Program-made: the position numbers and the translations under genes | Shown here: one piece after another, positions 1 to 37,585 of the stretch | Position numbering within the stretch: the first letter of the stretch is position 1 | How the letters are laid out: each line of letters starts with the position of its first letter | Notes under the pieces: model-generated | Databases searched by the model: none | Told to the model about the DNA's origin: nothing | The model's input: the letters and a program-made list of their open reading frames with translations, nothing else | Origin: a virus | UHGV virus genome: UHGV-0147806 | DNA length: 37,585 bases | Reading direction: 5' to 3' (one strand)

Positions 1-49
1 TTTCAGTTCTCTGGTACTAAATGGGGCAAATTGGGGGCAAACTTTGCAA

Positions 50-1285
50 CTACGATAACCGCGCATTCAACATGGCTACCTGTTCGTCGTTCATGTCATC
101 AATCCACATACCGTAAATTTCATACACCATCTGCGCAGTTTCATGCCCCATCTGGCTGGCTATAAACGCCGGGTTCGCTCCTGCCGTCAACAGCCAGCAG
201 GCAAAAGTATGCCGCGTATGGTACGGATTACGGCGGCGAATACCAGCACGTTTTACTGCTGCATTCCATCTCGCACCCAAACTGCTTACCGAGTAATAAG
301 GTTTCTGTTTTCCGTTACACACTCTGGGCATGAAAACAAAATGCAGTTTTTGCTTTTCGGTTCTGCCGTACTCCCGATGATAAAAAGTGATTTCGCTTTT
401 GCGATGATGCCCGGTCAGTTTGTATTGCTCCTTCAGTGCTTCAAGAGCAGGCTGCAGTAGTGTTACCGTCCGGATCCCCGCATTTGTTTTTGGGGGACCG
501 AACATATCCAGTATCGTCAGGTTTCTTCTGACATTCACAACTCCCTTCTCGAAATCCACATCCTCCCACGCCAGAGCAGCCAGTTCCCCGTGACGAAGCC
601 CGGAGTATACGGCAAATTTCCACAAGTTCTGGCTCTGTCCTTTTTCACTTTCCATTAATGCATTGAATTCTGTTTTAGATAACGGGTCAGGCTTTATTCT
701 GTTTCTCTGTAATTTCTTTACTCCTTCAAATGGTTTGGTTGATATAAATCCCGACTGATACGCAAAACGTAACAACGAACAGAGCAGGGCGATATAGTTA
801 TCAACTGTGCGCACGGTTCTTCCTTTTTTGTTGGATCTTGGATTATCCAGGTAAAGCGTTTCTCCATGCAGCAGTTCATTCCGGTAGTTTAAGATATCGC
901 TATAACGAATATGCGATATCGGAGTACTCTCACAAATTATTATCCTGAGTGTTTTTAATTGTGATTTCGTTTTCTTCATTGTGTTTGTTGTTAACTCTGT
1001 TTCTTTAATTTTTGTCCAGATATCACAAAGCTCCCCGAACGTTTTTATGACCCTCGTTGTCACCATTTTTGCCCCAGTGCTGGACTGGGGAAAACGTCTT
1101 AAATACTCAAACTCACCGGAATTGATTTCATGAACTATCAACGCTCTTAAATTCCCGGCTTTTTTAATGTTACTGTTAGTAACCTCCCAGCCTTTCAATG
1201 TTTCCCGACATCGTTTTCCTCGAAACATGAACCAGATGCGAATGTATTTACCTCGAATCTCGACACCTGTTGGTAATTTAGACAT
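50..1285 (-). CDS. intR: Prophage tyrosine integrase (Rac IntR-like, 411 aa)
   Basis: 411-aa ORF at the prophage end; C-terminal H-x-x-R ... Y catalytic pattern (HTRHTFACWLL ... YEIYG) typical of tyrosine recombinases; followed by an excisionase-like gene on the same strand. Confidence 0.9.
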   Translation of the reverse strand: MSKLPTGVEIRGKYIRIWFMFRGKRCRETLKGWEVTNSNIKKAGNLRALIVHEINSGEFEYLRRFPQSSTGAKMVTTRVIKTFGELCDIWTKIKETELTTNTMKKTKSQLKTLRIIICESTPISHIRYSDILNYRNELLHGETLYLDNPRSNKKGRTVRTVDNYIALLCSLLRFAYQSGFISTKPFEGVKKLQRNRIKPDPLSKTEFNALMESEKGQSQNLWKFAVYSGLRHGELAALAWEDVDFEKGVVNVRRNLTILDMFGPPKTNAGIRTVTLLQPALEALKEQYKLTGHHRKSEITFYHREYGRTEKQKLHFVFMPRVCNGKQKPYYSVSSLGARWNAAVKRAGIRRRNPYHTRHTFACWLLTAGANPAFIASQMGHETAQMVYEIYGMWIDDMNDEQVAMLNARLS

Positions 1286-1286
1286 A

Positions 1287-1502
1287 TCATGAGTCTTTGA
1301 TAAACTGATTTATCTTTGGATAGTTATACCAGATAATCCCTCGCTTACTGTCTGGCTTCCCTAAAGGAGATACTCGTTTGAAGTGGAAGCCTTCCACCCA
1401 ACAGTTCTGGCGGTATGCTTCAATTTGTCTGGCCCCCAGACCAGTGCGAAGCATCAGGCCGTATTCAACCATCCACTCTTCATTAAAGATTACTTGTGCC
1501 AT
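1287..1502 (-). CDS. xisR: Excisionase-like small DNA-binding protein (YdaQ/XisR-like, 71 aa from ATG at 1502)
   Basis: Small ORF 2 nt from the integrase start; ATG at 1502 is preceded by GAGGTGA; the longer ORF-track version starts at a TTG at 1526. Confidence 0.7.
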
Positions 1503-1601
1503 CGCATCACCTCTGGCAGGCGCCAATGTTAGACTTAAATTGACGCCCGATGTTGATTATTAATAATCAGTTATGAAGTTTTAATTTGAATACAATGCAA
1601 T

Positions 1602-1790
1602 TCACGAGGACTGAAGTTTCTCGCAATTAAAATTTATCAGTTTTACTTTCTGCTCTCTGGAAACGCCTGCTTCTTTTTTACCTGAGAGCATTTTTTCGCA
1701 TTCTGATTTCGTTAGTTTAGATTTTGAATATCTTGTCCAGTTAGTAGGAGTGCCACCTTCCTTTTCAATAGTGGCGGTAATTTTATACAT
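1602..1790 (-). CDS. Hypothetical small protein at the Rac ydaC position (62 aa from the SD-supported ATG)
   Basis: ORF 1602..1862; the internal ATG at 1790 is preceded by GGAGGTG at 5-nt spacing, whereas the ATG at 1862 has no SD and would overlap the RalR-like ORF. Confidence 0.45.
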   Translation of the reverse strand: MYKITATIEKEGGTPTNWTRYSKSKLTKSECEKMLSGKKEAGVSREQKVKLINFNCEKLQSS

Positions 1791-1827
1791 GAACACCTCC
1801 ATTATTATTTCCAGTGGTTCGTTTATT

Positions 1828-1989
1828 TCATCGTTCGAGTGCTTCTTTTTCACTTCCACCATAACCGGTTCGGGATTCGCATCCGTTACACTTCGCTCGG
1901 TAATATCCTGAAATGGCTTTCACCGTTACTGATGGACAACCACAAAATGGACATGGTTTAACATTGTCATATCTCATAATTTTTCTCAT
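1828..1989 (-). CDS. ralR: RalR-like restriction-alleviation/toxin protein (Lar family, zinc ribbon C-x2-C ... C-x2-C)
   Basis: Hand translation of the minus strand: MRKIMRYDNVKPCPFCGCPSVTVKAISGYYRAKCNGCESRTGYGGSEKEALER*; below the 60-aa cutoff of the ORF track; sits immediately downstream of recT as in Rac. Start may be ATG 1989 or ATG 1977. Confidence 0.6.
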   Translation of the reverse strand: MRKIMRYDNVKPCPFCGCPSVTVKAISGYYRAKCNGCESRTGYGGSEKEALER

Positions 1990-2032
1990 AAAAATATTTC
2001 AAGTTGGCGGTGCATTACACCGCCAGGCTGAA

Positions 2033-2842
2033 TTATTCCTCTGAATTATCGATTACACTGTATTCCCCGGTTAATACAGAGGAATCTGCAGGATCGATTG
2101 TCAGTGGTTCCTTTTCATCCATTGATACTGCACGCTGGATCTCAATTGATACGGGCAGATATTTGAACAGGCGACGAATAGCCGTTTTCTTTGCCATTTC
2201 TTCCCAGTGAGTTACCCACGGCCCGTTATTACCAGCTTTACTCTGGCTGCGCACCAGCTCAATCTGTTTGCGCGTCATAACTTCAAACTGAGTACCTCCG
2301 TCTTTCAGTCTTGCGACAGCATAGACGTGGGTAACAGGGGCATCTTCGTTTTCTCCTGGGCGGTGTATTAACTTTTCATCAAGGCCAAATTCGAAATTAA
2401 ACTCGTCACCTTCACGGACAACACGGGCTGACAGGCTGGCGATTTGACCTGAACGGCGAGCCAGATCAATCATGCCGCGATAGCCAATGATTAGCTGAAC
2501 GTTTTTTTTACCGCTCTTTTCGTTTTTATTACCAAAAGGCAGTAAATATGCATGACCGAGGGCGCTACCGGGCTCAAGTCCGAGCTGTGAACACTGTACG
2601 ATTGCACTGACAAAACTCATAGTGTCACAGTTTCCTAACGCCGGAACTTTACGAATTTCTGTGGTGGCGATACGGATCATACGTTCAGCCGTCATATGGC
2701 GTGGAAGAGCTGCTGCCAGTTGCTCTTTCATTGATGGCTGGTTAATAAAACTAATCACGTCGTTATTTTTAATTGCTGCTGGTGCACGGTTTCCCTGAGT
2801 TTTTTGCAGATCGGCTTTTGCGATTGGTGGTTGCTTAGTCAT
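2033..2842 (-). CDS. recT: RecT single-strand annealing recombinase (269 aa)
   Basis: The translation from [12 protein letters not shown] matches my recollection of K-12 RecT; 8-nt overlap with the recE stop, as expected for the recET operon. Confidence 0.93.
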
Positions 2843-5435
2843 TTGCATATTCCTTAGCCCAGCGGGGCAGTGATAACGTCTTAATAGCTGGCCATTCATC
2901 GGTATTGAGGCAGTCAGCCAGGGTTCGCAGATTGCGGTGATATTCCAGCTGACCTGCCAGTTTTGCTTCTTCGCCCATCATGAAAATTTCAACCGGATAA
3001 CGTCCGCATTCAATAGTTGTGCTGGCAACCAGAAAAACGAAAGTTGGCTGCACTCCAAACTGTGCTTCATAACCGTCACTGTAGAATGCATCCTGAACGT
3101 GATAGCGGTAGTCGTAATAAGCGGTTTTGAATCGTTGAATATCCGCCGTAGTTTTCACGTCCATGATCCAGTGAAATTCAGGGATAATTTTGTCCGGACG
3201 GCACCGACACAAAATTGCTGTTTCAGGATCTTCCCAGTAAATTGATGATTCAGCGTGTCCGGCGCTTTCAACAAGCCATTGCCCCAGCGGCAAAGCCATA
3301 ACGCTCTGATACATGAGTTCAATTTTCCGGCCTTCTTCGGCAGTGATAACCGTTTTTCCTGTGCTTGCGCATTCCCTCAGAAACGCTTTCTCTTCTTCTT
3401 TTCCGGAGTTTGTCCGGCGGTTAAATTCAGGTGCTACGATAAAGCGGTTACTGAATTCTTCCGGCTCAAGTACCCGGCAGTGGAAAGCGGTTCCTAAATC
3501 GAGCGTTTTTGTCTTTGTGGTGTCCACGGGGGCATTTTTACGCCACAAATACAGTGCCGGAGTATCAGCAATGTCATCGAGCTGAGACTTACTGACACCG
3601 GGACCCGCGTGGTAATTCTCATTCGAAATTCCGTAATAAATACCTGGCTCTATGTCTTCTACGATTACGGGATCTGCGACTTCGCCAGTTTCATCACTGC
3701 AATCGCGATGCGGATCGCTGCCAGCATTCTCATTGTGCGGATGTTCAGCGCCTTCCATTTCCTCCGGATCATTTTCCTTAGCTTCAACCTGACTCTCTTC
3801 ATCGAATGTTTCCTGGTATGTTGCGTCGCCCATCACCGCACCACAGTCAGGGCAGTTATCCCCGCCAGTCTGGCCGCAGGCATTGCAGGCTATTTCCGGT
3901 TCCTGTTGCACTACTGGCTCAGGTTGATTCATATCCGGGCTGGTTTTTTCCGTTTCTGGCTGGTTCTGGTACACACAATCGCGAGTCTGGATCCCCTTTA
4001 CCCATTTCGGATCGTTCGGGTCGCTAATTCCGTCAACAAATTCACCACGTGATGCAGCAAGCAATTTATCGGCATCGACAGGATTTTTTGATGGAATGTT
4101 TTTCCGGGCTTCATGGAGTTCTGCCCGCAGTTCCTGATATTTCGCATCAACAGAATTTACCTGTGACTGAGCATCCAGCGGCTGCGTGTCCTGATGATGT
4201 TCAGTTGCGTCCGGTTCCATTGTTTCAGCCTCTCCCTGTTCAACTGCCGTTGTTCCAGATGGTTGCGGTTTTTCTTCATCATCCTGTTTTCCTTCTTCTG
4301 TTACTCGCTGCGGCATCGGGGCAGAGGAGCGACCGCAGGCAATATCCACGATTTCCGGATCAGGGTTGGCATGATCGGTTTCAGTCAGTACTTTGTTCAG
4401 ATATTCAGTGACGTGCGCGGGGATGACCTCGATCCCAATTGGTGCTTCTTTTACGGACGCAACCACGATGGCGCGGGAATAATCCAGCCCGCCAGGCATG
4501 GTGATGAATTTGTCGCGGAAAACAGAAAAGGGCGGTTTATTTTCAGCGATAATTTCCTCAATGCGTTTAGCGTGTGCCGGATGAAGGTTATAGATGTCCA
4601 GATCCATTGAACGGGCCAGTACGCCAGTGGCTACGTCCCGCGCCAGTGACGTCAGATCGTGTACGAAACCTTCGCCGCGATCGGTGAGGTTTCCGCCGCC
4701 AGCATTAGCACCGGAAGCCGTGCGAGTGATGTGTGAAACACGATTACCCTTCATCCACTCTTTTGTCAGCAGTCCTCGATCGGTGTAGTCAGCGTTCAGG
4801 TATGCTTCGAAAAAAGCAGTTATCAGTCCCAGGTTTGAATTACCAGGATTAGGGAAAACTTTGTCAGTGTCACGAACCAGTTTGTGGAGTTCGCGAATTT
4901 CCAGCGGGTCGAGCAGGCTGGTTTTGTGGGAAACAGCCAGGGCAGTAACAGCCGGTAGTTCTTCAGCCCGAGCAATGTGTAATGCCTGGAGTCCGTCGCG
5001 TGAAACGTGCGTTACCGGTTTTTCGCTGCCGTGTTGAGCAAGCCAACGAATGGGCAGTTCCTGGCCAGAAATTGGGAGTAGCATATTCTCCTCAATCTCA
5101 GTCATGTCTTCGCCGTTGACGTTGGTATTGCCTTGATAGTGAGCGTTGTCTGGTGCTGCTCCCGGTTTTAGTTCCCATGTCATGGAGTCTTTGCTGAGTT
5201 GATAGCGTTCACTCCAGGTAAAATCGATCTCACCTTCAGCGGGCAGGTCATTAACGACAGGAAAATTCGTGGCAACAGCTTTAAAATAGCTGCTCAGTTT
5301 TTTACCTGACTTAACGATCAGGTAGTCCAGAGTGGCACAGGTCGATTCAAAATCGTTGCTTGCCCACAGGACGACGTCAGGTTCACCGGATGATTTTTTC
5401 GCTTTCCGTAACAGGAAGAGTGGTTTTGTGCTCAT
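2835..5435 (-). CDS. recE: RecE exonuclease VIII (866 aa)
   Basis: 866-aa ORF with an acidic low-complexity middle region and a C-terminal nuclease domain; length and sequence agree with my recollection of Rac RecE. Confidence 0.93.
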
Positions 5436-5506
5436 TGTTTTTTAACCTCAACTCAGATTAAAATTCGTTTTGTTCAGTGAATGATCTTGCCGGATACACA
5501 CTGTTC

Positions 5507-5531
5507 ATAGCCTGCGCCATACGCAGGCTAT
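5507..5531. other. Perfect 10-bp inverted repeat (ATAGCCTGCG-ccata-CGCAGGCTAT) between racC and recE
   Basis: Seen directly; T-rich tract (TTTCTTTC) follows on the plus strand only. Confidence 0.5.
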
Positions 5532-5536
5532 TTCTT

Positions 5537-5812
5537 TCAGATTTCACCTTTTAATTTCATTGCAATTAGAGTTGCCAGAAATTCGGCTTTTTTTTCTGCG
5601 GGCAGATTCTTTCCGATATGCACCAGGCACATTTTTTTGACACCTTCATCAAGTGTTTTTACGTTGCCTGATGGACCATCGATATCAACCACAGTGAATG
5701 GGGTTTCTTTATTTTCTGTTTTAATTACGTAGCCAATGCGCTTTCCTTCCAGATTCACCTCGTGAACAATGTCATCGGTAGTTACAACAGTGGCTTCATA
5801 ATTGGTAATCAT
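5537..5812 (-). CDS. racC: RacC-like protein (91 aa)
   Basis: ATG at 5812 preceded by AAGGAG at 6-nt spacing; position after recE as in Rac. Confidence 0.7.
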   Translation of the reverse strand: MITNYEATVVTTDDIVHEVNLEGKRIGYVIKTENKETPFTVVDIDGPSGNVKTLDEGVKKMCLVHIGKNLPAEKKAEFLATLIAMKLKGEI

Positions 5813-5886
5813 GTTTTTCTCCTTAATTAAGGTTGAGCGAATACCTGCCATTTCTGGCATAAATTCAGTTTCGAATAGTCAATTAA

Positions 5887-6057
5887 TTAAAGTTCATGTG
5901 CCATCTGGTCTTTTTCGGCACAAGCTTCACTGCAATATTTTCTCGGTTCGTCTTTTGATAAAATCCCGTGCATGAAGTGAAGCATTCTTTCAATAGCTTT
6001 GCTTTCTTCAACGTCTTTTTTGCAAAGGTGGTAAGCACATTTTATTTTCTTAGTCAT
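5887..6057 (-). CDS. ydaE: YdaE-like small Cys-rich protein (56 aa)
   Basis: Hand translation [56 protein letters not shown]; GGAG 8 nt upstream; start overlaps the kilR stop. Confidence 0.6.
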   Translation of the reverse strand: MTKKIKCAYHLCKKDVEESKAIERMLHFMHGILSKDEPRKYCSEACAEKDQMAHEL

Positions 6058-6278
6058 CACCATGACTCCGCCTTTACAGGTAAACCATCACGACCGAGGA
6101 AGACTTTAATCATGCGGTCAGTAATGCATGTTTTTGTGGTCAGGTTACGAATATATAGTTTTCGCTTTTTAATATTGTTTGCCGAGGCAATATATGTCCG
6201 GCCTTCATGAAGAACATAATCGCCAGGAGTCACACACTGACGTGGTATTTCATCAGTTCCGAAGTGATGTGCAATCAT
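6057..6278 (-). CDS. kilR: KilR-like cell-division inhibitor (73 aa)
   Basis: ATG at 6278 preceded by GGAG; 73-aa product [14 protein letters not shown]..., matching the length and sequence I recall for Rac KilR. Confidence 0.8.
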
Positions 6279-6719
6279 AATTATCTCCATTTTTACAAAT
6301 GAACTTTGTTGATGCGGTGCCTGGTGCCTCCAGGTGACTGCAACCAGTTAACAATTACAGTCGGCTTTCCCACCCAAACCAATAAGGACTAACATGACTT
6401 TTAACTGTGCCACGTGCGCTTAGCCGCATTCACCGCATCACAAAATTCACTTTAAAAAGGGCGGACATCAGCCGAACTTCAAGAAAAAAACTGATGCCGC
6501 CAGGACTACACACAGCAATGTCGTTATTTACAACCGGAGGCGCACTCCCACCATTTAAATTTAACAGACAAGACCGACTCTTTATGGATATCGGAAATGC
6601 GCCTTCGTGTTGTGCCCGGTTTTATTTCACCACCTCCGGGCTTCGGTGGTCTCGGCTATACCCCTACAGCGAGAGCTTGTGTTAACATTTCAATACCCTT
6701 ACAGTTGAGAGTTATTGAT

Positions 6720-7208
6720 ATGTTGGATGTATTTACTCCATTGTTGAAACTTTTTGCTAACGAGCCACTCGAAATACTTATGTATACGATTATCATTTTT
6801 GGTCTCACTCTCTGGCTGATACCGAAAGAGTTTACTGTCGCATTCAATGCTTATACTGAAATACCTTGGCTCTTTCAGATTATCGTTTTTGCCTTTTCTT
6901 TCGTGGTCGCCATTTCCTTCTCAAGATTGCGAGCACATATTCAAAAGCATTATTCATTACTACCAGAGCAACGAGTATTGCTTCGTTTATCTGAGAAAGA
7001 AATCGCTGTATTTAAAGATTTCCTTAAAACAGGAAATCTTATTATCACTTCTCCTTGCCGTAACCCGGTTATGAAAAAATTAGAACGGAAGGGCATCATT
7101 CAACATCAGAGTGATAGCGCAAACTGTTCTTATTATCTCGTCACCGAAAAATACTCCCATTTTATGAAGTTATTCTGGAACAGCAGGAGTAGACGTTTTA
7201 ATCGTTAG
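6720..7208 (+). CDS. sieB: Superinfection exclusion protein B (SieB-like, 162 aa, membrane protein)
   Basis: Internal ATG at 6720 with an upstream GAGAG; hydrophobic N-terminal segments; opposite orientation inside the leftward operon, as in Rac. Confidence 0.8.
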   Translation: MLDVFTPLLKLFANEPLEILMYTIIIFGLTLWLIPKEFTVAFNAYTEIPWLFQIIVFAFSFVVAISFSRLRAHIQKHYSLLPEQRVLLRLSEKEIAVFKDFLKTGNLIITSPCRNPVMKKLERKGIIQHQSDSANCSYYLVTEKYSHFMKLFWNSRSRRFNR

Positions 7209-7209
7209 C

Positions 7210-7359
7210 TTACTGTGTGCTTCTCCAACCATCGGCCGCACCAGTTTCGGTTTTAAATGTTTTGCTTTTGGTATACGTCATGGCAGTGAACGTTCCATCC
7301 TGGTTGGGGAACACGCCGCACACCAGGGATTCGTTGTTGCCGAGGTCGATTTTTTGCAT
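7210..7359 (-). CDS. ydaF: YdaF-like small protein (49 aa)
   Basis: Hand translation MQKIDLGNNESLVCGVFPNQDGTFTAMTYTKSKTFKTETGAADGWRSTQ*; lies between ydaG and sieB. Confidence 0.55.
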   Translation of the reverse strand: MQKIDLGNNESLVCGVFPNQDGTFTAMTYTKSKTFKTETGAADGWRSTQ

Positions 7360-7369
7360 TTTGCGAATC

Positions 7370-7504
7370 TCACATCTTGTTGCTGTGTATAGCGACTTCT
7401 GCCTGCCAGAGATCCCAGTCGTTGCTGCGTAAAGCCTGCACAGCCTGGTTGTAAGTGATACCGCAACAATCCATCAAATACTGAACTACTTCGTAATGCA
7501 CCAT
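7370..7504 (-). CDS. ydaG: YdaG-like small protein (44 aa)
   Basis: ATG-initiated 44-aa product MVHYEVVQYLMDCCGITYNQAVQALRSNDWDLWQAEVAIHSNKM; first gene downstream of the OL-like operator region. Confidence 0.55.
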   Translation of the reverse strand: MVHYEVVQYLMDCCGITYNQAVQALRSNDWDLWQAEVAIHSNKM

Positions 7505-7669
7505 CTTATCTCTCCCCTTAACGCCGGGTGGCGGAACTGAAACCTGCTGCACTGCAAAATCTGAACCCTGCCGTCATGTTCATACGCCTCGGGCTGGCTA
7601 CTTAACCCCTGACCACTGCCTGGTAACTCGAAGTATTGCCCTGCGTTCTGTGGGGCGGGGTGGGTTGGT

Positions 7670-7725
7670 AGGTATATAATGTACTTTGTGTTCATTGATG
7701 TAAAGTACTTTAAGTACATTTTGTG
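7670..7725. promoter_or_regulatory. OL-like operator/promoter region with three GTAC-core sites (AATGTACTTT, palindromic AAAGTACTTT, AAGTACATTT)
   Basis: Repeats seen at 7678-7687, 7703-7712 and 7713-7722; TATAAT at 7675-7680; located between the repressor 3' end and the leftward early genes. Confidence 0.6.
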
Positions 7726-7794
7726 TGTAAAAAAATGAGATGGGATAAAGTGAAGCACAAACCCGGAGGGGGACGCTACCGGATTTATGCTGGT

Positions 7795-8214
7795 TTAAGA
7801 GGCTTTTTGTTTTTTCTTTCGTGCTAGCTCTTCGTAAATTGCATTGTACTTCTGTTTTTTCTCCTCAAGAGTTTTTAAAAGTTCATCTGTCTCACTGTCA
7901 GGGAGCTCGTCCAGAAGGTCAATGATGATTTTTTGTCTTGGATTTAACTCCTGATAGAAACGTACCTGTCCACTTTCTTCTGTATCCTCTCCCAAAAGAT
8001 AGGTTGGTGTTGTTCCAATGAGTGTTGCTAATTCCCTTAATTTCTCTCGGCGAGGAATTGTTTCGCCATTAAACCATTTGCTAACCGCTTTTGGTGTTAA
8101 TTTCATTCGACGGGCAATTTCTGCCTGCCTTCCATGTTGTTCATAACCAGCGTTTTCACAGGCTAGCGCAAGCCTACTGGCGAACTCTTTACGCGCTTTA
8201 TCTTCATGAACCAT
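7795..8214 (-). CDS. XRE-family HTH prophage repressor (RacR-like/cI-like, 139 aa)
   Basis: N-terminal HTH (QAEIARRMKLTPKAVSKWFNGETIP); divergent from a cro-like gene; flanked by operator repeats. Confidence 0.75.
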   Translation of the reverse strand: MVHEDKARKEFASRLALACENAGYEQHGRQAEIARRMKLTPKAVSKWFNGETIPRREKLRELATLIGTTPTYLLGEDTEESGQVRFYQELNPRQKIIIDLLDELPDSETDELLKTLEEKKQKYNAIYEELARKKKQKAS

Positions 8215-8293
8215 AAGTTCAATGATATTCGCTCTTGAATGTACTGTCAGTTCTGTTATAGCATGTACTCAAAGTTCACATTGTGAGGGTGAT
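8215..8293. promoter_or_regulatory. OR-like divergent promoter/operator region (two ATGTACT sites)
   Basis: 79-bp divergent intergenic region; GAATGTACT at 8245-8253 and GCATGTACT at 8272-8280 share the GTAC core with the OL-like sites. Confidence 0.55.
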
Positions 8294-8548
8294 ATGAACC
8301 AGAAAACACTTGAAGATGTAATCAAAACTGTTCGCGTTTCTGTTGTGGCCGACGTTTGTGGTGTCAGCCAAAGAGCAATCTACAAATGGATGGATAACGG
8401 AAAATTGCCTCGCACAGAATATACCGGCGAAACAAATTACGCTGAAAAAATCGCTCATGCATCAAACGGATTATTTTCTGCTGATGTAATTTTAACTATT
8501 GGCAGAAATAAAACTACTACGAAAAAGCTGATGGGAGTTGATTCATGA
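8294..8548 (+). CDS. ydaS: Cro-like HTH protein (YdaS-like)
   Basis: ATG at 8294 after GAGGGTGA; HTH (VCGVSQRAIYKWMDNGKLP); divergent from the repressor. Confidence 0.7.
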   Translation: MNQKTLEDVIKTVRVSVVADVCGVSQRAIYKWMDNGKLPRTEYTGETNYAEKIAHASNGLFSADVILTIGRNKTTTKKLMGVDS

Positions 8549-8967
8549 AAATCAAGCATGAGCACATCGAGTCAGTGTTGTTAGCCCTGGCAGCCGAAAA
8601 AGGGCAGGCATGGGTAGCCAATGCCATTACTGAAGAATATCTGCGCCAGGGGGGCGGCGAATTGCCCCTGGTACCAGGCAAGGACTGGAATAATCAGCAG
8701 AATATCTATCACCGTTGGTTGAAAGGTGAAACGAAAACGCAAAGAGAAAAAATTCAGAAGCTGATCCCAGCAATTCTGGCAATCCTTCCGCGCGAGCTGC
8801 GTCACCGACTCTGCATCTTCGATACCCTGGAACGCCGTGCATTACTGGCGGCGCAGGAAGCGTTAAGTACGGCAATTGATGCGCATGATGATGCAGTCCA
8901 AGCCGTTTACCGGAAAGCGCATTTCAGCGGCGGCGGGTCTTCCGACGATTCTGTCATTGTTCATTAA
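8545..8967 (+). CDS. ydaT: YdaT-like protein (140 aa)
   Basis: ATGA overlap with ydaS; length and position as in Rac. Confidence 0.75.
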   Translation: MKIKHEHIESVLLALAAEKGQAWVANAITEEYLRQGGGELPLVPGKDWNNQQNIYHRWLKGETKTQREKIQKLIPAILAILPRELRHRLCIFDTLERRALLAAQEALSTAIDAHDDAVQAVYRKAHFSGGGSSDDSVIVH

Positions 8968-8979
8968 GCAAAAGTTTCC

Positions 8980-9837
8980 ATGCTGTTTGTGCTTATTCTA
9001 AGCCACCGGGCAGCATCATACGGGGCAATTATGGCCGCATTACCATACATGCAACTGTACATAGCTGATTACCTGGCTGACACCATGCATTTGTCAGCAG
9101 AGGAGCATGGTGCGTATTTGTTGCTGATGTTCAATTACTGGCAAACAGGAAAGCCAATACCTAAAAACAGGCTGGCAAAAATTGCCCGTCTGACTAACGA
9201 GCGATGGGCTGATGTTGAACCATCCTTGCAGGAGTTTTTTTGCGATAACGGCGAGGAATGGGTGCATCTTCGGATTGAGGAAGATCTGGCATCAGTCAGG
9301 GAAAAATTAACCAAAAAATCAGCCGCAGGAAAAGCATCTGTTCAGGCCAGAAGAAGCAGAAAGGAAGCAGATGTTCAAACAAAACAAGAGAGAAATTTAA
9401 CAGGTGTTCAAACAGATGTTGAAGTGGTGTTTGAACATGATGTCAACACAAAGGCAACTAATAAAGATACAGATAAAGATCTAAAAACAGGTCCCCCCCT
9501 AAATCCCCCCCGGGGGAATCGAGGTGTCAAAAAGTTTGACCCTCTGGATATTGCTTTGCCGAACTGGATTTCTGTCTCGCTTTGGCGTGAGTGGGTTGAA
9601 TTTCGCCAGGCATTGCGAAAACCGATTCGAACGGAGCAGGGCGCTAACGGGGCGATACGGGAGCTGGAAAAATTCCGCCAGCAGGGTTTTTCACCTGAGC
9701 AGGTGATTCGACACAGCATCGCCAATGAATACCAGGGCTTGTTCGCGCCGAAAGGTGTTCGACCTGAGACGTTACTCCGACAGGTTAACACCGTCTCGTT
9801 ACCGGATAGTGCGATCCCGCCAGGCTTCAGGGGGTAA
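8980..9837 (+). CDS. ydaU: Replication initiation protein (YdaU-like, 285 aa)
   Basis: Position before the DnaC-like gene; N-terminal YIADYLADT... motif. Confidence 0.75.
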   Translation: MLFVLILSHRAASYGAIMAALPYMQLYIADYLADTMHLSAEEHGAYLLLMFNYWQTGKPIPKNRLAKIARLTNERWADVEPSLQEFFCDNGEEWVHLRIEEDLASVREKLTKKSAAGKASVQARRSRKEADVQTKQERNLTGVQTDVEVVFEHDVNTKATNKDTDKDLKTGPPLNPPRGNRGVKKFDPLDIALPNWISVSLWREWVEFRQALRKPIRTEQGANGAIRELEKFRQQGFSPEQVIRHSIANEYQGLFAPKGVRPETLLRQVNTVSLPDSAIPPGFRG

Positions 9838-9843
9838 CTGACC

Positions 9844-10590
9844 ATGAAAAATATTGCGACAGGCGACGTTCTTGAACGTATCCGCAGACTGGCCCCGTCA
9901 CATGTAACCGCGCCATTCAAGACGGTAGCGGAGTGGCGCGAGTGGCAACTTTCCGAAGGCCAGAAACGTTGTGAGGAGATCAACCGTCAGAATCGTCAGT
10001 TGCGGGTGGAAAAAATTCTGAATCGCTCTGGCATCCAGCCATTGCACCGCAAATGCTCGTTTTCGAATTACCAGGTGCAGAACGAAGCGCAGCGATACGC
10101 GTTGAGTCAGGCGAAATCCATCGCTGATGAACTGATGACCGGGTGTACAAATTTTGCGTTCAGCGGAAAACCTGGTACCGGGAAGAACCACTTAGCGGCA
10201 GCTATCGGGAATCGCCTGCTGAAAGACGGTCAGACAGTGATTGTGGTTACCGTGGCTGATGTTATGAGTGCCCTGCACGCCAGCTATGACGATGGGCAGT
10301 CAGGCGAAAAATTTTTGCGGGAACTATGCGAAGTGGATCTGCTGGTTCTTGATGAAATTGGCATTCAGCGCGAGACGAAAAACGAGCAGGTGGTGCTGCA
10401 CCAGATTGTTGATCGCCGGACAGCGTCGATGCGCAGCGTGGGGATGCTGACAAACCTGAACTATGAGGCCATGAAAACATTGCTCGGCGAGCGGATTATG
10501 GATCGCATGACCATGAACGGCGGGCGATGGGTGAATTTTAACTGGGAGAGCTGGCGTCCGAATGTCGTCCAGCCAGGAATTGAGAAGTAA
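9844..10590 (+). CDS. ydaV: DnaC-like helicase loader / IstB-type AAA ATPase (YdaV-like, 248 aa)
   Basis: Walker A GKPGTGKNHLAAAIG and Walker B LLVLDEIG seen in the translation. Confidence 0.85.
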   Translation: MKNIATGDVLERIRRLAPSHVTAPFKTVAEWREWQLSEGQKRCEEINRQNRQLRVEKILNRSGIQPLHRKCSFSNYQVQNEAQRYALSQAKSIADELMTGCTNFAFSGKPGTGKNHLAAAIGNRLLKDGQTVIVVTVADVMSALHASYDDGQSGEKFLRELCEVDLLVLDEIGIQRETKNEQVVLHQIVDRRTASMRSVGMLTNLNYEAMKTLLGERIMDRMTMNGGRWVNFNWESWRPNVVQPGIEK

Positions 10591-10698
10591 TTTTTACCGG
10601 GAGGAAATTTTTATGGAGACTGTTTTTGACGCACTGAAAGCAATGGGAAAGCCACATCCATAGAACTTGCTGCGCGACTTGATATCAGTCGTGAAGAA

Positions 10699-11529
10699 GT
10701 GCTGAACGAACTATGGGAACTGAAAAAAGCTGGTTTCGTTGATAAAAGCGCGTACACCTGGCGTGTGGCTGATAACAACGTTCAGCAGGAACAGCCAATG
10801 CAGGCAGAACTGCCGGAAGAAACCACCACGGCAACTGTAGTGAAAATCTCAGAGTGCGATTTAACCGCGACGATTGAACAACGCGGACCACAAACGGCGG
10901 ATGAACTGGCTACGCTGTTCGGTACAACATCCCGCAAAGTTGCTTCAACGCTGGCAATGGCAATCAGCAAAGGACGCCTGATTCGCGTAAACCAGAACGG
11001 TAAATTTCGTTACTGCATGCCGGGCGATAATTTACCAGCAGAGCCGAAAGCTGCATCGGTAGCGGAAACTGATGGTAAAGCCTTTCCTCAGCCAGCCGGT
11101 GTTGCGTTACCAGTACAGGAAGCGGCAACACAGGAAGAGCGTGAAAAAATTAAGGAGCAGGTTGTTGAGTTGGTACGCCAGAGTGGGCGCGAGACGTTAA
11201 GGCAACTGGAGGCCAAGACAGGTGCGACAAGATATCTGATGAGCATTCTTGCCAGAGAGTTGGTTGCCAGTGGCGATGTATACAACTCTGGCTATGGGTT
11301 ATTCCCGTCTGAACAGGCTCGTAAGGATTGGAAAAACGCCCGCAAAAAACTATCCAGGGCAAAGGTGAAAAAAACGGTTGTGGTTGATCCTGACCTTATC
11401 TGGTCATTACCAGACGGAGAAATACGCCGCTATGACAGGCGTCAGAACATAATCTGTCGCGAGTGCCGGAAGAGTGAAGTTATGAAACGTGTACTGGCAT
11501 TTTATCAAGGAAATCTTCGGTATTTATAG
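10699..11529 (+). CDS. YdaW-like protein, N-terminus probably disrupted (upstream fragment 10613..10663 in another frame)
   Basis: First ATG of the long frame is 10699, but the frame is open from 10630; a strong RBS (GGGAGGAAATTTTT-ATG at 10613) opens a 16-codon ORF in a different frame ending in TAG. Confidence 0.6.
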
Positions 11530-11826
11530 ACGTTACTAGATCAAAGAGCATTAGTTCATATGTAAATTGACATTTTTCTGGCACAGGGGAGAGCTAGCGT
11601 GGTTGTCCGCTTTGTGCCAGGAGCGGAAGTAGCAAACCAGATTTTACTGAAGCTTGAGCAGAGATACCACCAACTGATGCCTATCAGTAATGGGGCTCTT
11701 GATGATTCAAATAAAAAAGATTAAATTGATTAAGATTATTCTTACTTGATTAATTGTTTTGCGCATGGGCTTGGAAAACCATGAATCAGATCTTCACTAG
11801 ATAAAACAACGAACTATGGAGGAAGC

Positions 11827-12918
11827 GTGGGCGGCGAAACTAAGAATATTGATGAGATTGCAGGTATCATTTCCAGTAGAATTTTTGATGAGTTAGGCTG
11901 GAAAACCCAAAATACAACGGATATAAGTTGGGACTGTTGTTTGAGATCTCATCTAAACGCTAAACAACTTTTATCTGAAAACCCAAAAAAAACTCATCCT
12001 ACGGATGTAGTCTTCAAATATAAAGATCCTTATTCAGATATAACTCAGTATATACAAACAGATTTAAAATCTTATTGTGCCAGCACGCTTGACGGTACAA
12101 AATCAATATTGAACACTGTACGAAGTTTATCACAACAGGTAGCTTGCGCGCCAAGAAGTCCTGAGTGGCGGCGTTTATTTGTTGACAGCACAAATGAGAA
12201 ATATCAAGTTAACGGCCTACTTTTTATATATAATCATGACAATAAATATGACTCTGATTTAATTGAGAAATTAAATGGAGCAGCCACAGCAAGTTATGAT
12301 TTTCCAGAGAACTCTGTGATTGCCGTTTTTGACCCAACTATGATCAGATTTTTACTAGATGTTACAGAACACATCGAGACTAGAAGAGGAATTACTGACA
12401 AAGTAACACAAGAAACAAATATGTTATGGCAAAAAATTCCTGAGATAGAGAACTGTACATATTTTTACCCTGACAAACATAATAAAATAGCAACGAAAGG
12501 GAAAATCCTTCCAGCCACAATTGAAATGATAACATCTGGGATGATTTTTTACTCATATGAACACGAATATATTAGAAATGATGGTGGCGATAGAATAAGA
12601 AATAAAATATTGAATATATTCTGGAAGGAAGAGGTTGATTCCAGTAACCACTTTATATTTCTTTTAGAGTATATATTTAACTATCAATTACTCAATCAAT
12701 TTGACAAAATATTTGTTATAACTCCGTTCTCATCACACTCAAGCATTCATTTGCAATCCGCCATTAATGATTACATAGGAATATATTCTTTCACTCAATC
12801 TCATATAGAAACGTTAAAGGAAAAAATAGTATCCATTCCTTTTGTTAATCAAAAGCTATCTATATTTGAGTACCAGGTTGCCAGCAAGCAGGTGAATAGA
12901 AAATGTCACTTTTCATAA
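11827..12918 (+). CDS. Hypothetical protein A of AT-rich three-gene accessory operon (363 aa, GTG start)
   Basis: GTG at 11827 preceded by GGAGGA; AT-rich codon usage; no motif I can recognise with certainty. Confidence 0.7.
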   Translation: MGGETKNIDEIAGIISSRIFDELGWKTQNTTDISWDCCLRSHLNAKQLLSENPKKTHPTDVVFKYKDPYSDITQYIQTDLKSYCASTLDGTKSILNTVRSLSQQVACAPRSPEWRRLFVDSTNEKYQVNGLLFIYNHDNKYDSDLIEKLNGAATASYDFPENSVIAVFDPTMIRFLLDVTEHIETRRGITDKVTQETNMLWQKIPEIENCTYFYPDKHNKIATKGKILPATIEMITSGMIFYSYEHEYIRNDGGDRIRNKILNIFWKEEVDSSNHFIFLLEYIFNYQLLNQFDKIFVITPFSSHSSIHLQSAINDYIGIYSFTQSHIETLKEKIVSIPFVNQKLSIFEYQVASKQVNRKCHFS

Positions 12919-12928
12919 GGAGTATGAC

Positions 12929-14176
12929 ATGAATAAATATCAAGCTACGTTGTTTTCAAACGAAAGTGACATTTATACCGCCCTCCACTCTAACAGTGCA
13001 AAAATCACAGATGTTACATTAAGGAAAATCGCCTTCAATAGAGGGATAATTTTCCCATCTAACTTATCAAAAGAGGTATTGATAGAAAAATTATCAGACC
13101 TGCCATTTTCATATAATCACATCAGAGAAGTACAAGATAAACTGGCAACCAAACCCAGCCAAGACGTCTTCTCAGTAAAACGTATATATGAAGAATTTGA
13201 TATAGAGAAACTCTATGACGTTGTAAACAAAGTGAAAGAAAATAGACCCAAGTTGCTAGGGCATGAGAAAATTGATCATTACTCAGGCTTGCAAACCTAT
13301 CATATATCTATTGATTATACTGAGTTTGATTTTAGAAGGGGTAAGTTTCAGCAGAAAAAATTGTACAGTGGGAGTATAGTTTTTATAGTAAAAAAAGGAT
13401 ATGTTTCAGTAAGATATAACTATACGCCACGCATTTCAGAAATTCTCAAGCAAATAATTGATACATATTCATCAACAGTTTGTAACAACATAGTTGTCAA
13501 CGAAATAGATTTATCAAGTATCGTCGATACAGATCTTAGGAATATTTTTGCTGTTCATCTTTATGATTTTGATGGAAATTATAAAAAAACAGGACTTGAA
13601 TATGCTGGTCTTGAAAAGGTTAGAGTAAGCAGAATAAAAACATCTCTGGATATTAATGGAGATAATCTCGAAGGAAATAATAACGAAGAAACACAAGAGT
13701 TATTAAACAAGATTTCACCTTCTACAGATAACGAAAATGATGATGACATTAATAATCAGGAAATGGCATCTGACGATGATGAAAACCTAACTTTTAACAT
13801 TAACAATGCCGCGTATGATGGCCTATCATTAGTGAACGCACCTCAAATTAAGGAACTGTGCAGTGATGGGTTTTATCGAAGCTTAATTCGATGGAAGTCA
13901 TTTTCCTCAGTAGTTAAGAATCATACTATAACTTTTGAACTTAGTTTCGATGATAAATATCTTGGGAAAAATATAAAATTCAGAGCGTTATACAAAGAAA
14001 GCAACTCTGCATCCGCAGAGAGAGAAAAACTCAGTGACGCAGACTTTGATCAAGTCATGAAACAATTAGAAGATAAAATATTTTTGATTAATGACTTTAT
14101 TATCGAAGAGCATACCAAGCGATACCCAGTAACGAAAGCTATGTCTTGCGAGACTTTGAATCAGGAGGCTGGATGA
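12929..14176 (+). CDS. Hypothetical protein B of accessory operon (415 aa, acidic low-complexity linker)
   Basis: ATG after AAGGAG, 10 nt downstream of gene A; DNENDDDINNQEMASDDDEN linker. Confidence 0.7.
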   Translation: MNKYQATLFSNESDIYTALHSNSAKITDVTLRKIAFNRGIIFPSNLSKEVLIEKLSDLPFSYNHIREVQDKLATKPSQDVFSVKRIYEEFDIEKLYDVVNKVKENRPKLLGHEKIDHYSGLQTYHISIDYTEFDFRRGKFQQKKLYSGSIVFIVKKGYVSVRYNYTPRISEILKQIIDTYSSTVCNNIVVNEIDLSSIVDTDLRNIFAVHLYDFDGNYKKTGLEYAGLEKVRVSRIKTSLDINGDNLEGNNNEETQELLNKISPSTDNENDDDINNQEMASDDDENLTFNINNAAYDGLSLVNAPQIKELCSDGFYRSLIRWKSFSSVVKNHTITFELSFDDKYLGKNIKFRALYKESNSASAEREKLSDADFDQVMKQLEDKIFLINDFIIEEHTKRYPVTKAMSCETLNQEAG

Positions 14177-14829
14177 TGATAAAGGTAAAAATTTATAAAG
14201 CAGAAAAGGATATAACTAAAAGTGAGTTATTACATAAAGTAAATGACAACCTCTATGATGAAGATAAAGGATATGGTTTTCAAATCATTAATAACTCTGA
14301 AGTGCTTAAACTAAGATTTACCATGAGAAGCATTAGCAAGCAAAGCTTAGAATATGCTAATGGCGAGCGTTCAGAGGTTGAAATAGCAACTTACTTAAAT
14401 GTGGACTTTGGCGTCAGACAAGGGAAAAAAATCATACTATATGCCACTAATCCTCCATTAAGTATGAAAGTGCCTTATACTATGGTGCAAAAACTATTTG
14501 GTGAAGATAGTGGCTTGAGACCAGTAGAATTTGATCTGAGAAAAATTGTAAATGGTCTTTCTGAGGGCTTTGACATCAAGATAAAATCCATGTCTCTATC
14601 TAATATCTCTGTTGATCCTTTTACTTTAGCAAAGACAAAAATAGTAAGCTCAAAGAATCTCCAAGAAATTTATCAGAATAAATACATGAATAGTTCGGCC
14701 GTTTTTGATTCCGTACATTTCTTCGTTAACGGAATTGAAACGGAATTATCTAGGACGGGTAGATTCCGTGTGAGAGAGAGTCAGCTTCCAACACTTTTAT
14801 CCATCTTAGAAACTCTCAGAATTTTGTGA
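14173..14829 (+). CDS. Hypothetical protein C of accessory operon (about 218 aa)
   Basis: ATGATG start overlapping the gene B stop (ATGA), preceded by AGGAGG; strong intrinsic terminator follows. Confidence 0.65.
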   Translation: MMIKVKIYKAEKDITKSELLHKVNDNLYDEDKGYGFQIINNSEVLKLRFTMRSISKQSLEYANGERSEVEIATYLNVDFGVRQGKKIILYATNPPLSMKVPYTMVQKLFGEDSGLRPVEFDLRKIVNGLSEGFDIKIKSMSLSNISVDPFTLAKTKIVSSKNLQEIYQNKYMNSSAVFDSVHFFVNGIETELSRTGRFRVRESQLPTLLSILETLRIL

Positions 14830-14856
14830 AATATATAAGGAACTCAGGCCTACTTC

Positions 14857-14884
14857 GTCAGTAGGCCCCTTTTCCGGTTTGTAC
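14857..14884 (+). terminator. Rho-independent terminator of the three-gene operon
   Basis: GGCCTACT-tcgtc-AGTAGGCC stem-loop followed by CCTTTT. Confidence 0.75.
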
Positions 14885-15375
14885 TTATCTAGTCATCGAT
14901 TTGATCGTAATGATTCACACAGGATGCTGTTAGCAATGTCCGCTCTTCGCTCAAAGCGGACTAAAATGTTGGCTTGTTTCTGACTTAGAGCATTTAAGGA
15001 AGTGCTGGTGGTGACTGGTTGTTGTGTTCCATTTCTACAGAATAAAATCACAGAAACTATACCCAATAGTTGTATTGAATCACTGACGAGACAGCCTCAT
15101 ATTTATCAGGACTGGTGTGCGTCTAATACAGGGGGTTGTCGTGCTGGTTCTCAAATGTGCGCTGGCTATTGCGGCTGTAATGGCAATTTATTGTCTTGCT
15201 GTTGTTCTTATGGAGCGGCTTTCTGATTGATTACATACTGGCTAGAAAAAAGGTGTTACCTTGGTTTATCTTTGTCCGGCAAGGTGCGCTCATTAATCTT
15301 AAGTAAATTTATTGCTCAAGTATTCAGATTACTTCTTATGGTTGAAGTCTCCTGTCAATGTAGAACCAATATATT

Positions 15376-15415
15376 TACAAAAATGAGACCCGTCGGGGAT
15401 AGCCCTGCCGGGTCT
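15376..15415 (-). terminator. Rho-independent terminator of the DUF1971 gene (minus strand)
   Basis: AGACCCG ... CGGGTCT stem with an inner GGG/CCC pairing, followed on the minus strand by CATTTTTG. Confidence 0.6.
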
Positions 15416-15444
15416 GACTGTTAAAGCATTTTTAATATGATCAT

Positions 15445-15783
15445 CTATTTTTTGGTGCTATAGACTTTTTCGCCCGAAAAGTCTGGAGCGACCCAAAAGT
15501 TAATATTAAACTGAGCATCATCGCTTAGTTCAACACGGTGCCAGTATTGTGGTGGGCTTGTTGCAAAAGCGCCAGCATTAATGACTACTTTTATCTCCGG
15601 TTCAGTAGCATTCTCATCAGTAAAACCATAATATGTTACAGTGCCTTCCATTACGCACAACTGCCCAAAAACACCTGCTGCTGTATTATGATGTGTTAAT
15701 AACGCTGAAGGTACGTTCTCTTTTGTGAAGAACGGAGTTGAGCGTTTGATTACCCAATCTTTAGGAATTCTCTTGTGTGTCAT
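15445..15783 (-). CDS. DUF1971-family (YeaR-like cupin) protein, 112 aa
   Basis: ATG at 15783 preceded by GGAGGAGGTGG; the translation resembles E. coli YeaR as I recall it. Confidence 0.7.
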   Translation of the reverse strand: MTHKRIPKDWVIKRSTPFFTKENVPSALLTHHNTAAGVFGQLCVMEGTVTYYGFTDENATEPEIKVVINAGAFATSPPQYWHRVELSDDAQFNINFWVAPDFSGEKVYSTKK

Positions 15784-16596
15784 AACCACCTCCTCCAAAA
15801 CATGCATTAAAAATGCATCTTTTGGAGGGTTATGTCAAGCTGTTATGAAACACATAATTGATATGTTGATTAGAGGAGAAGATAGAATAAATATGGTTGT
15901 TTTTCGTATAACTATTTGTTTTACTTTTAGTTTATGCATTCTGTGTGTTAGGAATAAGTTATTAAAGTTTAATCAAAAAATCTCGATGTAGTCCACATAG
16001 ATTACTGTTACTGAACCTTATTGTGTGTATTAGTTGTGTTCTGAAATTTCAGCTTAATTATTTATGATGTATTTTTTAACGATAAATATTTTCCCAGGAT
16101 ACCTTTACTGTGTATATAAATAAATTATATACGCATAAATAATGTAAAGGCGTCCTTTTAGATATATCTTATCAAATGTTAATGACTTGAGTGGGAAATA
16201 TGATTCCAGCAACTTATCATGTGGCTACTTTATAAAAATAATGCCCATATAAAACAACAAGCGAAAAGGATTACGGATAAAAAAGGAGCGAGATGTGCGA
16301 ACTTGTTATTTTCCATGTTTAACCACCTTAAATAATTGATGATGACGGGATGATTGCATCTGTAATGCTTTTATTGAAATGTTATGATAAAAAAGAACTT
16401 TTGCATAACATTAAAATGTAATTTATCTAATCGTTTTTAATAATAAGTGTCGTATTTCTATCCTTGTACCAGCTATTTGATATGTAGTGTTTGTTCATGC
16501 TATGTGGGGCTTTACACCATAGCCAGTTTATTTATACTTTATTCGTCAGCCTGAACAACTGGCATCTGCTGCGCTGCGCCATCGAGAGATTGAGAA

Positions 16597-17196
16597 ATGG
16601 CGCATATACAACTGGTCAAACAAACCTCTTCTGGTTTACTTCTCCCGGCGACGCCGGAGAGTTGCGATTTTCTGCATCAAATCAAAATAGGTGAGTGGAT
16701 ACACGCAGACTTTAAGCGTGTGCGTAACTACGCATTCCACAAGCGTTTTTTCAAACTCCTGCAACTGGGATTCGATTACTGGACTCCGGTCGGTGGGGCG
16801 ATCACGCCTCGCGAACGAGAACTGCTGTCTGGTTTCGTTGATTACCTGTGCGAATCAGTTGGTCGGGAACACACGCCAGCCCTGAGTGATGCCGCAGAGC
16901 AATACCTTAACACCGTTGCGACTCGTAGAACCCGGGATACGGCGTTGCTAAAGTCGTTTGAGGCTTTCCGCGAGTGGGTAACCATTCAGGCCGGATTTTA
17001 CACCGAGCATATTTATCCGGACGGTAGCCGTGGGCGTCGGGCAAAATCCATCGCTTTTGCGAATATGGACGAAGTCGAGTTTCAGCAGGTTTATAAATCT
17101 GTACTGAATGTGCTGTGGAACTGGATTCTGTTCCGTAAATTCTCCTCTCAGGAGGAAGTTGAAAATGTGGCCGCACAACTACTGGAGTTTGCGTAA
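16597..17196 (+). CDS. Phage nin-region protein of unknown function (199 aa)
   Basis: ORF immediately upstream of ybcO-like and Q-like genes; stop/start overlap with the next gene. Confidence 0.6.
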   Translation: MAHIQLVKQTSSGLLLPATPESCDFLHQIKIGEWIHADFKRVRNYAFHKRFFKLLQLGFDYWTPVGGAITPRERELLSGFVDYLCESVGREHTPALSDAAEQYLNTVATRRTRDTALLKSFEAFREWVTIQAGFYTEHIYPDGSRGRRAKSIAFANMDEVEFQQVYKSVLNVLWNWILFRKFSSQEEVENVAAQLLEFA

Positions 17197-17486
17197 TGGT
17201 GAATTTACGTAAAGCGGCTAAAGGCCAGATGTGCCAGATCAGAATCCCTGGCTACTGCAATCACAATCCCGAAACCTCTGTGCTGGCGCATTACAGGCTG
17301 GCGGGGACGTGCGGAACAGCGACAAAACCACATGATATGCAGGCGGCGATAGCCTGTAGCTCATGCCACGATCTAATCGACGGGCGGGTAAAAACCAGCG
17401 ATTACACCAAAGAAGAATTGCGCCTGATGCATGCTGAAGGGGTTTTTCGCACACAAGAAATCTGGAGAAAGAAAGGTCATTTATGA
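17196..17486 (+). CDS. YbcO-like nin-region protein (DUF1364-type, Cys/His-rich, 96 aa)
   Basis: 96-aa product with CQIRIPGYC ... CSSCHD pattern; position between a nin ORF and Q. Confidence 0.6.
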   Translation: MVNLRKAAKGQMCQIRIPGYCNHNPETSVLAHYRLAGTCGTATKPHDMQAAIACSSCHDLIDGRVKTSDYTKEELRLMHAEGVFRTQEIWRKKGHL

Positions 17487-18025
17487 TTTACCCAACGAAT
17501 ACAGGAAAAAGCGGAGAACACCTTCGCCTCACCACGCTGGAAAGTGTCTGGATTCAGGGAAAACTACGTATGTGGGGGCGCTGGTCGTATATTGGCGGTG
17601 GCAGGTCAGGGAATATGTTCAATCAGTTGTTGGCATCCAAAAAACTGACGAAAACAGCCATTAATGAAGCCCTGCGCAGAATGAAAAAAGCGGGAATAGA
17701 GAAAGCTGAGCTGGAAGCGTTTTTGCGAGAGATGATCAACGGCAAGCAAAAGAGCTGGCTGGCGCATTGTACTGATGCAGAGGCGTTATGTATTGATCGA
17801 GTCATAAGTGAGGTGCTGGCAGAGCATCCAGGATTGATTTGCATTCTCCGGCAACGCTATGAAGGGCGGGGGATGACTAAGCGCAAAATGGCTGAATTGC
17901 TAAATGATGCACACCCAGAGTGGTGTTTTAGCACATGCGAAAAACGGATTGCTAATTGGTTAGCTGTTGCTGAGTATGCCCTATATATTCCCATGCGTGA
18001 ATCATTTGCTGAGAAAATGGCTTGA
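17483..18025 (+). CDS. Late-gene antiterminator Q-like protein (180 aa)
   Basis: ATGA overlap with the upstream gene; followed about 80 nt later by a strong intrinsic terminator and then the lysis cassette. Confidence 0.55.
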   Translation: MIYPTNTGKSGEHLRLTTLESVWIQGKLRMWGRWSYIGGGRSGNMFNQLLASKKLTKTAINEALRRMKKAGIEKAELEAFLREMINGKQKSWLAHCTDAEALCIDRVISEVLAEHPGLICILRQRYEGRGMTKRKMAELLNDAHPEWCFSTCEKRIANWLAVAEYALYIPMRESFAEKMA

Positions 18026-18104
18026 TTTCTTACGTATAAACTGCTTCAATTTTGCTATGCTTCGCAAAGCTGTATCGCGAGGCGGATTGCAGACATGGAC
18101 ATCG

Positions 18105-18132
18105 TAAAAAAACCGCTTAATGCGGTTTTTTT
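18105..18132 (+). terminator. tR'-like intrinsic terminator downstream of Q
   Basis: A7-AACCGC-ttaat-GCGGTT-T7; symmetric A/T tracts. Confidence 0.8.
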
Positions 18133-18452
18133 ACGTCAGGAAAGCAGGGGAGAATGCTGCTAGTTGGGCAACTGGTCTTTCTGCTCCAAATTATAACAGA
18201 GACCAGTTATAGTTTCGGTGCTGTGTTTTTTTTACAATATTGTGATAACACATTGCTGGCGGGAGTTTTGATATTTCTTGGCAGGGGCTGATGATGCGTT
18301 ATCCTGATGTCGTCAACTCATATAAAATGAGATGAGAGATCATTGCAGGGTGGTTTGTAATTCGCTGTTTAGCGGGACAATATGTTGTCTGATACAAGAC
18401 ACCCGACGCCTCAGATTACTATAATAAAGACGAAGCATCCTTTGTATTGACC

Positions 18453-18478
18453 AACCGCCTGTTTAGGCGGTTCTTTTT
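18453..18478 (+). terminator. Second intrinsic terminator in the Q-to-lysis spacer
   Basis: AACCGCC-tgttta-GGCGGTT followed by CTTTTT. Confidence 0.6.
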
Positions 18479-19069
18479 GGGCTGGTTTATTGTATGCCAA
18501 ATGATTATTAAAAAGGTTGTGTTAATAACAAAATCCGAAATAATATGCCTGCATATTTTTATCTTGCTTATATTCTGCATATTGTGCATAGCAGGCTCAT
18601 CCCTGCAATCAAAACTGTATGATGAGTATTTTTTGTTTTCCTTTTTTCCAGTCATCTGATGATGACCTGCTTCTTTTTAATCCGGATCGACATCAGTTTT
18701 TTAAGATAATTCCTGCGAGTTATATGCATAAATGCCACAAACTCCGCATTTTATGTGGTTGGGAGTTGCCGGGCGCGCAGTGAGTTTGCTAAGAAAACTC
18801 CTGCATGGTGAATCCCCCTGTGCGGTGGGGTGATACCATTAACCTTTTCTGTCGCCGACAGGTATCACGAACATTTTGTTCACCGGGAGGCACCCGGCAC
18901 CATGCACTTCAATAGATTCTCTCCACATTATGGATATTCTTTCAGAATATCCCACGCAGACTTTGTGTAAATGTTAACAAATGTGCGTTTTATTTGATCT
19001 GATTCGCTGTTTGAGCGTCCAAAACAACGGTATATATAATCCTTTACTATATGACATATGTGAGGAAAA

Positions 19070-19498
19070 ATGGGTTTTCGTAGCGCATCAATTCTTACGT
19101 TGATTATTAGTGGGATTATTATCGGGTGCACTGATGCTGTATCGACAAATTATCATGACCGTACATCATATTACTCCGATAAAGCAATAGAGACACAGTA
19201 TGTGAGTTCATCTGAACGTACTTCTGATGTTAGTGAGGATATCCGTCTGTATGCCCATCAAATCAAGAGCGCCATCGAAAAACAGTTCGGGGATGCGAGT
19301 AAGTATTCAGGAAAAGAGTGTACACTGAGAATGCATATGGCCCCGAATGGCCTTCTACTGGAGGTTAAAAGAGAAAGTGGAGACCTCGATTTATGTCGTG
19401 AAGCGATGAATGCGATAAAGAATGCTGATATACCTGCCCCCCCTTCGCCGGAAGTATATAAAGTATTTCAAAATGGGGTGCTGGATTTTAAACCCTGA
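19070..19498 (+). CDS. Lipoprotein with TolA domain III-like C-terminus (142 aa)
   Basis: Lipobox IIIGC; C-terminal region closely resembles the E. coli TolA C-terminus as I recall it; GAGGA RBS. Confidence 0.75.
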   Translation: MGFRSASILTLIISGIIIGCTDAVSTNYHDRTSYYSDKAIETQYVSSSERTSDVSEDIRLYAHQIKSAIEKQFGDASKYSGKECTLRMHMAPNGLLLEVKRESGDLDLCREAMNAIKNADIPAPPSPEVYKVFQNGVLDFKP

Positions 19499-19648
19499 TA
19501 TTTATTGTTTTGTAATAAACGGTTTCGGCTTAGGTTTGTTCTGACACAGCTACGGCACTGAGCTAAATTTAGCGGATAGTCAGCTCTGAGCCAGTGGCGG
19601 ACGTAACAACTACTATTGCTGAGATTTTAATGGATTGAGGAGCAAGAA

Positions 19649-20044
19649 GTGGGATTAAAGAAAATCGTTATGTTGACTTTTTGGGTCGGTTTTGTTGCGG
19701 GATGCACACCTTTACACCCTTCAGATTGCCACAAAACTACTGCTACAGGTAGTTGCAGTTCAGGACGCTGGGATGATCAGGATGAATGGGGGGCGCAAGC
19801 GCGGGGAATCAGAGCTGCAATTAATGCCAAACTTGATGAGCCGCATAACTGGAAAGGGAAAAAATGCAGGTTGCATATGGAATTCTCTCAGGATGGCACG
19901 GCGTTAAAAATATCTACCAGTAACGGTGATAAAGCCTATTGCGAAGCGATAAAGTCCGCAGCTCATAAAGCCAAATTTCCGGCCTTCAACAATCCGGAAG
20001 TCTACAGAGATTTTCAGAAATCTGGCTTTGACATGCGAGGTTAG
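19649..20044 (+). CDS. Second, more divergent TolA domain III-like lipoprotein (131 aa, GTG start)
   Basis: GTG after GAGGAG; signal peptide with lipobox VAGC; C-terminal region KKCRLHMEFSQDG ... PEVYRDFQKSGFDMRG parallels the first lipoprotein. Confidence 0.65.
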   Translation: MGLKKIVMLTFWVGFVAGCTPLHPSDCHKTTATGSCSSGRWDDQDEWGAQARGIRAAINAKLDEPHNWKGKKCRLHMEFSQDGTALKISTSNGDKAYCEAIKSAAHKAKFPAFNNPEVYRDFQKSGFDMRG

Positions 20045-20169
20045 CTCTTCAATTACTATATCTCATTCATAGCAAACTGACAGATTTGATGATGTTCTAT
20101 ATACGAAACCTGTGATGTCAAGTCTGAGCTAATACAAATAAACATAATATCAGAGAAATACATTTTATT

Positions 20170-20192
20170 AGCTCGCTACGGCGAGCTTTTTA
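20170..20192 (+). terminator. Intrinsic terminator after the lipoprotein genes
   Basis: AGCTCGC-tacg-GCGAGCT followed by TTTTT. Confidence 0.7.
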
Positions 20193-20295
20193 TATTGCAT
20201 CGTCTCCAGCATATATATCAATTAAGGCTCTGATTGATGTGTCTGAAAGCCTACACATAATAACTATGCCATCCGTTCCGTGCGGAGGTGAGGCT

Positions 20296-20511
20296 ATGAA
20301 ATCCATGGACAAAATTTCAACAGGCATTGCCTACGGCACCTCCGCAGGCAGTGCTGGCTACTGGTTTTTACAGTTGCTCGATAGAGTAACTCCGTCACAG
20401 TGGGCTGCAATCGGTGTGCTGGGTAGTCTGGTATTTGGCCTGCTGACGTACCTGACAAACCTTTATTTCAAGATTAAAGAAGATAAGCGCAAGGCTGCGA
20501 GAGGTGAATAA
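20296..20511 (+). CDS. Class II holin (phage 21 S / EssD-like pinholin, 71 aa) with dual-start motif MKSM
   Basis: GGAGGTGAGG RBS; two in-frame ATGs at 20296 and 20305; one transmembrane-rich small protein directly upstream of the endolysin. Confidence 0.85.
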
Positions 20512-21008
20512 TGCCTCCATCATTACGAAAAGCCGTTGCTGCTGCTATTGGTGGCGGAGCAATTGCTATAGCATCAGTGTTAATCACTGGCCCAAGTGGT
20601 AACGATGGTCTGGAAGGTGTCAGCTACATACCATACAAAGATATTGTTGGTGTATGGACTGTATGTCACGGGCATACAGGAAAAGACATCATGCTCGGTA
20701 AAACGTATACCAAAGCAGAATGCAAAACACTCTTGAATAAAGACCTTGCCACTGTCGCCAGACAAATTAACCCGTACATCAAAGTCGATATACCGGAAAC
20801 AACGCGCGGCGCTCTTTACTCATTCGTTTACAACGTGGGTGCTGGCAATTTCAGAACATCGACGCTTCTTCGCAAAATAAACCAGGGCGATATCAAAGGC
20901 GCATGTGATCAGCTACGTCGCTGGACATATGCTGGCGGTAAGCAATGGAAAGGTCTCATGACTCGTCGTGAGATTGAGCGTGAAATCTGTTTGTGGGGTC
21001 AGCAATGA
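20511..21008 (+). CDS. SAR endolysin (phage 21 R-like lysozyme, 165 aa)
   Basis: N-terminal Gly/Ala-rich signal-arrest-release segment ([18 protein letters not shown]); start overlaps the holin stop. Confidence 0.85.
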
Positions 21009-21469
21009 ACAGAGTAACCGCGATTATCTCCGCTCTGGTTATCTGCATCATCGTCTGCCTGTCATGGGCTGTTAATCATTACCGTGATAACGCCATTACC
21101 TACAAAGCCCAGCGCGACAAAAATGCCAGAGAACTGAAGCTGGCGAACGCGGCAATTACTGACATGCAGATGCGTCAGCGTGATGTTGCTGCGCTCGATG
21201 CAAAATACACGAAGGAGTTAGCTGATGCTAAAGCTGAAAATGATGCTCTGCGTGATGATGTTGCCGCTGGTCGTCGTCGGTTGCACATCAAAGCAGTCTG
21301 TCAGTCAGTGCGTGAAGCCACCACCGCCTCCGGCGTGGATAATGCAGCCTCCCCCCGACTGGCAGACACCGCTGAACGGGATTATTTCACCCTCCGGGAA
21401 CGACTGGTAATGATGCAGGCCCAACTTGAAGGTGCTCAGCAATACATAACCGAGCAGTGTTTAAAGTAA
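21005..21469 (+). CDS. Rz i-spanin
   Basis: ATGA overlap with the endolysin; N-terminal transmembrane segment then coiled coil; contains an embedded lipoprotein ORF in another frame. Confidence 0.85.
21225..21410 (+). CDS. Rz1 o-spanin lipoprotein embedded within Rz in another frame
   Basis: 61-aa ORF with lipobox VVGC and proline-rich mature part, wholly inside Rz. Confidence 0.8.
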
Positions 21470-21606
21470 AATCTTAACTACAATATGATTCATTTTGATG
21501 ATTGTTTCATAAGGAACAGTGAAGTAAGATCTAAGAGGAGTTAAATTTTATACAGTATAATCATAATATTGCAGCAAGGTGGTTATAATTGAAAGAATAT
21601 TTAGAT

Positions 21607-23064
21607 ATGAATACATCTCATGTAAGAGTTGTTACTCATATGTGTGGGTTCCTGGTTTGGCTCTATAGTCTTTCAATGTTGCCACCAATGGTTGTAGCAT
21701 TGTTTTATAAAGAAAAAAGCCTGTTCGTTTTCTTTATAACTTTCGTTATATTTTTTTGCATTGGTGGCGGAGCGTGGTATACAACTAAGAAATCTGGCAT
21801 TCAATTACGTACCCGTGATGGGTTTATTATAATTGTAATGTTTTGGATTTTGTTTTCTGTTATTAGTGCATTCCCTTTATGGATTGACTCAGAACTTAAT
21901 TTAACGTTCATTGATGCTCTGTTTGAAGGGGTTTCTGGAATAACAACAACAGGAGCAACTGTAATTGATGATGTTAGTTCATTACCTCGGGCATATTTGT
22001 ACTATCGGTCACAGTTAAATTTTATAGGTGGTTTAGGAGTTATTGTTCTGGCGGTTGCAGTATTGCCATTATTGGGTATTGGTGGTGCAAAGCTTTATCA
22101 GTCAGAAATGCCGGGGCCATTTAAGGATGACAAACTCACTCCCCGCCTGGCCGATACGTCACGGACACTGTGGATAACTTATTCTTTATTAGGTATTGCT
22201 TGTATTGTCTGTTATAGACTTGCAGGAATGCCTTTGTTTGATGCTATTTGTCACGGGATTTCCACAGTTTCGCTTGGTGGTTTCTCAACTCATAGCGAGA
22301 GTATCGGATATTTTAATAACTATTTGGTTGAGCTGGTGGCTGGTTCTTTTTCCCTGCTATCGGCTTTCAACTTCACTCTTTGGTATATTGTTATTAGCAG
22401 AAAAACGATAAAACCTTTAATCAGAGATATTGAACTTCGTTTCTTTCTGTTAATAGCCTTAGGGGTGATCATTGTTACCTCTTTCCAGGTCTGGCATATA
22501 GGTATGTATGACTTGCATGGAAGTTTTATTCATTCGTTTTTTCTTGCCAGCTCCATGCTCACTGATAATGGTTTAGCTACGCAGGATTATGCAAACTGGC
22601 CCACGCACACGATAGTGTTTTTGCTGTTGTCAAGTTTCTTTGGGGGATGTATAGGTTCAACCTGTGGTGGAATTAAGTCACTTCGATTTCTTATACTTTT
22701 CAAACAAAGCAAACACGAGATAAATCAGCTTTCTCATCCCAGAGCGTTGTTGAGTGTAAATGTAGGAGGGAAGATAGTTACAGATCGTGTAATGAGGTCT
22801 GTATGGAGTTTCTTTTTTCTTTATACTCTCTTCACGGTGTTTTTTATACTGGTGTTAAATGGTATGGGATATGATTTTCTTACATCATTTGCAACAGTGG
22901 CTGCATGTATTAATAATATGGGATTAGGTTTTGGGGCTACTGCATCGTCATTCGGAGTGCTTAATGACATTGCAAAATATTTAATGTGCATAGCTATGAT
23001 TCTTGGTCGCCTTGAAATTTATCCTGTTATTATATTGTTTTCAGGTTTTTTTTGGCGCTCCTAA
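21607..23064 (+). CDS. trkG: TrkG potassium uptake protein (485 aa, Rac cargo gene)
   Basis: Polytopic membrane protein; AT-rich; the translation from MNTSHVRVVTHMCGFLVW matches my recollection of K-12 TrkG. Confidence 0.9.
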   Translation: MNTSHVRVVTHMCGFLVWLYSLSMLPPMVVALFYKEKSLFVFFITFVIFFCIGGGAWYTTKKSGIQLRTRDGFIIIVMFWILFSVISAFPLWIDSELNLTFIDALFEGVSGITTTGATVIDDVSSLPRAYLYYRSQLNFIGGLGVIVLAVAVLPLLGIGGAKLYQSEMPGPFKDDKLTPRLADTSRTLWITYSLLGIACIVCYRLAGMPLFDAICHGISTVSLGGFSTHSESIGYFNNYLVELVAGSFSLLSAFNFTLWYIVISRKTIKPLIRDIELRFFLLIALGVIIVTSFQVWHIGMYDLHGSFIHSFFLASSMLTDNGLATQDYANWPTHTIVFLLLSSFFGGCIGSTCGGIKSLRFLILFKQSKHEINQLSHPRALLSVNVGGKIVTDRVMRSVWSFFFLYTLFTVFFILVLNGMGYDFLTSFATVAACINNMGLGFGATASSFGVLNDIAKYLMCIAMILGRLEIYPVIILFSGFFWRS

Positions 23065-23151
23065 TATATGGCTGATTTATAATTGTGAGTTTAATATTAT
23101 GTTGACTCGCTCATTGATCCAATACCTAACTTTACCAGCAACACCTCCGCC

Positions 23152-23190
23152 CCCAGTAGCACTGGCTGCTGGGGTGCGTTTTATTCATAA
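23152..23190 (+). terminator. Possible intrinsic terminator after trkG
   Basis: CCCAGTAGC-actg-GCTGCTGGG (one mismatch) followed by a T-rich tract. Confidence 0.35.
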
Positions 23191-23201
23191 AGCAAGGCTG
23201 T

Positions 23202-23990
23202 ATGAGCGAGAAATTAAAGATAGTCTATCGCCCATTACAAGAATTGTCACCGTATGCGCACAACGCCAGGACGCACAGTACTGAGCAGGTGGCACAACTG
23301 GTAGAAAGTATTAAGCAATTCGGCTGGACTAATCCGGTGCTGATTGACGAAAAGGGCGAAATTATTGCGGGTCACGGTCGTGTTATGGCGGCTGAAATGC
23401 TCAAAATGGATTCTGTTCCGGTCATTGTTCTGTCTGGCCTGACGGATGAGCAGAAAAAGGCGTACCGCCTGGCAGATAATCGCCTGCCGATGAATGCTGG
23501 CTGGGATGAAGATCTGTTGCGGATGGAGCTGTCGGACCTAATCAATGCTGATTTTGATGTCTCCCTGACAGGCTTCATCCCGGCAGAAATTGATGAACTG
23601 TTGACGGATGTTTTGCCCGGTACAGGAAATGAGGAGGAGCCGTATACGACGAAAATTGATACGCCTGTTTATGAGCCGTCAGGCGGTAAACCGGATATCA
23701 GTGAACTGTACGACGATACGAAAACTCAGGAGCTGATCAGCCGGATACGTTCGGCGTCCCTTGATCCTGATATTGAGAAATTCCTCCTGTGTGCAGCAGA
23801 ACGTCACACGGTGTTTAATTTCAGCAGAATTGCGGACTATTACGCTCATGCCCCCGCTGAAATTCAGTGCCTTTTCGAGGAGTCGGCGCTGGTGATCATT
23901 GATTATCAGCAGGCTATTGAAAATGGATTTGTCCGAATGACGCAGCGCATGGTGGAGATCATGCATGGCGGGGAGGAGGAATATGCGTGA
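23202..23990 (+). CDS. ParB-like nuclease domain protein (262 aa)
   Basis: ParB N-terminal-type motif region (VLIDEKGEIIAGHGR); located upstream of the terminase genes. Confidence 0.7.
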   Translation: MSEKLKIVYRPLQELSPYAHNARTHSTEQVAQLVESIKQFGWTNPVLIDEKGEIIAGHGRVMAAEMLKMDSVPVIVLSGLTDEQKKAYRLADNRLPMNAGWDEDLLRMELSDLINADFDVSLTGFIPAEIDELLTDVLPGTGNEEEPYTTKIDTPVYEPSGGKPDISELYDDTKTQELISRIRSASLDPDIEKFLLCAAERHTVFNFSRIADYYAHAPAEIQCLFEESALVIIDYQQAIENGFVRMTQRMVEIMHGGEEEYA

Positions 23991-24915
23991 TGATTTTTGC
24001 GCCTTTATTCTGACTCACGGGCGACCGGACAAAGTTCTGACTTACCGGACGTTGCGTCGTGCTGGCTATACCGGGAAAATTTTTATCGTTGTTGATGATG
24101 AAGATAAGACACGGCATCAGTACATGGCTGAATTTGGTGAACAGGTGCTGGTATTTTCCAAAGCCGATATTGCTAGTCGTTTTGACGAAGCCGATAATTT
24201 TAGTGACCGCCGCTCAATTTTTTACGCCCGTAATGCCTGTTTCGACCAGGCAAAACTGGTCGGGTGTAAATACTTCATTCAGCTCGATGATGATTATCAC
24301 GAGTTCCAGTTTCGGGTGGATCGCAACTATGACCAGGCCTATTTCCCGATAAGGAAACTGGATGAGATCCTTTCTGAAATGCTTGCGTACTACGAATCAA
24401 TACCTGCTCTTTCCATCGCTATGTCGCAGGGCGGGGATTTTCTTGGTGACAATGGCGGCCATGCTTCGTGGGTGAAACGCAAGGCAATGAACAGCTTTAT
24501 CTGTTCGGTTGATCGACCGTTCTCATTCATGGGGCGCATTAACGAGGATGTGAATACGTACACGAATCTCGGTCGCTGTGGTGAATTGTTTATGACGATC
24601 GGTGCTGTCCAGTTAGGGCAGAAACAGACGCAGAAAAACAGCGGCGGAATGACCGAGCTGTATCTGGATTCCGGAACCTACGTTAAAAGTTTTTACTCCG
24701 TCATGTATGCGCCGTCGTGCGTAAAAATCTCACTTATGGGTGCCAGTCATAAACGCATTCACCATCAGGTCACCTGGAACAACGCTGCAGTAAAAATCCT
24801 TCACGAAAAATACAGGAAGAAGACACCCTGCATATCAATGGGGGTGACAAATGATTCCGTATTCGAAAGTCGAGTCTCTGGCAGCGTGCCGGATGACTGC
24901 ACAACAAATCGCTGA
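23983..24915 (+). CDS. Hypothetical protein, possible GT-A-fold glycosyltransferase-like (about 310 aa)
   Basis: ATG after GGAGGAGGA, overlapping the ParB-like stop; IVVDDEDK and QLDDDY (DxD-like) motifs; function inferred only. Confidence 0.4.
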   Translation: MRDDFCAFILTHGRPDKVLTYRTLRRAGYTGKIFIVVDDEDKTRHQYMAEFGEQVLVFSKADIASRFDEADNFSDRRSIFYARNACFDQAKLVGCKYFIQLDDDYHEFQFRVDRNYDQAYFPIRKLDEILSEMLAYYESIPALSIAMSQGGDFLGDNGGHASWVKRKAMNSFICSVDRPFSFMGRINEDVNTYTNLGRCGELFMTIGAVQLGQKQTQKNSGGMTELYLDSGTYVKSFYSVMYAPSCVKISLMGASHKRIHHQVTWNNAAVKILHEKYRKKTPCISMGVTNDSVFESRVSGSVPDDCTTNR

Positions 24916-25102
24916 CGTTCTGGATGTTGATCTGAACCGACTGAAAGAAAATCGGGAAGCAATGACAGATTTTTATGCGGCCATCCGTAAGGGCAGAGCG
25001 AAAGGTGAAGCCGAGTTACGAGCGGCATTGTTTAAGCTTGCCAGAAAAGGGGATGCCTTTGCTCTGCGCGAACTACTCAGGGTGGATAAAAATCAGGACT
25101 AA
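24851..25102 (+). CDS. Small HTH protein (83 aa)
   Basis: ATG after GGGGTGA; HTH-like MTAQQIADVLDVDLNRL. Confidence 0.45.
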   Translation: MIPYSKVESLAACRMTAQQIADVLDVDLNRLKENREAMTDFYAAIRKGRAKGEAELRAALFKLARKGDAFALRELLRVDKNQD

Positions 25103-25105
25103 CTG

Positions 25106-26200
25106 ATGAGCAGACCGGACTGGGGGGCGTTGCAGCAGGAGTATATTGCTGAATACACCCGCTCCGGTATATCTCCGGTGGCATGGTGTGAAGCAAGGGG
25201 ACTGAATTACGCAACAGCCCGTCGTTACATCAAAAAAACTCCGAAAAATGCGCAGACAGAAATGTGCAAAACTGCGCAAAAAAGTGCGCAGAAAAAATCT
25301 GCGCAGACTGCACAAAAGCGGAACGAAAAATCTCAGGAAAAAAAGCCAGTATTCGATGCGGGCCTGAATGAGGGCGACGCGGAGGAATTTTCGTTCTGTC
25401 CCGATGAATTCGGCATTTCTGACCAGCAGGCTAAGTTTGCGATGCTTGTTGCTCAGGGTAAAAAGCCGACAGAGGCGTACCGACTAGCCGGTTATGAGGG
25501 GCAAGGTGCGACAGCTAACAGCAACGCCAGTCGTATGCTTAGAAATGCCAGGGTTTTTCGCGCTATCAGCTACTTCCGCAATCAGTACCAGAAACGCTAT
25601 ACCGCAGACCTGGATTTACTAGTGAGTCAGTTGATGGCTATTGTCCTGGCCGACCCCAATCAGCTTGCACAATTTCGCCGTGTTAACTGCCGTTATTGCT
25701 GGGGCGAGAATCATCTCTACCAGTGGCGCGATATAGCAGAATTCGACAAGGCAGCGGCGCAGGCTTCCAGAGATGGCAAACCCGAACCGGAATATGGAGG
25801 CCTCGGCTTTGTTGATAACGCCATACCCAATCCGGACTGCCCGAAGTGCTGCGGTGAGGAAACGGGACAGCTTTATATGGCTGATACCACTCTGCTTGAT
25901 GGGGATGCGCGGCAATTATATGCAGGGGCAAAATTCGGAAAATTCGGCGTTGAGATCCTGCTGGAGGATAAGGCTGCCGCCCGGCGTGAATTGTTGCGTT
26001 TGTTTTCTGCTGGCGGGGCTTTATGTGCAGATAAGCGGCTACAGGAACTGGAAATTGAACGGCGCAGAATGGAAAACCAGAAGCTGCGCAAAGAGATCGA
26101 AACGGTGGAAGATAATGAATATCCCCAGCCTGTGGCGATCAATATTAATGTGGTTGATGCCAGAGTAAGGAGTGATGAAGATGATCTCTCCGACGCTTAA
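25106..26200 (+). CDS. Putative terminase small subunit (364 aa; Terminase_2-like central region plus Cys-rich segment)
   Basis: Region FGISDQQAKFAMLVAQGKKPTEAYRLAGYEG ... fits the small-terminase pattern; immediately upstream of and overlapping the large terminase. Confidence 0.5.
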   Translation: MSRPDWGALQQEYIAEYTRSGISPVAWCEARGLNYATARRYIKKTPKNAQTEMCKTAQKSAQKKSAQTAQKRNEKSQEKKPVFDAGLNEGDAEEFSFCPDEFGISDQQAKFAMLVAQGKKPTEAYRLAGYEGQGATANSNASRMLRNARVFRAISYFRNQYQKRYTADLDLLVSQLMAIVLADPNQLAQFRRVNCRYCWGENHLYQWRDIAEFDKAAAQASRDGKPEPEYGGLGFVDNAIPNPDCPKCCGEETGQLYMADTTLLDGDARQLYAGAKFGKFGVEILLEDKAAARRELLRLFSAGGALCADKRLQELEIERRRMENQKLRKEIETVEDNEYPQPVAININVVDARVRSDEDDLSDA

Positions 26201-27197
26201 TGTGCCTCAGGCGCGATTTCTTTCAATGCCCCATAAATTTAAAGCCTATATTGCTGGTTTTGGCTCGGGCAAAACATGGGTTGGGTGTGGCGGCATATGC
26301 AAGGGGATTTGGGAGCATCCAGGTATAAATCAGGGATATTTTGCGCCAACGTATCCCCAAATTCGCGATATTTTTTACCCTACAGTGGAAGAAGTTGCTG
26401 CTGACTGGGGATTGAACGTAAAAATTAATGAGGGAAATAAAGAGGTTCACTTTTATTACGGACGCCAGTATCGGGGAACCACTATCTGCAGATCGATGGA
26501 GAAGCCACAAACGATCGTCGGTTTCAAAATTGGTAATGCGTTGGTGGATGAACTGGACATTTTGCCGAAGGAAAAAGCCAGAACGGCGTGGCGCAAGATA
26601 ATTGCACGTATGCGTTATAAGATTGATGGACTTCGCAACGGTATTGACGTTACAACCACGCCGGAAGGATTCAAATTTGTCTACGAGCAGTTTGTTAAAG
26701 CCGTGCGTGAAAAAACAGAGCTGGCCTCACTGTATGGTCTGGTGCAGGCATCTACTTTCGATAATGAAAAGAACCTGCCAGCAGATTACATTCCTTCGCT
26801 TCTTGAATCATACCCTCCAGAGCTGATTAAAGCCTATCTTCGAGGACAGTTTACTAACCTGACAAGTGGTACTGTTTACCATCAGTTTGACCGGAAACTG
26901 AATAATTGCGAAGAAGTGGAGCAGCCAGGGGAGCCGATTTATATTGGGATGGATTTTAACGTTGGAAAGATGGCGGGAATCGTCCATGTGCTGCGTTTGG
27001 GGCTTCCATGTGCGGTAACTGAAATCATCAATGCCTACGATACGCCGGATATGATCCGCATCATTAAAGAACGCTTCTGGCTGTATGATGGGAATGATTA
27101 CCGGAAAGTGAGGGAAATTTATATTTATCCAGATGCTTCCGGGGATTCCAGAAAATCAAGTAACGCAAGTACGACGGATATAGCCCAGCTTAAGTAG
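26172..27197 (+). CDS. Terminase large subunit, N-terminal 341 codons ending at an in-frame amber TAG
   Basis: Walker A-like AGFGSGKT; ORF ends at TAG 27195-27197 although the same frame continues for 95 more sense codons. Confidence 0.8.
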   Translation: MMKMISPTLNVPQARFLSMPHKFKAYIAGFGSGKTWVGCGGICKGIWEHPGINQGYFAPTYPQIRDIFYPTVEEVAADWGLNVKINEGNKEVHFYYGRQYRGTTICRSMEKPQTIVGFKIGNALVDELDILPKEKARTAWRKIIARMRYKIDGLRNGIDVTTTPEGFKFVYEQFVKAVREKTELASLYGLVQASTFDNEKNLPADYIPSLLESYPPELIKAYLRGQFTNLTSGTVYHQFDRKLNNCEEVEQPGEPIYIGMDFNVGKMAGIVHVLRLGLPCAVTEIINAYDTPDMIRIIKERFWLYDGNDYRKVREIYIYPDASGDSRKSSNASTTDIAQLK

Positions 27198-27482
27198 GCT
27201 GGTTTTAACGTTGTGGTGAACAGCTCGAACCCGCCAGTAAAAGATCGCGTTAACTCAATGAATGCAATGTTCTGCAATGCCAATGGTGAGCGTCGCTATA
27301 AAGTTAATGTGAAGCGTTGCCCGTTATATGCCGAATCTCTGGAGCAACAGGTCTGGGATGAGAAGGGGGAGCCTGATAAAAAATCTGGCAATGATCACCC
27401 GAATGATGCCGGAGGTTATTTCATCGTTAAGCAATTCCCTATTGTCAAACCGACCGGAAGAGTCACATCACTTCGGATTTAA
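27198..27482 (+). pseudogene. Terminase large subunit C-terminal continuation, downstream of the in-frame TAG
   Basis: Same frame as 26172..27197; combined length about 437 codons, typical for a large terminase. Confidence 0.6.
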
Positions 27483-27484
27483 TT

Positions 27485-28891
27485 ATGGCTGATATATCAA
27501 CACCCAACCTCGACTATAACGATATGCTGGAGGCGTGGGATATTAACGACGCACTGATGGGCGGTACGCTTGAAATGCGCAGGCAGGGGGAAAATTATCT
27601 CCCAAAATGGCCTAACGAAGATGAAGACGCTTATAAAAAACGCCTGTCTGTGGCTACGCTACTTCCTGTGTATGAAGAAAGCATCAAGCAAAATATTGGG
27701 CGCATATTTGCAGAGCCGACAGTATTGAGTGAGGAAACGCCGGCAAAAATCAGGGAATATGCAGAAAATATCGACATGGAGGGGAGCCGACTGGATGTGT
27801 GGGCACAGCAATTTTTCAGCCTCGCATTTCAGTATGGTGTGGCACATGCGCTGGTGGACTATCCACGAACGGATATGAAAGAGATTCGGACAAAAGCCGA
27901 TGAAAACGCGACCGGTGGTCGTCCGTACGTTACGATGCTGAATCCACGCCAGGTTATTGGATGGAAATCGAAAGTTGAAAAAGGGAAAGTTGTTCTCACT
28001 GATTTGCGTATAAAAGAGGTCATCATTATTGATGGTGATGATTTCGGGCAGAAGAAGGTGGAGCAGATCCGCCATATTATGCCCCGTCGAGTTGAAATTT
28101 ATCGACGTAGCGAAGGCACTAATGGCGAATCTGTCTGGACGCTTCATGAGTCATGGAATACCAGCCGTGATGATATTCCTCTGGTAACACTGTACACGAA
28201 GAAAACAGGATTTATGCGTGGTACACCGCCATTGCTTAATCTTGGCTTGCTGAATATCAAGCACTGGCAAAGCCAGAGCGAGCAGGACAATATTCTTCAT
28301 GTTGCCCGCGTTCCATTGCTGGTGGCCTACGGGCTGGACAGGAATGAAGAACTGACGGTTGGTGCATCCACCGCTACGATTTTTGAGGACAGAACAAAAA
28401 ATGGCCTCGAATATGTTGAACATAGTGGCGCAGCGATAGAATCTGGCGAAACATCACTTGAGAAGCTGGAAAATCAGATGCGTCATGCCGGCGCTAAACT
28501 TCTGCGTGCTGAAAATACATCCACCAAATCTGTTGATCAGACTAATGAAGAGCGAATGCAGGAAAACTCGCCGCTTTATACAATGGCGAACTCCCTCGAA
28601 GATGCCCTCGATAATATTCTCCAGATAATGGCGGAATGGATCGGAGAGAGTTGCGGTGGCAATGTGGATGTGCGCACTGAACTGGATGTATCTGCCCAGG
28701 TGTTTGACTCATCCTCCGCGCTGGCTGTTCAGTCATTGCGTCAGGGCGGTGATATACGTCAGATTGATGCGGTTCGGGTGTTGCAGGCGTTGAAATTTAT
28801 CGATCAGGATTCCCGTCCAGAGGAAGTGATCGATGAATTAAAAAATCAGAGTGTAATGCTGATGGAAATCAATGATGCAAACCGTGAATGA
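27485..28891 (+). CDS. Portal protein (468 aa)
   Basis: Size and position immediately after the terminase. Confidence 0.7.
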   Translation: MADISTPNLDYNDMLEAWDINDALMGGTLEMRRQGENYLPKWPNEDEDAYKKRLSVATLLPVYEESIKQNIGRIFAEPTVLSEETPAKIREYAENIDMEGSRLDVWAQQFFSLAFQYGVAHALVDYPRTDMKEIRTKADENATGGRPYVTMLNPRQVIGWKSKVEKGKVVLTDLRIKEVIIIDGDDFGQKKVEQIRHIMPRRVEIYRRSEGTNGESVWTLHESWNTSRDDIPLVTLYTKKTGFMRGTPPLLNLGLLNIKHWQSQSEQDNILHVARVPLLVAYGLDRNEELTVGASTATIFEDRTKNGLEYVEHSGAAIESGETSLEKLENQMRHAGAKLLRAENTSTKSVDQTNEERMQENSPLYTMANSLEDALDNILQIMAEWIGESCGGNVDVRTELDVSAQVFDSSSALAVQSLRQGGDIRQIDAVRVLQALKFIDQDSRPEEVIDELKNQSVMLMEINDANRE

Positions 28892-29987
28892 ACGGCTGCG
28901 TGATGAATCAATTGCTCATGCAGTCTGGATATCCCGCTATAGCACTGGCGTGGCTGCCAGAATGGTGAAAATACTGAATGACAGCGATGCGGAACTTACT
29001 GCTCGCCTGCTGATAGCACTGGACAGCCTCGATCCAGGTAGTTTTACCGTTAAGCGCCTGGAGTCACTTCTGGCGAGCGTCAGAGAGGTTAACCGCACTG
29101 CTATTAACAGCATGTTTACCAGTCTCTCCGGAGAGCTGAACGAGCTGGCAATTTATGAGGCTGGTTATCAGTTAAGTCTGTTTGATTCTATGCTACCTGA
29201 TTTTGTTGCTGATGTTCACCCTCTGGTTGGTATCTCTCCTGATGCACTTTATGCCGCTGCAATGGCGCGACCATTCCAGGGACGACTGCTCAGTGAGTGG
29301 ACCTCAGATCTTGAGGCGGATCGGCTCAGACGCATAACAAATACAGTGCGTCAGGGTTTTTTGCTGGGGGATACCAATGAGCAGATCGCAAGAAAAATTC
29401 GGGGACATGTCAGTAAGGGATTTCAGGATGGTGCATTGCAGATGAGCCGGGCTAATGCGGCCAGCATTGCAAAAACAGCGGTTGGACATCTTGCTGCTAC
29501 TGCCCGTGAGAGTTTTGCCAGCGCGAATAATGATTTGATTAAGGGTAAGCAATGGTTATCAACGCTTGATAATCGTACTACGCCACAATGTCGAATCAGG
29601 GATCGCCTCAAATATACGCTGAATAATAAACCTGTAGGTCACAGCGTGCCTTATTTGCAGGGGCCGGGAAAAATTCATTTCTGCTGCCGCTCAACGGAAA
29701 CGTTCATTCTGAAATCAGCGAAGGAACTGGGTATTGATGTTCGCGATATTTCCCCGGCTGAGCGGGCCAGCATGGATGGCGTGGTGGCCGGAGATACAAC
29801 CTACAGGGAATGGTTTTTGCGTCAGCCTTACACCAGACAAAAACAGATTGTGGGGGAAAGCCGAGCAAAGCTGATTCGGGATGGTGGTATGTCGCCAGAT
29901 GAATTTTACACCGATAAAGGCGAATGGCTGACGCTGAAGCAGCTCCGTGAGCGTGATGCACAGGTATTCAGAAAAGCAGGGATTTAA
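28872..29987 (+). CDS. Head morphogenesis protein (Mu F / SPP1 gp7-like, 371 aa)
   Basis: Position after the portal, overlapping its 3' end. Confidence 0.65.
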   Translation: MMQTVNERLRDESIAHAVWISRYSTGVAARMVKILNDSDAELTARLLIALDSLDPGSFTVKRLESLLASVREVNRTAINSMFTSLSGELNELAIYEAGYQLSLFDSMLPDFVADVHPLVGISPDALYAAAMARPFQGRLLSEWTSDLEADRLRRITNTVRQGFLLGDTNEQIARKIRGHVSKGFQDGALQMSRANAASIAKTAVGHLAATARESFASANNDLIKGKQWLSTLDNRTTPQCRIRDRLKYTLNNKPVGHSVPYLQGPGKIHFCCRSTETFILKSAKELGIDVRDISPAERASMDGVVAGDTTYREWFLRQPYTRQKQIVGESRAKLIRDGGMSPDEFYTDKGEWLTLKQLRERDAQVFRKAGI

Positions 29988-30006
29988 ATAAATCATTTAT
30001 TACAAC

Positions 30007-30031
30007 AGGCTACCTTCGGGTGGCCTTTTTT
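30007..30031 (+). terminator. Intrinsic terminator-like hairpin between head morphogenesis and scaffold genes
   Basis: GGCTACC-ttcg-GGTGGCC (one G-U pair) followed by TTTTTT. Confidence 0.6.
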
Positions 30032-30091
30032 ATTGCTGCGATCCGGATGGTGAGCAGCGTAACTGTCGGAAGACTTAAACCAGGTACTAAT

Positions 30092-30856
30092 ATGAAACTG
30101 AAAACGGTCGAGATTAACGGAAAACAATACGCAGAAATTGATACTGCTGGCCTGCCAGTTTATGTGCACGACGATGGTAAAGAAATTGGCTTCGATGCAC
30201 CGCTGGCGACAAAAAAAATTACAGAGCTTAATGGCGAGGCAAAAAATCATCGCCTGGCTAAAGAAGCTGCAGAGGAAAAACTGGCTAAGTTTGCCGCTAT
30301 CGAAGACCCGAAGAAGGCGATCGAGGCACTGGAAATGCTGTCAAAAATCGACCAGAAAAAGCTGCTCGATGCGGGACAGGTTGACCAGGTTAAGGCAGAA
30401 ATTACGAAAAATTTTCAGCAGCAATTAGATGAAGAAAAGCAACGCTCTCAGATGCTGGAGAAGCAGCTTTACGATTCTATGATTGGCGGTAGTTTTGCGG
30501 GTTCAAAATATATTGCCGATAAAATTGCGATCCCGGCAGATTTATTACAAGCCCGCTTCGGGCAGGCATTCAAAGTGGAAGAAGGGAGGATCGTTGCTTA
30601 TGACGCTTCCGGCAACAAAATTTATTCCCGCGCGAAGCCTGGCGAACTGGCGCAGTTTGATGAGGCGCTGGAGTTCCTTGTCGAAAATTACCCTCAGAAA
30701 GACTACATCCTGAAAGCCAGTGGCAACAATGGCGGCGGCTCCCGTCCGACACAGCATGATATTGGTCAGAAAACGATGAAACGCTCTGCTTTTGATGCAC
30801 TGGATGTTGCAGGTAAGCAAAACGCATTGAAAGACGGTATCACAATCGTTGATTAA
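30092..30856 (+). CDS. Scaffolding protein (about 255 aa, coiled-coil rich)
   Basis: ATG at 30092 downstream of the terminator; charged coiled-coil segments (EAAEEKLAKFAAIEDPKKAIEALEML ...). Confidence 0.6.
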   Translation: MKLKTVEINGKQYAEIDTAGLPVYVHDDGKEIGFDAPLATKKITELNGEAKNHRLAKEAAEEKLAKFAAIEDPKKAIEALEMLSKIDQKKLLDAGQVDQVKAEITKNFQQQLDEEKQRSQMLEKQLYDSMIGGSFAGSKYIADKIAIPADLLQARFGQAFKVEEGRIVAYDASGNKIYSRAKPGELAQFDEALEFLVENYPQKDYILKASGNNGGGSRPTQHDIGQKTMKRSAFDALDVAGKQNALKDGITIVD

Positions 30857-30954
30857 CACATTTGTCAGCTTCCGGATGGGAGCTGGTGTCAGGGCTGGAT
30901 AGCTCATTACTCCATCTATTCACAATTACGCAAATTTTTAAGGAATATTTAATT

Positions 30955-31527
30955 ATGGCTGGAAATACCCTGACCGGGTTGATCCCGACTATTTATACCG
31001 CCCTGGATGTTGTATCCCGTGAGCAGGTAGGTTTTATCCCTGCGGTAGCAAAAAACGCAAAAGCTGACGCCGCAGCAAAAGATCAGACGGTAACCGCGCC
31101 AGTTGCGCCTGAGGCGAAAACCGAAGATATCGTACCGGGGCCGTCAGCTCCGAATACCGGTGATCAAAATATTGGCACTGTTGATGTAAAAATTACTAAA
31201 TCCAAAATGGCACCGGTTAAATGGAATGGTGAAGAACAACTGGCTCTTGGCCCTTCAGGGACTTACAACACCATTCTGGCTGATCAGTTCAAGCAGGCTT
31301 TTCGCGCCCTTGCAAACGAGGTTGAGGCTGATCTTGGTGCGTTGTATTTCGGTGCTTCCCGCGCCGTGGGAACCGCAGGGACAACGCCGTTTGGTGTTAA
31401 AGATGATCTTTCTGATGCTGCTCTGGCTCGTCAGGTTACCGCAGCAGATGAAGCACCTACGATAACCAGAAAAAAAAATTCCCCGGCTGCCGTGATCGCA
31501 AAAGCCAGTGCTGAGGCGATTAGTTGA
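30955..31527 (+). CDS. Capsid-like protein, short (190 aa); possibly a 3'-truncated major capsid gene
   Basis: ATG after AAGGAATATTTAATT; occupies the position expected for the major capsid gene but is too short for one. Confidence 0.35.
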   Translation: MAGNTLTGLIPTIYTALDVVSREQVGFIPAVAKNAKADAAAKDQTVTAPVAPEAKTEDIVPGPSAPNTGDQNIGTVDVKITKSKMAPVKWNGEEQLALGPSGTYNTILADQFKQAFRALANEVEADLGALYFGASRAVGTAGTTPFGVKDDLSDAALARQVTAADEAPTITRKKNSPAAVIAKASAEAIS

Positions 31528-31575
31528 TTTTCCGTTATTCCTCCTGTGGTACTGCCCTACAGGGGGACGCATTGA

Positions 31576-32037
31576 ATGAGGTTATGGATGTTTATTCTTA
31601 ATCAGAAAATTATCATTGGTGGAGAACGCTGGTTTACGCCAATGAAGGACTTAAAACCTGTAGACGGGTTAAAACTGTTGGTGGCAAGCAGCGATAACGA
31701 TCAGTATCGCTCCCGTAATGCATTAATCCGTCGCCACATTGAGAAAATGGATGCCAGTTTGCACGTCGGAACGAAGGAGTTTGATATTTCAAAGGTTTCC
31801 GAGGTGGATTCTGTTGATGATTTACTCATTGATAATGCCGCTCGTTATCTGCTGAAAGACTGGAAAGGGGTTGGTGAACTGGTTAATGGTGTTGAGGTTG
31901 CACTGGAATATACGGCAGAACGAGGGATCGCGCTGCTTAAGCAGAATCCAGAGTTGTACTGGCAGATCCTTGCAGAAGCAGCCAGCATCGCCCAGGGTAA
32001 AGAGCAGCAGAAGCAGGATACGATAAAAAAGCCATAG
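31576..32037 (+). CDS. Tail assembly chaperone (lambda G-like, 153 aa)
   Basis: Located directly upstream of the tape measure gene; ends two codons after an A_AAA_AAG slippery heptamer. Confidence 0.65.
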   Translation: MRLWMFILNQKIIIGGERWFTPMKDLKPVDGLKLLVASSDNDQYRSRNALIRRHIEKMDASLHVGTKEFDISKVSEVDSVDDLLIDNAARYLLKDWKGVGELVNGVEVALEYTAERGIALLKQNPELYWQILAEAASIAQGKEQQKQDTIKKP

Positions 32038-32345
32038 CTGCCCAGCGGTGGTTATCGGAGTTCGGGGGAGAAAGGGGGGAAAAGGCAAGATGGAAGCGAG
32101 AAAAACTCAGGTTGCCACCGATACCGGAACCAGAAATAGACCCGGTGCTTAAGGAGTTGTTGTACGCCTATTCGGTAATATCCCGTGCCCGACGTTATGC
32201 TGGAATGGCTGGGGTGCCTTTGCCTTTATCTCTGACAGAGATAAATGAATATTTAGCCACTCATCCGGTATTGATTGAGCGCGATGAATTTGAAGCAGTG
32301 ATCTTTGCACTGGATGACCAGTATTTTCAGGAGCAGTGTGTGTAG
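31576..32345 (+). CDS. Tail assembly chaperone G-T fusion produced by -1 frameshift at 32025-32031
   Basis: Hand translation of the -1 frame gives ...AIAAQRWLSEFGGERGEKARWKREKLRLPPIPEPEIDPVLKELL...QEQCV*; the G/G-T arrangement upstream of a tape measure gene is conserved in long-tailed phages. Confidence 0.55.
32025..32031 (+). promoter_or_regulatory. Slippery heptamer A_AAA_AAG for -1 programmed ribosomal frameshift (G to G-T)
   Basis: Heptamer is in register with the G frame; the -1 frame is open from 32001 to 32345. Confidence 0.65.
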
Positions 32346-32465
32346 TTGTTAATTACGTACACTCTGTTACAGAGATGTGATGGTGTCTTTAATTAAATCG
32401 ATGATGCTCCTGGAGAAAAGCATTGCGTGGCCTCGTAATCGCTATATCTACTATTATGTCGCCTG

Positions 32466-32490
32466 AAACCCACTTCGCGGTGGGTTTTTT
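32466..32490 (+). terminator. Intrinsic terminator-like hairpin between G-T and the tape measure gene
   Basis: AACCCAC-ttcgcg-GTGGGTT followed by TTTTTT. Confidence 0.55.
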
Positions 32491-32510
32491 GTTGTCAGGA
32501 GTTTTAATAA

Positions 32511-35500
32511 ATGGCAGAGCAAACCTCGCGTCTCGCAATAATTATTGATAGCACTGGAGCGAAAAATAATGCTGACAATCTGACCTCCTCATTAGTCAAA
32601 ATGACGCAGGCTGGGGAAACTGCTGCAAATAGCGCAGGGAAAGTGACTAAGGCAACAGAAGATGAGAAGAACGCGCTCGCAAAATTAAAAGCAGCTATTG
32701 ATCCAGTTGGTGCCGCAATTGATACTGTCGGTCGACGCTATTCTGAATTAAAGAAATTTTTCGATAAAGGGCTTATTGATAAAGAAGAATATGAATTTCT
32801 TGTCCGTAAACTTAATGAAACCACAGAGGAATTGAGCGGGGTTGCGCAAGCGCAGAGAGAAGCCGAGAAGGCCGGAAAACTTGCTGCCGCCCAGCAGGAA
32901 GCGCAGGCTCAGGCCTTTCAAAGAATGCTGGACAAGATCGACCCTCTGGCTGCGGCGCTAAGAAATCTTGAACAACAGCATGATGAACTTAATGCTGCGT
33001 TTGCATCCGGGAAAATAAATGGTTCTCAGTTTGAGAATTATAGCCGAAAAATACAGGAAACACGGCGAGAGCTTACCGGAGAGGCTCAGGCAGAGCGAGA
33101 AGCAGCAAAAGCGCATGATGAACAGGTTGTTGCTTTGCAACGTCTGATTGCTCAACTTGATCCTGTCGGAACTGCTTTTAATCGTCTGGTAGAACAACAG
33201 AAACAGCTCAATGAAGCAAAAGCTAAGGGGATGCTTTCTCCTGAAATGTATGAGGAGCTTTCTGGAAAACTTCGTGCTATGCGGAGTGAGCTTGAGGTTA
33301 CTCAATCACAATTAAGCAAAACCGGAATGTCGGCAAAACAAACGGCTTTTGCTATGCGCATGTTGCCTGCACAAATGACGGATATTGTTGTTGGGTTGTC
33401 CACTGGTCAGTCGCCATTTATGGTGTTAATGCAGCAGGGCGGCCAGCTAAAAGATATGTTCGGTGGGATTGGCCCGGCGATCAAAGGTGTAGGTTCTTAT
33501 GTGCTGGGATTAATTAATCCTTTTACCCTGGCCGCAGCAGCCGTTGGGGTCTTAGGACTGGCTTACTATAAAGGCTCTCAGGAGCAGGACGAATTTAATA
33601 AATCTCTTATTCTTACCGGAAATCAGTTGGGGACAACCAGCGGGCAATTGGGCGATATAGCTCAACGTGCCGGGAATGCGGCTGATTCGACAACTGGTGC
33701 TGCGGCGGCAGTATTAAATCAGCTTGTGCGTTCGGGAAAGGTAGCGAGCAGTTCGCTGGAGCAAGTGACGACAGCGATAGTAAAAACGAGCGAAGTAACA
33801 GGAATATCAACCGAACAACTGGTTAATGACTTCAATGAAATTGCAAAGGATCCTGTCAGTGCCATATCAAAACTTAATGATCAGTACCATTTTCTGACAC
33901 TTGCGACTTATAACCAGATTAAGGCGCTACAGGATGAAGGGAACCAGCAGGAGGCCGCCCGCATTGCGACAGAAGAATACTCATCCTCAATGATCCAGCG
34001 CACCAACCAGATTAAAGAAAATCTTGGTTATCTTGAGACTGCATGGAAAGCTGTCGCAGACTCCGCAAAATGGGCATGGGATTCCATGCTGGATATTGGC
34101 CGTGAGGCCTCCCTTGATCAAAAAATCTCAGATGTTCTCCGTCAAATTGATGAAATAGAAAAAAATACCCGACCCGGAGTTTTCGGGTTAGGTGGCATTG
34201 GAGATGGCGGAGCTCAAAATAAAAGGCTGGCACGATTAAAGCAGCAATTGGGCGTACTTCAAGCAGAAAAAATTGCTCAGGACGTACTAAATTCATCAAT
34301 AAACGATTACAACAAGCGACAACAGGAAGGAATTGAACTCAGACAGAGAGCAGATGCCTTTTCAAAACAATATCAGACCCGGGAGCAGCAGAGAGCTAGT
34401 GAACTTGCAAAACTGGAAAAGCTAAAGAATCAGTATTCAAAGGAAGAATATAATAATCTTATCGCTCAAATAAATGAGCGTTATAAAGATCCAAAGCAAC
34501 CAAAGGCGAAAGGTTATTCTGATGATGCAGCCCAACGAATGATTGATCATCTGAATCAACAGAATGCGTTACTAAGTTCACAAGCTGAGTTGACCGTTAA
34601 ATTAAGTTCCTCTGAACAGGAACTGGTTAAGTGGCGTCAGCGGATTGCCGACCTAGAGTCACGACCATCATCGAAATTAACCCAGGATCAGAAATCGCTT
34701 CTCTTACACCGGGAAGAAATAACCACGTTGATGGAGAAAAATGTTGCGATTGAAAAAAATAACAGGCTAATCAAGGAATCCGCCGAAATAACAGCATGGC
34801 GTGATTCATTGCAGGCTTCGATTGATAATCGTCAGCAGGGGTATGATATTCAGATTGCTGGTTATGGGGTTGGCGATAAAAATCAGCAACGCCAGCAGGA
34901 ATTACTGCGGATTGAACATGGATATAACAATCAGCGTCTGCAACTTGAACGTGACTATGCAGATAAATCCCGTGGAATGTCAGATCATGTTTTTCAAGAG
35001 AAAATGCAGGCTCTGAATGATGCTCTGGAACGGGAAAAAGAAATTGTCAGACAGAAAAACGAGCAGCTCGATATTCAGGCAGGAGACTGGGTTAGTGGTG
35101 CCTCCCAGGGATTCAATAACTGGCTGGATGACACTAAGGATATCAGTGAGCAGATAAAATCAACCACGACTCAGATGTTTGATGGGATGACCGATGCGCT
35201 GGGTGATTTTGTCACGACAGGCAAGGCAAATTTTCGTTCTTTCGCTACTTCCGTGATTTCGGATCTTAGTCGAATAGCATTAAAGGCTTCAATTACTGGG
35301 ATTATCGACAGCATTAGTAACAGTTCTTCTGGGGGGATTTTAGGAACTATCGGGAGTGCTATTAGTAAATTTATTCCGAATGCAAAGGGCGGTGTTTATG
35401 AGTCTCCGTCATTGAGCACGTATTCGAACGGTATTTATGATTCCCCGCAATTTTTTGCTTTTGCAAAAGGGGCTGGTGTTTTTGGTGAGGCTGGACCGGA

Positions 35501-35744
35501 AGCCATTATGCCATTAACACGAACTTCCGATGGTTCTCTTGGTGTCAGAGCTATTAATAGTAAAAGTGGTAATGGAGGCGGAGATATTACCTATGCCCCT
35601 GTATACCAAATCACTATTCAAAATGACGGCCAGAATGGAGAGATTGGCCCTCAGGCAATAAAAGCACTTATGGGGATGGTTGATCAGCGGGTGCAGGGCA
35701 ATCTGTTAAATATGCGACGTGATGGGGGAATGTTAAGTGGCTAA
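32511..35744 (+). CDS. Tail tape measure protein (1077 aa)
   Basis: Very long, coiled-coil-rich ORF after G/G-T. Confidence 0.9.
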
Positions 35745-36075
35745 TACGGAAGAATTTCACTGGTTACCAGAGGATGGAATGAAAACAGAAAATAAACCAT
35801 CGATAAAAACTGTAAGATTTGGTGATGGTTATGAGCAACGAAGTCCAAATGGACTTAATCATTCTCTGCGCGTTTTCACCTGTGATTTCAAAGTTGAGGC
35901 GAATGAACGTGATTCATTTGAAAAATTTTTAGCCCGGCATGAAGGCTATAAATCTTTTTTTTGGCGCCCGCCGGGTATTAACAGAAAAATCAGAGTGGTG
36001 TGTCGAACGTGGTCAGCGACAGAACATATCACCTATACCGATTTTTCGTGTCAGTTTGACGAAGTGGTGATCTGA
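35737..36075 (+). CDS. Minor tail protein M (lambda M-like, 112 aa)
   Basis: Overlaps the tape measure stop; [12 protein letters not shown] motif resembles lambda M as I recall it. Confidence 0.8.
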
Positions 36076-37001
36076 TGCAGGACATACAACAGGAAACGCT
36101 GAATGAATGCATTCGTGCGGAGCAGTCGGCCAGCGTGGTGCTCTGGGAAATCGACCTGACCGAGGTAGGCGGGGATCGCTACTTTTTCTGCAATGAGCAG
36201 AACGAGAAAGGAGAGTCTGTCACCTGGCAGAGTCGGCAGTATCAGGCCTATCCCATTCAGGGGAGTGGATTTGAGATGAACGGCAAAGGTGCCAGTGCAA
36301 GGCCAACGCTGAAAGTCTCTAATCTGCACGGCATGGTCACCGGGATGGCGGAAGACCTGCAGAGTCTGGTCGGCGGAACGGTGGTCAGGCGTAAGGTTTA
36401 CGCCCGTTTTCTGGATGCGGTGAACTTCGTCAACGGAAACAGTGACGCCGATCCGGAGCAGGAGGTGATCAGCCGCTGGCGTATTGAGCAGTGCAGCGAA
36501 CTGAGCGCGGTCAGTGCCTCCTTTGTACTGTCCACGCCGACGGAAACGGACGGCGCTGTTTTTCCGGGGCGCATCATGCTTGCTAATACCTGCACCTGGA
36601 CCTATCGCGGTGATGAGTGCGGTTATCACGGTCCGGCGGTCGCGGATGAATATGACCAGCCAACGTCCGATACCCATAGTGTTAGCGGTACGGCTGCTTC
36701 AGCCGGTGCACATACCCATTCGATAACATTTGTTTCAGGTGGCACCAAAGGTGCTCCGGGAAGTGGATCACCTGATTATTCTAAATACAGTGTTAACACT
36801 TCTTCTGCAGGCGCTCATACGCACTCTGTATCGGGTACTGCTGCAAGCGCAGGTGCACACGCACATACTGTAGGTATTGGTGCGCATACGCACTCCGTTG
36901 CGATTGGTTCACATGGACACACCATCACCGTTAACGCAGCTGGTAACGCGGAAAACACCGTCAAAAACATCGCATTTAACTATATTGTGAGGCTTGCATA
37001 A
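36075..37001 (+). CDS. Chimeric ORF: lambda L-like minor tail protein (residues 1-199) fused to a side-tail-fibre C-terminus with His-x-His repeats
   Basis: N-terminal two thirds closely resemble lambda L as I recall it; after QPTSD the sequence switches to GAHTHS repeats ending [11 protein letters not shown]. Confidence 0.75.
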
Positions 37002-37585
37002 TGGCATTCAGAATGAGTGAACAACCACGGACCATAAAAATTTATAATCTGCTGGCCGGAACTAATGAATTTATTGGTGAAGGTGATGCATATATTCCGC
37101 CTCATACAGGTCTGCCAGCAAACAGTACCGATATTGCACCGCCAGATATTCCGGCAGGCTTCGTGGCTGTTTTCAACAGTGATGAGGCATCGTGGCATCT
37201 CGTTGAAGACCATCGGGGTAAAACGGTTTATGACGTAGCGTCAGGGGACGCGTTATTTATTTCTGAACTCGGTCCGTTACCGGAAAATGTTACCTGGTTA
37301 TCGCCGGAAGGGGAGTTTCAGAAGTGGAACGGCACAGCCTGGGTGAAGGATACGGAAGCAGAAAAACTGTTCCGGATCCGGGAGGCGGAAGAAACAAAAA
37401 ACAACCTGATGCAGGTAGCCAGTGAGCATATTGCGCCGCTTCAGGATGCTGCAGATCTGGAAATTGCAACGGAGGAAGAAATCTCGTTGCTGGAAGCATG
37501 GAAAAAGTATCGGGTATTGCTGAACCGTGTTGATACGTCAACTGCACCTGATATTGAGTGGCCTACGAACCCTGTCAGGGAGTAA
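37001..37585 (+). CDS. tfaR: Tail fibre assembly protein (TfaR-like, 194 aa)
   Basis: The translation matches my recollection of Rac TfaR; start overlaps the upstream stop. Confidence 0.85.

What the first reader, a model, noticed from the sequence alone, without database searches (positions are those of the whole stretch)
10601..10700. Probable frameshift at the 5' end of the ydaW-like gene
A strong RBS and ATG at 10613 open a 16-codon ORF ([16 protein letters not shown]). The long ORF frame is already open from 10630 and, read there, encodes a plausible winged-helix continuation (...[30 protein letters not shown]...). A single-nucleotide indel in the GGGAAA run (10645-10650) would join the two into one protein. 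This is either a pseudogenising mutation, a sequencing error in a homopolymer, or a slippage site.
Basis: seen in the sequence. Interest (0 to 1): 0.45.

Follow-up and report, generated by a model that had tools for sequence, protein, structure and literature searches.

The report
Frameshift pseudogene in decaying Rac prophage
A single missing A has knocked the start of a prophage DNA-binding-protein gene (ydaW, already fused to its neighbour lygF) out of frame; it is a real, inherited mutation in a decaying Rac-type prophage of E. coli, so it is ordinary gene decay and not a sequencing error or an evolved recoding signal.

Summary
ATG 10613, behind a strong Shine-Dalgarno sequence, opens a 16-codon ORF. 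The long ORF's frame is open from 10630. One extra A in the run at 10648-10650 joins the two. Every intact homologue examined has GGGAAAAG (A4) where the window has GGGAAAG (A3), and starts at the ATG equivalent to 10613. So the window carries a 1-nt deletion. It is not a sequencing error. The same A3 allele occurs in at least 24 other contigs, including strains KTE112 and KTE193 and three metagenome assemblies whose DNA I read. It also sits in a nested series of lesions. The window's long homopolymers agree with its relatives. It is not a conserved recoding site either: A4 in frame is the ancestral and general state, and no stimulatory RNA structure follows. The exact unshifted 305-aa fusion protein exists on two other contigs. 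The prophage also lacks about 3.3 kb of head and tail genes. By coincidence the deletion creates G GGA AAG, a classic -1 slippery heptamer. A slip there would restore the exact ancestral protein, so the allele may be leaky rather than null. That is inferred, not shown. Interest is low.

The parts
9844..10590 (+). ydaV (DnaC/IstB-like ATP-binding replication protein). This intact upstream gene of the same operon is listed for context.
   Evidence: 248-aa ORF. Annotated as ydaV in relatives. Pfam IstB_IS21 on the identical gene in L010.
10599..10605 (+). Shine-Dalgarno sequence GGGAGGA, 8 nt before the ancestral ydaW start codon.
   Evidence: Read from the sequence. Conserved as GGGAG(G/A)A in homologues.
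10613..10663 (+). 16-codon remnant ORF ([16 protein letters not shown]). The first 13 codons are the true 5' end of ydaW. Codons 14-16 and the stop are out of frame.
   Evidence: Intact homologues read [23 protein letters not shown] from the same ATG.
10645..10651 (+). Lesion site. The A-run at 10648-10650 is A3 here and A4 in all intact relatives. The resulting G GGA AAG is an X XXY YYZ heptamer in the frame of the short ORF.
   Evidence: Alignment. Indel census. L011, L012, L015 and L016 have A4 on an otherwise near-identical background. 29 of 29 loci in other collections have A4.
10630..11529 (+). Out-of-frame remainder of the ydaW'-'lygF fusion gene. Gene callers report it from GTG 10699 as a 276-aa 'phage protein'.
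   Evidence: Pfam DUF1627 (179.6 bits) and DUF977 (103.6 bits) on the repaired protein.
11128..11138 (+). Junction of an older 276-bp in-frame deletion. One copy of the 11-bp direct repeat ACACAGGAAGA is left. The deletion removed ydaW codons 176-253, its stop codon, the 15-nt spacer and lygF codons 1-8.
   Evidence: Alignment. BLAST pieces overlap at 11128-11138. The same junction is present in NCTC9066, 30COLEC and LD39-1 and in L010-L016.

Best explanation
The feature is a genuine, vertically inherited 1-nt deletion (A4 to A3 at 10648-10650) in codon 13/14 of a gene in the replication module of a Rac-type prophage of E. coli. The gene had already become an in-frame fusion of ydaW (DUF1627, tandem winged-helix-like domains) with the downstream lygF (DUF977), through a 276-bp deletion between 11-bp direct repeats. 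Ribosomes that start at the strong ancestral RBS and ATG (10613) now stop after 16 codons. The remaining 289 codons are out of frame, so normal translation no longer makes the full-length fusion protein. The likely cause is replication slippage in the short A-run (inferred). The likely setting is relaxed selection, because the prophage has also lost about 3.3 kb of capsid-to-tail-tube genes and carries a second 1-nt deletion in ydaF. Order of events, shown by the nested distribution: separate ydaW and lygF with A4, then the fusion with A4 (305-aa protein; L011/L015 and L012/L016), then the fusion with A3 (L010, L013), then the fusion with A3 plus the ydaF deletion (L014 and the window). By coincidence the deletion created G GGA AAG in the short ORF's frame. 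A -1 ribosomal slip there reads GGG-AAA-GCC and regenerates exactly the ancestral sequence ...MGK-ATSIEL.... A small fraction of full-length protein may therefore still be made. That step is inferred and was not measured.
For: Homologues at 90-99.9% identity have AAAA and an annotated CDS starting at the equivalent of 10613. With an 85-nt query across the site, 1,723 E. coli records match but none at 99% identity or more, and all 30 listed rows span 86 nt, which means A4. All 29 loci found in the GTDB species-representative genomes and in metagenome contigs with a pattern that accepts A3 or A4 are A4. The repaired 305-aa protein exists verbatim (P0001). Its two contigs (fetched as L011/L015 and L012/L016) have A4 plus the same fusion junction, and across the near-identical stretch 7236-15219 their only indels against the window are the missing A and, where covered, the ydaF base at 7236. 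The window's 276-aa ORF (P0002) is carried by at least 24 contigs in 32 index blocks, including NCBI entries ELC88969.1 (KTE112) and ELI31208.1 (KTE193). DNA from three independent ENA assemblies (L010, L013, L014) shows A3. L013 has A3 with an intact ydaF, while L014 and the window have A3 with the ydaF deletion. The window is otherwise clean: over about 34 kb, only two 1-nt indels are consistent against three relatives, and the long homopolymers agree with L005 (all of them) and L006 (all but one A-run at 15796). Prophage decay is shown by the roughly 3.3-kb gap at 31436/31437. From the literature, G GGA AAG directs frameshifting in E. coli almost as well as A AAA AAG, but efficiency falls sharply without a downstream stimulator (PMC6924986).
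Against: I could not inspect reads. The case against a sequencing error rests on recurrence in independent assemblies and on the nested pattern. cannot tell an A3 allele with one flanking SNP from a perfect A4 allele among the unlisted rows, so 'absent from all 5,426 complete genomes' is strictly shown only for flanks identical to the window. Loss of function is inferred from the reading frame. No expression data exist, and an N-terminally truncated product from an internal start (GTG 10699, or ATG 10798 with AGGA 7 nt upstream) could keep some activity. The biological function of DUF1627 and DUF977 proteins is unknown. There are only sub-threshold or barely-threshold winged-helix Pfam hits and no solved relative.
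Confidence: 0.9

Rival explanations
1. It is a sequencing or assembly error: a homopolymer under-call (A4 read as A3) in this one assembly, and the gene is really intact.
For: The lesion lies in a homopolymer. The closest complete-genome relative at this locus (EC2) is itself an error-prone assembly, with frameshift and internal-stop flags on ydaU and ydaV. No complete RefSeq genome matched the A3 version perfectly.
Against: The same A3 allele is present in the DNA of three independent metagenome assemblies (L010, L013, L014). The truncated 276-aa ORF it produces is reported from at least 24 contigs, including two named strains. The allele fits a nested series of other lesions. A run of four bases is short for systematic homopolymer error. 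Longer runs in the window (A5 to A9) agree with relatives.
Confidence: 0.02
2. It is an evolved programmed -1 ribosomal frameshift. G GGA AAG would serve as a recoding signal that sets a fixed low ratio of full-length fusion protein to a 16-residue peptide.
For: There is a perfect X XXY YYZ heptamer in the 0 frame. A -1 slip restores the exact ancestral protein sequence. G GGA AAG is an efficient slippery sequence on E. coli ribosomes (PMC6924986). From memory, the same heptamer is used by phage lambda G/GT. The allele persists in a lineage sampled many times.
Against: The arrangement is not conserved. Every homologue outside this narrow lineage has A4 in frame, including the immediate ancestor with the same fusion. 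The 90 nt downstream of the heptamer show no unusual RNA structure (z = -0.65, 43 of 200 shuffles fold as well), and no SD-like element is visible upstream of the heptamer. The 0-frame product is a 16-residue peptide with no evident role. The host prophage is visibly decaying.
Confidence: 0.03
3. The long ORF is still expressed from an internal start (GTG 10699 or ATG 10798), and the N-terminally truncated protein (276 or 243 aa) is the relevant, possibly altered-function product. This is compatible with the main explanation for the origin of the lesion.
For: Gene callers annotate the 276-aa ORF. ATG 10798 is in frame and has AGGA 7 nt upstream. The second winged-helix-like region (FeoC-like hit at residues 83-130) and the whole DUF977 part would be retained. 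The stop of the short ORF lies only 36 nt before GTG 10699, so re-initiation is conceivable.
Against: No good Shine-Dalgarno sequence precedes GTG 10699. No sigma-70-like promoter lies within 10400-11900. The first winged-helix-like domain (residues 2-46) would be cut in half or lost. There is no expression evidence of any kind.
Confidence: 0.1
4. It is a phase-variable (contingency) homopolymer that switches the gene on and off reversibly.
For: Both A3 and A4 alleles exist on nearly identical backgrounds.
Against: A tract of 3 or 4 bases is far shorter than known contingency tracts, which usually have about 7 or more repeats (established knowledge). The alleles are distributed in a nested, clonal way, with no sign of reversion. 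All 29 loci in the other collections are A4.
Confidence: 0.01

Closest known systems
ydaW of the E. coli K-12 Rac prophage (annotated pseudogene, DUF1627 family)
   Same: It is the same gene family at the same position, immediately after ydaU and ydaV in the Rac replication module. The 5' end is about 94% identical. It is likewise inactivated in a cryptic prophage.
   Different: In K-12-type strains the gene keeps its A4 start and is truncated at its 3' end by the large Rac deletion that joins it to the lysis genes and trkG. Here the 3' part was lost through a 276-bp microhomology deletion that fused it in frame to lygF, and the 5' end was later frameshifted.
Intact DUF1627 (YdaW) and DUF977 (LygF) gene pairs of Rac-like and lambdoid prophages and phages, such as E. 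coli W, EC2, phage vB_EcoS-666R9 and Rac-SA53
   Same: The order ydaV, DUF1627, DUF977 is the same, with 90-99.9% nucleotide identity and the same RBS and ATG.
   Different: Those are two separate genes of about 254 and about 139 codons with a 15-nt spacer. The window has one fused, frameshifted gene.
Programmed -1 frameshift sites of E. coli and its phages (dnaX A AAA AAG; lambda G/GT G GGA AAG, the latter recalled from memory)
   Same: The heptamer type is identical (X XXY YYZ ending in A AAG). tRNA-Gly and tRNA-Lys can re-pair in the -1 frame (PMC6924986).
   Different: The site arose by a recent deletion and is not conserved. It has no detectable stimulator. It lies at codon 12-13 rather than near the end of an upstream ORF. 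The 0-frame product is a 16-residue peptide.

Membership tests
DUF1627 / YdaW family (Pfam PF07789) | The Pfam DUF1627 domain scores above its gathering threshold. | tested here: met
   179.6 bits against a cut-off of 28.1 on the repaired protein, but only profile positions 1-100 of 155 are present. The precomputed hit on the 276-aa ORF agrees.
DUF1627 / YdaW family (Pfam PF07789) | A complete ORF runs from the conserved ATG behind the conserved RBS, directly downstream of ydaV. | tested here: not met
   The position and the RBS/ATG are conserved, but the frame is broken after codon 13 and the C-terminal 78 codons are deleted. The gene is therefore a family member by descent and a pseudogene by state.
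   Residues 2-46 hit HTH_9 (24.8 bits, cut-off 23.4). MarR_2, HTH_20, TrmB and HTH_Crp_2 hits are all below their cut-offs. Residues 83-130 hit FeoC (23.2 bits, cut-off 21). No significant solved-structure relative was found. No structure was predicted.
DUF977 / LygF family (Pfam PF06163) | The Pfam DUF977 domain scores above its gathering threshold. | tested here: met
   103.6 bits against a cut-off of 22.1, covering profile positions 5-133 of 134 at residues 172-302 of the repaired fusion. The first 8 codons of lygF are missing.
Programmed -1 ribosomal frameshift (recoding) sites | An X XXY YYZ slippery heptamer lies in the upstream frame. | tested here: met
   G GGA AAG at 10645-10651 is in the frame of ATG 10613.
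Programmed -1 ribosomal frameshift (recoding) sites | The two-frame arrangement is conserved among homologues. | tested here: not met
   All homologues examined outside the narrow lineage are A4 and in frame, and so is the immediate fused ancestor.
Programmed -1 ribosomal frameshift (recoding) sites | A stimulatory element is present: a downstream stem-loop or pseudoknot, or an upstream SD-like sequence. | tested here: not met
   The 90 nt downstream fold no better than shuffled sequence (z = -0.65). No SD-like motif is visible in the 20 nt upstream of the heptamer. Pseudoknots were not searched for.
Programmed -1 ribosomal frameshift (recoding) sites | A frameshift product is made at a defined ratio. 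| not testable with these tools
   This needs a reporter assay or proteomics.
Sequencing artefact (homopolymer miscall) | The allele is confined to one assembly, and other homopolymer discrepancies occur in the same assembly. | tested here: not met
   A3 was seen in the DNA of L010, L013 and L014 and is implied in at least 24 contigs. The window has only two 1-nt indels that are consistent against relatives in about 34 kb, and one of them is not in a homopolymer.
Phase-variable contingency locus | A long simple-sequence tract (about 7 or more units) varies in length within lineages. | tested here: not met
   The tract is A3 or A4 only, and the alleles are distributed in a nested way.

The most novel reading that the evidence does not exclude
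The A3 allele may be a selected hypomorph rather than a dead gene. The deletion converted the site into G GGA AAG, so spontaneous -1 ribosomal slippage would regenerate the exact ancestral YdaW'-'LygF fusion protein at a few per cent of its former level. The lineage would keep the allele because a low dose of this winged-helix protein, or the coupling of its synthesis to translation conditions, is advantageous. That would be recoding born in a single mutational step.
Probability: 0.05. Interest if true: 0.4.

Novelty: already known. Interest (0 to 1): 0.12.

Why it matters
It matters little beyond correct annotation. The locus should be annotated as one frameshifted ydaW'-'lygF fusion pseudogene, not as a 276-aa 'phage protein' as in KTE112 and KTE193. 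The nested lesions (fusion, then A-run deletion, then ydaF deletion, alongside large deletions in sister strains) give a tidy, datable example of stepwise decay of the Rac prophage, and could serve as lineage markers. The only point of wider interest is that a single-base deletion made a textbook slippery heptamer whose -1 product is the wild-type protein. That is a convenient natural test of how much 'accidental' frameshifting rescues a frameshift mutation in vivo.

Tried and rejected
1) I first concluded that the 276-bp fusion was unique to the window. That was wrong. The rows listed were all two-piece matches, but a stricter E-value and direct alignment showed three complete genomes with the same junction. 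My first notebook entry is corrected in the second.
2) I tried to count A3 alleles across all complete E. coli genomes with one short megablast query. The identity bands cannot separate 'A3 plus one SNP' from 'perfect A4', so the result is strict only for identical flanks. I supplemented it with exact-protein look-ups and a pattern scan that accepts either allele.
3) Literature searches for ydaW, DUF1627, DUF977 and LygF gave no functional study. They gave only a bioinformatic survey that lists YdaW among predicted transcription factors (PMC9308461), and a preprint screen in which over-expressed K-12 ydaW blocked the retron-Sen2 toxin RcaT (bioRxiv 10.1101/2020.06.22.160242).
4) The solved-structure sequence search found nothing significant; the best hit was E = 0.19 to a GntR-like protein.
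5) The local Pfam copy gave no hit for the three cargo proteins, although a precomputed PF26115 hit exists. PADLOC gave candidate models.
6) I did not run structure prediction, fold search or the representative-protein search, because the question was settled at the DNA level.

Full report
**The observation.** GGGAGGA at 10599-10605 precedes ATG 10613 by 8 nt. The ORF 10613-10663 encodes [16 protein letters not shown] and then stops. The other frame is closed by TGA at 10627-10629 and is then open from 10630 to 11529. Its first listed start is GTG 10699 (276 aa). Read from 10630, it encodes ...[31 protein letters not shown].... Adding one base within 10645-10650 joins the two frames.

**Comparison with homologues.** The window is a Rac-type prophage integrated next to ttcA. 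It carries intR, xisR, recT, recE, kilR, sieB, ydaS/T/U/V, lysis genes, trkG, terminase and tail genes. In relatives, the gene after ydaV is annotated as a DUF1627 protein (YdaW). Its CDS starts at the ATG equivalent to 10613 and is about 254 codons long. A separate DUF977 gene (LygF) of about 139 codons follows. In K-12-like strains ydaW is a pseudogene truncated at its 3' end. Aligned across the site, four homologues match the window except that they have GGGAAAAG where the window has GGGAAAG. The window therefore lacks one A. The intact reading is [23 protein letters not shown].... That condition is not met.

**A second, older lesion.** The window is 277 bp shorter than its relatives across this locus. 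One base of that is the missing A. The other 276 bp are a deletion between two copies of the 11-bp repeat ACACAGGAAGA (the junction copy is at 11128-11138). It removed ydaW codons 176-253, the stop codon, the 15-nt spacer and lygF codons 1-8, and it left the two genes fused in frame. On the repaired protein, Pfam finds DUF1627 (179.6 bits, profile positions 1-100 of 155) and DUF977 (103.6 bits). It also finds weak winged-helix-type hits at residues 2-46 and 83-130. At first I took the fusion to be unique to the window, and that was wrong. Three complete genomes (NCTC9066, 30COLEC, LD39-1) carry the same junction. They have separately lost window 7531-10915, which includes the A-run, so they say nothing about that site.

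**Real mutation or sequencing error?** Three lines of evidence point to a real mutation.
- **The window is clean.** Over about 34 kb aligned to three relatives at 99.7-100% identity, only two 1-nt indels are consistent against all three: the A-run, and a G in a GCGC context at 7236. Longer homopolymers agree.
- **The predicted ancestor exists.** The repaired 305-aa fusion protein is in the public collection verbatim (P0001). It is on two contigs that have A4 plus the fusion junction. Across the near-identical stretch 7236-15219, their only indels against the window are the missing A and, where covered, the ydaF base at 7236.
- **The A3 allele recurs.** The 276-aa ORF that exists only when the start is frameshifted (P0002) is carried by at least 24 contigs in 32 index blocks. 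These include NCBI entries from strains KTE112 and KTE193 and a 5.15-Mb contig. I read the DNA of three independent ENA assemblies (L010, L013, L014), and all show A3.

The lesions are nested:

| Sequences | A-run | ydaW'-'lygF fusion | ydaF |
|---|---|---|---|
| L015, L016 | A4 | present | intact in L015; not covered by L016 |
| L013 | A3 | present | intact |
| L014, window | A3 | present | 1-nt deletion |

This pattern is what vertical inheritance of successive mutations predicts. Independent miscalls would not produce it.

**Evolved slippage site?** A4 in frame is the general state.
- An 85-nt query across the site matched 1,723 E. coli records, none at 99% identity or more. All 30 listed rows span 86 nt, which means A4.
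- A pattern that accepts either allele found 3 loci in the GTDB species-representative genomes and 26 in metagenome contigs. All 29 are A4 and none is fused.
- The 90 nt downstream of the site fold no better than shuffled controls (z = -0.65).
- No sigma-70-like promoter or other signal stands out in 10400-11900.

The arrangement is thus a recent accident in one lineage. It is still worth noting that the deletion turned G GGA AAA G into G GGA AAG in the frame of the short ORF. This is a perfect X XXY YYZ heptamer. A -1 slip on it (GGA to GGG, AAG to AAA, next codon GCC) gives ...MGK-ATSIEL..., which is exactly the ancestral protein. According to PMC6924986, G GGA AAG directs frameshifting in E. 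coli almost as well as A AAA AAG, but slippery sequences without a stimulator shift much less. PMC9307594 puts spontaneous frameshifting during canonical translation at 1e-4 to 1e-5. I therefore expect at most a low level of rescue. This is an inference and was not measured.

**Mechanism and consequence.**
- *Shown:* there is a 1-nt deletion in the A-run. Translation from the ancestral start terminates at codon 17. The remaining 289 codons are in another frame.
- *Inferred:* the deletion arose by replication slippage. The full-length fusion protein is lost or strongly reduced. Any product from GTG 10699 (no good SD) or ATG 10798 (AGGA 7 nt upstream) would lack half or all of the first winged-helix-like domain.
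- *Setting:* the prophage is decaying. It lacks about 3.3 kb spanning the 3' part of the major capsid gene through the tail tube gene, and ydaF is frameshifted. Sister strains have lost the immunity and replication region. Relaxed selection on the replication module is therefore the simplest explanation.

**What is known about the proteins.** No functional study of DUF1627 or DUF977 turned up. YdaW is listed among predicted transcription factors of unknown function (PMC9308461). Over-expressed K-12 ydaW was a blocker of the retron-Sen2 toxin in one preprint screen (bioRxiv 10.1101/2020.06.22.160242). No solved structure is significantly similar.

**Verdict.** Sequencing error (about 0.02) and an evolved slippage site (about 0.03) are very unlikely. 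This is ordinary prophage gene decay. The sequence is already in public databases, mis-annotated as a 276-aa phage protein. Interest is low (0.12). The only mildly unusual point is the accidental slippery heptamer that could make the allele leaky.

Noticed in passing
window 11128-11138 (junction); fused ORF to 11529: A 276-bp in-frame deletion between 11-bp direct repeats (ACACAGGAAGA) fuses ydaW (DUF1627) codon 175 to lygF (DUF977) codon 9. It is shared with NCTC9066, 30COLEC, LD39-1 and several metagenome contigs, and it predates the frameshift.
   Followed up: yes
window ~7205-7360 (- strand), lesion after 7236: ydaF (DUF1391, 51 aa in relatives) has a 1-nt deletion in a GCGC context (CGGC[G]CGCAC) relative to seven relatives. 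It is shared only with metagenome contig L014, so it is the most recent of the nested lesions.
   Followed up: yes
window 31436/31437: About 3.3 kb present in JP538 and NCTC10444 (L005 43399-46723) is missing. It runs from the 3' part of the P22-type major capsid gene through the head-tail genes to most of the tail tube gene, so the prophage should be unable to form virions.
   Followed up: partly
window 11827-14829 (+), three ORFs of 363, 415 and about 220 aa: An AT-rich three-gene cargo lies directly downstream of the fusion gene. It matches the PADLOC candidate defence models Hp1, Hp2 and Hp3 (PDLC03004-06; E = 5e-41, 1e-10, 4e-11), and the 363-aa protein has a precomputed PF26115 PDDEXK_GAPS4 hit. 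The slot is a variable hotspot: JP538 and NCTC10444 carry two different hypothetical genes there, and E. coli W carries DUF262 plus an AAA ATPase. The local Pfam copy gave no hit.
   Followed up: partly
L008 (NCTC9066) and L009 (30COLEC), relative to window 7531-10915: Sister prophages with the same fusion and cargo have lost about 3.4 kb, from the repressor region through ydaS/T/U/V to the first 300 bp of ydaW. RefSeq annotates the remnant as 'DUF977, missing N-terminus'. 30COLEC also has IS2 in recE and ISApl1 in the 415-aa cargo gene.
   Followed up: partly
L001 (E. coli EC2, NZ_CP058571.1): The closest complete-genome relative at this locus has ydaU flagged as frameshifted, ydaV flagged with an internal stop, and a frameshifted cargo gene. 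All of these are intact in the window and in other relatives, which suggests that assembly, not the window, is the error-prone one.
   Followed up: no

Follow-up and report, generated by a model that had tools for sequence, protein, structure and literature searches.

What occupies the AT-rich DNA between the replication genes and the nin/Q region in the 37,585-nucleotide viral genome UHGV-0147806 (hereafter the window)? The original prediction described positions 11530–16596 as one 5-kb island that had entered as a whole and was shielded by its convergent terminators. The low GC content on which it was based could be upheld. All 500-bp windows from 11501 to 16500 have a GC content of 0.29–0.41, as compared to about 0.50 on either side, and by segment the cargo (0.338) and the spacer (0.305) stand apart from the replication module (0.497) and the nin/Q module (0.491). 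This unbroken run of low GC and the presence of both terminator-like hairpins fit a single insertion. The comparison with 5426 complete E. coli genomes does not, since both identity profile and distribution are specific to the module: the cassette occurs in 11 genomes, the anchor to its right in 1754, and the DUF1971 gene and the spacer in 463–850. Furthermore, 100% identity across backbones is confined to the cassette, and the DUF1971 gene persists beside other cargos and is swapped for hokD in other prophages. A larger group of prophages that share 11530–16596 as a block between two variable ends was not seen. A single island is thus hardly tenable. By comparison with other E. coli prophages the block resolves into four modules (Table 1) and is a patchwork of separately exchangeable pieces of a Rac-type prophage. 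The swapped unit is 11637–14912 only; the anchor, the DUF1971 gene and the spacer belong to the common backbone or are modules exchanged in their own right.

Table 1. Features in and beside the AT-rich block (positions refer to the window)
Feature	Position	Strand	Remarks
Left border gene, in-frame DUF1627::DUF977 (Ren-like) fusion	10699–11529	+	Pfam DUF1627 E 2.2e-53, DUF977 E 6.6e-30
Exchangeable 3.3-kb defence cassette (5′ leader, three genes, own terminator)	11637–14912	+	GC 0.338; 11/5426 genomes
Hp1, predicted PD-(D/E)xK nuclease effector, 363 aa	11827–12918	+	Homolog of 3HP protein 1 and GAPS4a
Hp2, 415 aa	12929–14176	+	N-terminal helical domain, RdgC-like core, acidic linker, C-terminal beta/alpha domain
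Hp3, second RdgC-fold protein, 218 aa	14173–14829	+	Predicted fold
Cassette intrinsic-terminator-like hairpin, GGCCTACT / AGTAGGCC then CCTTTTCC	14847–14873	+	Inside 100%-identical cassette
Conserved unannotated anchor	14913–15258	+	1754/5426 genomes
Inverted repeat in anchor	14938–14961		
29-aa hydrophobic ORF in anchor, candidate membrane peptide	15141–15230	+	
DUF1971 module	~15259–16228	gene on −	hokD instead in other prophages
Intrinsic terminator of DUF1971 gene, hairpin then ATTTTTGT	15376–15415	−	30 nt past stop codon
DUF1971 (TehB N-terminal-like) gene	15445–15807	−	Pfam DUF1971 E 2.6e-26
AT-rich non-coding spacer	15808–16596	.	GC 0.305
ninB-like gene leader	16229–16596		

The borders of the swapped unit could be set by way of related prophages. 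The cassette is 99.7–100% identical to a copy in a Qin-like prophage (L002), whereas the flanks of the two prophages agree at 84–92%. Two further prophages (L003 and L004) have both flanks in common with the window and hold different genes between 11627/11636 and 14913/14935, and in Rac prophages of many strains homology always stops at 11627–11636. The 3′ portion of the DUF977 gene, together with ~100 bp past its stop, makes up the conserved left flank. This gene had been labelled ydaW-like, a name to be replaced given the in-frame DUF1627::DUF977 fusion found with Pfam; it also matches PHROG 142, "Ren-like exclusion protein". Relative to L003, 265 bp are absent from the window, with the junction at 11128–11138. 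Homologous recombination within the conserved flanks would swap cargos among prophage lineages. The finding that the original prediction had named as speaking against itself, an island common to all related prophages at identical junctions, does not apply to the three-gene cassette, which is rare (11/5426) and is replaced by different cargos at these junctions in other prophages.

The cargo had been recognized as a three-gene operon on the plus strand, and its ORFs stand as drawn, with genes 2 and 3 joined by an ATGA overlap; what the first reading missed is homology to a validated anti-phage system. The three genes match the PADLOC profiles PDLC03004/5/6 in order, with E values of 5e-41 (Hp1), 9.6e-11 (Hp2) and 4.2e-11 (Hp3). 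PADLOC "Hp1-3" is a name that we take to be equivalent to Rst_3HP in the naming of DefenseFinder and PADLOC. Current defence-finder tools would already flag this cassette, and its presence is therefore unsurprising. The 3HP system of plasmid pFR109 (from a P2-like prophage hotspot of E. coli E1114) was reported to make E. coli resistant to phage P1 (Rousset et al. 2022, PMC9122126). With the pFR109 protein sequences (Table S2A, PMC9122126), BLASTP gave 33% identity for the first protein (E 9e-49), 25% for the second (E 7e-12, with an alignment covering only the N-terminal 200 residues) and 22% for the third (E 2e-12). This comparison is independent of the naming of PADLOC and Rst_3HP profiles.

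The reference system resembles the cassette in having three genes on one strand, with matching order and similar sizes (333/359/227 aa there, 363/415/218 aa here), and in its position within a variable prophage slot. The two differ in that all three proteins have only 33%, 25% and 22% identity, and in that the reference sits in the P2 hotspot next to cos, whereas the cassette occupies a Rac-type lambdoid slot after the Ren-like gene. The phage range (P1) is that of the reference system. Judged by sequence, the three genes are a divergent copy of the validated 3HP (Rst_3HP, "hp+hp+hp") anti-phage system. The architecture is conserved in family loci from many phyla: a full-length Hp2 homolog is present in 77 of 80 loci, a third ORF of 205–255 aa in 72 of 80, and an independent Hp3 HMM matches 55 of those 72. 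The corresponding sizes are 356/371/231 aa in a Vibrio locus and 355/359/224 aa in an Aeromonas locus.

As to how these three proteins may work, we found no published mechanism for 3HP in the literature searched. The motif H57-P58-x-D60 together with D79-L80-K81 is invariant among 34 Hp1 homologs, and all Hp1 homologs carry PF26115 (PDDEXK_GAPS4). Profile comparison with GAPS4a of strain RiKo by hhalign returned a probability of 96.4% (E 1.2e-9) over ~207 columns. This nuclease domain with the motif H-(G/P)-x-D ... (S/D)-x-K is common to GAPS4a and Hp1, the active site being HGxD-SxK in GAPS4 and the variant HPxD-DxK in Hp1. In GAPS4, DNA breaks set off DNase activity; both genes are needed for protection, their products associate in a stable 2:2 heterotetramer, and a GAPS4b dimer, ring-like in the model, docks GAPS4a (Mahata et al., bioRxiv 10.1101/2025.09.07.674715). 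Trigger and DNase activity were demonstrated for GAPS4 only. The preprint mentions neither 3HP nor RdgC (bioRxiv 10.1101/2025.09.07.674715).

The second and third proteins are linked to each other by predicted fold. The best structural match of the AF2 models of both Hp2 and Hp3 is the toroidal DNA-binding protein RdgC, a likeness that for Hp2 comes from a model of moderate confidence (pLDDT 74.8). By sequence, Hp2 and Hp3 resemble neither each other nor RdgC from E. coli and P. aeruginosa or RexA from phage lambda, and searches of Pfam, NCBIfam and PDB sequences gave no match that would place either in the RdgC family. RdgC is a homodimer without an associated nuclease, whereas Hp2 and Hp3 accompany the predicted nuclease Hp1. 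In Hp2, residues about 240–282 form the disordered acidic linker. A deep Hp2 profile matched GAPS4b weakly (probability 59%, E 9.4e-5, score 39.2, with 30 shuffles scoring at most 19.6), and a shallower Hp2 profile gave no match. The alignment, weak as it is, runs collinearly from the N-terminus and includes the RG motif, and this sequence evidence makes Hp2 a probable, though distant, homolog of GAPS4b. For Hp3, profile comparison detected no counterpart in GAPS4 and no similarity to GAPS4b. Its translation is probably coupled to that of Hp2 via the ATGA overlap.

The ring-like GAPS4b dimer has a parallel in two partners with the predicted fold of a toroidal protein. GAPS4 has two genes, sometimes fused, and the 3HP family has three throughout; since the third protein is also unlike GAPS4b, we consider the cassette a relative of GAPS4 and not a member.

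A resemblance to recombination-associated RdgC also raises the possibility that the cassette serves the recombination or replication of the prophage itself, as a pair of RdgC-like RecA modulators with a nuclease beside NinB/Orf genes. RdgC homologs do occur in phages, and the cassette lies between replication genes and a ninB-like DUF1367 gene. However, the cassette is dispensable (11/5426 genomes) and gives way to Abi-type and unrelated genes at the same junctions, its composition is unlike that of the phage backbone, and relatives are spread over many phyla and include loci of Vibrio and Aeromonas. Housekeeping genes surround the Aeromonas locus L012, and the Vibrio locus L010 adjoins an integrase and an S24 repressor. 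Moreover, a homologous system cloned alone gives phage resistance (PMC9122126). These observations render a role in prophage recombination highly improbable.

Defence against other phages is the reading that we prefer, and the similarity to GAPS4 suggests how it may proceed. Hp1, as the GAPS4a homolog, would act as the PD-(D/E)xK DNase effector, and the RdgC-fold proteins Hp2 (the GAPS4b equivalent) and Hp3 may form a ring or scaffold that encircles or binds DNA. This scaffold would respond to DNA breaks, or to linear or aberrant DNA, arising when another phage infects, and would then license Hp1 to degrade DNA. The outcome would be abortive infection, by which the lysogen population is protected. 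The same operon could be read as a toxin–antitoxin or addiction module in which Hp1 is the toxin and Hp2 and Hp3 neutralize it, so that the prophage is stabilized rather than phages sensed. The predicted nuclease Hp1, whose active site is invariant, would suit the part of a toxin, and toxin-type genes do occur at or beside the slot (relBE-hokD in the equivalent slot of K-12 Qin, a RelA/SpoT cargo, and adjacent hokD). The proposed neutralizers, however, are large (415 and 218 aa) and have a DNA-binding fold, unlike small labile antitoxins, and protection by the related GAPS4 requires both genes, whose products assemble into a stable 2:2 complex (bioRxiv 10.1101/2025.09.07.674715). An addiction module is therefore unlikely, and in practice would be compatible with defence by abortive infection.

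Taken together, 11637–14912 is likely a horizontally exchanged, divergent 3HP cassette in a lambdoid cargo slot, for which we infer a mechanism in which a Hp1 DNase works with a Hp2/Hp3 sensor scaffold of RdgC fold. This provides 3HP with a testable mechanistic frame, namely a GAPS4a-type nuclease with two RdgC-fold partners, and ties it to the DNA-break-sensing GAPS4.

The slot that receives this cassette, after the Ren-like DUF977 gene and with the anchor to the right, holds at least 10 alternative cargos. These include AbiU-like and RelA/SpoT genes, and several lack a known function. Three cargos are PADLOC matches (AbiU, PDC-S33, PDC-S07); another, a gene fragment, is assigned by PGAP to the AbiH family. 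In the P2/P4 hotspots (Rousset 2022) and P2 hotspot #1 (Vassallo et al. 2022 preprint), conserved genes likewise bracket a slot whose many cargos exclude one another, with several established or candidate defence genes among them, as here. Unlike those hotspots, the present slot belongs to lambdoid Rac-like and Qin-like prophages, follows a DUF977/Ren-like gene, and has as its right border a conserved anchor that looks non-coding. We found no prior description of the Ren-like/anchor slot in the literature searched, which is not proof of absence. The slot is now delimited to the base pair in Rac-like and Qin-like lambdoid prophages, and its mutually exclusive cargos provide a set of candidates for defence genes. 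Tentatively, one may go further and regard 3HP as a three-component GAPS4, with a heteromeric ring of Hp2 and Hp3 that clamps linear DNA ends, or is threaded onto them, and gates the GAPS4a-type DNase, and the slot as an undescribed defence hotspot. If so, 3HP and GAPS4 would belong to one superfamily of "RdgC-ring plus PD-(D/E)xK" DNA-integrity sensors, and the unannotated cargos of the slot would be new defence genes.

The cassette brings its own putative terminator. The plus-strand hairpin had been placed at 14857–14884; it exists, about 10 nt further left, with a stem at 14847–14867 and a T-run of only four Ts at 14870–14873 (dG −13.4 kcal/mol, z −3.1). Since this element is 100% identical in the Qin-like copy, it belongs to the cassette. 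The minus-strand terminator of the DUF1971 gene is located exactly where it had been predicted, as a hairpin followed by ATTTTTGT (dG −17.7 kcal/mol, z −2.6). A simple consensus terminator scan missed both hairpins. They are not back-to-back, given that ~510 bp with a conserved element lie between them. That they insulate the cargo from phage transcription is also doubtful: the cassette is co-directional with rightward early transcription, and phage transcripts would therefore enter from upstream. More plausibly, the plus-strand terminator would stop cassette transcripts that run towards the nin/Q genes in the lysogen. The proposed nature of the cargo as an accessory "moron" agrees with its composition and variable presence; the promoter part of this proposal is weaker, in that no strong promoter in 11637–11826 passed our scan and only a weak promoter-like sequence at about 11726–11754 was recognized by eye. 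In E. coli, H-NS commonly silences DNA of high AT content, which may also bear on expression of the cassette in the lysogen.

The anchor (~330 bp) occurs in about a third of the 5426 genomes, and no annotation lies under it in any of the 1754 genomes concerned. It contains a conserved, hitherto unannotated hydrophobic ORF of 29 aa that all 13 distinct copies keep intact. The ratio of synonymous to non-synonymous changes is 7:7 in this frame, as compared to 3:11 and 4:10 out of frame. An overlapping ORF of 74 aa has 3 synonymous and 23 non-synonymous changes and is therefore not coding.

The convergent DUF1971 gene, predicted from the start and supported by Pfam, is a separate accessory module outside the 3HP cassette. 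The NCBIfam model for the TehB N-terminal region matches it with E 5e-13, under the curated cut-off. L003, L004 and L019 retain it alongside different cargos, and in L100 and L101 hokD replaces it next to the same nin module. PGAP sets its start at 15783. As predicted, the ~800 bp that follow lack a convincing ORF: none in 15808–16596 exceeds 88 aa, Rfam gave no match, and no annotation is present there in 25 sampled genomes. The full-length spacer is found in 463 genomes. In ~366 records, whose best match is 60–80% identical, 16229–16596 is the sole matching part, and this part travels with the ninB-like gene. A sigma-70-like site lies within it at 16511–16538 (TTTACA-16-TATACT, 10 of 12 positions).

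The three proteins encoded by the cassette of the window match the PADLOC models Hp1, Hp2 and Hp3. We compared them with the reference sequences of 3HP, the anti-phage system of pFR109 (Table S2A of Rousset et al. 2022, PMC9122126). The alignment is collinear across all three proteins, with identities of 33% for Hp1 (E 9e-49), 25% for Hp2 (E 7e-12) and 22% for Hp3 (E 2e-12). The family comprises 583 clusters (50% identity, E up to 1e-3). An architecture survey of 80 loci from Proteobacteria, Verrucomicrobia, Acidobacteria, Myxococcus and others found a full-length Hp2 homolog in 77 and a third ORF of 205–255 aa in 72; an independent Hp3 HMM matches 55 of these 72. Because the pFR109 alignments, the PADLOC matches and the architecture conserved across loci agree, placing the cassette in the known 3HP defence family, as a divergent member carried in a lambdoid-prophage slot, is well supported at the sequence level. 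Scans of Hp1, Hp2 and Hp3 against Pfam (a set without PF26115) and NCBIfam gave no match, searches of PDB sequences, with either single proteins or profiles as query, returned nothing significant, and a literature search found no published mechanistic study of 3HP. A distant relative in Vibrio fluvialis (356, 371 and 231 aa) has genes for a tyrosine integrase and for an S24 repressor as neighbours; the 3HP family therefore also occurs on integrated mobile elements outside enterobacteria.

Hp1 contains the residues H57-P58-x-D60 and D79-L80-K81, which are invariant in 34 homologs with identities down to 26%. Precomputed annotations place PF26115 (PDDEXK_GAPS4) on all Hp1 homologs, and the recent PGAP annotation names an identical protein PD-(D/E)XK nuclease. 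For direct comparison, the sequences of E. coli RiKo GAPS4a and GAPS4b were transcribed from an AlphaFold3 CIF that accompanies bioRxiv 10.1101/2025.09.07.674715 as supplementary material. The Hp1 profile aligns with GAPS4a over 207 columns (probability 96.4%, E 1.2e-9). In a profile search of representatives, the best 150 matches were close Hp1-type proteins only, GAPS4a not among them. A deeper Hp2 profile (79 sequences) aligns with GAPS4b collinearly from the N-terminus over 211 columns by hhalign (probability 59%, E 9.4e-5), with the invariant RG motif aligned and a score of 39.2 vs at most 19.6 in 30 shuffles. No similarity was detected by hhalign between Hp2 and Hp3, even with deep profiles, or between Hp3 and GAPS4b.

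In GAPS4, two GAPS4a nucleases dock on a ring-like GAPS4b dimer to form a 2:2 complex; DNA breaks or linear DNA trigger degradation of phage and host DNA, and a conserved Asp is essential (bioRxiv 10.1101/2025.09.07.674715). The homologies and folds described here frame a similar mechanism for 3HP. Hp1 is the predicted DNase effector. Hp2, the probable equivalent of GAPS4b, and Hp3 are modeled as RdgC-fold subunits with predicted DNA binding (AF2; Hp2 pLDDT 74.8). By analogy, Hp2 and Hp3 may detect DNA that is aberrant or linear and thereby control Hp1, which would lead to abortive infection. Complex formation, trigger and nuclease activity of 3HP we infer from GAPS4.

The prophage surrounding the cassette can be assigned to the Rac-type lambdoid prophages. 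Over its first 11.6 kb, with the intR, recE, recT, ydaU region, the window shows 99.9% identity to the Rac prophages found in many strains of E. coli, and this left homology ends at 11627 in all cases compared. The ydaW-like gene directly before the AT-rich block is an in-frame DUF1627::DUF977 fusion of normally separate genes, which arose through loss of 265 bp that other Rac prophages retain. From 11501 to 16500, GC content is 0.29–0.41 per 500-bp window vs about 0.50 on either side. The low-GC block of the original prediction is thus real, as is its content of a three-gene operon, a convergent DUF1971 gene and an ORF-poor stretch, and the idea of accessory DNA was correct. Its description as a single 5-kb island was not: identity steps and differing genome counts identify a set of modules. 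An Rfam scan over 11000–17000 (E up to 1) returned a chance CRISPR-DR match (E 0.45) as its sole match.

Features of the AT-rich block and comparison loci (window positions unless a locus is named; identity refers to window vs Qin-like prophage L002)
Feature	Coordinates	Strand	GC	Identity (%)
Replication module			0.497	
DUF1627::DUF977 fusion	10699-11529			
Fusion junction	11128-11138			
DUF977 3' part				84.3
Flank after DUF977 stop				91.6
Cassette	11637-14912	+	0.338	99.7-100
Leader promoter-like sequence	~11726-11754			
Hp1	11827-12918	+		
Hp2	12929-14176	+		
Hp3	14173-14829	+		
Plus-strand hairpin stem	14847-14867	+		
T-run of plus-strand hairpin	14870-14873	+		
Anchor	14913-15258		0.425	91.3
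Match to ydfV	14919-14961			
Inverted repeat	14938-14961			
74-aa ORF (rejected)	15002-15226			
29-aa ORF	15141-15230			
Second exchangeable position	15259-16228			
Minus-strand terminator	15376-15415	-		
DUF1971 gene	15445-15807	-	0.413	
Spacer	15808-16596		0.305	
Spacer part accompanying ninB-like gene	16229-16596			
Sigma-70-like site	16511-16538			
nin/Q-like genes			0.491	
Alternative slot cargo	L003:3506-5485			
Alternative slot cargo	L004:3627-5522			
Alternative slot cargo	L008:4071-4880			
Alternative slot cargo	L016:2898-3920			
Alternative slot cargo	L019:702-4478			
V. fluvialis 3HP relative	L010:8468-10988			
hokD	L100:3394-3549			
hokD	L101:4755-4910			

Module boundaries were obtained by BLASTN of the window against prophages of other strains, and the edges are sharp. 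Two Rac-like prophages (L003 and L004) match the left flank as far as 11627 or 11636 and align again from 14913 or 14935, with genes between these junctions that differ from those of the window. The Qin-like prophage L002 contains the same three genes as the window, and its identity to the window follows a step function, segment by segment. Since identity steps at its edges, the mobile unit is the 3.3-kb cassette, including leader and its own terminator. This unit has recently passed from one prophage lineage to another through recombination within the conserved flanks. It is carried by 11 of 5426 complete E. coli genomes, and deposited phage genomes (INPHARED) contain no nucleotide match. In one of the 11 copies (H84, NZ_CP070930.1, strain 30COLEC) an ISApl1 (IS30-family) insertion inside the matched region interrupts or adjoins the cassette. 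The anchor, conserved and unannotated, occurs in 1754 of the 5426 genomes, the DUF1971 gene with full-length spacer in 463, and a match to at least part of the spacer in 850. The DUF1971 gene is kept beside other cargos in L003, L004 and L019; hokD replaces it in two further loci (L100 and L101) in which the nin module DUF1367/DUF1364/DUF1133 is as in the window. A second exchangeable position is taken up in the window by the DUF1971 (TehB N-terminal-like) gene together with the distal part of the spacer. Only the remaining part of the spacer accompanies the ninB-like gene. The best sigma-70-like match of the region (TTTACA-16-TATACT, 10/12 positions) lies in this conserved part, 59 bp 5' of the ninB-like DUF1367 gene.

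The slot that holds the cassette is bounded by the Ren-like DUF977 gene on the left and the anchor on the right. Besides the three-gene cassette, we found cargos with a match to PADLOC models, namely an AIPR protein (AbiU, E 7e-24), a RelA/SpoT protein (PDC-S33, E 5e-119) and a NUDIX protein (PDC-S07, E 7e-10) paired with a HAD protein. Other cargos are a hypothetical pair of 320 and 333 aa, which occurs in Rac-like as well as Qin-like backbones, a "4-fold beta flower" protein accompanied by one of 471 aa, a protein of 269 aa encoded on the opposite strand, a protein of 340 aa, a set of 675, 115 and 282 aa, and a fragment of AbiH together with IS elements. At the equivalent position of K-12 Qin, relBE lies immediately 5' of hokD; the anchor is absent there, and relBE abuts hokD. 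This pattern is that of a prophage defence hotspot, and we found no description of the DUF977–anchor slot in the searchable literature. The alternative cargos scanned at L003, L004, L008 and L016 gave no PADLOC match; together with that at L019 they are candidate undescribed defence genes. The interest of the region lies mainly in the proposed 3HP–GAPS4–RdgC connection and in a well-defined hotspot with unannotated cargos.

As to expression, the minus-strand terminator is located exactly as predicted (dG -17.7 kcal/mol, z -2.6) and ends the DUF1971 transcript. The predicted plus-strand hairpin also exists (dG -13.4, z -3.1, short T-run), but its stem lies about 10 nt further left; the Qin-like copy has this hairpin at 100% identity, which makes it part of the cassette. 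The two hairpins are about 510 bp apart and hence not back-to-back. A simple consensus scan called neither of them and found fewer promoter-like sites than in shuffles. Insulation of the cargo from phage transcription, as had been proposed, does not follow, because rightward early transcription runs in the direction of the cassette genes and the terminators cannot block transcripts entering from upstream. More plausibly, the plus-strand hairpin stops cassette transcription in the lysogen from reaching the nin/Q genes. The cassette leader contains weak promoter-like sequence only. AT-rich DNA is a frequent target of H-NS silencing.

The most conserved part of the anchor contains an unannotated hydrophobic ORF of 29 aa (VLVLKCALAIAAVMAIYCLAVVLMERLSD). 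It has GTG as start codon and AGGGGG as Shine–Dalgarno sequence, and all 13 distinct copies keep it unbroken. The ratio of synonymous to non-synonymous substitutions is 7:7 in this frame (the non-synonymous ones mostly conservative) vs 3:11 and 4:10 when read out of frame, a pattern that favours this reading frame. The putative product resembles a small membrane or type-I-toxin-like peptide; Pfam, NCBIfam and Rfam yielded no family match. For an overlapping Cys-rich ORF of 74 aa, coding was rejected (3 synonymous to 23 non-synonymous). At the left edge of the anchor, where homology restarts past the differing cargos, lies a 7-bp inverted repeat (GTCCGCT ... AGCGGAC) with a 10-nt loop. The ydfV gene of K-12 Qin contains a 43-nt match to this edge (81% identity, E 1.5e-6).

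Follow-up and report, generated by a model that had tools for sequence, protein, structure and literature searches.

The three-gene operon analyzed here (genes A, B, and C; Table 1) is, as judged by homology, a divergent, Rac-prophage-borne member of the known 3HP defense system. It lies in the window, that is, the whole 37,585-nucleotide stretch of the virus genome UHGV-0147806 that was analyzed. The best explanation of its function, to which we give somewhat more credence than doubt, is that of a divergent 3HP system in which an RdgC-like DNA sensor built from B and C would license the nuclease A, resulting in abortive infection.

The operon encodes divergent homologs of the 3HP proteins

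The PADLOC models PDLC03004, PDLC03005, and PDLC03006 (Hp1, Hp2, and Hp3) matched A, B, and C with raw HMM E values of 5e-41, 9.6e-11, and 3.8e-11, respectively. In BLASTP comparisons with the proteins of plasmid pFR109, the identity was 33% for A (E 9e-49), 25% for B (E 7e-12), and 22% for C (E 2e-12). The Hp2 matches of B were limited to the N-terminal ~200 aa; in its C-terminal part, G298, W322, and F340 were invariant in the family alignment, which included the reference Hp2. PHROGs profiles also matched all three proteins, and A was assigned to phrog_7059 (E 3.8e-91). The first-pass annotation, made from the sequence without database searches, had called the proteins unrecognizable and the system undescribed. 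Neither description holds, since PADLOC and PHROGs profiles recognize all three proteins, the Pfam family PF26115 covers A, and the trio corresponds to the published 3HP (Rousset et al. 2022), present in PADLOC as Hp1/Hp2/Hp3.

The 3HP system ("hp + hp + hp", plasmid pFR109) was cloned and first reported by Rousset et al. 2022 (PMC9122126). Its source was a P2-like prophage hotspot of Escherichia coli E1114, and the validated system protected against P1, one of the eight phages tested (PMC9122126). It has been counted in published defense-system surveys, one of which reports its abundance in Salmonella Typhi and Paratyphi A, and no mechanism for it was found in the searchable literature. An anti-phage role of the operon, proposed earlier as a candidate function, is supported by homology to this validated system, at only 22–33% identity. 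The subclade of C contributed one 50%-identity representative among the 885 family representatives.

Scans of A, B, and C against Pfam-A and NCBIfam gave nothing significant, and no Walker A, HNH, or TIR signature was seen, in agreement with the first reading of the sequence. We also looked for relatives with structural, replication, or metabolic functions and found none for any of the three proteins.

Organization and boundaries of the operon

The three codirectional, coupled ORFs were confirmed at the coordinates and lengths first assigned (363, 415, and ~218 aa), together with their overlap and Shine–Dalgarno-like sequences. A ribosome-binding site, GGAGG, precedes A at 11818–11822. The stop codon of A is 10 nt from the start of B, with AAGGAG at 12917–12922, and the stop of B and the start of C overlap in ATGA (14173–14176), with AGGAGG at 14163–14168. 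The GC content of the operon was 33.5%, compared with 46.2% in the window outside 11500–16500, which bears out the AT-rich character that had been ascribed to the cassette.

Table 1. Coordinates of the operon and its associated features in the window
Feature	Coordinates	Strand	Remarks
Upstream noncoding AT-rich region, cassette-specific, presumed promoter region	11637..11826	+	
Gene A (Hp1 homolog)	11827-12918	+	363 aa, GTG start
Catalytic-type motif codons of A, H57-P-T-D60 ... T-D79-L-K81-S-Y83	11995..12075	+	
Gene B (Hp2 homolog)	12929-14176	+	415 aa
Gene C (Hp3 homolog)	14173-14829	+	218 aa, ATG at 14173, pI 9.2
Hairpin + CCUUUU, probable intrinsic terminator of the operon	14847..14873	+	inside cassette

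The claim that the operon has its own AT-rich upstream region stands in that this region is cassette-specific from ~11637; it contains two direct repeats, TTGATTAA, at 11726–11733 and 11746–11753. The promoter presumably lies within it, but a consensus scan of the 190–297 nt AT-rich upstream region found no sigma-70 consensus promoter. Downstream of C, a hairpin formed by GGCCUACU/AGUAGGCC (14847–14867) is followed by CCUUUUCC. It has an 8-bp GC-rich stem and a 5-nt loop, with a dG of −13.4 kcal/mol (RNAfold), and is probably the intrinsic terminator of the operon. A strong terminator had been placed at 14857–14884; the hairpin is present, but those coordinates were about 10 nt off. The consensus scan did not list this hairpin among its terminators because the U-tract is short (only 4 U).

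More than 900 E. coli genomes matched only the first ~107 nt of 11530–14900, which places the left boundary of the cassette near 11637. From genomes sharing the downstream flank, the right boundary was located at ~14913–14947.

The trio is coinherited cargo of diverse mobile elements

The carrier of the operon is a lambdoid Rac-type prophage, in which the cassette is placed after a DUF977 gene and adjoins the replication genes; the same prophage encodes RecET. Among 5426 complete E. coli genomes, the operon was present in 11 and the downstream flank in 354, in line with the earlier view that this interval varies between strains and holds horizontally acquired prophage cargo. In other genomes, the slot after the DUF977 gene holds other cargo, and in APEC E18055 it contains two hypothetical proteins with no significant PADLOC match. 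Lambdoid prophages thus have a variable cargo slot behind DUF977.

Homologous loci were collected at the species level with the A motifs as search patterns, so the conservation of these motifs among the resulting 80 loci is ascertainment-biased. These loci come from Proteobacteria, Verrucomicrobiota, Acidobacteriota, Myxococcota, Cyanobacteria, and other phyla. B directly followed A in 77 of the 80 loci and C directly followed B in 75, and the loci without an adjacent B or C were at contig ends. A, B, and C are therefore an obligate coinherited unit, as seen in about 75 of the 80 loci.

The first-pass annotation had also raised the co-occurrence of the genes as a unit in unrelated contexts, and this was observed. 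The trio was found in P2-like, lambdoid, filamentous, and Vibrio mobile elements, in defense islands, and, across many phyla, in chromosomal islands that lie outside recognizable prophages. In E. coli TD225-C4, it is flanked by an IS3 transposase and an integrase. The neighbors are heterogeneous and rich in integrases and transposases, and they include components of Gabija, PARIS, OLD, AbiL, and MADS.

For dN/dS, the Serratia homologs were unusable, their synonymous sites being saturated, and a 96.8%-identical E. coli copy was used. The values were 0.14 for A, 0.06 for B, and 0.12 for C, showing purifying selection on each gene.

A is a predicted PD-(D/E)xK nuclease homologous to GAPS4a

GAPS4 consists of GAPS4a and GAPS4b (Mahata et al., bioRxiv 10.1101/2023.03.28.534373 and 10.1101/2025.09.07.674715). 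GAPS4a carries the motif HGxD-SxK, and a D-to-A change there abolishes defense (Mahata et al.). The PD-(D/E)xK-like arrangement first noticed in A is real but was underrated as weak. In an alignment of 35 homologs (26–87% identity), eight residues (H57, P58, D60, D79, L80, K81, S82, and Y83) were invariant, and E4 was nearly invariant (at least 90% of the 35). The newer Pfam family PF26115, "GAPS4 PD-(D/E)XK nuclease domain", was recorded in precomputed annotation on 71 of 71 A homologs, and a recent PGAP name reads "PD-(D/E)XK nuclease domain-containing protein". Profile searches of the A family, and likewise of the B and C families, against PDB sequences returned nothing below E 0.08.

The A HMM matched three GAPS4a sequences with E values of 1.6e-18 to 3.7e-14 and a Vibrio one with 6e-4, and hhalign of A against GAPS4a^RiKo gave a probability of 96.7% (E 3.2e-10). 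The homology spans about 200–220 residues and includes the catalytic HxxD motif. Because automated alignment left the DxK strand of A and the SxK strand of GAPS4a out of register by 1–2 residues, D79 and K81 were equated with the S and K of GAPS4a by motif position and not by alignment. On the basis of the motif, the precomputed Pfam match, and the GAPS4a homology, A is predicted to be a PD-(D/E)xK nuclease. By these profile comparisons, A is a remote homolog of GAPS4a, a relationship that is new here.

B and C have predicted RdgC-like folds, and B is probably related to GAPS4b

The predicted monomer structures of B and C are both RdgC-like. In B, a helical N-terminal domain (aa 1–75) precedes a predicted RdgC-like body (aa 76–238 and 291–400), which is split by a disordered acidic linker (aa 239–290, nt 13643–13798). 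This linker, already noticed in the first-pass annotation, has a net charge of −15 and is conserved in the family. C is predicted to be a compact RdgC-fold protein, and phage-encoded proteins annotated as RdgC resemble it in structure. Both C (pI 9.2) and the core of B (pI 8.8) are basic; the linker of B is acidic.

In a Pfam-A scan, neither B nor C matched the Pfam RdgC family at E ≤ 1, and the 145 B and C homologs all lack recorded Pfam domains. B and C as sequence-detectable paralogs were rejected (hhalign, 0.7%). Since neither shares sequence similarity with the other or with Pfam RdgC, the idea of a B/C ring is based on the predicted monomer folds. A SAP/HeH-like reading of the B N terminus was dropped (best match HeH/LEM, E 0.15, residues 30–53), and an isopropylmalate synthase match on C was spurious.

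In hhalign, the probability for B was 92% (E 6.7e-7) with a four-sequence GAPS4b profile but dropped to 25.6% when a single sequence took its place. The alignment covers only the N-terminal ~220–230 residues of B, with the C-terminal third unaligned. When the B HMM was run against 79 ORFs, five GAPS4b ORFs took the top ranks. These results support B as a remote homolog of GAPS4b, which is also new here. C showed no similarity to GAPS4b (hhalign, 0.1–0.3%), and a C-like gene was absent from all five GAPS4 loci examined.

A proposed mechanism and its alternatives

In GAPS4, DNA breaks lead to degradation of host and phage DNA and to abortive infection, and the activity needs both partners (Mahata et al.). 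GAPS4b dimers form a predicted ring, with GAPS4a docked on the helical domains, and the complex is a 2:2 heterotetramer (Mahata et al.). Defense by GAPS4 is relieved by catalytically dead phage homing endonucleases. The E. coli recombination-associated protein RdgC (PDB 2OWL) forms rings with a basic central pore, presumably the site of DNA binding, and IML3-CHL4 (CENP-L/CENP-N) is a small-plus-large heterodimer of the RdgC fold that contacts DNA.

In our favored model, A would be a PD-(D/E)xK DNase effector, and B and C would be two nonidentical RdgC-fold DNA-binding subunits. They may encircle DNA as a ring or horseshoe, in the manner of RdgC homodimers, GAPS4b dimers, and CHL4-IML3 heterodimers, and the N-terminal helical domain of B would be the docking site of A. 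The B/C sensor would meet abnormal infection DNA, such as free ends, breaks, or replication intermediates; its engagement would license A, and nonselective DNA degradation would then abort the infection. Before the sensor engages, the conserved acidic linker of B could be autoinhibitory by mimicking DNA. From these comparisons we infer defense by this variant, the complex and its stoichiometry, the trigger, the nonselective degradation, and the role of the linker.

A wider reading, which we put forward tentatively and with rather more doubt than confidence, is that 3HP and GAPS4 would be two branches of one previously unlinked DNA-integrity-sentinel superfamily, "RdgC-ring plus PD-(D/E)xK nuclease". 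The DNA-encircling sensor of 3HP would then be a heteromer of the large Hp2/B and the small Hp3/C, like CENP-N/CENP-L, gated by the acidic DNA-mimic linker of Hp2. If this is true, 3HP would be triggered by DNA ends or breaks, a 3HP host would be sensitized to quinolones and DNase toxins, and phage DNA-end-binding proteins, reported to counter GAPS4 (Mahata et al.), may counter 3HP as well. The link of Hp1/Hp2 to GAPS4a/GAPS4b, together with the predicted RdgC folds of Hp2 and Hp3, provides a concrete and testable model of 3HP. The sensitivity to quinolones and DNase toxins that it predicts would be relevant to pathogens carrying 3HP.

The same parts could also serve in direct, nonabortive immunity, with B/C recognizing a specific phage protein, DNA structure, or modification and A cutting invading DNA only. 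The validated 3HP is narrow (P1 only), whereas GAPS4^RiKo is broad and protects against many phages (Mahata et al.), so the triggers of the two systems may differ; the canonical DxK motif and the extra subunit C of 3HP, both absent in GAPS4, point the same way. However, no domain of B or C is suggestive of protein sensing, their folds are known for nonspecific DNA binding, and the homologous GAPS4 degrades host as well as phage DNA. We consider direct immunity unlikely.

Two roles in which defense is absent or incidental were both judged very improbable. The operon could be a DNA-metabolism module of a phage or mobile element, in which RdgC-like proteins modulate RecA or recombination and the nuclease processes DNA for the replication, recombination, or anti-RecBCD needs of the element. 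RdgC does regulate RecA-dependent recombination, phage proteins annotated as RdgC are structurally like C, and both the adjoining replication genes and the RecET of the prophage fit such a role. Yet a homologous trio, cloned alone, gave phage resistance; the trio studied here is sporadic in E. coli, and it occurs in accessory hotspots and defense islands rather than in conserved phage replication modules, as well as in the chromosomal islands outside recognizable prophages. A toxin–antitoxin-like addiction module that stabilizes the mobile element, with the nuclease A as toxin, B and/or C as neutralizers, and defense as a by-product, would suit tightly coupled, coinherited genes with the nuclease first and their carriage by a wide variety of mobile elements. 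ISApl1 interrupts one E. coli copy, and B is split in two distant loci, so the system can be lost or inactivated, which was also counted in favor of addiction. On the other side, both GAPS4 partners are needed for activity and neither neutralizes the other, and B and C have large DNA-binding folds, unlike typical small, labile antitoxins.

Comparison with known systems

Shedu and Hachiman, to which the GAPS4 authors drew a comparison, share with the model proposed here the concept of a PD-(D/E)xK effector licensed by DNA ends or damage, but no homology links their sensor modules to the operon, which encodes no helicase or ATPase. The RdgC/RexA/CHL4-IML3 fold class binds DNA nonspecifically as homo- or heterodimers, and it has no detectable sequence similarity to B or C. 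RexA is a phage-exclusion protein of the RdgC fold, with exclusion not strictly dependent on DNA binding. Unlike B/C in the proposed model, RdgC and RexA have no nuclease partner; the partner of RexA is the membrane protein RexB.

As in A-B, the nuclease gene of GAPS4 precedes the gene of its partner and is translationally coupled to it, and the predicted ring of GAPS4b is consistent with the RdgC-like fold of B. GAPS4 consists of two genes or one fused gene, whereas loci of the 3HP type add the third gene C; GAPS4 works with two genes, and the analogy leaves the role of C unaccounted for. The motif of GAPS4a is noncanonical (HGxD-SxK), in contrast to the canonical HPxD-DxK (DLK) of A, and B differs from GAPS4b in its conserved ~50-aa insert, which is acidic and disordered. 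Given the low sequence identity, the published GAPS4 search criteria are not expected to capture 3HP, and 3HP is not mentioned in the GAPS4 preprint.

In gene order, codirectionality, and approximate gene sizes, the three-gene operon agrees with the 3HP reference, and both are prophage accessory cargo. The A of the operon is ~30 aa longer and its B ~55 aa longer, and the operon belongs to a divergent subclade of Enterobacterales, Vibrio, and Aeromonas. Within a lambdoid Rac prophage, it follows the DUF977 gene, whereas the reference occupies a P2 cos-proximal hotspot.

Identity of the operon

The PADLOC profile search showed that the three proteins matched three consecutive models, with A corresponding to Hp1 (E = 5e-41), B to Hp2 (E = 9.6e-11) and C to Hp3 (E = 3.8e-11). 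Hp1, Hp2 and Hp3 make up the "3HP" anti-phage system, which surveys attribute to Rousset et al. 2022 (PMC9122126); the proteins cloned in that study are listed as "hp + hp + hp" on plasmid pFR109 (Table S2A). In BLASTP comparisons with the pFR109 counterparts, A showed 33% identity (E = 9e-49), B 25% over the N-terminal 200 aa (E = 7e-12) and C 22% over almost the full length (E = 2e-12), and the gene order A-B-C was the same. Each protein also matched a PHROG family (three families, function unknown), and no match was obtained in Pfam-A and NCBIfam scans, the Pfam-A copy being one without PF26115. The first-pass annotation had proposed an undescribed anti-phage or abortive-infection system, but all three proteins match, in order, one that is described and experimentally validated. 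The concordant PADLOC and BLASTP matches therefore indicate a divergent member of this system. Of the features that define 3HP, the two open to testing, namely the order of the genes and the homology of each protein, were both found, and we regard membership in the 3HP family as highly probable.

Operon layout and prophage setting

Annotated genomes with identical copies of the region, together with the ORF layout, identified the window as a Rac-type lambdoid prophage of Escherichia coli inserted at ttcA. The three coupled, co-directional ORFs described in the first-pass annotation were all recovered on the + strand. The proposed terminator after C was also present as a hairpin, although it had been placed approximately 10 nt too far to the right; it was not listed by a consensus terminator scan, owing to its short U-tract. 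A consensus scan upstream of the operon found no sigma-70 consensus promoter. The upstream region specific to the cassette contains two identical direct repeats of TTGATTAA (11726-11733 and 11746-11753), spaced 20 nt apart, which could be promoter or operator elements.

Features of the operon and its downstream flank
Feature	Position	Strand	Details
Gene A	11827-12918	+	363 aa; GTG start; GGAGG at 11818-11822
Gene B	12929-14176	+	415 aa; start 10 nt past the A stop; AAGGAG at 12917-12922
Gene C	14173-14829	+	218 aa; ATG overlaps the B stop (ATGA); AGGAGG at 14163-14168
Hairpin 3' of C	14847-14867	+	8-bp GC-rich stem, dG -13.4 kcal/mol, then CCUUUU
DUF1971/TehB-family gene	15445-15807	-	inside the low-GC stretch beyond the operon
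Very AT-rich non-coding stretch	16001-16500		28.6% GC

The GC content of the operon was 33.5%, compared with 46.2% in the window outside 11500-16500. When 5426 complete E. coli genomes were compared, the cassette borders fell at ~11637 and ~14940. The operon was present in only 11 of these genomes, whereas the left flank of ~100 nt was common to more than 900 and the right flank to 354. Low GC (29-41%) runs on for ~1.6 kb past the operon (14940-16500), and 354 E. coli genomes share this flank independently of the 3HP cassette.

In lambdoid prophages, a variable cargo slot lies just 3' of a DUF977 (ydaW-like) gene (window 11530-11640 and 14913-16700; fetched comparison loci L088 and L089). The slot holds a 6-kb cluster with a transporter, LysR and gamma-glutamylcyclotransferase in isolate L3_E36_ETEC, and hypothetical proteins of 320 and 333 aa (WP_014639476.1 and WP_000354966.1) in a Qin-like prophage of APEC E18055; the latter pair had no PADLOC match and could be another uncharacterised accessory system. 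In E. coli 30COLEC (NZ_CP070930.1), ISApl1 interrupts a copy of the operon that is otherwise 99.9% identical, indicating natural inactivation of this copy. E. coli TD225-C4 (NZ_CP035860.1, 3841124-3845019) carries a 96.8%-identical operon outside Rac, flanked by an IS3-family transposase on one side and a site-specific integrase on the other, and thus the cassette has moved between contexts within E. coli. Relative to this copy, the dN/dS values of A, B and C were 0.14, 0.06 and 0.12, respectively.

Conservation of the trio

A search with an alignment of A homologues against one genome per GTDB species revealed relatives in 172 species, from which 80 loci were retrieved and all of their ORFs scanned by iterative HMM searches. 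These loci span Alpha-, Beta-, Gamma- and Deltaproteobacteria, Verrucomicrobiota, Acidobacteriota, Myxococcota, a Synechococcus, Armatimonadota and Zixibacteria. A B homologue lay directly 3' of A in 77 of 80 loci and a C homologue directly 3' of B in 75, every missing neighbour coinciding with a contig end. The A-B-C trio is an obligate unit. In 2 of the 80 loci, from an Acinetobacter MAG (L024, 8984-10076) and Photorhabdus noenieputensis (L081, 8999-10112), B occupies two separate ORFs, with A and C intact, reflecting either a frameshift/pseudogene or an assembly error.

The nearest flanking genes were heterogeneous (134 proteins, 131 Pfam families), most commonly phage integrases, OLD/Abi-type ATPases, transposases and type III restriction helicases, and PADLOC identified components of Gabija, PARIS, Old, AbiL, MADS, Septu and Menshen among them. 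The trio also occurred in the Q-A hotspot of a Klebsiella Peduoviridae phage, in Vibrio phage-like elements and at one genome end of a filamentous (Tubulavirales) Pseudomonas prophage, phage 54-4 (OR621021.1, 485-3252). The depositors labelled the last trio [quoted passage not shown], indicating that the fold of the third protein had already been seen by structure-based phage annotation; no link to 3HP or GAPS4 was found in the searchable literature. An exhaustive C-family profile search (E <= 1e-10) yielded 698 representatives of 50%-identity clusters, all of them stand-alone proteins of ~225 aa, and the subclade of the window's own C was a single representative.

Functional prediction of A, B and C

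Pfam PF26115, named "GAPS4 PD-(D/E)XK nuclease domain" in UniRef, was found on 71/71 A homologues from a large-database search. Across 35 homologues (26-87% identity), H57, P58, D60, D79, L80, K81, S82 and Y83 were invariant and E4 was kept in at least 90%; judged from this alignment, the predicted motif has the canonical E...(P)D...DxK layout. GAPS4a and GAPS4b sequences were taken from the supplementary files of the 2025 GAPS4 preprint (bioRxiv 10.1101/2025.09.07.674715). The A-family HMM matched three GAPS4a sequences (E = 1.6e-18 to 3.7e-14) over ~220 residues, and hhalign gave a probability of 96.7%, so the homology reaches beyond the catalytic motif.

No Pfam domain was found on homologues of B or C, and profile searches against PDB sequences gave no match. 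AlphaFold2 modelled C with a pLDDT of 93.6 (pTM 0.85) and B with a mean pLDDT of 77, with cores (80-235 and 290-400) above 90 and a disordered segment at 240-289. RdgC-annotated phage proteins were recovered independently by Foldseek against viral predicted structures. B and C are thus predicted to adopt the RdgC fold, yet their sequences do not place them in the RdgC family, and no similarity between the two sequences was detectable. Both C and the B core are basic (pI 9.2 and 8.8, respectively); the net charge of the B linker is -15, and its acidity is kept across the family. According to the RexA structure paper, RdgC dimers are ring-shaped and bind DNA non-specifically, and earlier studies suggested a basic central pore as the site of the DNA; RexA is a structural relative, and IML3-CHL4, a small and large subunit heterodimer of the same fold joined by a continuous beta-sheet, contacts DNA.

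Proposed mechanism and alternatives

No published mechanism for 3HP was found in the searched literature. We propose that A is the DNase effector and that B and C would be two RdgC-fold DNA-binding subunits, probably forming a ring or horseshoe round DNA, with A docking on the N-terminal helical domain of B by analogy with GAPS4. On meeting free DNA ends, breaks or replication intermediates from infection, the sensor would license A to degrade DNA, thereby aborting infection, and the conserved acidic linker of B may hold the sensor closed by mimicking DNA within the same molecule. We lean slightly towards the whole package of 3HP membership and a nuclease plus RdgC-fold sensor; a specific DNA-break trigger is held with less confidence.

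The same parts might instead respond to a specific trigger and restrict phage without abortion, consistent with protection only against P1 by the validated 3HP, the range of GAPS4 being broader. Alternatively, the operon could serve the mobile element itself as an accessory module for recombination or replication, which would fit the regulation of RecA by RdgC and the presence of RdgC-annotated proteins in phages, but a cloned 3HP homologue confers defence by itself and the trio is found in accessory hotspots. A further alternative is a toxin-antitoxin-like addiction module.

Comparison with GAPS4

GAPS4, which comes from Vibrio GMT islands, consists of two genes. [quoted passage not shown] The preprint does not mention 3HP or RdgC.

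In five GAPS4 loci fetched from viral contigs, GAPS4b was directly 3' of GAPS4a in every case and no C-like gene was present. When the B-family HMM was run over 79 ORFs, the five GAPS4b ORFs ranked first (E = 2e-4 to 1.3e-3; next ORF, 0.48). In hhalign, the B family matched a four-sequence GAPS4b profile with 92% probability (E = 6.7e-7) over 219 co-linear columns (B 7-236, GAPS4b 4-253) but a single GAPS4b sequence with only 25.6%, which makes the link remote. C did not match GAPS4b. One GAPS4b homologue (L085, 4878-6146) terminates in an acidic (DA)n tail, DADADADADADADSDGDKD. This tail is reminiscent of the acidic linker inside the B proteins of 3HP, a hint that segments of acidic, DNA-mimic-like character recur across a putative 3HP/GAPS4 superfamily.

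The operon lacks the two-gene architecture of GAPS4 and A lacks the HGxD-SxK motif; the operon should therefore not be classed as GAPS4, although it probably works in a similar way. The value of the finding lies in this mechanistic lead rather than in a new system, the operon being a divergent member of the known 3HP.

Follow-up and report, generated by a model that had tools for sequence, protein, structure and literature searches.

Two tandem prophage lipoproteins carrying TolA domain III as candidate decoys for Tol-dependent colicins and filamentous phages

Two adjacent genes in the viral stretch UHGV-0147806 (37,585 nt, here called the window) raise the question of why a prophage should carry copies of a domain that its host already possesses as the C-terminus of TolA. 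The best-known trait common to the TolA and TonB C-terminal domains is that both are hijacked by bacteriocins and phages, and a full-text search of the literature returned no study on the function of the lipoproteins considered here. A sequence-only reading, whose coordinates for both ORFs and whose quoted peptide agree with the translation, had taken the pair for lipoproteins ending in TolA domain III and possibly acting as decoys in the Tol pathway. The features surrounding the pair in the window are as follows.

17483-18025, plus strand: Q-like late-gene antiterminator (DUF1133, E=2.5e-107)
18396-18425, plus strand: candidate late promoter AAGACA-18-TATAAT (consensus scan)
18453-18472, plus strand: terminator-like hairpin after the candidate late promoter (consensus scan)
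18773-18959, plus strand: STnc100-like RNA element (Rfam RF02076, 86.6 bits against a gathering score of 47, E=2.6e-18)
19011-19040, plus strand: sigma-70 promoter-like site TTGAGC-18-TATAAT, matching 10 of 12 consensus positions
19070-19498, plus strand: ORF1, 142 aa, in PHROG 5772 (function unknown), with a GAGG ribosome-binding site at 19062-19065; N-terminal signal peptide, its lipobox IIG-C ending in the Cys20 codon at 19127-19129, Ser/Thr/Tyr-rich linker (aa 21-54), TolA domain III (aa 55-142, 19232-19495)
19649-20044, plus strand: ORF2, 131 aa, starting at GTG behind the ribosome-binding site GAGGAG (19637-19642); N-terminal signal peptide, its lipobox VAG-C ending in the Cys19 codon at 19703-19705, conserved Cys-loop segment (aa 20-44), TolA domain III (aa 45-131)
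20170-20197, plus strand: intrinsic terminator-like hairpin AGCTCGC-TACG-GCGAGCT followed by TTTTATATTG (consensus scan)
20239-20511 (as ORF listed), plus strand: P21-type holin, whose homologue is annotated essD
20511-21008, plus strand: lysozyme
20993-21469, plus strand: Rz, with embedded Rz1 at 21225-21410

The C-terminus of ORF1, which had been likened to that of E. coli TolA, belongs to this domain by profile and by pairwise comparison. A scan against Pfam PF06519 (TolA C-terminal; gathering threshold 25 bits) matched residues 49-140 with E=2.4e-23 and 82.6 bits, and TolA 334-421 aligned in a comparison with PDB sequences (E~5e-28), 52 of the 88 positions (59%) being identical. ORF2 is matched by the same profile over residues 44-125 (E=1.3e-14, 54.6 bits) and by E. 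coli TolA among the PDB sequences (E~5e-9; 27/88 identities with TolA 334-421), and the alignment with TolA domain III suggested at the outset thus holds for both proteins. Neither is a full-length TolA by NCBIfam: ORF1 scores 107.8 bits on NF007065, under the cut-off of 213, and its 75.6 bits on TIGR02794 exceed the cut-off of 59.45 yet cover only profile positions 265-362, while ORF2 stays below both cut-offs with 53.7 and 47.2 bits. The N-terminal transmembrane anchor (domain I) and the long helical domain II of TolA are missing from both ORFs, which instead open with a cleavable lipoprotein signal peptide and then a linker of ~25-35 residues. Beyond TolA/TonB-type C-terminal domains, the Pfam scan of the two ORFs gave one weak unrelated match (But2, E=0.15).

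Identity of 59% to a solved chain indicates the TolAIII alpha/beta fold for ORF1, and modelling predicts it for ORF2, whose AlphaFold2 model has pLDDT >87 over residues 45-131 and superposes on TolAIII (PDB 3QDP) with a target TM of 0.92 and an rmsd of 1.1 Å. Both domain cysteines are invariant in TolA and in families F1, F2 and F3 of the relatives, and are also kept in F4. When the docking sites of g3p, colicin N, TolB and colicin A on TolA (Ridley & Lakey 2015, PMC4339652) were mapped onto ORF1, the C-terminal strand LDFKP proved unchanged from E. coli TolA, 10 of 14 mapped helix positions matched (YAHQIKSAIE against YAGQIKSAIE in TolA), and the colicin A box differed by conservative changes (LLEVKR against LLDIKP). 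The residues used by g3p-N1, colicin N and TolB are thus, by alignment, retained in ORF1. The corresponding surfaces of ORF2 are largely diverged, with just 3 of 14 and 2 of 7 mapped positions kept, and this strong difference from E. coli TolA is an observation that speaks against a decoy role for ORF2.

How the two genes came to stand in tandem is answered by their relatives. ORF1 and ORF2 share 25/88 positions within the domain. Host TolA is nearer to ORF1 than ORF2 is, and the closest relatives of ORF2 are on plasmids; in the case of pO157 and the I-complex plasmids, homology to the ORF2 region covers 19619-20047 exactly. Local tandem duplication is ruled out by this low identity together with the fact that the plasmid homology stops exactly at the gene borders, and ORF2 is best read, from these comparisons, as a separately acquired member of a plasmid-borne family. 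The earlier description of ORF2 as a more divergent paralogue needs correcting here: the two are not close paralogues, and ORF2 is no diverged tandem copy of ORF1. A possible TolB-box mimic in the N-terminal segment of ORF2 (SSGRWDDQDEW against DGSGW...W of colicin E9) was also considered, and was dropped because its second Trp falls opposite Y340 of TolA, where the first helix begins, and because more distant relatives lack the first aromatic.

The reading of both proteins as lipoproteins is borne out at the motif level, by pattern matching for a charged n-region, a hydrophobic h-region and [LVI][ASTVI][GAS]C. The signal of ORF1 is MGFRSASILTLIISGIIIG-C20, with R4 in the n-region and the lipobox IIG-C20; that of ORF2 is MGLKKIVMLTFWVGFVAG-C19, with K4 and K5 in the n-region and the lipobox VAG-C19. 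Lipobox and Cys are conserved in nearly all full-length homologues, the remainder of the signal peptide being variable, and the lipobox is present in 53/70 short representatives. An exhaustive HMMER search found Asp at position +2 in 0 of 57 short lipobox-bearing representatives; the residue is Thr in both ORF1 and ORF2, and under the Lol +2 rule all of these proteins are predicted to sort to the outer membrane. Lipidation and outer-membrane sorting of ORF1 and ORF2 are accordingly probable. The same C-terminal beta-3 motif (e.g. FKNAPLDFKP) ends 33 of the 57 short relatives.

Before any function is considered, the genes could be taken for nonfunctional, decaying fragments of a captured tolA gene, as PGAP does in the near-identical RefSeq prophage of strain ECCHD184, where the ORF1 region is labelled 'tolA, incomplete, missing N-terminus'. 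Both genes are under purifying selection: dN/dS is 0.35 for ORF1 against the variant in locus L003 and 0.11 for ORF2 against plasmid copies, with dS of 0.5-0.6 in these comparisons. Decay is further contradicted by intact ORFs, a lipobox retained across variants just 65-91% identical, invariant disulfide cysteines, a module >99% conserved over 773 genomes, and the annotation of the full 142-aa protein in other records. We regard decay as extremely improbable; the pseudogene call on the ORF1 copy is rejected on dN/dS and on the conserved lipobox and cysteines, and purifying selection on both genes marks it as an artefact.

The pair occupies the Q-to-lysis moron position that had been assigned to it, with the Q-like gene at 17483-18025 upstream and the holin, lysozyme and Rz genes from 20239 downstream. 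The Q-like gene also matches Phage_antitermQ (E=8.6e-6, 26.1 bits against a cut-off of 26), and the candidate promoter and hairpin at 18396-18472 suggest a pR'/tR'-like arrangement. Homology to phage mEp460_ev081 starts at 18782 and ends at 20512, giving a 1.7-kb module with the STnc100-like element at its left end and the hairpin at 20170, between ORF2 and the holin gene, inside it; in mEp460_ev081 both the Q gene and the lysis genes accompanying this module are different ones, and this phage is the only record of the phage genome database in which either gene was found. In another prophage an ORF1-type gene lies at the stx position, after Q and tRNA genes. The pair lies in a mobile module of a Rac-type prophage, with the Q-like antiterminator on one side and the lysis genes on the other; the module is present or absent in that interval of related phages, and in this respect a lambdoid moron, and it is carried by 773 of 5426 complete E. 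coli genomes (14%), among which the module is >99% conserved. The sigma-70-like site, 30 nt upstream of ORF1, is a candidate promoter for expression in the lysogen, and both ORFs may be expressed there from it, the matching terminator consensus downstream lying at 20170-20187; promoter-like sites in the whole region number 11, where the consensus scan expects 6.1±2.6.

This setting bears on a reading in which the proteins serve release rather than defence, acting as Tol-Pal inhibitors that would titrate the TolB N-terminus (or Pal) off TolA, loosen the outer membrane, and so aid phage lysis, vesicle shedding or the release of toxins or bacteriocins. The pair is placed immediately ahead of the lysis cassette and behind the Q-dependent late promoter candidate, the stx position is taken by an ORF1-type gene in the other prophage, an F4-family gene adjoins bacteriocin and lysis genes on cloacin-type plasmids, and mutations blocking TolA-TolB docking give a full tol phenotype; since ORF1 keeps the TolB-docking strand, it could perturb Tol-Pal instead of protecting the cell. 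Periplasmic TolAIII is also said to have caused leakage in the work of Levengood-Freyermuth in 1993. However, members of these families also stand alone on chromosomes or travel on conjugative plasmids, settings in which a permanently leaky envelope would carry a cost, it is hard to see how a TonB C-terminal domain, paired or fused with them, would help to loosen the envelope, the prophage already has a complete set of holin, endolysin and spanin, and TolB-TolA binding is weak (~40 µM). A role in release is, in our view, unlikely.

Members of the ORF2 family are found on I-complex conjugative plasmids, in the interval from nikB to trbC, and also on pO157; F2 occupies the nikB-trbC interval of MPF_I plasmids, F3 is found on Klebsiella IncF plasmids (MPF_F), and F4 on small mobilizable cloacin-type ColRNAI plasmids beside bacteriocin and lysis genes. 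On cloacin-type plasmids a TolAIII lipoprotein gene and one for a periplasmic TonB C-terminal domain form an operon, and single lipoproteins exist in which TonB_C is fused to TolA_C; one paper lists genes of 'TolA' and of the 'TolB [sic] family' for a cloacin plasmid but does not discuss them. Lone chromosomal copies also exist, in Serratia adjoining GmrSD/HEPN genes. We found no support for counting F2 among the core conjugation genes: in pESBL, a classical IncI1 plasmid, trbC comes straight after nikB with no F2 gene between them, and the I-complex TraDIS paper makes no mention of an F2 gene.

Phage IF1 is specific for the I-pilus. It uses TolAIII as co-receptor (PDB 2X9A), and the g3p of both Ff and IF1 engage this domain (PDB 1TOL, 2X9A). 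The placement of F2 between nikB and trbC on MPF_I plasmids and of F3 on MPF_F Klebsiella plasmids could then mean a defence specific to pilus-dependent filamentous phages (inoviruses), the prophage copies being incidental hitch-hikers. This narrower defence appears quite improbable, given that 364 of the 917 plasmids with a match are non-mobilizable, that F4 resides on small mobilizable bacteriocin plasmids, that pESBL does without the gene, that prophage and lone chromosomal copies sit in hosts not necessarily piliated, and that the TonB-domain partners suggest bacteriocins or TonB-dependent phages.

We propose instead that ORF1 and ORF2 are co-receptor decoys against Tol-dependent colicins and filamentous-phage g3p, a proposal to which we give roughly even chances. 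Both lipoproteins would hang a TolA domain III in the periplasm just beneath the outer membrane, and, without a TolQR-binding anchor, these decoys would not be coupled to energy. Incoming TolA-binding epitopes, whether those of group A colicin-like bacteriocins delivered via OmpF or TolC or the g3p-N1 of filamentous phages delivered by a retracting pilus, would encounter the tethered decoy before host TolA and would dock by beta-strand addition on its exposed C-terminal beta-strand and helix. The ligand would be trapped in a dead-end complex, energised host TolA would not be engaged, and a lysogen or plasmid host would tolerate toxins and phages with its receptors not lost; two divergent copies may widen the ligand range. 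Ligand binding and a protective phenotype are what we infer for both proteins.

Several lines favour the decoy. The domain and fold are established and ORF1 keeps its docking elements (the LDFK strand and the 10/14 helix positions), the beta-3 motif is shared by 33/57 relatives that are all predicted to lie in the outer membrane, and both genes are under purifying selection with the pair present in the 773/5426 genomes. The moron anatomy points the same way, through its promoter- and terminator-like sites, the module shared with mEp460_ev081 and the ORF1-type gene at the stx position. Occurrence of relatives on conjugative, Klebsiella IncF and cloacin-type plasmids and as lone chromosomal genes argues for bacteriocin or phage pressure rather than phage biology, and the decoy is further supported by relatives on conjugative plasmids, the pili of which serve TolA-dependent filamentous phages as receptors, by relatives on bacteriocin plasmids, and by those paired with or fused to TonB C-terminal domains. 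TolA binds colicin N at ~1 µM and TolB at ~40 µM, and this tighter hold on the colicin favours a selective decoy. On the other side, three further points count against the decoy: neither ORF matches any family among the PADLOC-DB v2 defence models, ORF1 keeps the TolB-docking strand discussed above, and, as most E. coli lysogens have no conjugative pili, filamentous phage cannot be what chiefly selects for the genes in prophages.

Host TolA domain III (TolA 334-421; PDB 1S62, 3QDP, 1TOL, 2X9A, 3QDR) has the same Pfam domain, fold and disulfide pair, and ORF1 resembles it down to the unchanged docking strand. Both ORFs differ from host TolA in being encoded on mobile elements and in having a lipoprotein signal peptide in place of domains I and II, and the loss of the inner-membrane anchor and domain II would make coupling to TolQR and the proton-motive force impossible. 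Levengood-Freyermuth, Click and Webster reportedly found in 1993 that free periplasmic TolAIII confers tolerance to colicins E1, E2, E3 and A, the construct being artificial, overproduced and soluble and the outer membrane also leaky. That phenotype is the one proposed here, whereas ORF1 and ORF2 are natural, predicted to be membrane-tethered, and selected. Cor of phi80, N15 and the mEp phages is a small outer-membrane exclusion lipoprotein that binds and plugs FhuA. Llp of T5, likewise a small phage outer-membrane lipoprotein, binds and plugs FhuA and bars later invaders (bioRxiv 10.64898/2026.03.26.714494). Llp and Cor plug a receptor, whereas ORF1 and ORF2, set apart from them by Pfam scan, would mimic a periplasmic co-receptor. 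Periplasmic g3p-N1 sequesters TolA and thereby blocks phage and colicin A (PMC10424213). Such exclusion by filamentous-phage pIII/g3p interferes at the same point, where g3p or a colicin meets TolA, and likewise ties up one of the two, but it masks TolA with a ligand, whereas ORF1 and ORF2 would mask the ligand with a copy of the receptor domain. Periplasmic TonB C-terminal fragments, according to what Howard et al. are said to have reported in 2001, compete with the native transducer and lower TonB-dependent uptake and sensitivity to colicins and phages. They too are non-energised C-terminal domains, but they were engineered and come from the Ton system, not from Tol; their natural counterparts accompany TolA-like genes on plasmids.

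More tentatively, and with somewhat less than even confidence, we suggest an unrecognised class of 'import-machinery decoys', in which non-energised copies of TolA or TonB C-terminal domains on mobile elements of Enterobacterales would protect broadly and independently of immunity proteins. Such decoys may hang from the outer membrane or move freely in the periplasm, and may be single, in operons or fused; they would target colicin-like bacteriocins and filamentous or TonB-dependent phages, with ORF1 and ORF2 as prophage members. If the decoy reading is true, it would account for a gene pair in about one seventh of complete E. coli genomes and for conserved cargo genes of plasmids of the I-complex, IncF and cloacin types, pO157 among them. 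It would also represent a new principle, in which the invader's periplasmic co-receptor is copied rather than a surface receptor removed or plugged. Furthermore, it would affect colicin and bacteriocin therapeutics and filamentous-phage tools when used on natural isolates, and could explain colicin 'tolerance' where the receptors and tol genes are intact.

Two adjacent plus-strand genes encode small proteins that end in a domain resembling domain III of TolA (TolAIII):

19070-19498, plus strand: ORF1, 142 aa
19649-20044, plus strand: ORF2, 131 aa, GTG start

The sequence-only reading had these coordinates exactly, and the peptide that it quoted is the true translation. Both proteins lie far over the 25-bit cut-off of the Pfam TolA C-terminal domain (ORF1 82.6 bits, E=2.4e-23; ORF2 54.6 bits, E=1.3e-14), and against all PDB sequences the top match of each is E. 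coli TolA 334-421 (~5e-28 and ~5e-9, respectively). The alignment to TolAIII that was called for is significant, with 52/88 aligned positions of ORF1 and 27/88 of ORF2 identical to TolA. An AlphaFold2 model of ORF2, built with 36 homologues and confident over residues 45-131, matches the TolAIII structures 3QDP, 2X9A, 3QDR and 1TOL in Foldseek, the best superposition giving a target TM of 0.92 and an rmsd of 1.1 Å. The Pfam and PDB matches together with the fit of this model therefore establish true homology and rule out chance. Neither protein is a bona fide TolA, since the membrane anchor and long helical domain of TolA are absent from both and both fall under the cut-off of the NF007065 profile.

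PGAP treats the copy of ORF1 in a near-identical RefSeq region as a tolA pseudogene without an N-terminus, because the 142-aa protein was compared with a full-length TolA model. ORF1 and ORF2 are protein-coding genes under selection. The dN/dS of ORF1 against a ~65% identical variant in another prophage is 0.35 (0.29 in the domain; dS 0.61), and that of ORF2 against plasmid copies is 0.11 (dS 0.50); these ratios and the invariance of both domain cysteines exclude the pseudogene reading. The RefSeq annotations of the two genes (L001 20339-20599 and 20771-21145) are both faulty, and the PGAP start for ORF2 is an internal ATG that leaves the signal peptide without its charged n-region. The domain is known to databases, under the NCBI product name 'cell envelope integrity TolA C-terminal domain-containing protein' and, for both ORFs, as PHROG 5772 ('unknown function'). 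Its function is uncharacterised within the searchable literature: the full texts searched contained no functional study of these genes, and one Klebsiella bacteriocin survey names the plasmid relatives in passing. PADLOC defence models gave no match to either ORF.

Ridley and Lakey mapped a TolAIII site common to g3p-N1, colicin N and TolB, to which these ligands bind by beta-strand addition; it is made up of helix 1 (334-349) together with the strand at the C-terminus (L417, D418, F419, K420). The site for colicin A, 375-LLDIKP-380, is on the opposite face, and affinities for TolA are ~1 µM for colicin N and ~40 µM for TolB (PMC4339652). At these surfaces the proteins compare as follows:

C-terminal strand: TolA LDFKP; ORF1 LDFKP; ORF2 FDMRG
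Helix, mapped positions matching: TolA 14/14; ORF1 10/14; ORF2 3/14
Colicin A box: TolA LLDIKP; ORF1 LLEVKR; ORF2 ALKIST

The ORF2 strand thus keeps beta-forming residues and few side chains.

The N-termini read MGFRSASILTLIISGIIIG-C in ORF1 and MGLKKIVMLTFWVGFVAG-C in ORF2, each with a charged n-region, a hydrophobic core and a canonical lipobox. Lipoprotein signal peptides had been claimed for both, in agreement with the motif and with two database searches in which nearly all full-length homologues keep the lipobox and Cys at the same position but differ elsewhere in the signal peptide. Two observations support the GTG start of ORF2, a GAGGAG ribosome-binding site 6 nt 5' of it and the alignment of the Met or Val of its relatives with this codon; the longer annotated relatives, including plasmid copies, have this ribosome-binding site translated. 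By the Lol '+2 rule', which governs lipoprotein sorting, the Thr after the Cys makes both ORFs predicted outer-membrane lipoproteins. The mature N-terminal segment of the ORF2 family, C-x-PLHPS-x-CHKTTATGSCSSGRWDDQDEW (ORF2 residues 20-44; window 19706-19780), matches the folded domain of the family in conservation (mean entropy 0.31 vs 0.42 bits) despite low confidence in the AlphaFold model, and its two extra cysteines may close a small disulfide loop.

ORF2 had been described as a divergent paralogue of ORF1. Both do carry TolAIII, but they are not close: only 25/88 domain residues are common to the two, ORF1 is nearer to host TolA, and the closest relatives of ORF2 are plasmid genes (88% at protein and DNA level), with homology bounded at exactly 19619-20047. 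The plasmid gene lies between the relaxase gene nikB and trbC on IncI1/B/O, IncI-gamma/K1 and IncK2/Z conjugative plasmids and follows a nikB remnant on pO157; it is cargo rather than core, because the classical IncI1 plasmid pESBL is without it. The family also has lone chromosomal members, in Enterobacter and, beside GmrSD and HEPN genes, in Serratia.

The window is a Rac-type lambdoid prophage, with integrase at the left end, recET, kilR and trkG, then head and tail genes. As first proposed, the pair sits between Q and lysis, with a Q-like gene on one side and P21-type holin, lysozyme and Rz/Rz1 on the other; the promoter-like and terminator-like sites listed are consensus matches, not functional evidence:

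17483-18025: Q-like gene, DUF1133 and Phage_antitermQ match
18396-18472: promoter-like site then close hairpin terminator, pR'/tR'-like
18773-18959, plus strand: STnc100-family RNA element, Rfam RF02076, 86.6 bits
19011-19040: second promoter-like site, 30 nt 5' of ORF1
20170-20187: strong terminator-like hairpin 3' of ORF2

The stretch 18782-20512 moves as a cassette, since its copy in phage mEp460_ev081 (97% identity) adjoins different Q and endolysin genes. Of 5426 complete E. coli genomes, 773 have its 1.3-kb core at ≥99% identity, and in another prophage an ORF1-type gene follows Q, a methylase and two tRNA genes, where Stx phages carry stx. The STnc100-family sRNA element, between the late promoter candidate and ORF1, forms the left edge of this module. 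Within the late region of a different prophage (L003 6481-9362), fragments from its two ends recur ~5 times; possible roles are those of a regulatory RNA and of a hot spot for moron recombination. Elsewhere, a plus-strand three-gene cargo block (11827-14829; ORFs of 363, 415 and 227 aa) has no Pfam match and matches the PADLOC candidate defence models PDLC03004, PDLC03005 and PDLC03006 (Hp1, Hp2, Hp3; E=5e-41, 1e-10, 4e-11); the prophage of strain ECCHD184, near-identical elsewhere, has a transporter/LysR island in its place. The potassium transporter gene trkG (21589-23064, plus strand) lies directly 3' of the spanin genes Rz/Rz1, as it does in the Rac prophage of E. coli K-12, and with its low GC content of 0.31-0.35 it stands out as separate cargo.

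The adjoining lysis genes and the intact TolB-docking strand of ORF1 would suit proteins that titrate TolB, loosening the outer membrane and aiding lysis or toxin release, although this prophage already has a complete spanin set. A wider class of such proteins emerged from an exhaustive HMMER search with ORF2, which gave 130 cluster representatives. A lipobox is found in 53 of the 70 representatives of 100-170 aa; among the 57 of 100-250 aa with a lipobox, none has Asp at +2 and 33 finish with the C-terminal motif of TolA (hydrophobic-Asp-hydrophobic-Lys/Arg, often FKNAPLDFKP). One plasmid family (F3), on IncF/IncR plasmids of Klebsiella, Enterobacter and Pantoea, often adjoins a thioredoxin-like gene; this DsbA/TraF-like periplasmic protein, encoded immediately 5' of the TolAIII lipoprotein on Klebsiella and Enterobacter plasmids (L006 7217-7765, L017 4217-4765), may supply disulfide formation for the domain. 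Another (F4) is carried by K. pneumoniae cloacin-type ColRNAI plasmids of 10-12 kb (L019 1512-2245 and L020 8583-9316, both minus strand), in an operon divergent from the bacteriocin-immunity-lysis operon, where the TolAIII lipoprotein gene (lipobox LLTA-C, C-terminus NAPLDFRP) overlaps that of a signal-peptide-bearing periplasmic TonB C-terminal domain (TonB-CTD) protein. A TolA-domain query matches hundreds of Klebsiella plasmids, and 385/716 matching plasmids are mobilizable. A Pantoea dispersa IncFIB plasmid encodes a TonB-CTD lipoprotein (L018 273-608; 111 aa, lipobox LLG-C) a few kb from its TolAIII lipoprotein, and three representatives (P0207, P0223, P0263) are single lipoproteins with TonB_C then TolA_C, which join the two energy-transducer tips in one non-energised protein; one such fusion lies between unrelated operons on a Buttiauxella gaviniae chromosome (L021 5977-6702). 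Relatives beside bacteriocin-release genes again suit TolB titration, but lone chromosomal and conjugative-plasmid copies and the TonB partners do not, and we regard it, the main alternative to the decoy model below, as unlikely.

Conjugative plasmid pili attract TolA-dependent inoviruses, and the conjugative plasmids would fit a narrower role against inoviruses alone. Non-mobilizable plasmids, of which there are many, do not fit it, and neither do the chromosomal copies or the small plasmids with bacteriocin genes, making this role quite improbable. The gene contexts fit better with competition or exclusion than with the phage's own life cycle, because they include inovirus-attracting conjugative plasmids, bacteriocin plasmids, defence-gene neighbourhoods and pairing or fusion with TonB domains.

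We propose, with about even confidence, that ORF1 and ORF2 act as decoys against Tol-dependent colicins and g3p; every functional step in this model is inferred, from lipidation, sorting and expression in the lysogen to the binding of ligands and the phenotype. A linker of 25-35 residues would tether the TolAIII domain to the inner face of the outer membrane, where it could not couple to TolQR. The tethered domain would capture TolA-binding epitopes in a dead-end complex as these come through OmpF or TolC or are brought in by a retracting pilus, for which its ligand surfaces, its tether and its lack of TolQR coupling would place it well. Cells with free periplasmic TolAIII reportedly tolerated colicins E1, E2, E3 and A but were somewhat leaky (Levengood-Freyermuth, 1993). 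There is also a precedent in periplasmic g3p-N1, which masks TolA and blocks phage and colicin A (PMC10424213). If the decoy model is true, a natural copy of a co-receptor domain would be a novel form among envelope-level exclusion and tolerance factors.

Follow-up and report, generated by a model that had tools for sequence, protein, structure and literature searches.

Large terminases of the Terminase_6 type, such as T4 gp17, Sf6 gp2 and the enzyme of phage D6E, combine an N-terminal ASCE ATPase with a C-terminal RNase H-like nuclease, and the intact allele of the gene considered here is alike in both respects, with only 12–19% sequence identity to any solved terminase. The D6E enzyme's C-terminal arm regulates ATP binding, and docking of the terminase on the portal has been proposed as a further role for it (PMC5727402). 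Among lambdoid prophages of Escherichia coli, the Rac relatives Rac-SA53 (KU052037), vB_EcoS-666R9 (ON470614) and SPF_0923 (ON032529), the last two being predicted prophages, share with the present prophage the gene run intR-xisR-ralR-recT-recE-racC-kilR-sieB, as well as the ydaU/V/W-type replication genes and the group trkG-ynaK(ParB)-ydaY. Missing structural genes make the Rac prophage of E. coli K-12 defective, as they do the prophage described here; in K-12 a larger deletion has taken out the entire terminase-to-tail block.

In the prophage analyzed here, the large terminase (TerL) gene is interrupted by an amber codon. With a probability of roughly 0.9, this is ordinary pseudogenisation in a clonal cryptic prophage and not a conditional or regulated feature. 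Both the type of element and the type of event are textbook cases, and the two gene fragments are already in public databases as separate proteins.

The Rac-type prophage and its surroundings

The window, that is the whole stretch of 37,585 nucleotides (UHGV virus genome UHGV-0147806), is a Rac-type lambdoid prophage with intR, recT, recE, a cI/cro-like region, ydaU/V/W-type replication genes, Q and lysis genes. Its gene content also includes trkG, a ParB-like ynaK, the small terminase gene (TerS), TerL, the portal gene, a Mu-F gene, ydaY, the tape measure gene and tail genes. The Rac gene set (intR, recET, kilR, sieB, trkG, ynaK, ydaY) is present, and the whole is similar to Rac-SA53. The right flank of the contigs carrying the prophage reads sitDCBA-uspF-ompN-ydbK. 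In strain NCTC9066, whose Rac prophage matches window 10916–21500 with 100% identity, intR adjoins ttcA. The prophage of the window occupies the ttcA / sitABCD-uspF-ompN locus in a single clonal group of E. coli. The vB_EcoS-* records were considered as possible induced phages; going by the title of their source paper, which speaks of phages located in the genomes of clinical isolates, they are predicted prophages, and to that extent they are no proof that an intact relative is inducible. A literature search combining Rac, terminase and pseudogene found nothing specific.

Several other gene groups of the window deserve mention. On the plus strand, three consecutive ORFs (363, 415 and 227 aa; 11827–14829) have no Pfam match and resemble PADLOC PDLC03004/5/6 'Hp1/Hp2/Hp3' (E 5e-41, 1e-10 and 4e-11), forming a candidate three-gene anti-phage defence cassette in a variable prophage slot; the segment 11518–15444 is missing from ON470614 and is found with 100% identity in NCTC9066 and other strains. 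A 120-aa ORF with a DUF1971 domain (15445–15807, minus strand) falls within the moron region, with the defence-like cassette on one side and the DUF1367/Q genes on the other. Two adjacent plus-strand ORFs of 142 and 131 aa (19070–19498 and 19649–20044), each with a TolA C-terminal domain, are flanked by the Q antiterminator region and the holin gene; in NCTC9066, RefSeq lists one of the two as a tolA fragment. Directly 5' of the small terminase gene, on the plus strand at 23202–24915, a ynaK-like protein of 262 aa with a ParB_N domain overlaps a 316-aa TET-associated glycosyltransferase (PF20691 TAGT, E 4e-34). This pair is conserved in the intact relatives and may constitute a DNA-modification module.

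The amber codon in the large terminase gene

TerL (26181–27485) lies between the TerS and portal genes, all three on the plus strand. TerS (25106–26200, 364 aa, Pfam Terminase_2) is intact and its 3' end overlaps the TerL start; the portal gene (DUF4055, 27485–28891, 468 aa) is likewise intact, and both products have the same length as in relatives. As the earlier note had read from the letters of the window, the ORF with the Walker A motif AGFGSGKT stops at TAG 27195–27197, while its frame continues through 95 sense codons (27198–27482). TAA at 27483–27485 then closes it. The ORF may start at GTG 26172 or ATG 26181, the latter matching the start annotated in RefSeq relatives. Counted from ATG 26181, the complete gene specifies 433 aa (434 codons with the stop); the figure of about 437 codons given in that note was slightly too high, its description being otherwise accurate.

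A megablast search with window 26172–27485 against a phage collection and complete E. coli genomes returned 10 phage-collection records and 787 complete genomes, mostly at 99.8–99.9% identity. In the matching records, a single gene annotated as terminase large subunit stands between the small terminase gene and the DUF4055 portal gene. Base-by-base comparison with two relatives revealed one mismatch in 1314 bp, a C->T transition at 27195, which replaces CAG (Gln339) by TAG. Because the relatives differ from the window at this one base only, the two ORFs are one gene. Deamination at a Dcm site was considered as the mutational cause and rejected, since the C at 27195 stands in GCAGG and not in CCWGG, and hence in no Dcm hotspot.

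The 5' fragment of the pseudogene (26181–27197; Pfam Terminase_6N at residues 24–238, E 1.9e-33) encodes 338 aa identical to residues 1–338 of the intact 433-aa protein, comprising the whole ATPase domain and the first half of the nuclease domain. The 3' fragment (27198–27485; 95 codons plus TAA; Terminase_6C positions 81–154 of 155, E 7.9e-8), on the plus strand like the 5' fragment and the amber codon, encodes the remaining half of the RNase H-like nuclease domain together with the C-terminal arm. In the intact protein, Terminase_6N (PF03237, ATPase) covers residues 24–238 and Terminase_6C (PF17289, RNase H-like nuclease) residues 255–417; the latter is broken near profile position 80 of 155. 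Since the 338-aa product keeps only the Terminase_6N family and the 94–95-aa continuation matches Terminase_6C 81–154, the stop lies in the middle of the nuclease domain. A GTG at 27213 does sit in the TerL frame 3' of the amber codon, as had been pointed out, and the 12 nt 5' of it (GGTTTTAACGTT) contain no Shine-Dalgarno motif. For this reason, and because a single compact fold is split by the break, it seems unlikely from the sequence that the 3' piece is translated on its own.

A search at E <= 1e-5 yielded 7869 homologues. Lengths were read from the best 120 of these 7869, which are mostly 433–437 aa long with both Pfam domains present. In 20 close homologues (78–89% identity) from Klebsiella, Serratia, Providencia, Dickeya, Kosakonia, Sodalis and Mixta, column 339 holds Q, E or D, and the 95 residues 3' of the break are densely invariant. 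A HMMER scan of 1.84 billion cluster representatives gave 3781 TerL relatives, whose full-length members form one continuous alignment over query positions ~5–425. The motifs of the intact protein are Walker A at G26–T32, D123–E124, and nuclease residues D258, D318 and D405/D409. Across 72 relatives of 35–70% identity, G26, K31, D123 and E124 of the ATPase domain are invariant, and all four are present in the 338-aa product of the window. Likewise D258, D318, N350, R356 and Y413 do not vary, and D405 and D409 hardly do; of these, N350, R356, D405, D409 and Y413 all lie 3' of the break, in the 3' fragment. The earlier note had allowed for homologues that end naturally at this point, with a separate gene downstream. 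None does: the 20 close and 72 distant homologues are single proteins of 400–470 aa that align through position 339, and a naturally split, two-gene terminase is ruled out by all homologues being single genes of this size (~400–470 aa). The window allele ends at residue 338, so that no single polypeptide holds the full nuclease domain. Because that domain is incomplete and D405 and D409 are missing, the window holds a Terminase_6-type pseudogene and no functional member of the family.

The fold of the intact protein was compared with solved structures. Neither phmmer with intact TerL nor a profile of the close homologues found a match in the PDB; a profile of the distant homologues aligned from end to end with 5oe8, the large terminase from Geobacillus phage D6E (E 2e-15, hmmsearch), pairing GMDFN with CDYG, YPDASG with IVDPSA and DHxxDAxGY with NDHQLDADRY. 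An AlphaFold (AF2) model of the reconstructed intact protein, built on the distant-homologue alignment, reached a pLDDT of 94.3. The best fold matches of this model in Foldseek were the terminases of D6E (5oe8, E 8.7e-23), Sf6 (4iee, E 6e-14) and T4 (3ezk, E 8e-13), with the HK97 large terminase also among the best in the PDB. Only for the intact protein, as reconstructed, does this match over both domains hold. In the model, residue 339 is the end of helix 333–339, and everything after it is lost from the truncated product: a strand, helices 353–364 and 381–389, a hairpin, helix 405–418 with D405 and D409, and the tail 419–433. The amber codon thereby costs the product 95 strongly conserved residues, among them the DHxxD helix and the C-terminal arm. 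Judging by domain architecture and conservation, we infer that the 338-aa product would be able neither to cut concatemers nor to assemble a working motor.

An in-frame TAG in a late structural gene, in place of Gln, might also be taken as a sense codon, by recoding or programmed readthrough in the late genes; Gln is the amino acid usually assigned in TAG-recoded phages. Recoded phages have many in-frame TAG codons without TAG terminators and encode a suppressor tRNA. The window has a single in-frame TAG, and TAG terminates at least five other genes in it: ydaY (32037), which adjoins the structural genes, the ORFs ending at 20044 and 11529, the integrase gene and the minus-strand ORF 15445–15807. 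ARAGORN found no tRNA gene in the 37.6-kb window, and thus no suppressor tRNA is encoded there. Moreover, the host E. coli reads the standard code, and CAG stands at the site in hundreds of near-identical prophages. Recoding does not occur here on this evidence and is virtually inconceivable as an explanation of the amber codon.

Spread and inheritance of the TAG allele

At least 107 contigs in NCBI, ENA and Logan contain the exact 338-aa protein; it is indexed in 210 blocks, and the contigs derive from independent isolate and gut-metagenome assemblies. TAG was present in the contexts examined from four of four NCBI isolate assemblies (a 5.15-Mb scaffold of GCA_000351025.1, GCA_013051205.1, GCA_045885195.1 and GCA_008041775.1) and six of six ENA assemblies, several of them labelled as metagenomes. 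It is also carried by the IMG/VR record UViG_2563366883_000017. Of 34 loci fetched, 29 have TAG, the remaining five being CAG relatives, loci in which the gene is absent or loci that are too short; the 29 come from at least 20 assemblies, made with varied assemblers and in varied studies. Carriers differ from the window by 0–14 SNPs per 21 kb. They are one young clonal prophage lineage that has been sequenced many times independently. The allele was found in none of 750 complete RefSeq E. coli genomes having the segment (61-nt site-centred query, >=99% identity), and an exact-pattern scan did not find it among the GTDB representatives, one genome per species.

These data bear on a further possibility raised in the earlier note, namely that the amber codon is a sequencing or assembly error, with C as the true base at 27195 and the gene intact. 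The difference of a single base between window and relatives and the lack of TAG in complete RefSeq E. coli genomes would fit an error. Nevertheless, the same TAG in 29 loci of at least 20 assemblies by different assemblers and studies, and the identical truncated protein on so many independently assembled contigs, speak strongly against it, as does the sequence of the site, which lies outside any homopolymer. An error is therefore rejected as extremely unlikely. The TAG is a genuine C->T nonsense mutation in the large terminase gene, and it is inherited vertically.

In public records, the 338-aa product appears as 'terminase [Escherichia coli]' and the downstream piece as a 'hypothetical protein' of 74 or 89 aa. 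For annotation this means that the 338-aa 'terminase' and the 74–89-aa 'hypothetical protein' should be merged and flagged as one pseudogene. The TAG-bearing prophage could also serve as a lineage marker.

Other lesions and the decay of the prophage

The amber codon does not stand alone. Comparison of the window with the more complete relatives ON470614 and ON032529 by blastn defined two deletions, D1 and D2. D1 removed 3325 bp (3.3 kb), with a 2-bp TT microhomology at the junction 31436/31437. The remnant of the coat gene (P22-type major capsid; 30955–31527, plus strand) reads into this junction, and the two junction halves fall in genes annotated as 'P22 major capsid protein' and 'phage tail tube protein' in complete genomes. 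Lost are approximately the C-terminal half of the 402-aa coat gene, five following small genes, assigned by position to the head-tail group, and the greater part of the BIG2 tail tube gene. D2 removed ~8.4 kb comprising the C-terminus of L, the genes K, I, J and lom, and most of stf. Its junction, near 36672, lies within an in-frame fusion ORF, L::Stf (36075–37001, plus strand; Phage_tail_L 1–174 of 206 plus a Phage_fiber repeat), in which residues 1–~199 of minor tail protein L run on into the GAHTHS repeats found at the C-terminus of the side tail fibre.

Contigs sampled through the truncated TerL, the coat remnant or L::Stf have every lesion whose site they cover. The D1 junction is found in 0 of 761 complete E. 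coli genomes, and no intermediate, either TAG without the deletions or the deletions with CAG, was detected in complete E. coli genomes, IMG/VR or JGI metagenomes, the IMG/VR search returning only the same TAG-carrying UViG. The amber mutation may have come first, freeing the structural genes from selection, or it may have been a later neutral hit. In most carriers TerS, the portal gene, the Mu-F gene, the tape measure gene and the TerL 3' fragment are still open. In a lineage this young (<=14 SNPs per 21 kb), these open neighbours say little either way.

The deletions also bear on the suggestion that the codon requires an amber-suppressor host. Glutamine-inserting amber suppressors such as supE/glnV44 would reverse exactly a change of CAG to TAG, so that the prophage would make the exact wild-type protein and function in such a host alone. 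That TerS, the portal, Mu-F and the tape measure gene are intact fits this reading. However, the rest of the phage genome is not functional. About half of the coat gene is missing, as are K, I and J, the head-tail genes and the greater part of the tail tube gene; because of the losses in D1 and D2 particles would be impossible and neither packaging nor infectivity could be regained by restoring TerL. Furthermore, the window has no tRNA gene, and the carriers come from wild isolates and gut metagenomes rather than from laboratory phage stocks. A suppressor-dependent prophage is accordingly to be discounted, its probability being close to nil. A nonsense mutation that inactivates packaging had been among the alternatives listed at the outset. 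The nonsense change itself holds, being the sole one in 1314 bp, and so does inactivation where the enzyme is concerned; for packaging as a whole, the amber codon is only one of at least three disabling lesions.

Further lesions were seen in sublineages and in other strains. Within the L::Stf ORF of TAG sublineages, insertion sequences (IS) have three apparent insertion sites, at window 36497, 36525 and 36599. A 402-aa gene of the Transposase_mut family is called at the L::Stf break in carrier loci L004 and L010, a 1.3-kb insert with an 8-bp overlap interrupts the ORF in L003 (11091–12405), and in L013 and L023 the match to the window ends at 36525; the breaks in L004, L010, L013 and L023 lie near locus positions 20300–20450. 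In carrier GCA_037049955.1 (locus L028 2798–3913), the Mu-F-like head morphogenesis gene is split into ORFs of 135 and 208 aa, a private lesion. The complete genome of E. coli NT1F31 (NZ_CP045190.1) has TerL interrupted by IS903B, an independent inactivation. In NCTC9066 (NZ_LR134000.1, locus L034 31287–35864), a larger deletion has left a truncated ynaK and a truncated TerS that abuts a tail-fibre fragment, with TerL absent; in this other lineage, the same type of prophage has decayed independently. Other E. coli lineages have different TerL truncation points.

It might be argued that the 338-aa ATPase protein, alone or with a re-initiated 89-aa C-terminal fragment, is kept to serve host or prophage. 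It might then act as a domesticated ATPase, interfere with superinfecting phages whose portals are related, or supply a trace of TerL by readthrough. The complete ATPase domain and the presence of the allele on more than 100 contigs would agree with retention, and basal UAG readthrough by tRNA-Gln exists in E. coli. Yet the GTG at 27213 lacks a Shine-Dalgarno sequence, the break splits a single compact RNase H fold midway, and in a young clonal lineage the frequency of the allele reflects clonal expansion rather than selection upon it. Genes nearby have been hit by IS elements and further truncations, and TerL is truncated elsewhere in other lineages. Retention is thus very unlikely. A more specific version, in which the truncated TerL would benefit the clone by acting as a poison of packaging motors in superinfecting phages whose portals or small terminases are related, or by mobilising DNA together with TerS, the TAG permitting traces of full-length protein by Gln readthrough, is most improbable. 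The same can be said of an ATPase-only fragment retained for function, which has no positive support.

Ordinary pseudogenisation remains the preferred reading. In a Rac-type lambdoid prophage, C->T at 27195 has turned the Gln339 codon CAG of TerL into TAG. Termination at codon 339 leaves a 338-aa product with its ATPase complete and its nuclease domain cut after helix 333–339, and such a truncated TerL would presumably be unable to cut or package DNA. D1 and D2 have independently stripped away the greater part of the capsid gene and of the tail tube gene, along with the head-tail and tail-tip genes. The amber codon thus marks one step as a cryptic prophage, which probably no longer makes particles, decays by ordinary mutation. 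Ordinary prophage decay is indicated because the deletions removed capsid and tail genes as well, and the TerL gene is probably no longer under selection. The prophage should consequently score as defective, despite its apparently complete length of 37.6 kb and its terminase, portal and tape-measure genes. It offers a clean, datable case of stepwise decay of a Rac-type prophage in one E. coli clone, through a nonsense mutation, two deletions and then IS hits, and has no bearing on open questions of packaging or translation.

Compared with known systems, the present allele differs from T4 gp17, Sf6 gp2 and the D6E terminase in ending at codon 339, with nuclease fold and C-terminal arm incomplete. 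The laboratory amber (sus) packaging mutants lambda Aam and P22 2-am are alike in having a single CAG to TAG change in the large terminase gene, suppressible in principle by Gln insertion. Unlike them, the present allele arose naturally in a chromosomal prophage and is inherited clonally in wild E. coli, and the accompanying deletions make suppression irrelevant. In contrast to the Rac prophages of K-12 and NCTC9066, the window prophage keeps TerS, the portal gene, Mu-F and the tape measure gene, and its private lesions are TAG339 in TerL, D1 and D2.

Follow-up and report, generated by a model that had tools for sequence, protein, structure and literature searches.

What became of the major capsid gene in the prophage carried by UHGV virus genome UHGV-0147806? 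In the window, by which we mean the whole 37,585-nt stretch of DNA analyzed, an ORF of only 190 aa occupies the capsid position. The sequence-only reading that drew attention to this locus listed portal, Mu-F-like, scaffold, 190-aa ORF and G/G-T chaperone in that order, an order with which our Pfam, PHROG and frame evidence agrees. It marked an interval ending at 31575, which is the last base before the next ORF; the 190-aa ORF itself ends at 31527. As these features are read directly from the letters, they call for no model of chance.

The window is a Rac prophage of E. coli, from intR to tfa. Positions 1-21000 are 99.9% identical to regions annotated intR, xisR, ralR, recT, recE, racC, ydaE, kilR, sieB ... 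essD, rrrD, rzpD, trkG, and the synteny of the Rac early region (intR-xisR-ralR-recT-recE-racC-kilR-sieB ... trkG) is present, with the same order in the annotated relative. The first letter of the window is 49 bp beyond intR, short of the chromosome flank; in the closest complete genome, ttcA adjoins intR. We assign the element to Rac because its early region matches annotated Rac genes next to ttcA. The labels "capsid-position ORF", "G/G-T chaperone" and "Rac-like", which had been given without database searches, were all borne out (by PHROG 283, PHROG 313 and early-region synteny, respectively).

Several features of the early and middle region are worth recording in their own right. Three consecutive plus-strand ORFs at 11827-14829 (363, 415 and 227 aa) lack Pfam domains and match PADLOC PDLC03004, PDLC03005 and PDLC03006 (Hp1, Hp2 and Hp3; 5e-41, 1e-10 and 4e-11); RefSeq describes the first as a PD-(D/E)XK nuclease domain protein, and the trio is possibly a candidate cassette of anti-phage cargo in this part of Rac. 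Just 5′ of the small terminase gene, at 23202-24915, a ParB_N protein (YnaK-like), whose N-terminus matches PADLOC "MTase_II" at 1.5e-38, overlaps by 26 nt a TET-associated glycosyltransferase (Pfam TAGT, 4e-34). This pair may constitute a DNA-modification module; K-12 Rac keeps ynaK and lacks the TAGT gene. In the interval that separates the Q-like antiterminator region from the lysis cassette, two adjacent ORFs, at 19070-19498 (142 aa) and 19649-20044 (131 aa), both have a TolA C-terminal domain (2e-23 and 1e-14, respectively), one copy being annotated as a tolA pseudogene in a related genome; they may be decoys of the Tol system. Finally, one 276-aa ORF at 10699-11529 joins DUF1627 and DUF977, in place of which the closest complete genome has a DUF1627 pseudogene and a separate DUF977 gene.

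For the late region, our intact references were E. coli 50579417 (NZ_CP033884, 4,516,446-4,522,026; L001) and "Salmonella phage SPF_0923" (ON032529; L002). Both have the same gene order from scaffold to YdaY: capsid, a 58-aa gene, genes of 131, 127 and 126 aa, terminator and tube. Table 1 collects the features discussed below.

Table 1. Late-region features of the window and gene segments lost from it. Positions are those of the window; lost segments are described by their size or residues in the intact references.
Feature	Position	Strand	Basis
Small terminase	25106-26200	+	
Large terminase, first part (341 aa; 338 aa from annotated start)	26172-27197	+	
terL amber codon, CAG to TAG, codon 339	27195-27197	+	Sole mismatch to L001 terL
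Large terminase, second part (89 aa)	27213-27482	+	
Portal, DUF4055, PHROG 145	27485-28891	+	Profile searches
Mu-F-like head morphogenesis	28872-29987	+	
Head scaffolding protein, intact	30020-30856	+	Pfam DUF6651 1e-60; PHROG 784; PHROG 206; collinear with L001
190-aa ORF	ATG 30955 to TGA 31527	+	ORF scan, translation
Major capsid 5′ remnant, codons 1-161 of 379, P22-coat family	30955-31437	+	PHROG 283 and identity to WP_020233804
Deletion junction, 2-bp TT microhomology common to both parental breakpoints	31436-31437	+	Three-way comparison of window, L001 left and L001 right
Tail tube 3′ remnant, codons 292-320 and stop, in frame with capsid part	31438-31527	+	Alignment to L001 15893-16855 (Phage_tube_2)
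A9 run, AGA AAA AAA AAT (RKKN), native tail tube 3′ end	31470-31478	+	L001 comparison
Native spacer, tail tube stop to G	31528-31587	+	Collinear with L001 and L002
Tail assembly chaperone G (YdaY family)	31588-32037	+	PHROG 313 4e-46; Pfam PF27119 Phage_YdaY label on identical genes
Slippery A_AAA_AAG (32025-32031) and -1 frame T extension	32025-32345	+	Frame check; Pfam Phage_TAC_18 (weak)
Tape measure	32511-35744	+	
L::Stf chimera, L residues 1-199 and side tail fibre C-terminal 109 aa	36075-37001	+	Pfam Phage_tail_L and Phage_fiber; L001/L014 comparison
Lost: capsid residues 162-379 (of 379-aa P22-coat-family protein)			L001/L002 comparison
Lost: 58-aa gene of unknown function			Between capsid and adaptor in L001/L002
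Lost: head-tail adaptor Ad1, head closure Hc1, tail completion/Neck1 (131, 127, 126 aa)			PHROGs
Lost: 130-aa tail terminator			Pfam Phage_tail_terminator_5
Lost: tail tube residues 1-291 (of 320 aa)			Pfam Phage_tube_2

The genes on either side of the 190-aa ORF frame the problem. Upstream, the scaffold is the last undamaged head gene. Downstream, the chaperone locus has three hallmarks of a G/G-T gene that can be read from sequence: a slippery heptamer two codons before the G stop, an open -1 frame beyond it and a slot between the tube and tape measure genes. The slippery site and T extension would give a G-T product, and the conceptual fusion matches PHROG 313 over positions 20-246 of 258. 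The start of G (ydaY) is ambiguous, with candidates at ATG 31576 (153 aa), ATG 31588 (149 aa, chosen by most gene callers) and TTG 31678 (119 aa, K-12-style); an internal ATG at 31642 is preceded by GGTGGAG.

An HMM search with the 190-aa product, as the sequence-only reading had proposed, gave a partial match. Residues 3-169 of the product align with PHROG 283 ("major head protein"), over profile positions 2-164 of 385 only. By comparison, the intact 379-aa homologue covers positions 2-383 of 385 and matches Pfam P22_CoatProtein (PF11651) at 1e-12, with 48 bits against a cut-off of 24. Residues 1-161 are identical, without a single difference, to residues 1-161 of WP_020233804, the L001 capsid. 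The ORF also has the same start codon position and lies in the orthologous slot directly after the DUF6651 scaffold, but its profile match does not span the whole family length (about 380-420 residues). Because only residues 1-161 are kept, at the orthologous position, we regard the ORF as a fragment of a PHROG 283 member, not as a member.

The remaining residues, 162-190 (TAADEAPTITRKKNSPAAVIAKASAEAIS), are the counterpart of tail tube residues 292-320 and differ from those of L001 by three substitutions. They do not make the product a member of the tail tube family (PF18906 Phage_tube_2 / PHROG 290), whose domain spans residues 4-293 of the intact 320-aa protein, and the surviving segment lies essentially outside it. 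The 190-aa ORF is therefore an in-frame capsid(1-161)::tail-tube(292-320) chimera, in which the capsid gene's own ribosome binding site and start codon and the tube gene's own stop codon are kept. Pfam and NCBIfam searches with the ORF returned zero matches; the intact capsid, tail tube and G likewise have no match in NCBIfam, and a sequence search of the intact capsid protein against solved structures found no relative at E ≤ 1.

Comparison with intact relatives shows how the two remnants came together. By blastn, window 21005-31437 aligns with L001 3003-13438 at 99.5% identity and window 31436-36672 with L001 16764-21998 at 97.9% identity, and L002 gives equivalent block coordinates. Between these blocks, 3327 bp of L001 are absent from the window, leaving a clean gap with zero inserted bases. 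The left parental sequence reads CGTCAGGTT/CTGGAG and the right one GAGCATT/ACCGCAG (the slash marks the breakpoint); the window reads CGTCAGGTTACCGCAG across the junction. The breakpoints fall after capsid codon 161 and before tail tube codon 292. Since both lie between codons and 3327 is divisible by three (3 × 1109 codons), the remnants read as a single ORF. When window 30000-32500 was searched by megablast against 5426 complete E. coli genomes and the phage collection, the query was always split, with its bases 1-1438 and the rest matching at separate places, and no record covered at least 80% of it at one place.

These results settle the choice that the sequence-only reading had posed between deletion and frameshift: it had thought a deletion likelier, and the collinear blocks on both flanks of a 3327-bp gap show one. 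The synteny comparison with intact Rac-like prophages that it had suggested points the same way, the relatives having the full head-tail stretch from which the window is missing 3327 bp. Its view of a truncated capsid holds in part. The ORF in the capsid position is indeed truncated by deletion; it is also an in-frame chimera, whose last 29 codons, including the A9 homopolymer, are the 3′ end of the tube gene. We found no evidence against the deletion itself, and we put at about 95% the probability that a capsid-to-tube deletion in an E. coli Rac prophage explains the 190-aa ORF.

The origin of the A9 run bears on another explanation, in which a small indel or slippage at this homopolymer truncated the capsid gene and the remainder of that gene still lies downstream. 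The run does sit inside the ORF, and both its position and the early closure of all frames after it, as previously described, were confirmed from the sequence. It lies, however, 33 nt after the junction, in frame, within tube-derived sequence. At the same site L001 has TGT for AAT, giving A7 and RKKC, so that A9 versus A7 is a substitution polymorphism rather than a length difference and has no role in the truncation. Furthermore, none of the three frames stays open for more than about 50 nt past the run, no frameshift restores a long ORF, and capsid C-terminal coding sequence is found nowhere in the window. The tube origin of the run together with the frame check refutes an A9 frameshift, to which we assign next to no probability.

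We next consider how the deletion arose. Local alignment of the sequences within 100 bp of each breakpoint is no better than that of shuffled sequences (264 of 300 shuffles score at least as high), and at least 2 bp of microhomology occurs in 16% of random junctions simulated between the capsid and tube genes. Homology-mediated deletion is thus ruled out, with alignment at shuffle level and a 2-bp microhomology within chance (P = 0.16). An IS-mediated deletion is ruled out as well, there being no extra bases at the junction and no IS remnant. The junction signature instead points to loss of the 3327 bp in a single illegitimate recombination event, independent of homology and at most assisted by microhomology. 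Such an event would join capsid codon 161 to tube codon 292 at the TT dinucleotide; the late operon would lose 3327 bp, and the in-frame fusion would keep the capsid start and the tube stop.

Seven genes are affected by this deletion (Table 1). When the intact products of these seven genes were used as tblastn queries against all of the window, the only matches were the two remnants inside the 190-aa ORF, with no second copies. This agrees with the earlier observation that a full-length major capsid, head-tail connector and tail tube are missing. It also speaks against the case that the sequence-only reading had named as its own refutation, a complete known head or tail component with capsid genes encoded elsewhere in the prophage: the profile match is partial, and the window holds no second copies. 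The earlier list of missing genes was right for capsid, connector and tube, and had overlooked the loss of the tail terminator and neck, an amber codon in terL and a second large deletion further downstream.

A junction known from a single assembled sequence might reflect an error of assembly or of prophage extraction, with the true genome intact. The junction is indeed absent from all 5426 complete E. coli genomes by megablast, among which 707 carry the intact capsid-to-ydaY stretch (at least 80% coverage), and an exact junction scan of GTDB species-representative genomes gave 0 matches, as expected because E. coli has one representative there. Against an artefact, the exact 190-aa protein occurs on 86 contigs from independent NCBI, ENA and Logan assemblies (the longest 699 kb), under the name "hypothetical protein [Escherichia coli]", and its exact product in 173 blocks of the assembly index. 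All ten loci that we fetched, from NCBI isolate assemblies and ENA metagenomes on contigs of up to 212 kb, have the identical 50-nt junction. Over window 20955-37585 (16.6 kb) they are 99.94-100% identical to the window, and because they differ from it by 0-10 SNPs, we treat them as independent samples. The gene pattern is the same in 10 of 10: split terL, 190-aa ORF, YdaY, tape measure, M, a 308-aa L::Stf ORF and tfa. The 190-aa form is confined to such near-identical sequences. An artefact is accordingly vanishingly improbable; the junction marks a genuine allele that one E. coli lineage has inherited, and together with the terL amber allele it provides a clean marker of the carrier clade.

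The fetched loci also show what lies beyond the right end of the window. In all seven that extend past tfa (L003-L009, about 16844-20293), tfa is followed by chromosomal sitDCBA-like ABC transporter genes, a set comprising two ABC-3 permeases, an ATPase and a ZnuA-family binding protein. In K-12, pinR and ynaE stand to the right of Rac; the right end of the present Rac copy is therefore arranged differently.

The capsid-to-tube deletion is not the only lesion in this element. The large terminase gene is split in two by a single C-to-T change at 27195. A 31-nt allele-specific search of the 5426 complete E. coli genomes found CAG in 543 of them and TAG in none. Further downstream, a second deletion removes the C-terminus of L, K, I, J, lom and most of stf, and fuses L in frame to the side tail fibre gene at a 3-bp ATA microhomology (about 36669-36671); this junction was found in none of the complete E. 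coli genomes searched. From its gene content, an element without capsid, connector, terminator, tube, tail tip and complete terminase should be unable to make particles by itself, because of three independent lesions: the capsid-tube deletion, the terL amber and the L::Stf deletion.

Loss of these genes could in principle be tolerated if the element were a satellite-like parasite that is packaged by a helper Rac-like phage and has dispensed with capsid and tail genes of its own. It does keep an integrase, excisionase, small terminase, portal, Mu-F-like protein, scaffold, tape measure and chaperones. In gene order and sequence, however, it is a full-size Rac-like prophage (98-99.5% identity) apart from two random-looking deletions, and its large terminase is truncated by the amber codon. 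Moreover, the capsid-size redirection and helper-sensing genes typical of satellites are absent, and at about 37.6 kb the element is near full phage size (SPF_0923 is 35.5 kb). We consider a satellite lifestyle extremely unlikely.

Might the chimera instead be retained because it does something, for example as a capsid N-terminal fragment with a dominant-negative, poisoning effect on procapsid assembly in superinfecting Rac-like phages? The native ribosome binding site, start and stop are kept, the upstream scaffold and portal genes are intact, and the allele persists in a lineage that has been sampled many times. Both large deletions are also in frame, an outcome that could hint at selection. 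Yet the prior for an in-frame outcome is 1/3 per deletion, so that both would be in frame with a chance of about 1/9 if frames were random, which is mildly unexpected but not significant. Persistence may equally reflect recent clonal descent, as the carriers are near-identical, too much alike for selection to be tested. In a lysogen, the late operon is normally silent, and the terL amber in the same operon suggests relaxed selection. Nor do Pfam and NCBIfam give any family or defence-system match. A retained, functional chimera thus seems very doubtful, and we are just as skeptical of the more specific proposal that the capsid::tube chimera, perhaps with L::Stf, was created by deletion and is maintained as a prophage-encoded exclusion factor.

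Together, these findings suggest a capsid::tube chimera without function in a locked-in cryptic prophage that one E. coli lineage has inherited vertically. What we describe is ordinary, textbook prophage decay: events of this kind were known before, the particular allele alone being undescribed. Its significance extends little beyond annotation, in that a protein deposited as a hypothetical protein joins, through a deletion, parts of two structural genes, and merits a flag as a pseudogene remnant. It also adds a further example of illegitimate deletions at the level of microhomology eroding morphogenesis modules while the early region (recET, kilR, sieB, trkG and candidate defence cargo) is kept.

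Among known systems, the closest are the intact Rac-like late regions of NZ_CP033884 and ON032529. These share the order of the window at 98-99.5% identity from the lysis genes through trkG, ParB_N, TAGT, terS, terL, portal, Mu-F and scaffold to the capsid 5′ end, and the match resumes at the tube 3′ end with G/GT, tape measure, M and L. They keep the full set of capsid-to-tube genes, from which the window differs by the missing 3327 bp, as well as by the terL amber and the L::Stf deletion. The ON4706xx "phage" records are prophages predicted in clinical isolates (bioRxiv 10.1101/2022.06.29.498070) and, being predictions, are no proof that an intact module yields virions.

Rac, the classical defective prophage of K-12, is described as the first such element found in that strain, and rac-like prophages elsewhere are variably complete (PMC4632033). 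In O157, defective lambdoid prophages (Sp10 / CP-933R and others) are excisable or can be rescued by recombination (PMC2669165, PMC4632033, PMC3945230). The O157 prophages include Rac-like elements at ttcA that persist despite inactivating deletions and insertions; we liken them to the present element by description only, and their lesions differ from those of the window.

The K-12 Rac prophage (ynaK-ydaY-tmpR) belongs to the same family, with intR, recET, kilR, sieB and trkG in its early region and ydaY as the same G gene. It too is defective through deletion of morphogenesis genes. The K-12 deletion is much larger, however: it joins ynaK directly to ydaY, and TAGT, the small and large terminase genes, portal, Mu-F, scaffold, capsid, connectors and tube are all gone. 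On the right it breaks off at about 17014 in L001 (equivalent to about 31686 in the window), some 250 bp downstream of the right breakpoint described here. The deletions in K-12 and in the window are independent events, both of which end near the tube/G boundary.

Follow-up and report, generated by a model that had tools for sequence, protein, structure and literature searches.

The Rac prophage of E. coli K-12 keeps stfR-tfaR, and its head and tail genes are lost. Large late-region deletions with a surviving stf 3' end and tfa are the pattern in the decayed Rac and Qin cryptic prophages of E. coli. Two proteins of the lambdoid tail are of particular relevance for the locus described here. The tail tip protein L of lambda (gpL; PF05100, TIGR01600, PDB 8IYK chain L) has a C-terminal domain that binds a [4Fe-4S] cluster via Cys173, Cys182, Cys205, and Cys212 (PMC10721106). 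The lambdoid side tail fibre Stf, which is encoded next to tfa, ends like T4 gp37 (PDB 2XGF), the partner of gp38, in a needle with H-x-H iron-binding motifs, and folding of the gp37 needle depends critically on its seven irons (PMC6957217).

The window, i.e., the whole stretch of 37,585 nucleotides that was analysed, is a Rac-family E. coli prophage with intR, recT, and recE on the left, trkG, a late region of P22-coat and lambda-tail type, and tfa at the right end. It ends exactly at the tfa stop codon. The family and the integration region (intR, recET, trkG) are those of the decayed Rac and Qin prophages, and the late region has suffered the same kind of large deletions with survival of the stf 3' end and tfa. 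Unlike in these prophages, the deletion has different end points and its joint is in frame, so that a full-length-looking ORF results. Unlike in K-12-type Rac, the right flank carries sitABCD where K-12 Rac has pinR-ydfK. We consider it highly probable that this ORF is a scar of prophage decay, left by an illegitimate deletion of about 8.3-8.7 kb in a Rac-family prophage and inherited clonally, and that its product most likely has no function.

The 308-aa ORF was confirmed in the window (Table 1) and consists of the front of L and, joined to it in frame, the last 109 codons of stf. Residues 1-201 match lambda L (PDB 8iyk_L, E 2e-125), and the L families are recognised far above their cut-offs, i.e., PF05100 (Phage_tail_L) over aa 29-201 with 279 bits (cut-off 25) and TIGR01600 with 283 bits (cut-off 70.75). 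The domain is however not full-length, as the matches cover positions 1-174 of 206 in the PF05100 profile and 2-193 of 224 in TIGR01600. In the same way the alignment to 8iyk_L extends over residues 1-201 of 232 only, which leaves the C-terminal iron-binding domain incomplete. Residues 200-308 are the C-terminus of E. coli Stf, as found in strain E275a; they contain five H-x-H motifs, and aa 232-308 match the C-terminal 77 residues of T4 gp37 (PDB 2xgf_A, E 2e-25). The initial annotation had described an ORF that follows lambda L over residues 1-199, then switches near position 36672 to an H-x-H repeat region with the C-terminal end of Stf, and is followed by tfa. All of this was borne out: homology to L stops at residue 199, the remainder equals the E275a Stf C-terminus, the breakpoint lies at 36670-36672, and the intact chimeric ORF is indeed accompanied by a complete gene for the assembly chaperone.

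Table 1. Coordinates of the chimeric ORF, its neighbours, and the other lesions in the window.
Feature	Position	Strand	Evidence
Tail tip gene M, 112 aa, intact	35737..36075	+	Pfam Phage_min_tail E 1e-31; WP_000024051.1 context identical in relatives
Chimeric ORF L(1-199)::Stf(last 109 aa)	36075..37001	+	ORF list; Pfam, NCBIfam, and PDB matches; three-way alignment
L-derived segment, codons 1-199	36075..36672	+	100% identity to L of 181.1, EC2, and SW071619
Deletion junction, 3-bp microhomology ATA common to both parents	36670..36672	.	Three-way alignment of window, EC2 L, and E275a stf
stf-derived segment, Stf 899-1007 of 1007 aa	36670..37001	+	Native stf frame, native stop
tfa, tail fibre assembly chaperone, 194 aa, intact	37001..37585	+	Pfam Caudo_TAP E 4e-44; annotated tfaR in relatives
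Nonsense codon in large terminase gene terL, Q339*, CAG to TAG	27195..27197	+	Codon-by-codon comparison with EC2 terL
Second scar, in-frame fusion of major capsid protein aa 1-161 with last 29 aa of tail tube protein	30955..31527	+	

The ORF is thus like lambda gpL over residues 1-199, which are collinear and almost identical, and in its place after M with the same translational coupling: the start codon of the chimera and the stop of M overlap (TGATG). Unlike gpL it is without the last 33 residues, Cys205, Cys212, and the partner genes K, I, and J, and a foreign tail of 109 aa is added. Of the gene order M-L-K-I-J, M is present, and neither the window nor any carrier contig has K, I, or J. 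With lambdoid Stf and T4 gp37 the ORF shares the 77-residue needle match, the H-x-H motifs, the C-terminal end, and the adjacent chaperone gene, the start of which overlaps the stop of the chimera (TAATG), so that both parental overlap signals are kept. It differs in keeping about 11% of Stf and in having no N-terminal tail-attachment domain, shaft, or collar. The exact 308-aa protein has been deposited as 'phage minor tail protein L' (EES4406322.1 and other NCBI accessions).

The two parental genes are separate in intact relatives (181.1, EC2, E275a, SW071619, and NCTC10444), which carry M, L (232 aa), K (a C40 peptidase), I, J, lom, stf, and tfa and share the chromosomal site. The site is defined by trkG upstream and by sitDCBA, uspF, ompN, and nifJ downstream. 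In all carriers and relatives the tfa stop is followed after about 213 bp by the iron/manganese transporter operon sitDCBA, which lies on the opposite strand. Stf of the relatives is 1007-1133 aa long and annotated as 'prophage tail fiber N-terminal domain-containing protein'. Compared to these relatives the window is without the 33 final codons of L, the whole of K, I, J, and lom, and approximately the first 898 codons of stf, which is the internal deletion that had been proposed for it. By the coordinates, 8,273 bp are missing when E275a is taken as the reference, 8,346 bp with NCTC10444, and 8,698 bp with EC2.

NCTC10444, in which every structural gene is intact, is the closest intact relative, with 99.93-99.96% identity over 27027-36672. 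On the right side 17 mismatches were found, all of them within the stf tip or the 5' half of tfa (window 36809-37246), and beyond mid-tfa into sitD and sitC there were none in 3,080 bp. Differences confined to 36809-37246 between near-identical flanks have the appearance of the footprint of a swapped host-range cassette. The stf-tip/tfa cassette is notoriously mosaic. E275a carries this type of stf-tip/tfa allele at the same locus and is 97% identical to the last part of the window, from 36670 onward. An exact copy of the parental stf-tip allele was not present in any of 5,426 complete E. coli genomes, the best match being 98.1% identical. The parent would therefore presumably have been an NCTC10444-like prophage with a different stf-tip/tfa allele.

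When the 5,426 complete E. coli genomes were searched by megablast, the L-side matches, up to 100% identical, all ended at 36672 and the stf-side matches all began at 36670, and the breakpoint therefore lies within the ATA at 36670-36672. Across the joint parental L reads ...CCAACGTCCG-ATA-TCACGAAGG... and parental stf reads ...GGTGCGC-ATA-CCCATAGTG..., and the codon phase at the joint is the same in both. The codon for Stf His898 (E275a numbering) is replaced by that for Asp199 of L. Microhomology, which the initial annotation had suggested looking for, is present but amounts to 3 bp only. An overlap of this size is compatible with microhomology-mediated illegitimate recombination without proving it; the probability of at least 3 bp at a random joint is about 0.05 by our own calculation, i.e., the overlap is weakly above random expectation and the mechanism label is a soft one. 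Homologous recombination by RecET or RecA was rejected as the cause because the joint shares 3 bp only. A site-specific invertase (Pin/Cin/Gin) was also rejected, since sitDCBA and not a pin gene follows tfa in this lineage, and since the joint sits inside L, which is not expected to be an invertase substrate.

The marks of a deletion scar are found together at this locus, i.e., parental genes that are separate in intact relatives, an abrupt switch of homology, and other inactivating lesions (see below). We infer that it arose in a single step. One homology-independent deletion in a prophage very like that of NCTC10444 would have joined L codon 199 to stf codon 899 at ATA and removed the end of L, everything from K through lom, and about 89% of stf. 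The joint would be in frame by chance, and translation would begin at the native start of L and end at the native stop of stf, with the untouched tfa next. An origin from two elements, in which a resident L was joined illegitimately to the stf of a second prophage or an infecting lambdoid phage so that the stf tip and tfa are foreign, is improbable. It would account for the stf tip and 5' half of tfa being 95-98% identical to complete-genome relatives when the left side is 100% identical, and exchange of stf/tfa regions between lambdoid phages and defective prophages is known (PMC3945230). However, complete identity to NCTC10444 resumes at mid-tfa and continues into sitD and sitC, as would be expected if the resident allele had been swapped by homologous recombination before or after the deletion. 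In addition, E275a has the allele type at the same locus, and a single internal deletion takes fewer events.

The prophage carries further lesions. The nonsense codon in terL splits the gene into ORFs of 338 and about 89 aa, and the same split is found in other carrier contigs. The second fusion, between the major capsid and tail tube genes, has its joint at 31436-31437 with a microhomology of 2 bp (TT) and lacks 3,327 bp, by which the head-completion, tail-terminator, and tube genes are gone. The initial annotation had stated that no normal tail tip can be built, which is right and understates the case in view of the terL nonsense codon and the 3.3 kb capsid-to-tail-tube deletion. Judged by its gene content, the element cannot be expected to make heads, tails, or tips.

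Comparable scars were found elsewhere. PSJ-16 carries an independent deletion from L to stf, which is frameshifted, and EC21Z-048 an independent deletion from I to stf. In the Qin prophage of 14EC033 the scar lies between L and tfaQ and is likely a K to stf deletion. A search of 5.8 billion proteins gave an independent in-frame L::Tfa fusion (P0052), and its match list contained many singleton fusions of L to other late-gene domains. Deletions in the L-tfa interval are thus recurrent with scattered end points, which is the pattern of decay. Both large deletions in the present prophage are in frame. The chance of this is about 1/9, given 1/3 for a single joint, and it mildly hints at selection against out-of-frame products that are polar or toxic.

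It is most likely that the chimera is non-functional as a part of the virion. Parental L has cysteines at positions 173, 182, 205, 208, and 212, and the chimera has only Cys173 and Cys182, so that two of the four [4Fe-4S] ligands (Cys205 and Cys212) are lost. Of the seven H-x-H motifs in parental Stf, the same number as in T4 gp37, five remain, one having been broken at Stf 898 by the joint (His to Asp), and with Stf residues 899-1007 only, the N-terminal tail-attachment domain and the shaft are missing. The proposed loss of function follows from these losses, i.e., half of the [4Fe-4S] ligands, K, I, and J, the Stf attachment domain and shaft, and two of seven H-x-H motifs, along with the two further lesions. 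By analogy with gp37 (PMC6957217) it is unlikely that the chimera would form a trimeric, iron-stapled needle. The ORF being open is no evidence of retained function, because an in-frame joint has a chance of 1/3 and because an IS element interrupts the ORF in one member of the lineage. The ORF could nevertheless be expressed from the late operon if this is transactivated, as it is uninterrupted and the same in most carriers and is coupled translationally to both of its neighbours.

Isolate assemblies at NCBI and metagenomes at ENA together contain at least 24 contigs (41 index blocks) that encode the exact protein. The carrier contigs are up to 699 kb long, and the chimera is always located between M and tfa-sitDCBA. 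For nine carrier loci, comparison with the window over up to 11.5 kb gave 0-10 mismatches each. Because the carriers are this similar and share the locus, the data indicate one event in one clone, i.e., that the deletion arose once and has been vertically inherited in one E. coli clone. The junction was present in none of the 5,426 complete E. coli genomes, and a second L::Stf protein was not found among the 5.8 billion proteins. In that search six proteins scored above plain L (P0016-P0021), but these were internal tandem duplications of L and not fusions. They are singletons of 261-307 aa on E. coli/Shigella contigs with 30-100 duplicated L residues, and may be real or assembly errors.

In IMG/VR the same junction was found once, in contig UViG_2563366883_000017. 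Here the chimeric ORF is split by a 1,315-bp IS256-family element (contig positions 11091-12405) that encodes a 401-aa Mutator-type transposase and is flanked by an 8-bp target duplication, GCACCTGG, at window-equivalent 36592-36599. This insertion argues against purifying selection on the chimeric ORF.

A benefit to the host that retains the chimera is very unlikely. The chimera could in principle act as a dominant-negative tail-tip subunit against superinfecting lambdoid phages or, together with tfa, as a recombination reservoir for receptor-binding tips. The late genes of a repressed prophage are normally silent, which counts against such a benefit. In its favour are the open ORF, the intact tfa, and the two in-frame deletions out of two. 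Furthermore, the N-terminal hub domain of L, which contacts M and J, is retained (PMC10721106), and relaxed homologous recombination allows lambda to gain stf/tfa sequences from Rac and Qin (PMC3945230). On the other hand, the carriers are a single clone with at most 10 SNPs per 11.5 kb, which gives no power to detect purifying selection, an IS element splits the ORF in one member, the comparable scar in PSJ-16 is frameshifted, and L was the only NCBIfam match of the ORF. It is tempting to speculate that L::Stf and Tfa are expressed when a related lambdoid phage turns on late transcription, and that L::Stf then acts as a dominant-negative hub subunit, but we give this little credence. If true, the L N-terminal domain would be kept and the Fe-S domain replaced by a bulky trimerising fibre fragment that blocks tail-tip assembly of superinfecting lambdoid phages, and a deletion scar would have given rise to a defence.

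Tail tip domains are known to be shuffled as modules among siphophages (PMC10721106), and the ORF might accordingly be taken for a genuine tip-fibre protein of a functional phage, i.e., a hub protein with its own receptor-binding needle. The chance of this is negligible. Intact phages with the same architecture, which the initial annotation had named as the finding that would speak for such a protein, were absent from 50,697 phage records: no place in these covers at least 80% of the chimera, the L matches all stop at residue 199, and no record spans the junction DNA. Nor were homologues with this architecture found among the 5.8 billion proteins. Moreover K, I, J, the tail tube gene, and most of the capsid gene are absent, terL is truncated, and the joint cuts the Fe-S domain and an H-x-H motif rather than falling at domain borders. 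That the ORF resulted from misassembly of a chimeric contig at a repeat can practically be dismissed: E. coli has repetitive tail fibre genes in several copies (median 2-4 matching places per genome), but at least 24 contigs that stem from different projects and assemblers (SPAdes-style NODE, megahit k141, NCBI isolates) share the junction and have consistent chromosomal flanks, and an overlap of 3 bp is far below any assembly k-mer.

A few other regions of the prophage deserve mention. At 11827-14829 (+) three consecutive ORFs of 363, 415, and 227 aa have no Pfam or NCBIfam match and match PADLOC PDLC03004/05/06 'Hp1/Hp2/Hp3' (E 5e-41, 1e-10, and 4e-11), which makes them a candidate three-gene anti-phage cassette. 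They are located at the point, about 11627, at which the closest Rac relatives stop being homologous. At 23202-24915, shortly before the terminase genes, a homologue of the TET-associated glycosyltransferase (TAGT) comes after a ParB-N-like gene, and a small ORF with a TolA C-terminal domain is found near the lysis region (19070-19498).

The L::Stf scar is a fresh instance of the well-known erosion of cryptic prophages and not a new kind of tail protein, and it opens no long-standing question. It does call for caution, as automated annotation names the fusion 'phage minor tail protein L' and prophage finders may credit the element with tail genes. It also provides a base-resolved example of how Rac-type prophages erode by short-microhomology deletions, with survival of the host-range cassette made up of the stf tip and tfa, which is the part with which incoming lambdoid phages recombine (PMC3945230).
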